Program-made: the position numbers and the translations under genes
The notes under the pieces: generated by a model
Seen by the model: only the letters and a program-made list of their open reading frames with translations
Told to the model about the DNA's origin: nothing
Database searches by the model: none
IMG/VR virus record: IMGVR_UViG_3300050821_001073
Source: an uncultured virus (IMG/VR IMGVR_UViG_3300050821_001073)
Taxonomy: Duplodnaviria; Heunggongvirae; Uroviricota; Caudoviricetes
Reading direction: 5' to 3' (one strand)
Length of the DNA stretch: 30,087 nucleotides
In this document: in pieces, positions 1 to 30,087 of the stretch
Position numbering within the stretch: position 1 is the stretch's first letter
Layout: the number at the start of each line of letters is the position of its first letter

Positions 1-2
1 CC

Positions 3-473
3 AACAATCCTGGCTATTACCCATGTAGAGAAAACCTTGAAACCATTGTCAACTGGATCTTGAAACAAAAGTTGGCCATGGTAAGAGAAAACATCCAGTA
101 CGCATACGATACGCTAAAAGCAGCCGGATTGCTGCTTGAAGCACCAATGATACGTGAGGCTGTGGCCCCGGTTCAAGCCCCTATTGAGCCCGTGACACAA
201 ACGCCGGAAATTGTCCCGGCACAGGAAGAAGTCAGTCGGATTACTGAACCGAAACCTGCGAATCGCCGTCCTGCCGCAATCGCATCTGGCTTGTCAAACA
301 AGTCCGCCGCAAGCGTGGGCACACCACCCAAGAGCGGTTATACGTTGGAAGAAATCAATCGAATGTCTTCCGCCCAATTGCTCCATGCCTCAAAGACCGT
401 AAAGGGTTTTGATGCCATGATCGACCGATTGGAGAAAGAGGCATTTGAGAAGCGCCAAGCAAACCGCCAATAA
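3..473 (+). CDS. Putative capsid scaffolding protein, C-terminal part (5'-truncated by window)
   Basis: Frame is open from nt 3. Pro/Ala-rich linker, then a C-terminal helical motif (GYTLEEINRMSSAQL...) directly upstream of the MCP, the usual scaffold position. Confidence 0.6.
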   Translation, partial: NNPGYYPCRENLETIVNWILKQKLAMVRENIQYAYDTLKAAGLLLEAPMIREAVAPVQAPIEPVTQTPEIVPAQEEVSRITEPKPANRRPAAIASGLSNKSAASVGTPPKSGYTLEEINRMSSAQLLHASKTVKGFDAMIDRLEKEAFEKRQANRQ

Positions 474-507
474 CGGTCTTGTTTTGCGTTAAGGGAACCA
501 TTTCACA

Positions 508-560
508 ATGGCTTATACTCCTGCTGCAAACACTACCAACACCCTCCCGCAATCGACCGT
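508..560 (+). CDS. Major capsid protein exon 1 (MAYTPAANTTNTLPQST + GT of Val)
   Basis: ATG at 508 after AAGGGA. Joins exon 2 in frame (GT|C = Val) to give ...PQSTVKYYDAKFRENLKAQ, matching the N4-gp56-like N-terminal 'YYD' motif. Confidence 0.85.
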
Positions 561-769
561 TTTTACTGGCGGTCTTTAAATCTTTTCTAATTGACTTCAA
601 CGCTGAAATGCCAAGAAGGGCGAAGCCGAAAGGCACGCTGAGAGACTAAGCGAAAAGACACTTTTATGAGGAGTGATACGATAGTCCGAACATGTCAGAA
701 TAGTTCCATAATGACATGAAATTGACAGAAATGCTCAATTCCGGCATAGACATGCTGAGTAACAACTTG
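561..769 (+). ncRNA. Group I self-splicing intron 1 in MCP gene (209 nt, no ORF)
   Basis: P1 GACCGU(555-560)/GCGGUC(569-574) with U560-G569 wobble; P3 UCUUUUC(581-587)/GAAAAGA(652-658); P7 GACUA(644-648)/UAGUC(682-686); P8 659-675; three P9-region hairpins 691-757; terminal G769; P10 UACUG(564-568) with CAAGUA(770-775), one bulge; removal restores the frame. Confidence 0.9.
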
Positions 770-1616
770 CAAGTACTACGACGCGAAATTCCGTGAGAAT
801 TTGAAAGCTCAGACTCCTTTCGTGGCTTGTTCAGAGCGTTTGAACCTGCCCGTCCAGTCTGGTAACCAATATGAAATGTTCATGTACGTTCCGTTCGCTG
901 CCAACACGACTCAGGTCACCGAAGGCACCGTTGGAACGAGCATCACTGCTAACGTCCTGAACACGACTGCCACCATCGGCGAATACGCCGACTTCGCTAA
1001 CTTCTCTTCTTTGGCTCTCGCTACCGCGATTGACAACACCGTTGAGAACGTTGCCAAGGAAATGGCGTATCGTTTGGGCGAGTCGTTGTCCGCTGTGGTT
1101 CGCGCCACGGTTGACGGCGCTCCTTCGATTGATAGCTCGGTTCTCGTGAAACTGCCTGCGACTTCGTTGACGGCTTTCACGACCCTGTCCCTGTCCGCGA
1201 TTCGTAATGCGGTTCAGAGCTTGGCTGGCCGTGCAGTTCGTCCGTATGATGAAGCTACCAAGCTGTTCGGTGGCGTGATTCACCCGTTTGCCGTTGGTGA
1301 CGTTCTTGCTGACAACAGCAACAACAGCCCCATCGACATCGCGAAGCACACCTCCATTGGTCTGGCCAAGATGGAAGATCTTATCTCTACCGACCTGACT
1401 GAAATGATCGAATTCCCGTCTTCTGGCGTGGCGTTCTTCCAATCGCAGCTCGTCACCACGACTCCTAACTTCCAATCCGTGACCGGATTGACCGCTCTTC
1501 GCACCTATATCTTCGGGCGCGACGGCGTTTACAGCATCAAGCTTGGCGCACAGGGCGATACCGCTTATGGCGACGGCGAATGGCAGAACATAAAACCGTC
1601 CATAGTACAAAACGCT
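770..1616 (+). CDS. Major capsid protein exon 2 (N4-gp56-like, HK97 fold)
   Basis: Open frame KYYDAKFRENLKAQTPF...LPVQSGNQYEMFMYVP...TEGT...GEYADF...IHP...TYIFGRDG; strongly biased codon usage typical of a highly expressed gene. Confidence 0.85.
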
Positions 1617-2509
1617 AGAAACTTCGGTGTGGCGTCTGTAGGCTTAAATCTACAGTAAAAAATAAAGCAACTCTAATTGACTTGGAAGCTGAAATGCTAA
1701 CAGGGGGCAAGCTAACGCAGCCTGAACGACTAAACGAGTTGCATCCTTATAGGATATGTGATAGTCTAAACTTATGGAAAAAAGCACTTATATTGATGAA
1801 ACAGGAAACCGCTACGGAAGATTGATCGTGATCTCCAAAGCTGAAACTCTTAAAAAAGGAAACAAAACACTCGCGCAATGGAATTGCATTTGTGACTGCG
1901 GACAAGAACGCATCGCATTGGGTCATGTATTGCGGTCGGGTAAACTGCTTAGCTGTGGTTGTTTGAAGCGGGAACGTGCCGTGGAGAATTGCCAAAAAGG
2001 TACGGATGGACGTAAAGGTCTTCCCGCCTATAACAGCGTAGATGAGATTGGAAACATATACGGCAGATTAACAGTGATTGCTCAATTACCAACGAAGCAC
2101 AAACGTTCAAGATGGCGTTGTAAATGTGAATGTGGTAAAGAGAAGAATGTTACTGGAGGGTCTTTAAGATCCGGTAAGGTTCAAAGCTGTGGGTGTTTAT
2201 ATCGTGATGTCGATGCCTTTGAAAAGCGCAAACCACGCATTGTGGATTACAGACGAAATGCAAGGCAGAGAGATTACGAGTTTTTGATTTCAGAAGAAGA
2301 GTTTGAAGCTATTACTAGTTTGTCGTGCCATTATTGTGGGGAAATCGCTCCTAATGGAATAGACCGAATTGATAATAAAGTAGGATATGTCAAAGAGAAT
2401 TTAGTTCCTTGTTGTAGTTTATGCAATAGAATGAAACTAACTTTGACTACTGAAAGGTTCATCGAGCAGTGCAACAAGATCATTAACCATAAGAATAATA
2501 TTACGCTTG
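1617..2509 (+). ncRNA. Group I intron 2 in MCP gene (893 nt) with homing endonuclease ORF in the P9 region
   Basis: P1 ACGCU(1612-1616)/GGCGU(1631-1635) with U-G at the splice site; P2 1636-1655; P3 GCAACUC(1667-1673)/GAGUUGC(1736-1742); P7 GACUA(1728-1732)/UAGUC(1762-1766); P8 1743-1755; P10 GGUGU(1626-1630)/GCACC(2510-2514); terminal G2509. Confidence 0.9.
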
Positions 2510-2517
2510 GCACCTAG
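1774..2517 (+). CDS. Intron-encoded HNH-family homing endonuclease with two N-terminal Cys-rich repeats
   Basis: Two repeats GNxYGRLxVI...WxCxCxCG...LRSGKxxSCGC, then CHYCG...NGIDRIDNKVGYVKENLVPCCSLCNRMK (ββα-metal/HNH-like). AT-richer than the flanking exons. Confidence 0.85.
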   Translation: MEKSTYIDETGNRYGRLIVISKAETLKKGNKTLAQWNCICDCGQERIALGHVLRSGKLLSCGCLKRERAVENCQKGTDGRKGLPAYNSVDEIGNIYGRLTVIAQLPTKHKRSRWRCKCECGKEKNVTGGSLRSGKVQSCGCLYRDVDAFEKRKPRIVDYRRNARQRDYEFLISEEEFEAITSLSCHYCGEIAPNGIDRIDNKVGYVKENLVPCCSLCNRMKLTLTTERFIEQCNKIINHKNNITLGT

Positions 2518-2641
2518 CGTAGCGGACCCGGAAGGCCTGATCCCAGGCTGGACCGCTTATAAAGTGCACTTTACGACCTCTTTGGGAGCCGATCCGATCA
2601 TCAGGATTCGTCTCATCGACGCCGCGAGTGCGATCAGCTAA
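2510..2641 (+). CDS. Major capsid protein exon 3 (APSVADPEGLIPGWTAYKVHF...AIS*)
   Basis: 43 codons plus TAA, in frame after ...VQNA; contains the DP...GW..K C-terminal motif of N4-gp56-like MCPs; followed by a terminator. Confidence 0.85.
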   Translation, partial: APSVADPEGLIPGWTAYKVHFTTSLGADPIIRIRLIDAASAIS

Positions 2642-2675
2642 GATTTGCTTTAGTTGGTGTAGCAGCAATAAAGAT

Positions 2676-2701
2676 AGGGAGCCCTAACCGGCTCCCTTTT
2701 C
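2676..2701 (+). terminator. Rho-independent terminator after MCP
   Basis: AGGGAGCC-ctaacc-GGCTCCCT hairpin followed by TTT-CTATT. Confidence 0.75.
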
Positions 2702-2731
2702 TATTAGTTTTATCCTTTTAAGGAGACATTC

Positions 2732-3169
2732 ATGTTTGATTATATTTCTCAGGGCGTACCTACCGTCCAGTCACCCGCTGCACCGGCTCTATTGGCCGAT
2801 GTGGTAAACGGTCGTCTGTATGTCTCAACCGCTGCCGGTTGGACCAATGTCGCTTCTGGCGTTCAGCAGACCCTGTCCGCTAACGGTGCGATTTCGCCGA
2901 CTTCTTCGGCTACCTACGCGATCACCAAGACTTCTGCGGATCTTTTGACGCTTGCAGCTCCTACGGCTGCTGGTGTGAACATCACTGTGACTAGTGACTC
3001 AGCGTTCGCCCACACAATTACCGCTACTGGACTGATCCAGGACGGAACCACTGGTGGACCGCACAACGTTGCAACTTTTGCCGCGTTTCCTGGTGCGACC
3101 GTTCACTTCGTTTCAGCTCCTAGTTTGAAATGGAACGTTGTTTCCTTGCAGAACGTCGTAATCAGCTAA
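2732..3169 (+). CDS. Putative head decoration/fibre protein (short paralog of 3195)
   Basis: AAGGAG RBS; β-rich Thr/Ala protein; N- and C-termini similar to ORF 3195; immediately after MCP. Confidence 0.55.
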   Translation: MFDYISQGVPTVQSPAAPALLADVVNGRLYVSTAAGWTNVASGVQQTLSANGAISPTSSATYAITKTSADLLTLAAPTAAGVNITVTSDSAFAHTITATGLIQDGTTGGPHNVATFAAFPGATVHFVSAPSLKWNVVSLQNVVIS

Positions 3170-3194
3170 GATTTAGTTTTAAAAGGAACAACTG

Positions 3195-4388
3195 ATGGCG
3201 TATGATTATATAACACGTGGCGTACCCACGATTCCCGTGCCCGGTACGCCAGCTTTGGCTGTCGATATCGCTAATGATCTGCTTTATATTGGAAATCCGA
3301 CTACTGGTGGTTGGGTTCCTGCTGCTCCTGTAGCTGGACCTGCCACAGCAGTCAATCTTCCTGCTAGTAGTGCACCAACTGTTGGAACGGTTGCACAGTC
3401 TGGTGCTGCAATTCTAAGTACTTTTGGTACTGATAATCTATTTGTTGGTACTGGTAGCGGAAACTTTTCTCTTACTGGTAGTGATAATACTGGATTAGGA
3501 TTTGATGCTCTACATAGTCTCACTACTGCTACCAAGAATACTGCGGTAGGTTCAGGAGCATTACAATCCATTACAACTGAATTTGGAATATTCACGACTC
3601 CCACAGAGAACACTGCGGTAGGTTTTGATGCTTTAAATCTTTGTACAACATTTCAGAATGTGGCAGTTGGCTCACAAGCATTGAAAGTTGCAACTACTGG
3701 TGTTAAGAACACAGCATGTGGTTATAGTGCTCTTAAGGCACTGACTACCGGGGGCAATAATGCTGCTATAGGTCTTGGTGCAGGACAACAGATTACTACC
3801 GGAGCAAATAATACTACTATGGGTGCCAATGCAGGCATCGCAATTACTACTGGTAGTAATAACGTTTCTATTGGTCAGACTAATGATGTTGACACAGGAT
3901 CTAGGAATATCACAATAGGTGTTGGTTCATTTGTTCCAGATAGTACTGCTAGTAACCAGATGAGCATTGGCAATACTGTTTATGGTTCAGGTCTAAATGG
4001 TCCAGATACTGGTAGCATCGGAATCAATGTTCAAATTCCTACTAATACTTTGGATATATTAGGTGGAATTACTTTCAGTGGTTCATTGAATCCTTTAACC
4101 GCAATTGTAGCCAATGGAGCAGTTCCTGTTACTGGATCTGCTAATTATGTTGTCACTGTGGCTACGGCGCTTACGATTGCTGCCCCTTCAGTTGATGACA
4201 CTAGGATTGAGATTACTACATTCGACACAGCGACCCCAGTTCTTACCTTCACCGGAAATACTCTAAATAGTGGCTCAGCGGCAGTCGCTACGGCTCATTT
4301 TGCAGCATTCGCAGGGTCCAGTATTATCTTGGTTTCGCATACGGGAAAATGGAATGTCATTAGCCAAAATGCAGTGACCTTTGCATAA
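3195..4388 (+). CDS. Putative head fibre with internal NTAVG β-roll (trimeric adhesin head-like) repeats
   Basis: ~14-aa repeats (NTGLGFDAL, NTAVGSGAL, NTAVGFDAL, NVAVGSQAL, NTACGYSAL) between termini shared with ORF 2732. Confidence 0.65.
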   Translation: MAYDYITRGVPTIPVPGTPALAVDIANDLLYIGNPTTGGWVPAAPVAGPATAVNLPASSAPTVGTVAQSGAAILSTFGTDNLFVGTGSGNFSLTGSDNTGLGFDALHSLTTATKNTAVGSGALQSITTEFGIFTTPTENTAVGFDALNLCTTFQNVAVGSQALKVATTGVKNTACGYSALKALTTGGNNAAIGLGAGQQITTGANNTTMGANAGIAITTGSNNVSIGQTNDVDTGSRNITIGVGSFVPDSTASNQMSIGNTVYGSGLNGPDTGSIGINVQIPTNTLDILGGITFSGSLNPLTAIVANGAVPVTGSANYVVTVATALTIAAPSVDDTRIEITTFDTATPVLTFTGNTLNSGSAAVATAHFAAFAGSSIILVSHTGKWNVISQNAVTFA

Positions 4389-4416
4389 TCAGTACGTTTT
4401 TATTTAAGGAGCCTTC

Positions 4417-5439
4417 ATGGCAAACCCCACTCCTCAGCCCAATCCTACGACTGGTATTGGGACCGCTGCACGAGTTCGTATGAGCGGCACTGGCATTACG
4501 CAGATTACGGGCAATGAATACACCGTAACACTTGGTGTTGTCGGGATGACCACGACCACTGTTACCCCACTTATACAGGATGTTGCAGGATCGGCCTTCA
4601 CTTCTGGTAATTCAAATATTGCCCAATATGTTTCACGTTCACCTTCTATCGCCACGGTCGGCGCTACGAGTGGGATCATCACCGCCGTGTCCACTGGACA
4701 GGCTGAAATCGAAGTCCAGTATGCAACATTTGATGGAACGAATAGCGTTCTTGTGGACAAAATATATGCTACGGTTCTTTCTACCGTTACCGTGAATACT
4801 CCCGTTCCGGGTCCAGTACTAACTGGCCTTGGTAACTTCGGTATGCTAGGAATCGCTGCTTCGACTGGTAGCGCCGCCACTTCTGGCAATGCTGCTCACG
4901 TTGCGTCTGACGTTGGTAGTCGCACTGCAATCAATAACTTTCCTCCGACGGTTGTGGATTCTCCGTTCGTTCTTCACAGTCTCGATGATTCGCCGACTGA
5001 AACTGCTATCACTGCTTTCTTGGCAGCTTACGCAGATCTCAGCACTCGGACTCCTGGAACCACTTATGCTGGCGATAAGAATCTTGGTGGATTGACTCTT
5101 GGTCCTGGAATCTATCGATCTACTTCAACTTTTAGCATCACGACTTCGACGAATCTTACGCTAAACGGTTCCGCTACTGACGTTTGGGTCTTCCAGGCGA
5201 CCACGGCGATGACCACGGGCGCTACTTGTCAGGTTATTCTGACTGGTGGAGCACTGGCGAAGAACGTCTATTGGGTAATGGGCACGTCGATGACTCTTGG
5301 AGCTACGAACGTATTCAACGGTAGCATACTTGCAGGAGCCGCTATCAATGTTGGTGATACCGTTACGGTTCACGGTCGTTGCTTGGCTCAGACTGCGGTT
5401 ACGTTGACTGGCAATTTGATCGTGCTGACCCTCCCGTAA
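4417..5439 (+). CDS. Ig-like (Big_2-type) plus DUF3494 ice-binding-like domain virion protein
   Basis: N-terminal YVSRSPSIATV..SGIITAVSTGQAEI (Big_2-like). C-terminal AYADL...LGGLTLGPGIY...VWVFQ...VILTGGALAKNVYWVMGTSMTLG...FNGSILA...VHGRCLAQTAVTL, a typical DUF3494 pattern. Confidence 0.8.
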   Translation: MANPTPQPNPTTGIGTAARVRMSGTGITQITGNEYTVTLGVVGMTTTTVTPLIQDVAGSAFTSGNSNIAQYVSRSPSIATVGATSGIITAVSTGQAEIEVQYATFDGTNSVLVDKIYATVLSTVTVNTPVPGPVLTGLGNFGMLGIAASTGSAATSGNAAHVASDVGSRTAINNFPPTVVDSPFVLHSLDDSPTETAITAFLAAYADLSTRTPGTTYAGDKNLGGLTLGPGIYRSTSTFSITTSTNLTLNGSATDVWVFQATTAMTTGATCQVILTGGALAKNVYWVMGTSMTLGATNVFNGSILAGAAINVGDTVTVHGRCLAQTAVTLTGNLIVLTLP

Positions 5440-5461
5440 CATTTGATTTAAAGGAGCCTTA

Positions 5462-5893
5462 ATGGCCAATCCGACCCCTTCGCATAATCCTACGGATGCT
5501 CTTGGTACGGCAGTGGTAATTGAACTGTCTGGCACTGGCGTTACGAATATTACTGGCAATGAGTACACTGTGCAGCTTTCCGTGTCGGCTACTGGCTTTC
5601 CGGCTACTTGCACTCTGACCGCTGTTCTGGAAGATGCTGCCGATGCCACGTTCACTTCTGGTAACTCTAATGTTGTCAATTATATTAGCTACAACAACCC
5701 TGGCGCAAACTCTGCTGTTTCGCAGAATCCTAACATTGCCAGTGTTGGCATTACCTCTGGCGTCATCACCGCTCTGAATCCCGGCCAAGCCGTGATCGAA
5801 GCGCGTTTTGCTACCACTGATGAGAATGTCAACAGCAATAGCTTGCTTCCTGGCTTTATCTATGCCACGGTGTTGGTTGTCGTTGGTCCGTAA
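5462..5893 (+). CDS. Ig-like (Big_2-type) virion protein, short paralog of 4417
   Basis: AAGGAG RBS; MANPTP..NPT..GTA...SGTG.T.ITGNEYTV.L shared with 4417; NPNIASV..SGVITALNPGQAVI. Confidence 0.7.
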   Translation: MANPTPSHNPTDALGTAVVIELSGTGVTNITGNEYTVQLSVSATGFPATCTLTAVLEDAADATFTSGNSNVVNYISYNNPGANSAVSQNPNIASVGITSGVITALNPGQAVIEARFATTDENVNSNSLLPGFIYATVLVVVGP

Positions 5894-5953
5894 CTGTATC
5901 TAAACGCACGGCAGGTTAACCCCCTGCCGTTGCACCCTTGAAAGGAGCCCCCG

Positions 5954-6667
5954 ATGGCGGATGTACGCGATGCAATGGCCAGCTTGGCTACAGGTACGAA
6001 GAAGGCTCCCAAGGCAACCCCTAAGGTTGAGCCCAAATCCGAAATGACGGAAAGAATTATAGATAGGCCCAAAAGAGGGTCAGATGGCTTATTTGAGCAG
6101 CCAGAACCTGAAAAGGGCAATGATAAACGCGCAAAGCGGGAAGTAGATGAGCAACGCCACCGTTTGACATTTGCGGAATTGTTCAATTATGCCGATATTA
6201 CTACTGGAAACCCGGCCACATTTGATCCTACAGGTAAATATGTCTGTGGTGGGTGCAATAAGTTTTACGGCAAAGACAAATGTACGATCATTAAGCCAGA
6301 ATCTGGAATAGACGCCAATGCAGGCGGATGCGCTAAGTGGGACATTCCTCGTGCTAGCGATACTGAACTGGATATCGCAGAGAATCCTAAAGCTGCTACG
6401 GCTGAGAGTGTTGCATATGGAGTCTCCAAGAAGGCTAAGTTCGGTTGTCAGGTCTGTCCGTTCGCTGAGAAGGCCAATGAGCTTGACTCGCAACGTCGGG
6501 ATACCTACTGTAAGCAGATGGATGCACGTGTTTACTGGAATGCCTGCTGTACTTTTAATGGAGTTGAAGTTGAGGGCTATTTCGAGGGAAACAAACTCTC
6601 GAAGGAAGAAGCCGAAGAAAGTTATGAGTCGCCCGAAGAAGAGGCTACCGAGCACACAGAGGAGTAA
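5954..6667 (+). CDS. Cys-rich hypothetical protein with two HiPIP-like four-Cys motifs
   Basis: AAGGAG RBS; C-x2-C-x8-C-x15-C-x2-W and C-x2-C-x17-C-x12-C; charged, probably disordered termini. Confidence 0.6.
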   Translation: MADVRDAMASLATGTKKAPKATPKVEPKSEMTERIIDRPKRGSDGLFEQPEPEKGNDKRAKREVDEQRHRLTFAELFNYADITTGNPATFDPTGKYVCGGCNKFYGKDKCTIIKPESGIDANAGGCAKWDIPRASDTELDIAENPKAATAESVAYGVSKKAKFGCQVCPFAEKANELDSQRRDTYCKQMDARVYWNACCTFNGVEVEGYFEGNKLSKEEAEESYESPEEEATEHTEE

Positions 6668-6668
6668 C

Positions 6669-6809
6669 ATGGATCACCAAGAGGATTTGGCAGTGGAAAA
6701 TGGGCAGTTGAAGCGCGAAGTACGATTCATGCGTAGACATGTCCGTAAACTTGAAAGGGCGCTTTCAGAGCTATTCAAACAGTATTGTGAAGAGACTAAA
6801 GACAATTAA
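6669..6809 (+). CDS. Small coiled-coil hypothetical protein (46 aa, MDHQEDLAVENGQLKREV...)
   Basis: GAGGAG RBS overlapping the upstream stop; heptad Leu pattern. This is the 3' end of track ORF 6318..6809. Confidence 0.6.
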   Translation: MDHQEDLAVENGQLKREVRFMRRHVRKLERALSELFKQYCEETKDN

Positions 6810-6812
6810 CTG

Positions 6813-6821
6813 TGCTATAAT
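6813..6821 (+). promoter_or_regulatory. Extended -10 promoter (TGcTATAAT)
   Basis: Perfect TGnTATAAT at the start of an intergenic region; similar context at 23486. Confidence 0.65.
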
Positions 6822-6825
6822 AGTA

Positions 6826-7050
6826 GTATAGAGATGATCTAGATAAGGGCAAATGAGGGCTTGGAGAGGTCGGATTACCCACTCCAGCTTGTTGTTTGTC
6901 CATAGTTGTGTGCGGAATAGGCCATTCGGCACCTAACGACCGACTAAATACAGGAATAATTACCCTGTTTAGGTTAGTTTCTAGGCTTTTGGCTCCTTGA
7001 AGGCACTTTAAACTGCCTGTAAGGGGTCTTTGAGGGGCCACAAAGCAAAA
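6826..7050 (+). ncRNA. Candidate structured leader / ncRNA
   Basis: ~240-nt non-coding gap in an otherwise tightly packed operon, containing at least four consecutive hairpins downstream of a promoter. Confidence 0.4.
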
Positions 7051-7062
7051 ATGAGGAGAGAA

Positions 7063-7689
7063 ATGCAAGTACAACCTAAGATTAAGGGAACGCATACCAG
7101 TGAAGAGTCTCCATGGCAATCTTATGCTCGTGAGATGGACCTGAAAATGAACCCGAGACTGGCTAAAGAAGTGGAAATCTACAGCCAGAAGCACCATACC
7201 AAGTCTTCGCAGCAGAATGAAGAAGCCTTGGCAGAACAGCTCGAAATGAGTCAGGCGATGTCGAAGCAGTATCAGTTCATCGACCCCAAAGAATATGCGG
7301 ATGTGAAGCCACGCGTTGGACGTCCGATGCACAGCGCAGAACTCATCAACCGGCTTCGCCAGATAGGCATACAGTGCTGGTACAGACAGCACCCGCACGC
7401 GGACAAACTCGTGTTGGTCGTGCAGCGCAAACTGATCGGTCCTCTGGAAATAGCTGGATGGGTCCAGGCCGGATGGACGACGGAATTCGAGATTTTGAGA
7501 TTTGACAGTCGCGGCCTAGTAGTGAATTCACGCTACAGGGGTTGGCGCACAGTATTGTTGCAGTTGATCCTAAAAGGTGTTCTGACGGAACAAGCCGTAA
7601 GGGAAGAATTCGGTTTGCCAGTCGGACCCGCGAGTAGTCGCTATCTGCGCACTCTATATGATTATCGCAACTTCTACAAAGCAGTTTAA
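7063..7689 (+). CDS. Hypothetical phage protein
   Basis: GAGGAG RBS before ATG 7063 (preferred over track start 7030); 208 aa; no recognised family. Confidence 0.75.
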   Translation: MQVQPKIKGTHTSEESPWQSYAREMDLKMNPRLAKEVEIYSQKHHTKSSQQNEEALAEQLEMSQAMSKQYQFIDPKEYADVKPRVGRPMHSAELINRLRQIGIQCWYRQHPHADKLVLVVQRKLIGPLEIAGWVQAGWTTEFEILRFDSRGLVVNSRYRGWRTVLLQLILKGVLTEQAVREEFGLPVGPASSRYLRTLYDYRNFYKAV

Positions 7690-7699
7690 GAGGAGAATT

Positions 7700-8338
7700 A
7701 TGGAAGATACCAAAAAGAAATCAGTAGTGGAACCCGAAGTTAAGGAAGTCAAGCTCTCCGCTGTGGAAGCGGCTGATCTCGAAATCAAGCAGCTAGAACT
7801 CGAAATCAAGAGAGCCGAGTTGGCCGCAAAGGCAGCGGAACTCGAAGATCGTACCCTAGCTATCGCAGAACGCAAGTTCAATGCAGAGAACATGCAGCAG
7901 CTCCGTGACGAACGGTCTATGAAGATTCAAGACAAGACTCAGAAGTCGAAGCAGAACGGCCAGACATTGCGTGCTACCCTTCAGGGTGAGACTGCGCACC
8001 AGATGAATTGCACCCACCGTAAAGGTGGAAATGGTATTCAGGGCTTCATGCAGGGCAAAGGCCAGAAAGACGATCATTGTCTTATGAGGCACATGCTTCC
8101 TAATGGAGATACTTGGCAACGTTGTTTGCGTTGCGCAAAGACCTGGAAGCCGCCAGTGCGTGTGGACTTCACTGTCAATGGAACGTTTGATGAAGCTGGC
8201 TACAAGTTGGCCGGGGACGTTTATAAAGCCGCACTTCAACTTTCGACCAATTCAATCACGAGTGGTGGAACTCAGTGGCGCTTCAGCGATGATGGAGAAC
8301 ATTTTCGCACAGTGACCCGCAGTTCGACGCTCCGTTAA
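7700..8338 (+). CDS. Hypothetical protein: N-terminal coiled coil plus Cys/His putative zinc-binding domain
   Basis: GAGGAG RBS before ATG 7700; LEIKQLELEIKRAEL coiled coil; CTHRKGG...HCLMRH...CLRCAKTW. Confidence 0.75.
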   Translation: MEDTKKKSVVEPEVKEVKLSAVEAADLEIKQLELEIKRAELAAKAAELEDRTLAIAERKFNAENMQQLRDERSMKIQDKTQKSKQNGQTLRATLQGETAHQMNCTHRKGGNGIQGFMQGKGQKDDHCLMRHMLPNGDTWQRCLRCAKTWKPPVRVDFTVNGTFDEAGYKLAGDVYKAALQLSTNSITSGGTQWRFSDDGEHFRTVTRSSTLR

Positions 8339-8344
8339 ACACTA

Positions 8345-8366
8345 AGGGGACCTTTCGGGGTCCCCT
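8345..8366 (+). terminator. GC-rich intergenic hairpin (weak terminator or stability element)
   Basis: AGGGGACC-tttcgg-GGTCCCCT; U-tract is poor (CACTATTT). Confidence 0.45.
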
Positions 8367-8396
8367 CACTATTTGCGTTTAGATCAAGGAGCCACT

Positions 8397-9509
8397 TTGG
8401 CTAATAGCACGATTACGATTTCTCAAATTGCGGATTCAGCCTCAACTTTCGGTGATCTTGCTCCAGTTCTGGCTTCCGGTGGGTTCTCCGATCAACCGGC
8501 CTTGGATATTGCGAACACAGTTGTTACAAAAATGTTGGCAGGCTCTGCCGATGGTGCACCTTTCAACTGGAAGTTCAACCGCTTCAATACACCCAGTTTC
8601 GTGACGATAAGCTTTCAGCAAGATTACTTCATTCCCGGCCTATTAAATCTTGGTTGGCTTGAGAACTGTTGGGCAGTGAATATTAACCAACAGACCAATC
8701 TTAAGGCAAAGTATGAAGTAGAGTGTGTCCGTGACCTGGATGTTACCTTCTTACAGACCGGGTATCCTGGCAAATTATGCTGGCTTCCGAATTCTATGCT
8801 ACTTGCTGGAACTTGGGGAGCAACCCCACTTGGACCGACCACAGGCAATCTTGGTGGTGACCAAGGTGGAATTGGTAAGAATCTTTCAGGATTACAGAAT
8901 CCTGGACCCAATGTTATTTATACGAACCCAATCGGACTTCTGACGCAACCTGCTAATGCTACGACAGGAATTAAAGATCCTAATGGCAATCTTTGGGTTG
9001 TAACGACATTCGGCACTTGCGGCGCTACACAACCAGTTTGGACGAATCCTCCGAGCTTCCCGACCTATGCCAGTCCGAATACAGTGGCGAGCACAGTCAC
9101 CGATGGAACGACAGTTTGGACCGCAATTGATCCGAGCAGCCAAGGCTTCCGTGTGAATCCTTTGCCTCCGCAGACGGGAACGGCTTGGGTATTTCAGCCA
9201 ATAGGGCAGCAACGTATTCCGGTATTTACATCATTACAGCAGACGCTAGAGCCGATTCCAGATGACTATGTTGAGTACTTCAAACAAGGCTTCTATACGC
9301 AATGTGTGCGTCGTTCCGCAGACTCTAAGGTTCGTGCAAGATTCACTGCCGAAAATGCTCTGTGGATGAAAGATCTATCCGATTGCGTTAAGCAGTCTGA
9401 CCGCGAGAAGGAAGACTATGGGTTCTATCCAGGAACCTCAGTAATGGACTCCAACTGGATCTCTGGATTGATATCGCGTCCCGACAGACCTTGGGGTTGG
9501 GGTAACTAA
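8397..9509 (+). CDS. Putative head-tail adaptor / tail tubular A-like protein, long paralog
   Basis: AAGGAG plus TTG at 8397; motifs PFNWKFNR, QQDY, PLP, PIPDDY shared with ORF 9520; position before the nozzle-like gene. Confidence 0.55.
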   Translation: MANSTITISQIADSASTFGDLAPVLASGGFSDQPALDIANTVVTKMLAGSADGAPFNWKFNRFNTPSFVTISFQQDYFIPGLLNLGWLENCWAVNINQQTNLKAKYEVECVRDLDVTFLQTGYPGKLCWLPNSMLLAGTWGATPLGPTTGNLGGDQGGIGKNLSGLQNPGPNVIYTNPIGLLTQPANATTGIKDPNGNLWVVTTFGTCGATQPVWTNPPSFPTYASPNTVASTVTDGTTVWTAIDPSSQGFRVNPLPPQTGTAWVFQPIGQQRIPVFTSLQQTLEPIPDDYVEYFKQGFYTQCVRRSADSKVRARFTAENALWMKDLSDCVKQSDREKEDYGFYPGTSVMDSNWISGLISRPDRPWGWGN

Positions 9510-9519
9510 AGGATACTAA

Positions 9520-10236
9520 ATGGCTAATGTTTCAACTGTGACACTCGCTCAAATCTTAGAATTCTCTAGCAAGTTGAATTTTGGCAGAGTATCCAACCTT
9601 GGTAACTTTCAAGAACCAGCGATGACAGCGGCCAATATGGTGATGCAGACTCTCCTTGGACCACCTTTTAGGTGGCGTTGGAATAGGCAAGTTAAGACTT
9701 TTTCGACAATTATAGCCACACAAGACTATGCTCAGGCAGTGGCTAATTTTGGATGGATTGAGGATGCTAGTGTATTTGATCCTACCATAGCTAAATGGAT
9801 TGAGATGGAAGAGAAGGTGGGGTTAGCTCTAGACTCTACCGCAGGGCGTCCCCGTAACATCTCTGCTGAGTTTGATAACGGTACGGGTAATATAACATTC
9901 CGGTTCATGCCTATTCCTGAGAAGATTTACTCGGTTAGTGTTACCATACAAAGTGCTGCACCATTGTTTACGAGCACTGCGCAGACACTTACACCCTTGC
10001 CCGATATGTATAGTCATATTTTCCAGTGGGGATTTCTTACTCTTATGTGGTTCTTCGCTGATGACCCACGCGCAGCGCAGGCCAATGGTAAGTTCGTTAG
10101 TGCACTTTTAGCCGCTAACCAGGGCTTGACGGAAGTTGAGCGTAACGTTTTCCTTTCGCAATGGTCTGCTATTTCAGGACAACCGATGATGATGTCACAG
10201 AACATACAGCAAGGCACAGCCGCTCGCGGCCAATAA
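9520..10236 (+). CDS. Putative head-tail adaptor / tail tubular A-like protein, short paralog
   Basis: PFRWRWNR...TQDY...GRP...FRFMPIPEKIYSV...PLPDMY, an adaptor-like pattern. Confidence 0.6.
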   Translation: MANVSTVTLAQILEFSSKLNFGRVSNLGNFQEPAMTAANMVMQTLLGPPFRWRWNRQVKTFSTIIATQDYAQAVANFGWIEDASVFDPTIAKWIEMEEKVGLALDSTAGRPRNISAEFDNGTGNITFRFMPIPEKIYSVSVTIQSAAPLFTSTAQTLTPLPDMYSHIFQWGFLTLMWFFADDPRAAQANGKFVSALLAANQGLTEVERNVFLSQWSAISGQPMMMSQNIQQGTAARGQ

Positions 10237-10245
10237 GGAGATCCC

Positions 10246-11409
10246 ATGGCATTAACTAAGACCCAACTCATCGGTGGTGGCTTCCAAGATCTGGAAGGAA
10301 ACCCGCTGGCCCTTGGATTTCTTACCATGGAACTTTCACAAGATGAAGTGGCTACAGGAGTCGGTCAGGTAGGTTTTGGCATTAAGATACGGGTTCCCTT
10401 GGATGGTAGTGGGAACGTATCAGGTACGGTATTGGTTTGGGGTAATGATGACCTTACTCCGGTGAACAGTTACTACACAGTAAATGCATTCACGGCTAAA
10501 GGTCAATTAGCATGGGGACCACAGTACCAAGTAGTGGTGTCCGGTGCAACTTTCGATCTAGGAACATGGATTCCTAACAGTCTTAGTATTGTGAATTCAG
10601 GTGGTGGATCAGGTGTTACTAGTTTAAACACGGAAACTGGCGCTATTAACATTATCGCAGGAACTAACGTAACAGTGGCATCGGCAGGACAAAATATTAC
10701 GATTTCATCTGGGACTGTGGCACCTCTCATCGTAGAGACGAATGGCGTTGCAAACTCCTCGCAGTTGACTCTAAATTTGGTTGCTGGTGCGAATGTCACC
10801 CTAACTAATACCTCAGGTGGAAATGTTACGATTGCATCACCTACTTCTTCAACCATTCCAGCAGGAAGAAATGTCACTCTAGGATGGAGAATTATTAATC
10901 TTGGGAATATTGCAACTTCTGGATTCCAAAATATTACTATATTCAATAAAATTTATGGACGGAACCTTATCAATAATCCGGTAGCTAATAATTGGAAAAT
11001 GAGAATGGCCATTGCAGATAACCATAATAGTTTTCCTCTAGTATTAGGGAATATGGTGCTTTTGACCACTTTAGCAAATTCTCTGGCGGTAATCTCATCA
11101 ACCCCAATAACTATTGGAGGATTGGGAGCCCAGACATTGGCACTAAACTCTGGAGAAACCCCCACATTCATTGAATCTGATCCTATAAATTTAGCATTAG
11201 ATACACTTCATGACTACACGGCAGCTTTCTATATAGCAAATGTTGCTGGAAATTCAAATTTGCTATTTGCCCAAGCTTCAGCAGGGGCAAATGCAGGGTT
11301 TGGGATGATAGGGCTAACCACTTCGGGCGATCAAACAGCGATTTCAACACTTCCGGCTGATAATACGTTTACGGATTTAGAATGGCTCTACCAAGTAGTC
11401 ACAGTTTAG
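10246..11409 (+). CDS. Tail fibre/spike protein
   Basis: N-terminal attachment-like domain (FQDLEGNPLALG...LDGSG...NDDLTPVNSYY), GVTSLN and AGTNVT fibre repeats, AT-rich C-terminal domain. Confidence 0.65.
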   Translation: MALTKTQLIGGGFQDLEGNPLALGFLTMELSQDEVATGVGQVGFGIKIRVPLDGSGNVSGTVLVWGNDDLTPVNSYYTVNAFTAKGQLAWGPQYQVVVSGATFDLGTWIPNSLSIVNSGGGSGVTSLNTETGAINIIAGTNVTVASAGQNITISSGTVAPLIVETNGVANSSQLTLNLVAGANVTLTNTSGGNVTIASPTSSTIPAGRNVTLGWRIINLGNIATSGFQNITIFNKIYGRNLINNPVANNWKMRMAIADNHNSFPLVLGNMVLLTTLANSLAVISSTPITIGGLGAQTLALNSGETPTFIESDPINLALDTLHDYTAAFYIANVAGNSNLLFAQASAGANAGFGMIGLTTSGDQTAISTLPADNTFTDLEWLYQVVTV

Positions 11410-11422
11410 TTTAGGAGCTACC

Positions 11423-14400
11423 TTGCCAAATCAATTGTCAATTTCAGGGGCTCAGGCTCAAAAACCCACTAGATTCGCACCTATCTATACGGGTCGCTGG
11501 TCATCGGGCTTATGGACCAACCGCAGTCCATTGCGCGATGCGGCGACTTCTCGTCAGGCAGAGAAATATTATGGTGCTTCAGGTGATGCGCTTATTGCAG
11601 GCTCTAATGTTGAGATTACGAATCGATTGACTCTTGCTCGTAGGCCAGGAAATTCAGTATTTGATAGTAATACCTATGCCAATGTAGACCGTTTTGAAGA
11701 ATTTCGACTATTCAATACCTCTACTGAGCAGATCGATGTGATGGTTGATCAGAGTAATGCACTATACTCGCTATTTGCCGGTGTGAAGACGCTCGTTTGG
11801 ACCAAGACTCCAGGTGCAGGTCAGACGTATATGCAGTCTGTAGGCAACACTTTGTATTTTGGCAATGGTCTTGATAATAAGAAGTGGTTACAGTCTCTTA
11901 CACTTTGGATGGCGTTTGCCAAGTGGAACACACCTATTACTCCGTTTTTGACTACCTTCCTTATTGACCCTAATACTAACATCCAGCAGTTGACAGCAGC
12001 GATATTTCCTATTACGAATATCTCAGGAGTTGGTGGCACAATCACGGCAACTTCTAGTACCACCCTTACCGGGTTGTTGACCCCAGGACTTACTGTCACA
12101 TTTCCTAGCACCATAGTTACTTCCCAATTATCGGGCCAAACCGTTACAATTCTTACAGTTACCACAAATACCTTTACATTTACCTTCAATATTCCTGGTA
12201 CATTTTCTAATCCAGAGACAATAAATGCAACCGCTACAGGTGGTACGCCAACTTCTGGTGCTACGCAACCTACTTGGAGCACAGTTACGCCGAATGCAGG
12301 CAATAACTTCCAAGGCGGCTTGACGATTGATGGAACGGTACTATGGACTAATCGTGGAACACCTGATGCAACACATCCTGGACTCCCTTCTGTGGAGAAT
12401 TGGGGAATAGTTGCACCACCGAATACACCTATAGTTTCAACGGGTGCAGCAGGCGCTTGGGTTCCCAACACGTTCTTTTCTCCTTTGGGAATTATCATAG
12501 ATATCAACGGTAATGTTCAAAAGGTTACTACTGCTGGCAAATCTGGGCCAGCGCAACCAACTTGGGCAACGATATTAGGCAACACCACAACCGATGGCGG
12601 GGTAACTTGGACAGTCGCTCAAGTAGATTCATTAACTTGGGCAGCACACACAGTTTACCCGGCAGGTCAGATCATTGAAGCTGGTGGAGATATCTTCCAG
12701 TTAGCGCCTTTCTCACAGATCACATTGAATGCCCCAGTTGCGGCAACTCAATGGCCAAGTGGTGGAGGTCCCGCAGGCGGTCAATTTCAACAGACGAGCA
12801 GTTCATCTCCATTCGCTATTAGGGCAACGGCTTCGGGAACTTCACTTAGCGTGGATGACCCGATTCAAGCAGATAGTCCAGCAAGTGCGATATTATGGAA
12901 TACTTTTGATGCATCTGGTGCGGTCACTGGAACTACATCACCATTTCCAGGTCCGAACTCAAGTGGCATTACCAAAGATTTCCAGATAGCCTTCACGACT
13001 AATTGGAATGTTCCAGTAGCTGGACAGTACACGATTACTGTTAAGCATCATGACGGCATGGTCTGGGGTGTTAATGGTGGTGCGACACTGGTGTCTGGTC
13101 CTCATAATGATCCTAACCATCTTACACATACAGCCTTGAACTCCTATCCGATTATGGGCGGAACGAACCTCCCATTGAATGATGGCGGGCTCTCCACAGA
13201 TGTCTTTGTGGTGAACTTTCCGACAGCGGGTTCCTATGCAGTCGAGTTCGATTGGGCTTATTGGTTCCACCAGGGCAGAACCTTTGTGGTGACGGCGAAT
13301 GGAAATACATTAATCACAGGTCCGGCTGAGAGTGGTGCAACTTCGCCAGCATTCCCTGCATATACTACTTCTCTTGCTCCTGCAAGAGCTAATGTGACTG
13401 AATCGGCAGGAAACTTTGTTTGGAATAACTTTGGACCCATTACAGATATGCAATGGCGTGCAAATACGGGCTTCACACTGCCAAATTCAACGATCTTAGA
13501 TCCTAATGGAAATACGGAAGCACCTTTTGAGGCAGGATTCACAGGAACGACTAGACCTACATTTTCAACTACACTTAATAGCCTTACACTTGATAATCCT
13601 AATCTAATTTGGATCAATCAAGGTCCAGGGGCTGCACCACCACCGGGCACGATTAGTGCACTAGCTGGCGGGTTTCAATATGCTATTGCTCTAGTCAATA
13701 CATTGGATAACACCGTCTCTAATGCTAGTCCCTTATCAGTTTCTACTGGGAACTTTGTAGGATCAACAGGTGTGGTAATTCCTCCAGGAAGTGGACTTAT
13801 TCCTGCGAATATTGACCCACAAGCCGATTATGTTGCCATATTCCGTACTGTGGATGGCGGCTCATTACCCTTCCTAATACCTGGGACGGGCAATTCGATT
13901 TATACTGAAACATTACACGATTATTTGACGAAGGGATTCACAGATACGACCCCTGATACTGGTTTGAATAACTTGATTTCAGCACCTATCGCTGGAGAGA
14001 ACACTCCACCAGCAGGTGGTGCAATCAATCTGACCTATCACTTGGGTCGGATCTTCTTCAGCGTTGGAAACGTAGGTTATTGGACAAGTGGTCCGGATAC
14101 GCCAGCAGGCAATGGTGTGAATGGTGTTGCACCTCTAAACTTTGATACATTTCCTAGTTTGCTTAAGAGGATAGTACCAACGAACCAGGGAGTCATTGTA
14201 TTCTCTGTGTCGGACATCTTTCTGGTGAATACATCGAATGGCGTGACCATCCCTAAGGCAGTAATCTTGCTGAAGGGTATTGGACTACTAAGCTACAATG
14301 CTTTGGATGTCAACGGCGCTTTGATTGGGTTCTATACGACAGACAATCAGTTCGTGATCCTCGATCCCGGAGCTGGTGTTTCTTACGTCGGCTTACCAAT

Positions 14401-15706
14401 TGGTGACCAATTCCGCAAAAATGACGGAAATCCTGGCACGAGTTGGAATGCTGCAAACGTATACGTTACGTGGCATGTTGATGGTGAAGATCAGGCTTGG
14501 TACGTCTCAGACGGTAAGTTTGGTTGGTTTCGGCTAATGCCGACTCCAGCACCTGAAACTGGACTGACTTGGTCACCTTTTGCCACCATCGTCGGCGGCG
14601 TTAAGGCTGTTCAGAGTCTTGAAGTCCTCCCTGGAGTGCATAAGTTGCTCCTTGGTCCTGGCACACTTTCGAGCGGTGCAGGCTCAAACTTCATTACTTT
14701 CGGAGTTCTTACCAATGTTGCTGTAATGGCCGGAACAACGATCACAAGTGTACCATTGACAACTATCAATGGCGATTTAGTCCTATCTCCAGGCTCCTCC
14801 GTAACAGGTGGACCAGTGGTGAATGGTGCTACACATATAGATGACCCTATAGCGGTAGCGGATCAAGCGTATGCTACTACACTTTTCGGTCAATTGTCTG
14901 CCCTAACTCCCACACCAATTGTGTCAGAGTTAGGAAGTGTTACCTTGACTCCAGGAACATATTCTGAGTCATCGGGAACCTTCCATATTACGGGCGGCTT
15001 GACGTTGACACTCAATGGCAATGGCAGGTACGTGTTCCAATGTTCAAGTACATTTATCACAGGTGCAGGCTCCACAATTGCCTTAGTGGGCGGTGCGGCA
15101 GCAGCAGATGTGGTCTTTGTGGTGGGCAGCTCTGCCACGATTGGCACTACGAACATACTCAATGCTACAGTTTTGGCACTGACAAGTATTTCAGTCAATA
15201 CCGGAACGACAGTCAATGGACGGCTCTTGGCAAGAAATGGTTCCGTGACCTTCGCAGGCACTGACACAACCTCACTTCCTGTGCAAAGCGGCGTAGGCGT
15301 GCTCCTGAAAAGAGACAGTAACTTCTTCCAGGACAACACCAGTAGTTACTTCGCCAATGCAGTACTTGGAAGCATAAACCTTGCCCAACCGGGTCAGGTA
15401 GCTGTCGTAGGGTTTGTAACGACTGATTCAGTAAGAACGGGAACGCCATTAAGCATTTCCGTGATTATTGATGAAGCCTTGCCATTCTTTAATGGTCCTT
15501 TTGAACCATTGACGAACTGGGTCACTGATCCACCGAATCAGCCGGAAAGCCGGTCGATACGTGGGCAGCGGTTCTATTTCTCTGAACTTCCAGACCAAGC
15601 GGCGGTATGCCGTCATTTACAGTGTTCCATTAACTTCGGAATAAGTAGAGTTCAGGACGAAATTCTGACATTTTCGATTTACGGCTCCTTTATGCAGGAA
15701 AGTTAA
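11423..15706 (+). CDS. Tail nozzle / tubular B-like protein with inserted Trp-rich repeats, PA14-like and DUF3494 domains
   Basis: AGGAG plus TTG start; N-terminal GL...NV...LARRPG and β-propeller-like segments typical of podoviral nozzle/head-closure proteins; PA14-like ~12750-13320; DUF3494 ~14690-15270. Confidence 0.7.
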   Translation: MPNQLSISGAQAQKPTRFAPIYTGRWSSGLWTNRSPLRDAATSRQAEKYYGASGDALIAGSNVEITNRLTLARRPGNSVFDSNTYANVDRFEEFRLFNTSTEQIDVMVDQSNALYSLFAGVKTLVWTKTPGAGQTYMQSVGNTLYFGNGLDNKKWLQSLTLWMAFAKWNTPITPFLTTFLIDPNTNIQQLTAAIFPITNISGVGGTITATSSTTLTGLLTPGLTVTFPSTIVTSQLSGQTVTILTVTTNTFTFTFNIPGTFSNPETINATATGGTPTSGATQPTWSTVTPNAGNNFQGGLTIDGTVLWTNRGTPDATHPGLPSVENWGIVAPPNTPIVSTGAAGAWVPNTFFSPLGIIIDINGNVQKVTTAGKSGPAQPTWATILGNTTTDGGVTWTVAQVDSLTWAAHTVYPAGQIIEAGGDIFQLAPFSQITLNAPVAATQWPSGGGPAGGQFQQTSSSSPFAIRATASGTSLSVDDPIQADSPASAILWNTFDASGAVTGTTSPFPGPNSSGITKDFQIAFTTNWNVPVAGQYTITVKHHDGMVWGVNGGATLVSGPHNDPNHLTHTALNSYPIMGGTNLPLNDGGLSTDVFVVNFPTAGSYAVEFDWAYWFHQGRTFVVTANGNTLITGPAESGATSPAFPAYTTSLAPARANVTESAGNFVWNNFGPITDMQWRANTGFTLPNSTILDPNGNTEAPFEAGFTGTTRPTFSTTLNSLTLDNPNLIWINQGPGAAPPPGTISALAGGFQYAIALVNTLDNTVSNASPLSVSTGNFVGSTGVVIPPGSGLIPANIDPQADYVAIFRTVDGGSLPFLIPGTGNSIYTETLHDYLTKGFTDTTPDTGLNNLISAPIAGENTPPAGGAINLTYHLGRIFFSVGNVGYWTSGPDTPAGNGVNGVAPLNFDTFPSLLKRIVPTNQGVIVFSVSDIFLVNTSNGVTIPKAVILLKGIGLLSYNALDVNGALIGFYTTDNQFVILDPGAGVSYVGLPIGDQFRKNDGNPGTSWNAANVYVTWHVDGEDQAWYVSDGKFGWFRLMPTPAPETGLTWSPFATIVGGVKAVQSLEVLPGVHKLLLGPGTLSSGAGSNFITFGVLTNVAVMAGTTITSVPLTTINGDLVLSPGSSVTGGPVVNGATHIDDPIAVADQAYATTLFGQLSALTPTPIVSELGSVTLTPGTYSESSGTFHITGGLTLTLNGNGRYVFQCSSTFITGAGSTIALVGGAAAADVVFVVGSSATIGTTNILNATVLALTSISVNTGTTVNGRLLARNGSVTFAGTDTTSLPVQSGVGVLLKRDSNFFQDNTSSYFANAVLGSINLAQPGQVAVVGFVTTDSVRTGTPLSISVIIDEALPFFNGPFEPLTNWVTDPPNQPESRSIRGQRFYFSELPDQAAVCRHLQCSINFGISRVQDEILTFSIYGSFMQES

Positions 15707-15709
15707 TAG

Positions 15710-15722
15710 AATCAATGACTTA
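15710..15722 (+). promoter_or_regulatory. IHF-consensus site (AATCAATGACTTA)
   Basis: Exact match to WATCAANNNNTTR in a short intergenic gap. Confidence 0.35.
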
Positions 15723-15732
15723 AGAGGTGCAG

Positions 15733-16461
15733 ATGGCGAGCCTAAAAGACGCAACAAACACGAGTTTGGCAGGGTACGAAGCAGTCCCTGCCGCTCCCTT
15801 TACCCGGCCTTCCCCTCCTACTGTAGACTTACAACCAGGGTTCAGTCCGCATATGCGGAGTCCATATCCCATCCTTGGGGCCAGTCCTGATGGTTTAAGA
15901 CAATTCTACCAAGGCACAATTCCTCAGAATAGATTATTGCCCATTCTTCCTATACAGGATGCAGGCGTTCTTACTCAAAAAGGTGTAGTAATTACCACTA
16001 TTGGAAGCGGGACAGGCAGTGGGAGCAGCTCTGGTGGCACTGGCGGCGGAACAAGTGGCGGTGGAACTTCTACCGTTACGGCTCAAAGCACTTCCTTGAC
16101 AACTCCTTCACTGGGACCCGGTGCTAGGTTCGTGAGTGCCCTTAATATTTCAAAATCATTTCAACCTCTCCTTATTTCTTCAACTGTGGCTGCTAGGTTA
16201 GAACTTTATGGCACTGCAACAACACAGGCAGGAGATGCGGGCAGAGGACTGGATGTGGCACCACCGGCAGGCACAACTCAGAATATCATAACGGATGTTG
16301 CACTGGATACAGCACCTTTCCAATGGTCCTATCAGGATCAGGTTGGAGCGAACGCAGATAATCCACAGGTTCCTTTAGCTTACCTGACTGTGACGAACCT
16401 TAGTGCGGGTAGTGCAGCAATTACCGTAACACTTCTTTATGTTCCCTTGGAGTCGATCTAA
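15733..16461 (+). CDS. Tail-associated structural protein
   Basis: AGAGGT RBS, ATG 15733; Gly/Ser linker; C-terminal β domain (AARLELYGTATTQAGDAGR...). Confidence 0.6.
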   Translation: MASLKDATNTSLAGYEAVPAAPFTRPSPPTVDLQPGFSPHMRSPYPILGASPDGLRQFYQGTIPQNRLLPILPIQDAGVLTQKGVVITTIGSGTGSGSSSGGTGGGTSGGGTSTVTAQSTSLTTPSLGPGARFVSALNISKSFQPLLISSTVAARLELYGTATTQAGDAGRGLDVAPPAGTTQNIITDVALDTAPFQWSYQDQVGANADNPQVPLAYLTVTNLSAGSAAITVTLLYVPLESI

Positions 16462-16746
16462 ATGAACCGACAGATTTATCCTCAAGTATTGTCGCCATTA
16501 ATGGGTGACGCTATTTCCACTCCTGGAAGCAATCTTGTTACGGTTGTGGGCATACAAACAACCCCTGTAGTTCGGCCTGCTTCCTTCCGGGGAGGCGAAG
16601 TGATAGAGTATAATATAAATACAGGGTTCTATACGCCGATCCTTCGTGCCTGTATTCAAGTTAACAATTTGACGGTCAGTGATGATTACGATATCGCAAT
16701 TAACCAAATCACCGGGCTATTGGTCAACGGTACTGGCACATTCTAA
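16462..16746 (+). CDS. Small tail fibre-associated protein
   Basis: Abuts the upstream stop; LMGDA...TVVGIQTTPV resembles the LTGDV...TVAKIQG fibre motif. Confidence 0.6.
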   Translation: MNRQIYPQVLSPLMGDAISTPGSNLVTVVGIQTTPVVRPASFRGGEVIEYNINTGFYTPILRACIQVNNLTVSDDYDIAINQITGLLVNGTGTF

Positions 16747-16755
16747 GGAGCTAAA

Positions 16756-18162
16756 TTGATAAATCTTAACCACGATCTGCCCGCAGCTCCCGCTGGAGCA
16801 ACTAATGTCACTTGGCAATCTGATGTCTCTGGGAATGCTTCTGCTTATGTCGGTTTTGGGGCTGCTCCTGCTCCTGTTACGGCCACTCCTGTTGCTGGAG
16901 TCCTTACACTTGATGCTACGACTGCTAATAGCTTCAATGTGCCTCTAACGGCCAATGTCACATCAAGCAGTGTTATTCCTGGACCTAATGGTGAGGTTAT
17001 AACGATAACATGGCAACAGAATGTCACTGGCGGTTGGACTGTGGTTATGCCCACAAATTTCGTGGGAGCGACACCACCTAGCACTGTATCAAATGCAGTG
17101 TCTATCCAACAGTTTCAATATAATAGTGGAACCAATAAATGGTATGCACTTGCAGGTTCGCCAGTTCTATTTGAGACAAACACTACTCCAAATATCTCTC
17201 AAACCACATTGAATCTGATTGCAGGAACCAATGTAACTTTATCCAATGCTTCAGCGGGTAATGTGACAATTAATGCTACTGGTGGTGGAGGATCAGGAGT
17301 AACCAGTCTTACCGGAGATGTCACGGGTACAGGTCCGGGAGCAACAGCTACTACAGTTGCTAAGATTCAGGGAACGACCGTTACAGGCACTACAGGTACG
17401 GGTGCGGTTGTATTAGCAGCGAATCCAGCTTTGACTGGGATTCCTACAGCACCCACAGCAGCTTTGGCGACGAATACCACACAGATTGCCACGACGGCTT
17501 TTGTCATAGCTAATGCAGGTGGAACCCCTTCCCGTGTGAATCCTTTGCCAACACTGGGAAGTTTCACACAGTCTAACTTTGCCAATGGTGGCTCTCCTGC
17601 AACGGCACAGCAAAAAGTCTCAAATGGTGCCATTACCTTATCAATACCGGGCATTGCAACATTGCAAGTGGTAACACTTATGCAGACACCACCAGTTACG
17701 CCGTATAGTTTGGCTATACAATTGAGAGCGATCCCTGGTGTTAGTAGGCAGAGTGCAGCAACTGCTGGTATTTATTTTGGGAATGCTAGCTCAACACGAC
17801 GCATGGGTCTTGAAGTACTTTTGACCAGCGGATCTACTACATTTAGAGTAGAGCATTATACATCACAAAGTGCAGATAGTGGTACAGTTTTTGTTGAAAC
17901 GAATAGTGAAAAGACCCAAGCGGTGGATTGGTGCTACGCCTACGGATGGGGAAGAATTAGAAATGATGGAACTTCGGTATTCTTCGATGTTTCTTATGAT
18001 TTCTTTGGTGAAAACTGGGTTAATCTTTTCAGTGAAACTATAGGAACATTCTTAGCCACTGTTGACCAAATCGGATTTGGTGGTTTGAACGTAATCAGTG
18101 TGGCACAAACAATGACAGTATCAGCTAATCAGTGGCTTATAACGAATTCAGCAGCACTATAA
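16756..18162 (+). CDS. Tail fibre protein with C-terminal lectin-like β-sandwich
   Basis: AAGGAG plus TTG; PALTGIPTAPTA..TNTTQIATTAFV is a classic tail fibre repeat; C-terminal GRIRNDGTSVFFDVSYD...W. Confidence 0.75.
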   Translation: MINLNHDLPAAPAGATNVTWQSDVSGNASAYVGFGAAPAPVTATPVAGVLTLDATTANSFNVPLTANVTSSSVIPGPNGEVITITWQQNVTGGWTVVMPTNFVGATPPSTVSNAVSIQQFQYNSGTNKWYALAGSPVLFETNTTPNISQTTLNLIAGTNVTLSNASAGNVTINATGGGGSGVTSLTGDVTGTGPGATATTVAKIQGTTVTGTTGTGAVVLAANPALTGIPTAPTAALATNTTQIATTAFVIANAGGTPSRVNPLPTLGSFTQSNFANGGSPATAQQKVSNGAITLSIPGIATLQVVTLMQTPPVTPYSLAIQLRAIPGVSRQSAATAGIYFGNASSTRRMGLEVLLTSGSTTFRVEHYTSQSADSGTVFVETNSEKTQAVDWCYAYGWGRIRNDGTSVFFDVSYDFFGENWVNLFSETIGTFLATVDQIGFGGLNVISVAQTMTVSANQWLITNSAAL

Positions 18163-18176
18163 AATAGGAGAGTGGC

Positions 18177-18587
18177 ATGTCACAAGGAACAGGTAATCCT
18201 AACATTCCCTCAGGGTGGCTAAATGGCACCTCTCCTAGAGGCTCATTGCCTTTTTTCGCAGATGATATCAACTTCACTGGAGCTTTGAATCGCTTAAGAC
18301 CCCACGTTGCCAATGGCCCCATCAATGCACAAAAATCTGCTAGTCATTCGCTTTCGATAGGTACAGCTTATACAATTGCAGCCCCTGGTGATGATGATTT
18401 CTTTGTAGAAATTGTAACCCTCGACACTGCTGCTCCAGTCCTTACCTTCACTGGTGGGACACTAAGGAGCGGGACTGCTGCTGTAGCTACGGCACATTTT
18501 GCTGCATTTGCAGGGTCGAGTTTAGTTATAGTTTCTCAGAATGGTTTCTGGCACGTCCTTGGAGCCAATCAGGTTACGTTCGCATAG
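18177..18587 (+). CDS. Small structural protein sharing its C-terminal domain with ORFs 2732/3195
   Basis: AGGAG RBS; PVLTFTG.TL.SG.AAVATAHFAAFAGSS near-identical to the 3195 C-terminus. Confidence 0.65.
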   Translation: MSQGTGNPNIPSGWLNGTSPRGSLPFFADDINFTGALNRLRPHVANGPINAQKSASHSLSIGTAYTIAAPGDDDFFVEIVTLDTAAPVLTFTGGTLRSGTAAVATAHFAAFAGSSLVIVSQNGFWHVLGANQVTFA

Positions 18588-18597
18588 AAGGAGATTT

Positions 18598-21500
18598 ATG
18601 GCTGATGTAACCAATAAAGTGAACCTCCGAGGTATAAATGAGTTGGACATCATTACGGCCATACCAGTTACTGCTGCGGTGGCCAATGGAGTAACTGGAG
18701 TTACCTTACCTACAACTGGAACTGGCCCCATAGTACTTGAGAATTCTCCTACAGTGGCAACTCCGAATCTCACAGGCAATACGGTAATTACGAGTGGCAA
18801 TGCACTCACTTTCTCTGGTACGGGAATTGTCAATGCACGTGACATCAACTCTATCGATATTTCAGGGAATGTACCTACGCATGAAGGCCAAGTTTTGATC
18901 TCTCAGCCAGGGAATACGACGGCTGTATGGGCTGATCCTTTCGTTCAGGGTGTATATCCCCCTGGAACCAACGTCACCACTGGTGGACTTGCTGGCGGAC
19001 CCATCAACCCTGTTCTTATCGGCGGCAAAGGCGCTGACGGTCTGTTGCATGACATTTCTACAGATAACAGCGGTGTCGTTAATGTCAATGCGACTTTAGT
19101 AGGATCTTCCTCAGTCACGCAAGGTACGACTCCTTGGACCATCGCTGGTGATTCCGCTTCAGGTGCAGCCAATGCAGGCAACCCGGTTAAGATCAGTGGC
19201 GTATTCAATACGTCTCAGCCGACTGTCACTACGGGTCAGACGGTGGATGCTCAAGCGACGGCTCGTGGAGCACAAATCGTAGCAACAGGTGCGGATACGT
19301 TCAATACGACCGTCAATGCACCCCTTCCGGCAGGTACGAACGTCATTGGGCATGTAATTACGGATTCTGGTTCCACAACTGCTGTGACCCAGGCGACTGC
19401 GGCCAATTTGAATGCAACCGTAGTGGGCACCGGCACATTTGCGGTACAGCCATCCTTGATGCCTAATCGTGTTGCTACTGGAACGATCACCAGCACTGAA
19501 TCGATTGTCATCAGTGCGGCGGGCGTGGGCTCCTTACGTTGGAACATTCTTGGAACATGGACCGGAATCATTGTTTTTGAAGTGAGCATCGATGGAACCA
19601 ATTGGGTCAATTTAGGAGCGCAGCCAACGCCTCTTCTCAATCAGAGTTCAAGCGGAGCAATTACATCTTCCACAACTGCCAATGGTCAATGGATTTCTAC
19701 GGCAGCAGGTACTAACTCAGTAAGAATTCGTGGCAATACTGTGACTTCGGGCACAGCTACGGTTCACATAGAAGCAGGTCCAGGAGTTGCATTTCAGGCC
19801 GTGATCCCTATTGCAGATGGGCAGATAGATCCTAATAACTCTACGACCACGCCATTGGGTGCTAACGCGGTATTTACAGGCACTTCTGTGGATATGGCAC
19901 CGTTTACATCACTTCGTTTGGCTTTATTTACGGATCAGGTTAGCGCAATCGGTGGCGGTCAACTTCAGTTTTCTGAAGATAATACCAATTGGGATTTCAC
20001 ATATCCCTTTACAATTCTTTCAACTGCACTGTCGGCTAAAATCGTTTTCGGTAGAATCGCTCGTTATTTCCGTTTAATCTATCAAAATGGAGCAACACCA
20101 CAAGGCATTATGCGCTGCCAAGTAATCTTACAGCGGTCAGTAGAGCAAGTTAACCATACTCTAATCGGTGGGACTGCAATTCAGGATTCCGATTCGGCGA
20201 CATTAACTCGTTCGGTGGTTGTTGGAAAAGCGGCTACACAAGGCGATTATGTTAACGTTAAGGTATCTCCATCTGGGTCTATCCAGGTCGTTTCAGAAGG
20301 TTCTGTTCTCGGAGATGTAGTTACATCCAGCAAAAGATCTCAATATGATGTTGATTTCTCTACCTCCGATGCGACCGATGCGACCATTATCACGAATACT
20401 ACATCAGGATCAGGCACGATTACCCAGGTTGGTGGACAAGGCATTTTCGCCACAGGAACCGCAGCAGCAGGTGAAGCTAAGGGTGTAACGGTTCAAAAAC
20501 TTTTATATCGTCCAGGATCGGATATATTCGCTGAGTTTTCAGCAGGCTTCACGACTCCTACGGATGCTAACACTGCGCACGATTTCCAACGTATAGGGTT
20601 TTATGATGCGAATAATGGATTCTATGTAGGCTATGAAGGAACGGGTTTCAACGTCAGTACCCGAACCGGCGCGGTGGATACACACATTCCATTGGCAAGC
20701 TTCAATCTTGATCCGTTGACCGGAGTATCAACTTCACAATTCACGAGAATAGGCATACCAGAAGCGGTAAACTTCACGAAATTGAATCTGTATCGTATAC
20801 GGTTCTCTTGGTTTGGTGCTGCGAACATATTCTTTGACATCTTCACACCGGATGGTGGTTGGTTGCCATTCCATGTAATTAGATATCCGAATACAGCAGT
20901 TGTTCCGTCAATAGCTACGGCCAATCTGCCGATGACGATTGATGCCTTTAAGACAGCATCCGATGCAACGAATCTGATCATTATAACAGATAGTTGGGCT
21001 GCTGGAGTGAACGAATCGGCTATTAGGATGAATGATCCGATAGTAAATAGTACTCTTGCTATCCCAACTCGTTCTGTAATTGCGGGAATAGTTGATGGAA
21101 CCGCTGCGTATGGCAACGTACGTCTATCTAATCAGAATGCGCTTCAGATAGCAGGGTCCGGCTCTACATCGGTGGCTGCTGCCGTGTGGACTTCGGCTAC
21201 AGCGATTAACACTGTCATTCCCATTGTGACCAATAACTTCAACTATAATACTGTTGCGGTGAATCTGGTAGGAACTTCTACCATTACAGCAGGTGCTGTT
21301 ACATTTGAAGTCAGCATTGATAATGTCAACTGGGTTGCGCTGGCAGGCGTTAACGTCAATACCCAGACCACTTTTAATGGCATTTTTACATTGACTGTAG
21401 GTACTACTGCGTTCTTGTTCAATATCACGGGCTTCAACTACTTCCGTGAAAGACTATCGACAGCCATTACCGGAACGGGTTCAGTAACAAGCTCCTTTAA

Positions 21501-22071
21501 TATCCAGGGACTTGCTTCTCCGAACGTCTCCAGCACGATCAACACAGGAACGGTTCACGTTTCAGGCGATCAGGGAGCACCAAATAGCCTTGCGAATGCT
21601 TGGCCTATAGAGATAACAGATGGTACGAATGGTCCGGCAGCGATAAAAGCAGCTTCTACGGCAGCAGTTGCAGCAGATGCAGCTTTGGTAGTGGCAATTT
21701 CTCCGAATAATCCCACATTCACAGGTTCAGCACCAGGAGCAACGGCAGCATTATCCTTTTCGGCGGTCGATAGTACGGCATATGAGAACTCACATATCAT
21801 CAAAGCGAGCCCAGGCACATTTTATGGGGTCACTGGGTTCAATAGCAAGGCGAGTTCGCAGTTCCTTCAGGTACACAATACGACCACAGTTCCTGCTGAT
21901 ACCGCCGTTCCTGTTCTTCTTATCTTCTGCCCTGCCAATACGAACTTCTCGTATGACTCAGGACGGTTTGGTAAGTTCTTTAGTACAGGAATGACCATCT
22001 GCAACAGTTCTACGGGTCCGACAAAGACGATAGGTTCGGCAGATTGCTGGTTTAACGTCCTATTTTCATGA
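18598..22071 (+). CDS. Large multi-domain tail fibre/spike protein
   Basis: AAGGAG before ATG 18598; Thr/Gly/Ala-rich; repeated FEVSIDG/DN.NWV β-sandwich modules and a lectin-like central region. Confidence 0.7.
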   Translation: MADVTNKVNLRGINELDIITAIPVTAAVANGVTGVTLPTTGTGPIVLENSPTVATPNLTGNTVITSGNALTFSGTGIVNARDINSIDISGNVPTHEGQVLISQPGNTTAVWADPFVQGVYPPGTNVTTGGLAGGPINPVLIGGKGADGLLHDISTDNSGVVNVNATLVGSSSVTQGTTPWTIAGDSASGAANAGNPVKISGVFNTSQPTVTTGQTVDAQATARGAQIVATGADTFNTTVNAPLPAGTNVIGHVITDSGSTTAVTQATAANLNATVVGTGTFAVQPSLMPNRVATGTITSTESIVISAAGVGSLRWNILGTWTGIIVFEVSIDGTNWVNLGAQPTPLLNQSSSGAITSSTTANGQWISTAAGTNSVRIRGNTVTSGTATVHIEAGPGVAFQAVIPIADGQIDPNNSTTTPLGANAVFTGTSVDMAPFTSLRLALFTDQVSAIGGGQLQFSEDNTNWDFTYPFTILSTALSAKIVFGRIARYFRLIYQNGATPQGIMRCQVILQRSVEQVNHTLIGGTAIQDSDSATLTRSVVVGKAATQGDYVNVKVSPSGSIQVVSEGSVLGDVVTSSKRSQYDVDFSTSDATDATIITNTTSGSGTITQVGGQGIFATGTAAAGEAKGVTVQKLLYRPGSDIFAEFSAGFTTPTDANTAHDFQRIGFYDANNGFYVGYEGTGFNVSTRTGAVDTHIPLASFNLDPLTGVSTSQFTRIGIPEAVNFTKLNLYRIRFSWFGAANIFFDIFTPDGGWLPFHVIRYPNTAVVPSIATANLPMTIDAFKTASDATNLIIITDSWAAGVNESAIRMNDPIVNSTLAIPTRSVIAGIVDGTAAYGNVRLSNQNALQIAGSGSTSVAAAVWTSATAINTVIPIVTNNFNYNTVAVNLVGTSTITAGAVTFEVSIDNVNWVALAGVNVNTQTTFNGIFTLTVGTTAFLFNITGFNYFRERLSTAITGTGSVTSSFNIQGLASPNVSSTINTGTVHVSGDQGAPNSLANAWPIEITDGTNGPAAIKAASTAAVAADAALVVAISPNNPTFTGSAPGATAALSFSAVDSTAYENSHIIKASPGTFYGVTGFNSKASSQFLQVHNTTTVPADTAVPVLLIFCPANTNFSYDSGRFGKFFSTGMTICNSSTGPTKTIGSADCWFNVLFS

Positions 22072-22084
22072 GTTTAGGAGTAAC

Positions 22085-23050
22085 ATGTCTCGAATCATAC
22101 TTGCTCCTGATGGAATAACACAGCTTACAGGCGATGTGACCACTGCAAGTGGTGGTGGTTCACAAGCTGCTACCATCGCCAAGATCCAAGGCACTACAGT
22201 TTCTGGAACTACTGGCACTACAAATGTAGTCTTTAGTAACTCTCCTACGCTTGTCACACCTACTTTGGGGGTGGCATCGGCCACTGAACTAGATGTAACT
22301 ACGATTAAACTAGACGCAACTAATAAAGATACAATCCTGACTAGATCGGCAGCAGCTACTTTACAGTTTGGTGATGTGAACTCAGCCACTCCTGTGGCCC
22401 AAACAATTCAGGCACAGGGGTCGAGGGGTGGTACGGATACGAATATTAGTGGAGCTAATCTAACAATTAATTCTGGTGATGGAACAGGAAATTCTGTGGC
22501 ATCCTCTCTAATCTTCCAAACTCCAACATTACAAGCATCTGGCACAGCCCAACAGGTAATGACCACACGAATGACTGTAGCAACGGCTGGAGTGTCATTT
22601 ACAGGGCCAATAAAGTCACTGAATAACGTAGCAGTCACAAGTACAGGTGTTCCAGGAATAGTTGGAACTGCAAATACTGCGGGATTTGTTGCTGATATAG
22701 CATCTACTACTTTATTCACTACTAACGCTTTGACTAATTTATATAGAATTAGTGCCCATTTAGTAGAATACGTGGCAGCATCAGTTTCATCAACATTACC
22801 TACTGTACAAGTCGTTTATACGGATTCTATCACTTCTGGAACGATAACAATGGATGTTACTCCAATAGCAGCGGGTGTGGGACAGGGACAGACTGGTGCT
22901 TTAACCGCAAATACAGTTGGGTTGTCAGTGGCAGGCGTAGTAGTAATAAATGCAGCAGGAGGTACAGCCGTAAAATACCAGACTACGGGCTATGCAAGCA
23001 CAGCAGCGGGCATGACATTTGCAATACATATTAGAGCAGAGATGCTATAA
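22085..23050 (+). CDS. Tail fibre protein
   Basis: AGGAG RBS; LTGDVT...AKIQGTTVSGTTGT..VVFSNSPTLVTPTLG fibre motif shared with 16756. Confidence 0.7.
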   Translation: MSRIILAPDGITQLTGDVTTASGGGSQAATIAKIQGTTVSGTTGTTNVVFSNSPTLVTPTLGVASATELDVTTIKLDATNKDTILTRSAAATLQFGDVNSATPVAQTIQAQGSRGGTDTNISGANLTINSGDGTGNSVASSLIFQTPTLQASGTAQQVMTTRMTVATAGVSFTGPIKSLNNVAVTSTGVPGIVGTANTAGFVADIASTTLFTTNALTNLYRISAHLVEYVAASVSSTLPTVQVVYTDSITSGTITMDVTPIAAGVGQGQTGALTANTVGLSVAGVVVINAAGGTAVKYQTTGYASTAAGMTFAIHIRAEML

Positions 23051-23060
23051 AAAGGAAAAT

Positions 23061-23480
23061 ATGCCGATAATATTACCCGCATCACAAGTGCGGACTTCCA
23101 CTCTTGGAGGGAAAGTCATTGCCACAGATACCCAAGATACTGTTGCGGCCATCGCTCTAGATGTTGACATGACCAATAAAGTCATTGTAACTACATTTAA
23201 ATCGGGAACTTTAGCGGCTGATGGCAGTTTTGCGGAAAATGGTGCAGGAACCATAACCAGCGTCTCTATTGATCTCATAGCAGGAACCTTCGTTGCTGTG
23301 GGTGGTTCTCAACTTTCAGGAGCAGCCCCTGACCCATTGCTTGCATCTGTTATACAAGACCTAGTAACACTTGGGCAGAGCATCGAACAGGCGGCGGCTG
23401 AGATGCTGACTGCAACTACTGGCGAAATTTACACATTTGTACCGATTGCTATGCCGAAACCTATTGTAACCCCTGCATAA
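23061..23480 (+). CDS. Hypothetical protein (possible fibre chaperone)
   Basis: AAGGA RBS before ATG 23061; follows the fibre genes; function inferred from position only. Confidence 0.55.
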   Translation: MPIILPASQVRTSTLGGKVIATDTQDTVAAIALDVDMTNKVIVTTFKSGTLAADGSFAENGAGTITSVSIDLIAGTFVAVGGSQLSGAAPDPLLASVIQDLVTLGQSIEQAAAEMLTATTGEIYTFVPIAMPKPIVTPA

Positions 23481-23485
23481 TTCTA

Positions 23486-23494
23486 TGTTATAAT
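23486..23494 (+). promoter_or_regulatory. Extended -10 promoter (TGtTATAAT) upstream of the GNAT/ejection genes
   Basis: Perfect TGnTATAAT in an intergenic gap. Confidence 0.65.
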
Positions 23495-23512
23495 AGATAT
23501 AGAGGGCATTTT

Positions 23513-23896
23513 ATGGAAAACCGACTGATTACTGAACAGGATAGGGGAGTTCTTGAGACGTCCCTAGCTGCCGATCAATTCCACAAGGACACGACCAGCG
23601 CCGACTTCTTCTACGGTCTGAACTCAGAATGTAGGATTTACACGGAAAATGAGCAGCCAGTGGCTTTCGTTAGATGTTCCAAGGCGCTACGTCTGGATAT
23701 ACAGTTTGTCTCGAACGACGCGAAAAGGCTCAATGCTCGTCTCCTTCTTGAGAATCTTGAAGCATTTTGTCAACGTGCCGCCGATAGCGGATATAGCGAA
23801 ATAGTTTTTGAATCAAGTTCACCTGAACTAGTGGCGTTTTGTGTGGCCAAATGTGGCTTTACTGCCGTAGCAGGAGAACTCCGTAAGTTATTGTAA
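23513..23896 (+). CDS. Putative GNAT-fold protein (T7 gp13-like position)
   Basis: 127 aa; RLITEQD N-terminus, PVAFV strand, ..AADSGYSEIVF...LVAFCVAKCGF C-terminus; directly before the ejection genes. Confidence 0.5.
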   Translation: MENRLITEQDRGVLETSLAADQFHKDTTSADFFYGLNSECRIYTENEQPVAFVRCSKALRLDIQFVSNDAKRLNARLLLENLEAFCQRAADSGYSEIVFESSSPELVAFCVAKCGFTAVAGELRKLL

Positions 23897-23907
23897 AGGT
23901 GGTACTT

Positions 23908-24573
23908 ATGTGTGGTGGAGCGCCCCAGGCCCAAAAAGACGTGGCCAATCAGCAATCGTCCTTCTTTAAGACAGCGCAAGATCAGGCCGGTCAAGTATTC
24001 GGCAATTCCAGCAAAGTGTTCAATGACCTTATGACATCATATGCGCCCATCGTAGCAGCAGGACCTGGACAACAGGGCTTTTCGGCACCCGAACTAGCAG
24101 CACGCAATGCTTCGGCCATTGAAACGACAGGCAGAGCCTACAAGAATGCAGCAGCAGCAACAGGTAACGCGCTATCGGCAGTTGGTGGGGGAAACCTAGC
24201 AGTTGCTGGTGGATCAGAAATTGGCAGAGAGATGGGCGTAGCTAATGCAGGAGCAGCCCAAACGTCCAGCGAATTGAACAATATTCAGCAAGAGAACTAT
24301 GCTACTGGCCGTAAGAATTATTTTGAAGCAGCACAGGGACTCGCGGGCGCACCGAGTACGTTTAATGCAGCAACGGGCATGATGGGTGCAGCGAATACTG
24401 CGGGAGAAGCGGCATCTAAGTCCCAGAATGAAGTAGCATCAGAAAGTAGTAGTCCATGGAAACTTCTTTCAGGAGCGTTAGGTGGGCTAGCCGGGAACGC
24501 TCTCGGTGGAATTGGTAAGGGTATAGGCGGTAAGCTTGGTGGGATGATAAACCCGCAGGATTCAAACGCATAG
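23908..24573 (+). CDS. Ejection / internal virion protein (small, gp14/gp7-like role)
   Basis: AAGGTGG RBS, MCGG start; Ala/Gly/Gln-rich helices; Gly-zipper hydrophobic C-terminus. Confidence 0.65.
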   Translation: MCGGAPQAQKDVANQQSSFFKTAQDQAGQVFGNSSKVFNDLMTSYAPIVAAGPGQQGFSAPELAARNASAIETTGRAYKNAAAATGNALSAVGGGNLAVAGGSEIGREMGVANAGAAQTSSELNNIQQENYATGRKNYFEAAQGLAGAPSTFNAATGMMGAANTAGEAASKSQNEVASESSSPWKLLSGALGGLAGNALGGIGKGIGGKLGGMINPQDSNA

Positions 24574-24596
24574 CATCTTCAAAAAGGAAATTATAA

Positions 24597-27305
24597 ATGG
24601 CAGATCCTAAAACATTTCTTCCCGAGCCCGGTGCAGATCAGATGCAGGGAACGGATACCACTCCTGCACATGGTGTCACTCTTCCTAATGAAAATGCTCC
24701 AGTTGCGCAGGGTCCAGGTAGCCCGAGCGGTCCTATGCCAAGCACGGAAGTCACAGGTGCACCTCAGCCAACGCTTCCCGCTAATATTGCACAGGGCCAG
24801 ACTCAGCCGATGCCAGTTCAAGGACAGCCACAGGCCGCTCCTCAGAAGCCATTATTAGAACAAGATCATCAGACGATGTTTCATACACTGTTCCAGGCAC
24901 TTGCAGGTGGACCAAAGACTAGCTATAAAATCAACGCCAATACTGGCGAAATGGAAAAGACAGAGACGCCACTTGGCAAAGGCGGAATCTCAGCAGGAAT
25001 CCTAGCTGGAGCAGTCACCGGGCTGTTCAAAGGTATGGGGCAAACAGGTCCGAATGCCGCAGGCAAAGCCGCACAGGCAGGATTTGAAGCTGGAACGGAA
25101 CGCGCACAGACTCAGCAGAAGGTACAAAAAGAACAAGCTACGCAGGATTACGCTCGAAAACTGGCGGTCACCGATACTAATATGAAGATGTACGCGAACG
25201 CTATTAAGTTCGGCCAAGAAGGGCTCAAAGAAAACGAAGAATACGTAAAGGATCACGCTGCGCAGGTTGCGGAAGCTATGGCGCATCCCGACCAGATTCT
25301 CGGTTCCGGCATACCGCATAGCGACTTTGCTAAGTACAATGTCACGGATAACAATGCTATCCCTATGAGTGTAATTGAACGTACCGATCCTGGGACGGGA
25401 CAACCTGTTCTGGGCAAGGGTGGCGAGAAGCAATATGACGTGCTTTATATGGTCATGAAGCCCAACGCTCCCGGTGTAATTGATCCTGAAACGGCTGCTT
25501 ATGCGACAAAATTAGGTTTGCCAGGATTCGTGAATAGCAAGGGCGAGGCACTCAATCTCCCACAGAATGCAGCAGTAAAGCTACACACTTCTTTGGCGAT
25601 ACAATCGCAGCTACAGGCAGCGAAACAGACTACTAGGAATGTAAGCGATTATTTCAAGAAATTGAACACGAACGCAGTAAACCCTGAAGCACAGAAGTCG
25701 ATTTTTGATATATACAATGGCAGCATTCCAGATCTAGCGAATGCCATAGCGAAGCGCGAAGGCTTCGGCGGTAAAGATACGAACAATCGGCCTAATAGGA
25801 ACCACAATCCCGGAGACTTGAAGACCACGAATTCAGCACAGCCCCATGATGCTGACGGCTTCCGGATCTTTCCCTCGAATGAAGAAGGCCAAGCTGCGCT
25901 TGAAAATGACATTCTAGCTAAGCAAAACCGGAATCCTAATGCGACGCCTGCGCAATTTGTTGACATGTATCTAGGCAACGACGCGAAGGAAACGCCTGCT
26001 AAGCACCAAGAATACACGAATCATCTGTACAAAGAAGCAGGCATGGAAACCCCCGGTGCTCCTGCACCTGGACAAGAGAAGTTTAAGCCAGTTGACGTTG
26101 AAGCAGCGATTCGTGCAAGACCTTCGCTAATCAACGACATCCAAAAATGGCAGGCATACGGCAATAACGGACAGTCTTTGCCCAAGGCTTTCGAGGAATT
26201 CGCTAAGAAGGACCCGGATGCAGCAGGCAGAGTCGCACCACTTTACGGTGGGTATGAAGCACTGAAGGCAGCGGACGATCAAGAGAAGTATGCCACGGCA
26301 GGTGCTTTGGATAGGCAGCGTAAGGGTGACACAGCGGCAGTTAACAATCAGAAGAAGATTGACAATGCTAACGAAAAGAACATAGAGATGAATCAAACGG
26401 CGATGACACTTGCAGGACCTAATGCCATGCTTGGTGACTATGAAAAGCTGTTTGCAGCTCGTTCTGGTGACCGTCCGAAGTTGCTCCAAGCACTGCGTGA
26501 TATCGACCCTGAATTTTCTGAAGAAGCCTATCGAAGAAAGGGCAACGTATCTAAGGAATTCGCCAGCACAGAGAAGGCAAATAGTGCGGGCTCCCAGATA
26601 CGTTCCTTGAATACGTTTGCTTCGCACGTACAGGATGCGTTGGAAGCCGAACAGGCATTCAAGAACTCTCCTAGCAACATCAGTGAATTGTTCAATAAAA
26701 AGGGCATAAACTGGTGGAAGAAGAACATGTCCAATGATCCTAATTTCGCCAAGCTACAGGCCGCACTTCAGCCAGTTTCAGATGAATATAGCAACCTGCT
26801 AAAATCAGGACATGCAATGACTCAGGCTGAGCAAGAACAATTGCATGAAATGCTTAACGATGCAACGACACCAGCACGTGCCATTGCAATTATGCACGCT
26901 ATGGTTCCTACAGTTGCAGGTAGAGCTGGAGCCATTGACCAACAGTGGATGACAGCATTTAAGGGTGCTCACTATCCAAATCTAATCGCACCTGAGAATG
27001 TACAAGCATTCGCCAGTGTAACCGATCCTAGACTACGTAGAATGATTTCCCCTATGCAATCTGGTGGAACCTTTGAAGGCCGCGCAGATGGTACAGCAGG
27101 TCCAGGCGGTTTGGGCAAGTCAGTCGGTGAGTCTCTTGGATGGACGCCTTCGCAGGCACCACAACAGCAGGCTCAGGCAAAACAAGCGGCACCAAAAGTA
27201 GCAGAAGCACCCGCTGGAGCATCACAAGAAGTAATAGTCAATGGTAAGCTGGCAGGGCACATTGTTAACAATACCTATCAGCCTCTGGGTCAGGGAGGGC
27301 AGTAA
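24597..27305 (+). CDS. Ejection protein with lysozyme-like (RNxNPG) domain
   Basis: Pro/Gln-rich N-terminus, GILAGAVTGLF hydrophobic segment, AIAKREG...RNHNPGDL...GFRIF.S.EEG.AAL...Y motif at ~25734-26040. Confidence 0.65.
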   Translation: MADPKTFLPEPGADQMQGTDTTPAHGVTLPNENAPVAQGPGSPSGPMPSTEVTGAPQPTLPANIAQGQTQPMPVQGQPQAAPQKPLLEQDHQTMFHTLFQALAGGPKTSYKINANTGEMEKTETPLGKGGISAGILAGAVTGLFKGMGQTGPNAAGKAAQAGFEAGTERAQTQQKVQKEQATQDYARKLAVTDTNMKMYANAIKFGQEGLKENEEYVKDHAAQVAEAMAHPDQILGSGIPHSDFAKYNVTDNNAIPMSVIERTDPGTGQPVLGKGGEKQYDVLYMVMKPNAPGVIDPETAAYATKLGLPGFVNSKGEALNLPQNAAVKLHTSLAIQSQLQAAKQTTRNVSDYFKKLNTNAVNPEAQKSIFDIYNGSIPDLANAIAKREGFGGKDTNNRPNRNHNPGDLKTTNSAQPHDADGFRIFPSNEEGQAALENDILAKQNRNPNATPAQFVDMYLGNDAKETPAKHQEYTNHLYKEAGMETPGAPAPGQEKFKPVDVEAAIRARPSLINDIQKWQAYGNNGQSLPKAFEEFAKKDPDAAGRVAPLYGGYEALKAADDQEKYATAGALDRQRKGDTAAVNNQKKIDNANEKNIEMNQTAMTLAGPNAMLGDYEKLFAARSGDRPKLLQALRDIDPEFSEEAYRRKGNVSKEFASTEKANSAGSQIRSLNTFASHVQDALEAEQAFKNSPSNISELFNKKGINWWKKNMSNDPNFAKLQAALQPVSDEYSNLLKSGHAMTQAEQEQLHEMLNDATTPARAIAIMHAMVPTVAGRAGAIDQQWMTAFKGAHYPNLIAPENVQAFASVTDPRLRRMISPMQSGGTFEGRADGTAGPGGLGKSVGESLGWTPSQAPQQQAQAKQAAPKVAEAPAGASQEVIVNGKLAGHIVNNTYQPLGQGGQ

Positions 27306-29923
27306 TGGCAGATCCGCAGATACCTGGATTACCCGAGGGTGCTTCACTAGCGCCTATGGGCACAGCCGCGCAATCCGCGCAACCGCAGGCAGCGCCCATT
27401 CCTGGGTTACCTGAAGGAGCTACATTAGCTCCTATGGGAACTGCCGCAGGCGCACAACCTAATGATGCGCAGGCAAGGTCACGGGCTTACTTAGAAGCGC
27501 AAAGACAAACCGCTGTAGATTCCCATGATATGGGAGCAGCGCCGCCATCACTGATGACACAGGCGAGACAGAAACTTGGGGACTTTGAAGAGGGCGCAAG
27601 AGGCGTTGCCCAAGGTGCAGTTCAGAGCATTTCACAAGCTGGCTTAACTGCGGCTCAATTGGCAAGCAAAGTTCCTGGTGTTCATGGAATTATGCAGCAT
27701 ATTCCTGGACTCAGTGACGAAAGTCTCAAGGCTGTCGATGAATCCAAGGCACTTTCACCTACTAATAACTTCCAAAGGGTAGGATATGGTGGTGCAGAGT
27801 TGGCCACATGGCTAATGGGTGAAGGGGGAGTTAAATCGGCAGGGGGAGCAGTATCCGAAGGACTTGCTAACAGCTCTAAAGTAATGAAGGTAGTTGAGAA
27901 GATGCCCAAAGTGCAACAAGCATTGCAATATGGCGCGAATCTCATGGAAGATGCGGCGAAGTTAGGTCCAGCAGAGAAAGCATTCGTTCAAGCACACCCG
28001 TGGCTTGCTAGGTTCGTTCCTGTAGGTGCTGAAGCAGCCGCAGCCGGGACTACATCAGCAGTGAAAAAAGGTGCTGAGACAATGGCAGAGCACCAAGCAA
28101 CTCCTGGGGAAGAAGGCACCGTAGCCGAATTAGGCAAAAGTGCAGCAGCCGGAACCAAAGCTGGAGCAGTCGAAGGTGTAAAAACCGGACTATTGACAGC
28201 AGGTATCGGTGGAACGATTGCAGGCGCTGGCGGAATGCTGAGCAAGATTACAGGTGGTGTAGAGAACGTCGGGAAAGCTGCAAGGACTGCCGCTGAAACC
28301 GTTCAGGGTGCTACTAAAGCTGCTGAAACGGCACCAGAGAGTCAATCCATCGCAGATATGCTTAAATCGCATCTTGAAGGTGCGAATAAGCAGTTACATA
28401 CTGACTTCGAGAGTAAGATACAAAAAGTGGCAGCAGACGTACCGGATACGGTTCCTTTGCATGAAACTCCGTTAGTTCAGACCGCCAAAGATCTTTTGGA
28501 AGCTGAAAAGCCGGTTAACAAAGGCGCATTGGAGCAATCTGGTGGAGCACTCGAACCCTTGTCCGAGAAGGCTAAGAACCTACTGAAGCCTCTATCTAGG
28601 ATCGCAGATGCAGCAGAGAAAGATCCTGAAGCGGCAACAGAACAAGTCGGTGTCAGTGAATTGATTGGCTATAGACAGAAAGTCAGAGCCGCTTCGGCGA
28701 AATTAGACTGGAATGCTCCCGAGAAGCCTATCTATCAGAAAGTCATGGACAGTATCGACGATACGATTCAGGATATGGCTGATAAATCGGGAAATCCTCA
28801 GGCAGCGGAAGATTATAAGGCGGCACGGGCTGCTTATAAAGACCAAGTCAAAAACTTCCAGAATACAGATGTAAAAGCGTTCATGGCCGGTGAAAAGGGC
28901 GGGCCTTCACAGATCTCGGACATCGTAGGAAGACTTAACCGTGGTGAGACAGCGGCTAGTGATCTTCGGGCATTGCGCGCAACAGTCGGCGATGACGCCA
29001 TGAATAAGGTATCAGATAAGATACTCCAGCGTACAATGGCAGACGCACAGACCAATGGGACGTTCGATCCTGCTAAGTTTCTGAAGACCGTTGAAAAATG
29101 GCCGACAGCGAGCAAAGCAGAGCTGTTCAAAGATGCTCCTGTGAATCTGAAGCAAATTGGACTTAGACTTGAAGCTGCTCCCAAAGACATGAAGAGTCCT
29201 TTAGCGACTTTAAATTTGACAAATACGGCTGGAGAAAACGTAGGTTCATTCCAAACTACTACACCTGAGTTTGATCCGAAGGGCGTACAGATAAAAGGTG
29301 CAGTTCTAACTGATGAACTAAAGGGCAAAGGAATCGGCAAATCGGTATATGAGCAGCTTATACAGCAGGCCAAGGCTGAAGGTAAAACTGCCCTTTATAG
29401 TGATTCTTCCGTAGAACCTGAAGCACAACATGTCTGGGAGTCTTTGGCCAAGCGGTATAATGTGACCAAAGTGAACACTCCAGATGGCATGGTGAGTAAG
29501 CTAGACTTAGCTACTCCTCGCAACACTCCTTTAGAGCGTATTATGTCTGACACTAAAAATGCCAGAACAATGCAAATATTGACCAAAGCCGGACTGATTA
29601 CTACTGGTGGTGCGGTCGGTTTGGGCAGTGGAGCAGCTCTCGGTCTACTAGCTCCCATGATAGAAGTTGCCGCAGCCGGTGCAGGTGCAGGCGGCGGTAT
29701 CGTGGGTGCAGCTAAACTCATGGATTACGTGGCCAATAACCCCAAGACTTGGAATATGCTCAAGAATGTGGGCCAAGCGGTCGAAACGACAGGACGAGTC
29801 GCCGGTAAGGCAGTGAATGCTGTCTCTAAGGTTGCTCCTAAGGTTGTGGGAGCCGAAAGCGGAACCCGAACCAAACAGAACATGATGAGCGATTTGGCCA
29901 GTAGCATGGGCGGAACCGAATAA
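27305..29923 (+). CDS. Large ejection protein with internal GNAT-like domain
   Basis: Overlaps the upstream stop (TAATG); Ala/Gly-rich with hydrophobic segments; ELKGKGIGKSVYEQL...LYSDSSVEPEAQHVWESL. Confidence 0.65.
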   Translation: MADPQIPGLPEGASLAPMGTAAQSAQPQAAPIPGLPEGATLAPMGTAAGAQPNDAQARSRAYLEAQRQTAVDSHDMGAAPPSLMTQARQKLGDFEEGARGVAQGAVQSISQAGLTAAQLASKVPGVHGIMQHIPGLSDESLKAVDESKALSPTNNFQRVGYGGAELATWLMGEGGVKSAGGAVSEGLANSSKVMKVVEKMPKVQQALQYGANLMEDAAKLGPAEKAFVQAHPWLARFVPVGAEAAAAGTTSAVKKGAETMAEHQATPGEEGTVAELGKSAAAGTKAGAVEGVKTGLLTAGIGGTIAGAGGMLSKITGGVENVGKAARTAAETVQGATKAAETAPESQSIADMLKSHLEGANKQLHTDFESKIQKVAADVPDTVPLHETPLVQTAKDLLEAEKPVNKGALEQSGGALEPLSEKAKNLLKPLSRIADAAEKDPEAATEQVGVSELIGYRQKVRAASAKLDWNAPEKPIYQKVMDSIDDTIQDMADKSGNPQAAEDYKAARAAYKDQVKNFQNTDVKAFMAGEKGGPSQISDIVGRLNRGETAASDLRALRATVGDDAMNKVSDKILQRTMADAQTNGTFDPAKFLKTVEKWPTASKAELFKDAPVNLKQIGLRLEAAPKDMKSPLATLNLTNTAGENVGSFQTTTPEFDPKGVQIKGAVLTDELKGKGIGKSVYEQLIQQAKAEGKTALYSDSSVEPEAQHVWESLAKRYNVTKVNTPDGMVSKLDLATPRNTPLERIMSDTKNARTMQILTKAGLITTGGAVGLGSGAALGLLAPMIEVAAAGAGAGGGIVGAAKLMDYVANNPKTWNMLKNVGQAVETTGRVAGKAVNAVSKVAPKVVGAESGTRTKQNMMSDLASSMGGTE
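27320..27448 (+). repeat. Intragenic direct repeat encoding IPGLPEGA(S/T)LAPMGTAA twice
   Basis: Two ~51-nt copies at ~27320 and ~27398, differing mainly at third codon positions. Confidence 0.85.
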
Positions 29924-29925
29924 CG

Positions 29926-29954
29926 TTGACAAACGAGACAGGCAGAGGTAATAT
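29926..29954 (+). promoter_or_regulatory. Sigma70-type promoter (TTGACA-17 nt-TAATAT)
   Basis: Perfect -35 at 29926-29931, 17-nt spacer, -10 TAATAT at 29949-29954, just after the last structural gene. Confidence 0.7.
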
Positions 29955-30087
29955 AGAAATATGATCTTTGCCTGGACTCACATACCGAACTTGTCAGTGT
30001 CCAGTCATCAGAAGTCCACGATTCGTAGCTCGTTTGCGACTTCACACAGCAACTACTGTTTTATCTCGTTATCGAGTAAGTTCTGGC

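Follow-up and report, generated by a model that had tools for sequence, protein, structure and literature searches.

The window analysed here, a 30,087-nt stretch of DNA from an uncultured virus (IMG/VR record IMGVR_UViG_3300050821_001073), carries at positions 508-2641 what is, judged from its sequence, the major capsid protein (MCP) gene of an uncultured soil podophage related to Tunturiibacter phage Tunturi_3. Its parts, together with neighbouring features, are listed in Table 1. Excision of 561-769 and 1617-2509 leaves a frame of 1032 nt, which codes for 343 amino acids followed by a stop codon. In the unspliced reading the frame is closed by a UAA in both inserts (577-579 and 1656-1658), and the ORF track presents the capsid gene only as a 285-aa piece at 801-1658. 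A preliminary description made from the letters had proposed the same exon coordinates and joined frame, both in-frame stops and the truncated ORF, and all of them hold.

Table 1. Predicted features of the capsid gene region (positions in the window; strands of a helix are separated by a slash)
Feature	Position	Strand	Remarks
MCP exon 1	508..560	+	ATG at 508; 17 codons and 2 nt of codon 18
Intron 1	561..769	+	Group I, 209 nt, ORF-less, within codon 18; terminal G769
Intron 1 P1	555-560/569-574	+	U560-G569 at 5' splice site
Intron 1 P3	581-587/652-658
Intron 1 P4	595-598/615-618
Intron 1 P5	602-603/610-611
Intron 1 P6	619-622/636-639
Intron 1 P6a	625-627/632-634
Intron 1 P7	642,644-648/682-687
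Intron 1 P8	659-662/672-675
Intron 1 P9	691-697/712-718
MCP exon 2	770..1616	+	Third base of codon 18 to codon 300
Intron 2	1617..2509	+	Group I, 893 nt, between codons 300/301, endonuclease ORF; terminal G2509
Intron 2 P1	1612-1616/1631-1635	+	U1616-G1631 at 5' splice site
Intron 2 P2	1636-1641/1650-1655
Intron 2 P3	1667-1673/1736-1742
Intron 2 P4	1681-1684/1701-1704
Intron 2 P5	1688-1689/1696-1697
Intron 2 P6	1705-1708/1720-1723
Intron 2 P7	1726,1728-1732/1762-1767
Intron 2 P8	1743-1747/1751-1755
Intron 2 P9	1771-1777/2487-2493
Intron 2 P10	1626-1630/2510-2514	+	5 clean pairs adjoining P1 guide
HNH homing-endonuclease ORF	1774..2517	+	247 aa, in P9 loop of intron 2
MCP exon 3	2510..2641	+	Codons 301-343 and stop
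Terminator-like hairpin and T run	2676..2697	+	3' of MCP stop; 8-bp stem, 6 G-C pairs, then TTTTCTATT; consensus match only

The joined exons align without gaps to gp6 of Tunturi_3, an uninterrupted major head protein of 343 aa. Once joined, exon 1 matches residues 1-18 of this protein with 0 gaps, and exon 3 matches its C-terminal 43 residues, also with 0 gaps at the junction. The two segments that span the junctions (residues 8-28 and 290-311) are free of gaps in 105/105 full-length homologs, counting as such those of at least 340 aa (n=105 of 120 listed, the other 15 being shorter and left out). Alignment to intronless homologs, which the preliminary description had named as a check, is thus collinear across both junctions. 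At the protein level these junctions read STV/KYYD for intron 1 and VQNA/APSV for intron 2, and among the full-length homologs the protein sequence around both insertion sites is near-invariant, which is what homing sites would be expected to show.

The gene product is identified as a major head protein from a profile search, in which the exon 2 product matched phrog_1357 (E 3.7e-14, major head protein), and from how Tunturi_3 gp6, 79% identical to the exon 2 product, is annotated. N4-gp56-like motifs had been described at both ends of the protein, and this detail was not confirmed. The TIGR04387 (N4-gp56) profile matched residues 8-158 of exon 2 (E 1e-8, 34.9 bits) and residues 11-190 of Tunturi_3 gp6 (37.4 bits), with the N-terminal half of the profile only and below the curated cut-off of 60, while exon 3 alone gave no match. 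Neither exon 2 nor Tunturi_3 gp6 can accordingly be placed in TIGR04387, membership of which takes at least 60 bits over the full profile. The N4-gp56 family name is given by JGI to some homologs that are 74-80% identical, and the closest ESM Atlas clusters correspond to the N4-gp56 family and Phage_capsid_3/4, at 0.98. A profile search of the PDB with the capsid protein returned a weak match only (“B2 Capsid”, 9d82, E 0.032), and a PDB sequence search with Tunturi_3 gp6 returned none. Nothing significant was found in Pfam for exon 2, for the neighbouring genes, or for the endonuclease ORF (no family at E ≤ 0.01).

Both introns can be arranged into a core with the order P3-P4-P5-P6-P7-P3'-P8-P7', including the P3/P7 pseudoknot, and every pair in the helices of Table 1 is standard or G-U. 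In each of them the 5' exon pairs with an internal guide sequence and this P1 contains the U-G wobble, as is required of group I introns. P1 and P2 are also present in the minimum-energy structure obtained by folding; folded over its whole length, intron 1 does not reach an exceptional minimum energy (z = -1.5). P2 is absent from intron 1, and no extra helices were found between P3' and P8 in either intron. The preliminary description had listed P1, P3, P7, P8 and P10, the U-G pair and the terminal G for both introns. All these pairings were recovered, although P10 is clean in intron 2 only; in intron 1 it is weak, and 564-568 can pair with 770-775 only if an A is bulged out.

The 30-kb window contains two copies of a 23-base core pattern, compared to 0 in 100 shuffles, and the pattern was found in 65 IMG/VR loci. 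On these sequence grounds, the two inserts are assigned to one intron family. Among 38 distinct cores, 97.5% of 1169 cells are paired, as opposed to 33.8-41.0% when the strands are slid, and 22/31 pairs are changed on both sides; the observed values were reached in 0/500 shuffles. P4 of intron 1 exemplifies such a compensatory change, C-G versus G-C in 36/38 relatives. In this alignment the search pattern itself dictated P5 and most of P7, and covariation in these two helices rests on a smaller second set, in which 16 of the 18 cores do not fit the 23-base pattern. In the second set, 96.2% of cells are paired and 22/28 pairs are changed on both sides, with changes in P5 (CG in 10 and GC in 7), P4 (UA in 10 and CG in 8), and P7 (AU in 16 and GC in 2). 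The wide occurrence of the family, combined with compensatory changes, points to selection on the fold. The family covariance model (R1) scores 118.6 bits with intron 1 and 107.5 bits with intron 2, without any other match in 30 kb with filters off, and it detects 94 copies in the 65 IMG/VR loci. No match to this model was found in the 97.6-kb genome of Tunturi_3.

A covariance search with the Rfam group I model RF00028 had also been proposed, with the lack of a hit as grounds for refutation, and formally this is what was obtained. Neither intron matched at the gathering score (50 bits; whole window), and there was no match at E ≤ 10 in the segments 450-2750 (2.3 kb) and 545-785 (241 nt). The Rfam matches seen instead, to DLEU2_3, MicX and S15, are at chance level only. 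This silence is not taken as refutation because the family model is decisive and because RF00028 aligns helix for helix with a sister intron in G001, an independent assembly that is the nearest record to the window. This alignment extends end to end (20 bits, E 0.005); P3, P4, P5, P6, P8 and P9 coincide with the helices assigned here, as do the conserved P7 strands AGACUAA and GAUAGUC. An unrelated MCP intron, in the locus L012, scores 33 bits with RF00028.

Intron 1 gave no blastn match in 50,697 phage records. A survey of 185,579 bacterial and archaeal genomes with the core pattern disclosed five matches (two in Colwellia and one each in a Pseudomonadales MAG, Legionella dresdenensis and Paenibacillus), which were treated as chance since none is matched by R1 or Rfam.

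The ORF of intron 2 begins with an AUG within the 5' strand of P9 and ends with a stop codon 8 nt into exon 3. Its product matched phrog_374 (HNH endonuclease, E 9.6e-32) and four more HNH or endonuclease PHROGs; the match to phrog_1035 has an E of 2.5e-16. The motif CHYCG...IDRIDN...CNRMK was read by eye. A 100% identical copy is present in G001, and relatives with 35-41% identity reside in other introns of the family.

Evidence at the RNA level comes from a soil metatranscriptome run (X1), in which one contig of 161 nt (depth 5.3) joins 1616 to 2510 exactly (AACGCT/GCACCT). The contig consists of 1559-1603, the 11 letters of 1606-1616, and 2510-2595; it lacks 1604-1605, a loss that would shift the frame, and has no other differences from the window. 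As adapter sequence is found at both of its ends, it probably represents a single molecule or its PCR copies. In this run and in run X2, no contig bridges intron 1, and the interior of neither intron is covered, except for a 33-nt conserved stretch of a different intron. From the junctions predicted in the preliminary description, the one across intron 2 was therefore recovered, in a single contig, and the one across intron 1 in neither run.

RNA libraries can contain DNA, and the source of the contig may be a co-occurring strain with an intronless allele that was carried over as DNA or transcribed into mRNA, in which case the introns may still splice. Intronless alleles are frequent, no R1 match being present in 73 of the 80 best IMG/VR capsid loci, and the 2-nt deletion sets the contig apart from the window. 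This origin is nevertheless unlikely, since 45 + 11 + 86 nt of the contig match the window in every letter, while the intronless homologs recovered in this analysis are ~ 74-81% identical in protein, and even G001 differs from the window in exon 3 (91.7% protein identity).

Far less probable is the explanation that the inserts are decayed or non-splicing remnants and that either the phage is defective and its capsid gene a pseudogene, or the gene is expressed in separate pieces. A non-splicing split gene associated with an HNH enzyme has been documented in phages, nrdA of Aeromonas phage Aeh1, split by mobE, being the case described in PMC7344957. The lack of an RF00028 match for either intron and of reads across intron 1, as well as the deletion in the only contig bridging intron 2, would agree with such a state. 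However, all core helices are intact in both introns, each of which exceeds 100 bits with the family model, and the three exons retain an open frame and conserved residues. Fragments of 17 and 43 residues are unlikely to form a capsid fold, the same arrangement recurs in a second assembly (G001), and the family is widespread and shows compensatory changes. The chance that the inserts represent a group II intron, an intein or a translational bypass is negligible, as this idea found no positive support and is raised solely because Rfam calls no group I intron, while inteins are excluded by the in-frame stops, group II introns are opposed by the lack of a reverse-transcriptase ORF and of an Rfam group II match, 209 and 893 nt are far above the 50 nt of the known bypass in T4 gene 60, and the core topology and conserved GACUAA and GAUAGUC strands are those of group I.

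The locus is thus very probably an MCP gene interrupted by two related group I introns, the second with an HNH gene in its P9 loop, and spliced to a 343-codon mRNA, with homing as a probable means of intron movement. The preliminary description had arrived at the same gene, three exons, two group I introns and junctions. This reading is supported by the collinear junctions, the covarying core with its U-G pairs and terminal G residues, the family of the endonuclease, and the RNA-library contig in which exons 2 and 3 are joined.

According to established group I chemistry, each intron, including intron 1, would fold into the P3-P9 core and excise itself autocatalytically. The 5' exon would pair with the internal guide sequence in P1, with the U-G wobble at its end, and a guanosine held in P7 would attack 3' of that U, at the 5' splice site. 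The released 5' exon would then attack behind the terminal G while P10 keeps the 3' exon in line, and the two splicing events would yield one 343-codon mRNA. The probable targets of the HNH enzyme are intronless alleles of the capsid gene in related phages, and repair of the cut would copy the intron into them. With its start codon buried in P9, translation of the enzyme from the folded precursor RNA should stay low. Control of late expression by splicing, raised as a possibility in the preliminary description, finds no support in this analysis, and a mobile selfish element does not need it.

Group I introns in capsid genes are already known, and the two-intron gene presented here is a further example. 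The statement that phage introns are fewer in late genes, given as background in the preliminary description, is fair, though capsid-gene introns have been documented in LittleE and crAss-like phages. Three group I introns in one gene, self-splicing in vitro, were reportedly found by Landthaler and Shub in 1999 in orf142 of Staphylococcus phage Twort; they are said to be of subgroup IA2 with P7.1/P7.2, in contrast to the family studied here, which has no such helices between P3' and P8.

The MCP intron of mycobacteriophage LittleE (Cluster J; Pope et al. 2013, PMC3706429), as far as described there, resembles the present ones in its position in a tailed-phage MCP gene, in the U that ends the 5' exon and the G that ends the intron, in a homing-endonuclease ORF within the intron, and in an ORF-less relative elsewhere in related genomes. 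It is a single intron, whereas two of one family share the gene here, and its endonuclease is LAGLIDADG-like and encoded on the bottom strand, unlike the HNH ORF, which shares the strand of the capsid gene and lies in the P9 loop. Splicing was demonstrated in LittleE by RT-PCR and N-terminal protein sequencing, compared to one metatranscriptome contig in our case. MCP group I introns reported for the Delta and Zeta groups of crAss-like phages, with one MCP in five fragments (Yutin et al. 2021, PMC7886860), are similar in that several interrupt one MCP gene in uncultured phages and mislead gene callers. According to that account, these are gut phages of Bacteroidetes, and the introns were identified via endonuclease domains; the phage studied here is from soil, with a cultured relative that infects an acidobacterium, and its introns were recognized by an RNA core with covariation. 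Jug jumbo phages, in the description given in PMC12880540, harbour many group I introns of ~ 206 nt per genome, with splicing verified from junction reads in metatranscriptomes. Both systems have compact introns, about 200 nt long, in essential or structural genes, as well as HNH and GIY-YIG endonucleases, which are stand-alone and intron-borne in Jug. Detection of the Jug introns relied on published covariance models for group I subtypes (Selles Vidal et al. 2025), and the host genes named are terL, nrdD and DNA polymerase instead of MCP.

The two introns of the window are also present in G001, with identical R1 scores. Across the family, insertion sites in the capsid gene lie at about residues 17/18, 22/23, 278, 291-292, 297, 300/301, 315-316 and 337, and members were also found in the 5' portion of the portal gene. 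For relatives, these positions are approximate because boundaries were assigned by a brute-force search, which is reliable only when both exons are long; it put intron 1 of the window at 568 rather than 561 and failed to solve 7/33 sites. In the family member L144, which sits at another site, P1 comprises 7 bp and ends in U-G. HNH or GIY-YIG cassettes are carried in the P8 or P9 loop. Proteins neighbouring the capsid gene in the window had no tblastn matches in the intron loci. In addition, some family members are located just 3' of capsid stop codons, for example in L012 and L047.

A wider proposal, possible but doubtful, is that a compact family uncatalogued in Rfam has spread in the Tunturi_3-like soil clade to many sites in two virion genes, with interchangeable cassettes, and that its introns may serve as weapons against co-infecting relatives, whose intronless capsid or portal alleles their endonucleases would cut. 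In phage PhiPA3, an intron endonuclease has been shown to act in phage-phage competition, as described in PMC11620839.

The phenomenon as such is already documented in other phages. Gene callers shorten this marker gene, with a 278-aa call for this phage and short forms in 15 of the 120 listed homologs, and such truncated calls distort both phylogenies built on the capsid protein and annotation in soil viromes. As the Rfam group I model misses the family, standard pipelines will not flag its introns. The most abundant virion protein of this phage would rely on two RNA splicing events. Because a cultured intronless relative, Tunturi_3, exists, homing and competition experiments are feasible, and if the introns do act as weapons in competition, the clade would be a natural system for the study of intron movement to new sites.

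The capsid gene opens with an ATG at position 508 of the window, in a frame which ends at the UAA at 577-579, and two further pieces of it follow, the first of which is on the ORF track (Table). Removal of 561-769 (intron 1) and 1617-2509 (intron 2) by script leaves 1032 nt, i.e. 343 codons and a stop, so that the single 343-aa ORF proposed in the preliminary description is reproduced. The junction of exons 1 and 2 falls after the second nucleotide of codon 18, and exon 2 closes with codon 300 complete. Exon 2 has a match to phrog_1357 'major head protein' (E 3.7e-14); a weak match to TIGR04387, which represents N4-gp56 capsid proteins, covers the N-terminal half only (34.9 bits against a cut-off of 60, E 1e-8). 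In the ESM Atlas, a capsid homolog adjoins clusters named N4-gp56 capsid and Phage_capsid_3/4, at 0.98. The only match among 50,697 phage records was the Tunturiibacter phage Tunturi_3 (PP885686.1), with 79% identity across the whole of exon 2; its gp6, annotated as 'major head protein', is an uninterrupted 343 aa.

Alignment of the joined product with Tunturi_3 gp6 contains no gaps, including at PQSTV|KYYD and IVQNA|APSV. A large protein collection contained 490 capsid homologs (E<=1e-5), from which the 120 best were taken. Among them, 105 are at least 340 aa long (75 exactly 343 aa), and all 105 are gap-free at both junctions (residues 8-28 and 290-311). Both insertion sites fall in near-invariant protein sequence. 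The remaining 15 of the best 120 are short, beginning near residues 21-24 or stopping near 292, 299, 304 or 313-314, and such forms are what a gene caller makes of interrupted genes.

The two inserts can be aligned to each other over ~110 nt. A 23-base pattern, taken from blocks common to both, occurs twice in the window (in 0 of 100 shuffles) and in 65 IMG/VR loci, which gave 38 distinct cores. Core structure was derived from variation across these cores (Table), with P3 and P7 crossing in a pseudoknot. In the MAFFT alignment of the 38 cores, 97.5% of 1169 cells are paired, compared to 33.8-41.0% with partners slid, and both sides change in 22 of 31 pairs; the observed values were reached by none of 500 shuffles. 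Intron 1 has a compensatory C-G in P4, with G-C in 36 of the 38 cores. Because P5 and most of P7 were set by the search pattern in this alignment, a family-specific covariance model, R1, was built and further copies lacking the pattern were gathered to test those helices. R1 found 94 matches in the 65 IMG/VR loci. Another alignment was made from 18 cores, including 16 new ones without a match to the 23-base pattern; it shows 96.2% pairing and both-side changes in 22 of 28 pairs, including P5 (CG 10 / GC 7), P4 (UA 10 / CG 8) and P7 (AU 16 / GC 2). The two inserts belong to one RNA family.

Table. Features of the capsid region, helices of the intron core and the third intron in G001, the nearest other record (a separate assembly, with pieces L069 and L070)
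Feature	Position	Description
Second open frame	801-1658	285-aa piece of ORF track
Third piece	2507-2641	ends the capsid gene
HNH endonuclease ORF	1774-2517	247 aa; HNH endonuclease PHROGs, phrog_374 E 9.6e-32
Core helix P3		7 bp
Core helix P4		CUUG/CAAG
Core helix P5		short; closes UGAAAU loop
Core helix P6		bears P6a hairpin
Core helix P7		G-bulge-GACUA / UAGUCC
Core helix P8		part of core structure
Third family intron in G001	L069:1501-1614 (-) / L070:1501-1704 (-)	R1 103 bits; RF00028 20 bits, end to end

Helix order and topology of both inserts are those of group I introns, as are the conserved strands GAGACUAA and GAUAGUC. Further group I features are the U-G pair that closes P1 at each 5' splice site, the G at the end of each insert, and P9; of the two introns, just intron 2 has a clean P10. 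P1 and P2 are also the minimum-energy fold. The preliminary description had named a search with RF00028, the general Rfam model of group I introns, as a check and had counted a negative result against itself; neither window intron was reported, at the gathering score or at E<=10. The same model aligns the third family member, in G001, end to end (E 0.005 in a small search), and its P3, P4, P5, P6, P8 and P9 coincide with the helices assigned here. Since this sister intron is aligned helix by helix, we interpret the negative result for the window introns as poor sensitivity of the general model towards a compact family. Overall, the observation is confirmed, and interruption of the capsid gene by two group I introns is supported.

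Intron 1 is without an ORF. The P9 of intron 2 (1771-1777 / 2487-2493) places the endonuclease ORF in the P9 loop; no Pfam family matched this ORF. The ORF starts with an AUG within the 5' strand of P9 and has its stop codon 8 nt into exon 3, so its translation would be occluded in the folded precursor RNA.

Small shares of the window were found in two soil metatranscriptome runs, the RNA contigs of which were compared with window 450-2700. Of the two exon joints predicted, AACGCT|GCACCT was recovered in one contig of the run X1, and nothing bridges intron 1 in either run. This 161-nt contig (depth 5.3) consists of 1559-1603, TACAAAACGCT (identical to 1606-1616) and 2510-2595, otherwise with no differences, and the position of its joint is unambiguous. 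It lacks bases 1604-1605 (AG), 11 nt 5' of the joint, which would shift the frame; a single-molecule error or a variant allele is possible. Adapter at both contig ends suggests a single molecule or copies thereof. As RNA libraries can contain DNA, the contig may represent an intronless allele rather than the spliced RNA expected from the predicted joint. Another X1 contig (332 nt) matches only the conserved P3-P5 stretch, window 578-610, with 3 differences; its sequence is unlike on both sides, so this library contains another intron of the same family.

G001 has 87% of sampled words in common with the window, the same two introns with identical R1 scores, and an identical HNH protein. Its third intron lies beyond the window, ~3.6 kb 5' of intron 1 and just upstream of a long portal-like ORF. 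Beside it, seemingly outside the intron, lies a GIY-YIG/NUMOD3 endonuclease ORF (L069 1807-2451, minus strand), and the two could form a collaborative-homing pair. In general, R1 family members are found either in capsid genes, where they take about eight different positions, or in portal genes, near the 5' end (IMG/VR loci L002-L066; positions approximate). They are often two in tandem, about 200-300 nt apart, and their ORFs are of HNH (phrog_374) or GIY-YIG (phrog_314) type. Of 284 IMG/VR capsid loci, the 80 best were compared with R1, a selection that favours intact genes; 7 of them matched, and Tunturi_3 did not. The introns L144:880-1560 and L128:850-1560 separate capsid codons 22 and 23 at a distance of 14 nt from the first site of the window; their P1, of 7 bp, ends in U-G, and their endonuclease ORF is in the P8 loop, not P9. 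Members at L012:1474-1580 and L047:1499-1609 (-) follow the stop codon of the capsid gene by a few tens of bases, which puts them in the spacer or right where the next gene begins. In L012, a related capsid gene is also split at residues 187/188 by a group I intron (209-926; RF00028 33.1 bits, E 3e-6) with a LAGLIDADG-like ORF. This intron has no R1 match and is unrelated to the family, thus capsid genes of the clade host at least two intron families.

The two genes following the capsid gene (window 2732-3169 and 3195-4388) resemble each other in two modules, one N-terminal (47% identity over 38 residues, E 4e-10), the other C-terminal (39% over 95 residues, E 8e-5); the product of the longer matches tail-spike and virion-structural PHROGs.

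Capsid-gene introns are already documented in phages. In the main text of the Tunturi paper, introns go unmentioned. Splicing of the LittleE capsid-gene intron was shown by RT-PCR and protein sequencing (PMC3706429), crAss-like phages have capsid genes fragmented by introns, one into five pieces (PMC7886860), and Jug phages carry short introns of about 206 nt within structural genes (PMC12880540), comparable to the 209 nt of intron 1. The family described here is uncatalogued, prolific and missed by standard models, and in this it is of some added value.

Follow-up and report, generated by a model that had tools for sequence, protein, structure and literature searches.

The open reading frame at positions 4417 to 5439 (+ strand) of the 30,087-nt viral DNA analyzed here, to which we refer as the window, encodes a 340-aa protein with an ATG start (gp4417), in which a DUF3494 domain is fused to an Ig-like protein encoded beside the capsid gene, so that display on the surface of the particle is probable. 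We propose for gp4417 the role of a late structural protein, in all likelihood one that decorates the capsid or forms a head fiber and carries its DUF3494 domain outward as a surface-binding module, a reading to which we assign a probability of roughly 0.6. Ice is our tentative first choice among possible ligands, with a polymer of host or soil origin, for example, exopolysaccharide, close behind.

The C-terminal part of gp4417 is a DUF3494 domain

From the sequence alone, the earlier note had read an apparently complete DUF3494 pattern at about 4830 to 5436, and the HMMER comparison that it proposed bears this out: residues 140 to 335 of gp4417 (nt 4834 to 5421) match Pfam PF11999 (Ice_binding) with 135.2 bits (E = 3e-39), far above the gathering cutoff of 28.7 bits, over positions 18 to 207 of the 208 in the profile, leaving the first 17 unmatched. 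Searching PDB sequences with gp4417 recovered 25 distinct sequences at E ≤ 0.01, all of them DUF3494 ice-binding or antifreeze proteins, and EfcIBP (6eio) was aligned end to end (gp4417 residues 120 to 339 with residues 14 to 230 of the chain). An AlphaFold2 model based on an alignment of 103 rows (the single-sequence model reached a pLDDT of only 34.8) shows a β-solenoid with a helix at residues 192 to 209, strands at 215 to 336, and a pLDDT above 93 over residues 190 to 335; the pLDDT is below 50 over residues 131 to 181, which correspond to the first solenoid coils. This model superposes on solved ice-binding proteins: Foldseek returned 31 PDB matches at E ≤ 0.001, the best 30 of which (ranks 1 to 30) are all DUF3494, with a root mean square deviation (RMSD) of 1.2 to 3.2 Å over 145 to 176 columns, and 6bg8 is the outlier among the DUF3494 matches at 6.5 Å. 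At E ≤ 0.001, a fold search of BFVD gave just three matches, each to a Hyperionvirus protein, and no phage protein. The Pfam, PDB, AlphaFold2, and Foldseek results delimit the β-solenoid and its flanking helix to nt 4834 to 5436 (+ strand; residues 140 to 340), and membership of residues 140 to 335 in the PF11999/DUF3494 family (IBP-1 fold), with the helix packed beside the β-solenoid, is confirmed.

The domain belongs to the same Pfam family and has the same fold as the single-domain proteins EfcIBP (6EIO), AnpIBP (7BWX/7BWY), FfIBP (4NU2), ColAFP (3WP9), and the Cryosericum IBPs (9LHN/9LHS), to which gp4417 is 35 to 38% identical over the solenoid, with an RMSD of 1.2 to 3.0 Å over about 150 residues and candidate columns of Ala/Ser and Thr on the presumed b-face. 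These proteins are secreted or extracellular, come from cold-adapted cells, and have measured ice activity; unlike them, gp4417 lacks a signal peptide, forms one chain with a phage Ig-like scaffold, and diverges in its first coils, where model confidence is low. The earlier note had correctly described the protein as Thr-rich (17.6% Thr) and as lacking a signal peptide: judged by Kyte-Doolittle hydropathy rather than by a dedicated predictor, the first 50 residues hold no hydrophobic stretch (highest 12-residue mean, 1.17), and a missing export signal is to be expected of a phage structural protein.

An Ig-like scaffold precedes the DUF3494 domain

gp4417 starts with a motif that is conserved in alignments (NPT-T/D-G-x-G-x-A...SGTG; residues 1 to 26, nt 4417 to 4494, + strand) and that we propose as the particle anchor, followed on the same strand by a predicted Ig-like (Big_2-like) β-sandwich scaffold (residues 27 to 125, nt 4495 to 4791) and a Pro/Gly-rich linker (residues 126 to 139, nt 4792 to 4833). 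Stand-alone members of the scaffold family, which are 143 to 213 aa long, stop exactly at this linker: 19 of them end at “...VTV.P” in the alignment, where gp4417 continues. The family profile (A5) matches residues 1 to 125 with 74.8 bits. One stand-alone paralog, gp5462, lies in the window itself (nt 5462 to 5893, + strand; 143 aa; 50% identity to gp4417 residues 1 to 124, E = 6e-37) and has 19 homologs of 103 to 198 aa. A search for longer scaffold proteins returned gp4417 alone; this search was word based and misses nested forms at about 30% identity, which were found by tblastn instead.

Across 35 sequences of the family, the first 20 residues have a mean pairwise identity of 75%, compared to 42% and 51% for the rest of the protein. 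Such conservation of the N terminus, despite a variable remainder, fits a conserved docking partner. The head proteins of the related loci are 84 to 92% identical to each other and the scaffolds just 43 to 84%.

The label “Big_2-like,” given to this domain in the earlier note, appears to hold at the level of the fold but not at that of the Pfam profile. Residues 54 to 124 align contiguously in BLASTP with the Big_2 region (residues 187 to 253) of the cellular protein P0004, whose architecture is TM-Big_5-Big_2-DUF3494, and the ESM Atlas model of gp5462 reaches TM scores of 0.57 to 0.61 with Big_2 clusters (two rows reach the naming bar); the Ig-like part of gp4417's own model has a pLDDT below 50. 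Pfam Big_2 (PF02368) matched neither the whole of gp4417 at E ≤ 1 nor residues 1 to 138 at E ≤ 10, a search of the PDB with the scaffold family profile had no hit below E = 0.085, and PHROGs has no family for gp4417 or gp5462.

This combination has counterparts in cells. P0004 and a second cellular protein, P0047, have the same Big_5-Big_2-DUF3494 order and align with 82% of gp4417. The structure 6BG8, matched at E = 4e-12, is SfIBP_1 of Shewanella frigidimarina, an “ice adhesin” with tandem Ig-like domains and a DUF3494 domain. Like gp4417, SfIBP_1 places a DUF3494 head on an Ig-like stalk; unlike the virus-encoded gp4417, it is anchored to the cell envelope (PMC12337378).

gp4417 is a real gene in the head-gene neighborhood

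gp4417 is a real gene with a strong ribosome-binding site: a Shine-Dalgarno sequence, AAGGAG, is read directly at nt 4406 to 4411 (+ strand), 5 nt upstream of the ATG, and the AAGGAGCCTT motif is also read upstream of the paralog gp5462, at 5451 to 5456. All three sequencing runs that contain DNA of the window are labeled soil metagenome. In a soil metatranscriptome run (X2), contigs match the window with 0 differences at 4374 to 4524 and 5155 to 5306, which lie in or across gp4417, and one contig joins position 1603 to 2510, an in-frame joint over the HNH insert of the head gene. This joint was not seen in the two DNA runs, and its confinement to X2 argues for an RNA origin of the X2 contigs, so that an apparently spliced head-gene transcript stands beside the contigs identical to gp4417, although an RNA library can also contain DNA. 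The contigs reveal neither strand nor expression level, and their coverage leaves out 5875 to 8010 and most of 8545 to 13350, gaps to which we attach no meaning. An Rfam scan of 400 to 2800 found no intron family.

The earlier note placed gp4417 in a head-decoration gene block, and the genomic context agrees with this placement. The major head protein gene (PHROG phrog_1357), located by tblastn of the head protein of Tunturiibacter phage Tunturi_3 (PP885686.1), occupies nt 508 to 2641 (+ strand) in three pieces, 508 to 561, 762 to about 1616, and 2510 to 2641, with interruptions of about 200 nt and of about 890 nt, the latter holding an HNH endonuclease open reading frame (1774 to 2517). Tunturi_3 is the nearest cultured relative, its head protein being 78.8% identical. 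Downstream, 1.8 kb separate the end of this head gene from gp4417, and in between are two variable genes (nt 2732 to 4388, + strand) of 145 and 397 aa that have their first 38 and last 95 residues in common; the 397-aa gene (g3195) has a repeat-rich middle matching tail-spike and virion-structural PHROGs. Neither gene has a homolog in the 51 related loci or in Tunturi_3, and a PDB profile search with g3195 found nothing. In 49 of these 51 related viral contigs, the major head protein gene is followed first by an Ig-like family gene, which starts 201 to 1627 bp past the point where the head-protein match ends; 23 contigs have a gap of no more than 317 bp, and the other 26 have one of 750 to 1630 bp, mostly with HNH-like matches inside. 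The tail module starts about 4 kb downstream of gp4417, with an adaptor at 9520. Connectors and fibers, too, can be encoded by a gene in the position after the head gene.

DUF3494 as a putative swappable cassette

The window holds a second DUF3494 domain at nt 14660 to 15301 (+ strand), corresponding to residues ~1080 to 1293 of the 1427-aa tail-block protein g11423 (open reading frame 11423 to 15706). It matches PF11999 with 112.4 bits over residues 1101 to 1280 and is 40% identical to the copy in gp4417. The homolog of this protein in Tunturi_3, gp19 (52 to 63% identity), is gapped opposite residues 1080 to 1126 and 1132 to 1293, identifying the domain in g11423 as an insertion relative to gp19. 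In other lineages the domain sits inside the Ig-like scaffold instead of at its end: 6 of the 51 loci, with three distinct proteins in three lineages (L057/58/66, L059/60, and L104), have a DUF3494 domain nested between scaffold profile positions 40 and 83. Tunturi_3 gp7, which occupies the same slot as the scaffold gene and matches the scaffold profile weakly (E = 1e-7), carries an unrelated tandem-repeat insert in that same loop. Both gp7 and gp19 are devoid of DUF3494, unlike their counterparts in the window. PF11999 was absent from all five larger relatives, Tunturi_3 included (three of the five are rated 100% complete), in a search that finds two copies in the near-identical record G001. 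From these alignments, with C-terminal fusion to the scaffold in gp4417, nesting within it elsewhere, and insertion in g11423, DUF3494 looks like a swappable cassette grafted onto virion-module proteins in three topologies.

In a FastTree phylogeny of 186 DUF3494 domains, which left out second domains of database proteins and envelopes below 110 aa, both window copies sit on long branches, and one or two origins both fit. Their GC contents of 0.52 and 0.50 are slightly above the 0.48 of the window, which we did not take as evidence of transfer. A megablast of 3000 to 8000 against a phage collection gave no match, and neither did tblastn of gp4417 and the viral DUF3494 protein L007 against 50,697 phage records, a search run with the low-complexity filter on and thus weak evidence of absence. 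DUF3494 homologs assigned to Synechococcus phage S-SKS1 are mentioned in PMC11515562.

Among 51 other viral loci, all 41 distinct DUF3494 open reading frames exceed the Pfam cutoff. Of the 41, 9 have a PHROG major head protein upstream on their strand at no more than 4 kb, and 5 directly follow the head protein (L033, L029, L018, L028, and L016, the last with one endonuclease in between); the head proteins at these loci fall into three different PHROGs. About three-quarters of the other viral DUF3494 genes are away from a head gene.

Display on the virion

The position after the head gene, the N-terminal motif, the three graft topologies, the ribosome-binding site, and the RNA-library contigs make virion display well supported, and we conclude from gene context that the DUF3494 domain is probably displayed on the virion surface. 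In the arrangement that we infer, which extends to capsid location, outward display, and any ligand, the conserved N-terminal peptide and the Ig-like domain would dock on the particle, leaving the C-terminal β-solenoid to face outward as a surface-binding module. Several phage lineages may have grafted this cassette onto exposed virion proteins, here the post-capsid scaffold and the 1427-aa tail-block protein. The initial interpretation thus stands in its Ig-like anchor, complete DUF3494 domain, missing signal peptide, and head block; its virion display is supported by context, and its ice-binding part is taken up below.

Parallels in other phages are the Ig-like capsid decoration proteins T4 Hoc and T5 pb10, which have only Ig-like domains, without DUF3494. 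They resemble gp4417 in being small accessory Ig-like proteins encoded in the head module, with a presumed place on the capsid surface and a presumed role in weak adhesion; neither showed a sequence or profile match to the scaffold family in the PDB profile search described above. The PF11999 auxiliary metabolic genes (AMGs) of Arctic viruses (Microbiome 2024, PMC11515562) are phage encoded too but were read without virion context, unlike the DUF3494 domains of the window, which are fused into virion-module proteins. The main text on Tunturi_3 (PMC11924767) does not mention mass spectrometry, “structural protein,” or “head decoration.”

Candidate binding face and ligand

The candidate binding face of gp4417 consists of an Ala/Ser column (A264/S291/A309/A327) beside a Thr/Asn column (T266/T293/N311/T329), both of which fit b-face columns 2 and 4 of PMC12337378 when mapped by sequence pattern rather than by superposition. 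Such a flat solenoid face could bind a regular, repeating surface. At the last three ladder positions, Thr is present in 87/74/89% of 46 viral rows, which are related to each other, versus 47/48/66% of 119 database rows. The ice-binding motif of FfIBP, T-A/G-X-T/N, was not used as evidence here. Since the Thr/Ala face appears intact, ice binding by the DUF3494 domain of gp4417 is plausible on sequence grounds.

One possible reading, which we hold at somewhat below even odds, is that the displayed domains are true ice-binding modules that keep the virion attached to ice or within liquid veins or protect it from growing crystals during freeze-thaw. Each of the 25 sequence relatives in the PDB is an ice-binding or antifreeze protein that has been studied by experiment, the Ala/Ser trough and the Thr ladder appear intact, with Thr more conserved in the viral copies (cf. 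PMC12337378), the Ig-like stalk with a DUF3494 head is the architecture of the bacterial ice adhesin, and no ligand other than ice is known to have been shown for the fold. The provenance of the sequences points in the same direction, with all three source runs from soil, an Arctic tundra soil isolate (Tunturi_3) as the closest cultured phage, and relatives of that isolate reported from peat permafrost and from Indiana, Colorado, and Washington soils (PMC11924767). However, the larger relatives lacking DUF3494 include this very Arctic isolate, and PF11999 is abundant across soils and also occurs in the tropics, hot springs, caves, and vents (PMC11237643, PMC7783341, and PMC12337378). The Ala/Ser and Thr face pattern is likewise present in proteins from ice-free habitats, the solved DUF3494 structures are a biased sample from cold organisms, and the closest cellular relatives of the domain span many phyla at 37 to 53% identity, with no readable cold-specific pattern.

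A second possibility, next in our ranking and also short of an even chance, is that the displayed domain is a general adhesin for a ligand other than ice, such as host exopolysaccharide or capsule, cell wall glycan, or a mineral or organic soil surface, which would raise host encounter or retention in the manner of Hoc-type Ig domains. The unrelated repeat insert in the scaffold loop of Tunturi_3 gp7 favors this idea and counts against ice binding; the idea is also favored by the company kept by viral DUF3494 domains, which are combined with CHB_HEX_C_1/Fn3_assoc in 11 of the 41 proteins and also with Big_5 and collagen-like stretches, all typical of adhesion or carbohydrate-binding fibers; the second window copy, moreover, lies in the tail block, the site of receptor-binding proteins. 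Raymond et al. have argued for diverse repeating substrates as the targets of this family (PMC7783341), and Pfam PF20597, “ice-binding like adhesive,” is a related family (PMC12337378). On the other hand, the literature searched contained no nonice ligand for a PF11999 domain, and a survey of fibrillar adhesins set Ice_binding apart as the only adhesive domain whose target is ice and not cells (PMC8286594).

It is unlikely, in our view, that gp4417 is a tail fiber or side fiber, i.e., a receptor-binding protein docked by its N terminus on the tail, with its proximity to the head gene being incidental. The occupant of this slot in Tunturi_3, gp7, is annotated as “tail fiber protein,” the neighbor g3195 matches tail-spike PHROGs, and interchangeable fibers are typically built with common N termini and variable distal parts, which we count for this possibility. 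Yet the tail module does not begin until some 4 kb further downstream, the scaffold gene directly follows the head gene in nearly all related loci, and the stand-alone scaffold members are short for a fiber. Finally, we consider it very improbable that gp4417 is a nonstructural auxiliary gene whose product, released at lysis or kept intracellular, cryoprotects the host population, as was proposed for three PF11999 AMGs on Arctic viral operational taxonomic units (vOTUs) (PMC11515562) and as the viral DUF3494 genes located amid nucleotide metabolism genes (L007, L008, L036, and L054) might suggest, given that gp4417 has no signal peptide, that its DUF3494 domain is not stand-alone but joined to a member of a scaffold family that accompanies the head gene, that the second copy is embedded in a virion-block protein, and that nested insertions occur in the same scaffold in other lineages.

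Implications for virus biology

Cells are known to have ice-binding proteins, and a few Arctic viral contigs carry genes for them that are supposed to help the host (PMC11515562); in the searchable literature, we found no DUF3494 or ice-binding fold on a virus particle, the viral cases there being read as AMGs only. Returning to the displayed gp4417 and its possible affinity for ice, we tentatively picture virions whose head and tail cassettes adsorb to crystal faces and locally inhibit recrystallization, so that the virus would be concentrated where hosts survive in frozen soil, in its liquid veins, and be protected through freeze-thaw, with the Ig-like scaffold serving soil phages as a general platform for swapped environmental binding modules. 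If the DUF3494 domains do bind ice, the virions would be adapted to frozen soil in a direct, physical way that affects virus persistence and host encounter in permafrost and seasonally frozen ground. If the ligand is not ice, these phages would provide a natural experiment by which to learn what the many DUF3494 proteins of ice-free habitats bind. In both cases, the Ig-like scaffold encoded after the capsid gene takes both end-on and nested domain grafts and thus represents a ready-made natural display platform, one that is testable in a cultivable system, Tunturi_3 on Tunturiibacter.

gp4417 fuses an Ig-like scaffold to a DUF3494 domain

The 340-residue protein gp4417, encoded on the + strand at 4417-5439 from an ATG start 5 bases downstream of an AAGGAG motif, is matched by Pfam family PF11999 (Ice_binding, DUF3494) over residues 140-335 (profile positions 18-207/208) with 135.2 bits, well above the family's cut-off of 28.7 bits. 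In a sequence search, 25 distinct PDB sequences match gp4417 at an E value of ≤0.01, every one of them an ice-binding or antifreeze protein of the DUF3494 type; the alignment with EfcIBP (6eio) runs end to end. Folding from the single sequence gave a pLDDT of only 34.8; a fold from a 103-row alignment placed a long helix (192-209) and a beta-solenoid in residues 190-335 at a pLDDT of >93, with the first coils (residues 131-181) below 50. The modelled residues 190-335 superpose on FfIBP, EfcIBP, AnpIBP, ColAFP, and others (rmsd 1.2 to 3.0 Å, 35 to 38% identity). Threonine makes up 17.6% of the residues, and no hydrophobic stretch was found at the N terminus. The domain match, the fold, the threonine content, and the N terminus therefore bear out the earlier note, which had described a Thr-rich DUF3494 domain without a signal peptide at this locus and had proposed the profile comparison.

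The N-terminal part, which the same note had called Big_2-like, would earn that name at the level of the fold but not of the family profile, since Pfam returned no Big_2 match in gp4417 even at an E value of ≤10. Residues 1-124 are 50% identical (E value, 6e-37) to the entire stand-alone paralog gp5462 (5462-5893, 143 aa), the ESM Atlas model of which matches Big_2 clusters with TM scores of 0.57 to 0.61, and residues 54-124 align unbroken with the Big_2 region of a database protein of TM-Big_5-Big_2-DUF3494 architecture (P0004). The paralogy, this alignment, and the Atlas model point to a Big_2-like fold. The scaffold family has 19 near-length members (103 to 198 aa) in the protein collection, all of which stand alone and terminate at “...VTV.P,” at exactly the point from which gp4417 extends through a Pro/Gly linker to its DUF3494 domain. 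A word-based search for longer forms, which is blind to relatives at ~30% identity, found gp4417 alone. We conclude that the Ig-like/DUF3494 fusion is real and complete.

The scaffold family follows the major head protein gene

Among cultured phages, the closest relative is Tunturiibacter phage Tunturi_3 (PP885686.1), whose head protein is 78.8% and whose 378-aa structural protein is 57% identical to that of the window. According to the available text of PMC11924767, Tunturi_3 is a 97.6-kb podovirus from Arctic tundra meadow soil, isolated on an acidobacterium, and metagenomes contain relatives of it from peat permafrost as well as from Indiana, Colorado, and Washington soils. A 92,131-bp contig encodes the window's protein, and G001 is a near-identical record of 42.7 kb. 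The gene order runs from a possible scaffolding protein through an interrupted head protein gene and an HNH endonuclease to four variable genes, gp4417 and gp5462 among them, followed by four genes common to relatives, a weak SU10-type adaptor match (25 bits, under the cut-off of 27), and the tail block. The adjacent variable genes 2732-3169 (145 aa) and 3195-4388 (397 aa) resemble each other at both ends, with 47% identity over the first 38 residues and 39% over the last 95; the longer gene has a repeat-rich middle matching tail-spike and virion-structural PHROGs, and no homologs of either were found in 51 related loci or Tunturi_3. A terminator-like strong hairpin (2676-2697) lies upstream of the pair. 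Region 5954-8338 holds three genes with strongly A-rich coding strands (AT skew, 0.13 to 0.23), of which the first encodes an acidic, Cys-rich protein of 237 aa with neither a family match nor a homolog in relatives, and the second and third are conserved throughout the clade. Weak GNAT acetyltransferase matches under Pfam cut-offs occur at 23513-23896, a 127-aa ORF whose Tunturi_3 homolog is annotated as an acetyltransferase, and at 27305-29923, an 872-aa ORF near where the virion block ends.

When IMG/VR was scanned for patterns from the scaffold-family alignment, 126 matches emerged, of which 63, spread over 51 distinct loci, proved to be relatives. A head protein ~69 to 77% identical to that of the window, with the Ig-like gene next downstream, was present in 49 of them (tblastn, E value of ≤1e-5); the gap between the two measured 201 to 317 bp in 23 loci and 750 to 1630 bp, filled mostly by HNH-like matches, in the other 26. 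In the two remaining loci (L101 and L105), the scan had matched only a short N-terminal motif, which in L105 lies in an ORF. This places gp4417 in the head gene block, as the earlier note had it, and makes it a member of a head-module scaffold family. Intact head proteins within the clade are 84 to 92% mutually identical, and the scaffold ranges from 43 to 84%; across 35 sequences, its first 20 residues show a mean pairwise identity of 75%, compared with 42% and 51% over the remainder. A conserved scaffold tip, a variable body, and a conserved head protein would look like the pattern expected of a docking peptide.

Soil sequencing runs and an interrupted head gene

Parts of 3195-6667 are contained in three sequencing runs, all labelled soil metagenome: two of DNA (X1, from which the window may itself derive, and X3) and one metatranscriptome (X2). 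Against window positions 1-16000, X2 gave 14 contigs, 12 of them ≥99% alike, which carry no information on strand or expression level. X2 pieces without differences cover 4374-4524 and 5155-5306 in gp4417 and 14925-15088 in a second DUF3494 region, after which a piece at 15440-15683 has two differences; X2 contigs also span the head gene and gene 2732-3169. By comparison with the Tunturi_3 head protein, the head gene lies in pieces at 508-561, 762 to ~1616, and 2510-2641, separated by intervening sequences of ~200 nt and ~890 nt, the second holding the HNH endonuclease ORF (1774-2517). One X2 contig connects 1603 to 2510, omitting this ORF and keeping the reading frame. Neither DNA run shows this joint, which therefore has the look of RNA splicing and in turn speaks for an RNA origin of the X2 contigs; Rfam found no intron family in the head-gene region. 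We consider gp4417 to be probably transcribed in soil. One X3 contig is ~90% identical to 5220-5435, the 3′-terminal part of the region encoding DUF3494, and another is identical to 5495-5692; a diverged strain sharing the C-terminal fusion probably exists. In many relatives (L056, L060, L062, L070-L075, L081-L084, L086, L087, L090, L094, L096, L099, L100, and L102), the head-protein match is split into two to three pieces separated by 45 to 700 bp, with the breaks falling at more than one site, and such intervening sequences seem common and mobile across the clade.

DUF3494 behaves as a cassette

Six of the 51 scaffold loci, representing three distinct proteins (L057=L058=L066, L059=L060, and L104), have a second Ig-like gene after the stand-alone one, with DUF3494 nested inside it: the family profile matches residues 3-35 and 282-390, and DUF3494 sits between profile positions 40 and 83. 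In gp4417, unlike these forms, it is attached C-terminally. A second PF11999 domain of the window (Pfam, 112 bits) occupies residues 1101-1280 of the 1427-aa tail-block protein encoded at 11423-15706; in its homolog Tunturi_3 gp19 (1136 aa, 52 to 63% identical), a gap coincides exactly with residues 1080-1293. A further 82-aa insertion relative to gp19 (residues 193-274; window 11999-12244) has no family match. A search that recovered both copies in G001 found PF11999 in none of five larger relatives, namely Tunturi_3 and four records, three with a completeness rating of 100% and one of 80%. The nested forms, the C-terminal fusion, the insertion in the tail-block protein, and this absence together indicate that DUF3494 behaves as a cassette. 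In the post-capsid slot, Tunturi_3 has gp7 (L106, 3574-4512), annotated “tail fiber protein” and weakly matched by the scaffold profile (E value, 1e-7); its scaffold N-terminal motif and C-terminal strands flank a tandem-repeat insert (two copies of ~60 aa) at the place where others have DUF3494, and this insert resembles a third type of cargo carried by the scaffold loop. The two window copies, 40% identical over 145 residues and no closer to each other than either is to cellular homologs, may stem from duplication or from separate capture: in a FastTree phylogeny of 186 DUF3494 domains, both lie on long, unresolved branches, and the nested copies form one clade (support, 100).

The cassette also occurs in unrelated phages: a pattern scan with a DUF3494 alignment matched 69 stretches, with relatives encoded in 51 other viral loci. 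The enclosing ORFs span 244 to 2746 aa, and all 41 distinct ones pass the PF11999 cut-off; companion domains were CHB_HEX_C_1/Fn3_assoc in 11, Big_5 in one, and weak collagen/DUF7151 in one. Neighbors were compared with PHROGs in two batches (141 ORFs around 12 loci; 70 ORFs of 200 to 700 aa around the other 29, four of which had no scannable ORFs). Of the 41 loci, 9 have a major head protein encoded on the same strand no more than 4 kb upstream (L016, L029, L033, L010, L018, L025, L028, L051, and L022), and in 5 it is immediately upstream (L033, L029, L018, L028, and L016, the last with one endonuclease between), involving three head-protein PHROGs (14242, 2522, and 752). Other loci adjoin nucleotide-metabolism genes, terminase, tail fibers, or genes of no assigned function, so that a position beside the head gene recurs but is not the rule.

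Ice or another ligand

Four successive solenoid coils expose A264/S291/A309/A327 and, two residues further, T266/T293/N311/T329, assigned to b-face columns by sequence pattern rather than superposition. In the available text of PMC12337378, column 2 is Ala/Ser/Thr, an Ala “trough” there accompanies strong activity, Ser/Thr/Gly in this column are more frequent in frozen sediment, rock, and subsurface, and Thr/Ser dominate column 4. At the last three positions of the ladder, threonine is present in 87/74/89% of the 46 viral rows, which are mutually related sequences, compared with 47/48/66% of the 119 database rows; for the first position the values are 61% and 73%. That the ligand of the domain is ice is a tentative reading to which we give somewhat less than even odds. 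Against it, members of the clade carry the cassette only sporadically (none of the five larger relatives does), and PF11999 is, in the available parts of the sources, among the abundant Pfams over 1512 soil metagenomes (PMC11237643) and present in the tropics, hot springs, caves, and vents (PMC7783341, PMC12337378). Moreover, a single DUF3494 pattern matches at least 616 stretches in species-representative genomes, at least 613 of which encode relatives, and the best 80 of these cover many phyla at 37 to 53% identity.

Probable display on the particle

Phage PF11999 genes have been interpreted as host-helping auxiliary genes (available text of PMC11515562); in the searchable literature this reading is the sole one, and virion display of PF11999 is not described there. 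We favor display of gp4417 on the particle, with a probability of about 0.75, and lean slightly toward the capsid rather than the tail as its site. In gp4417 we see one example of a DUF3494 cassette that is grafted by soil phages onto virion proteins that are presumably exposed.
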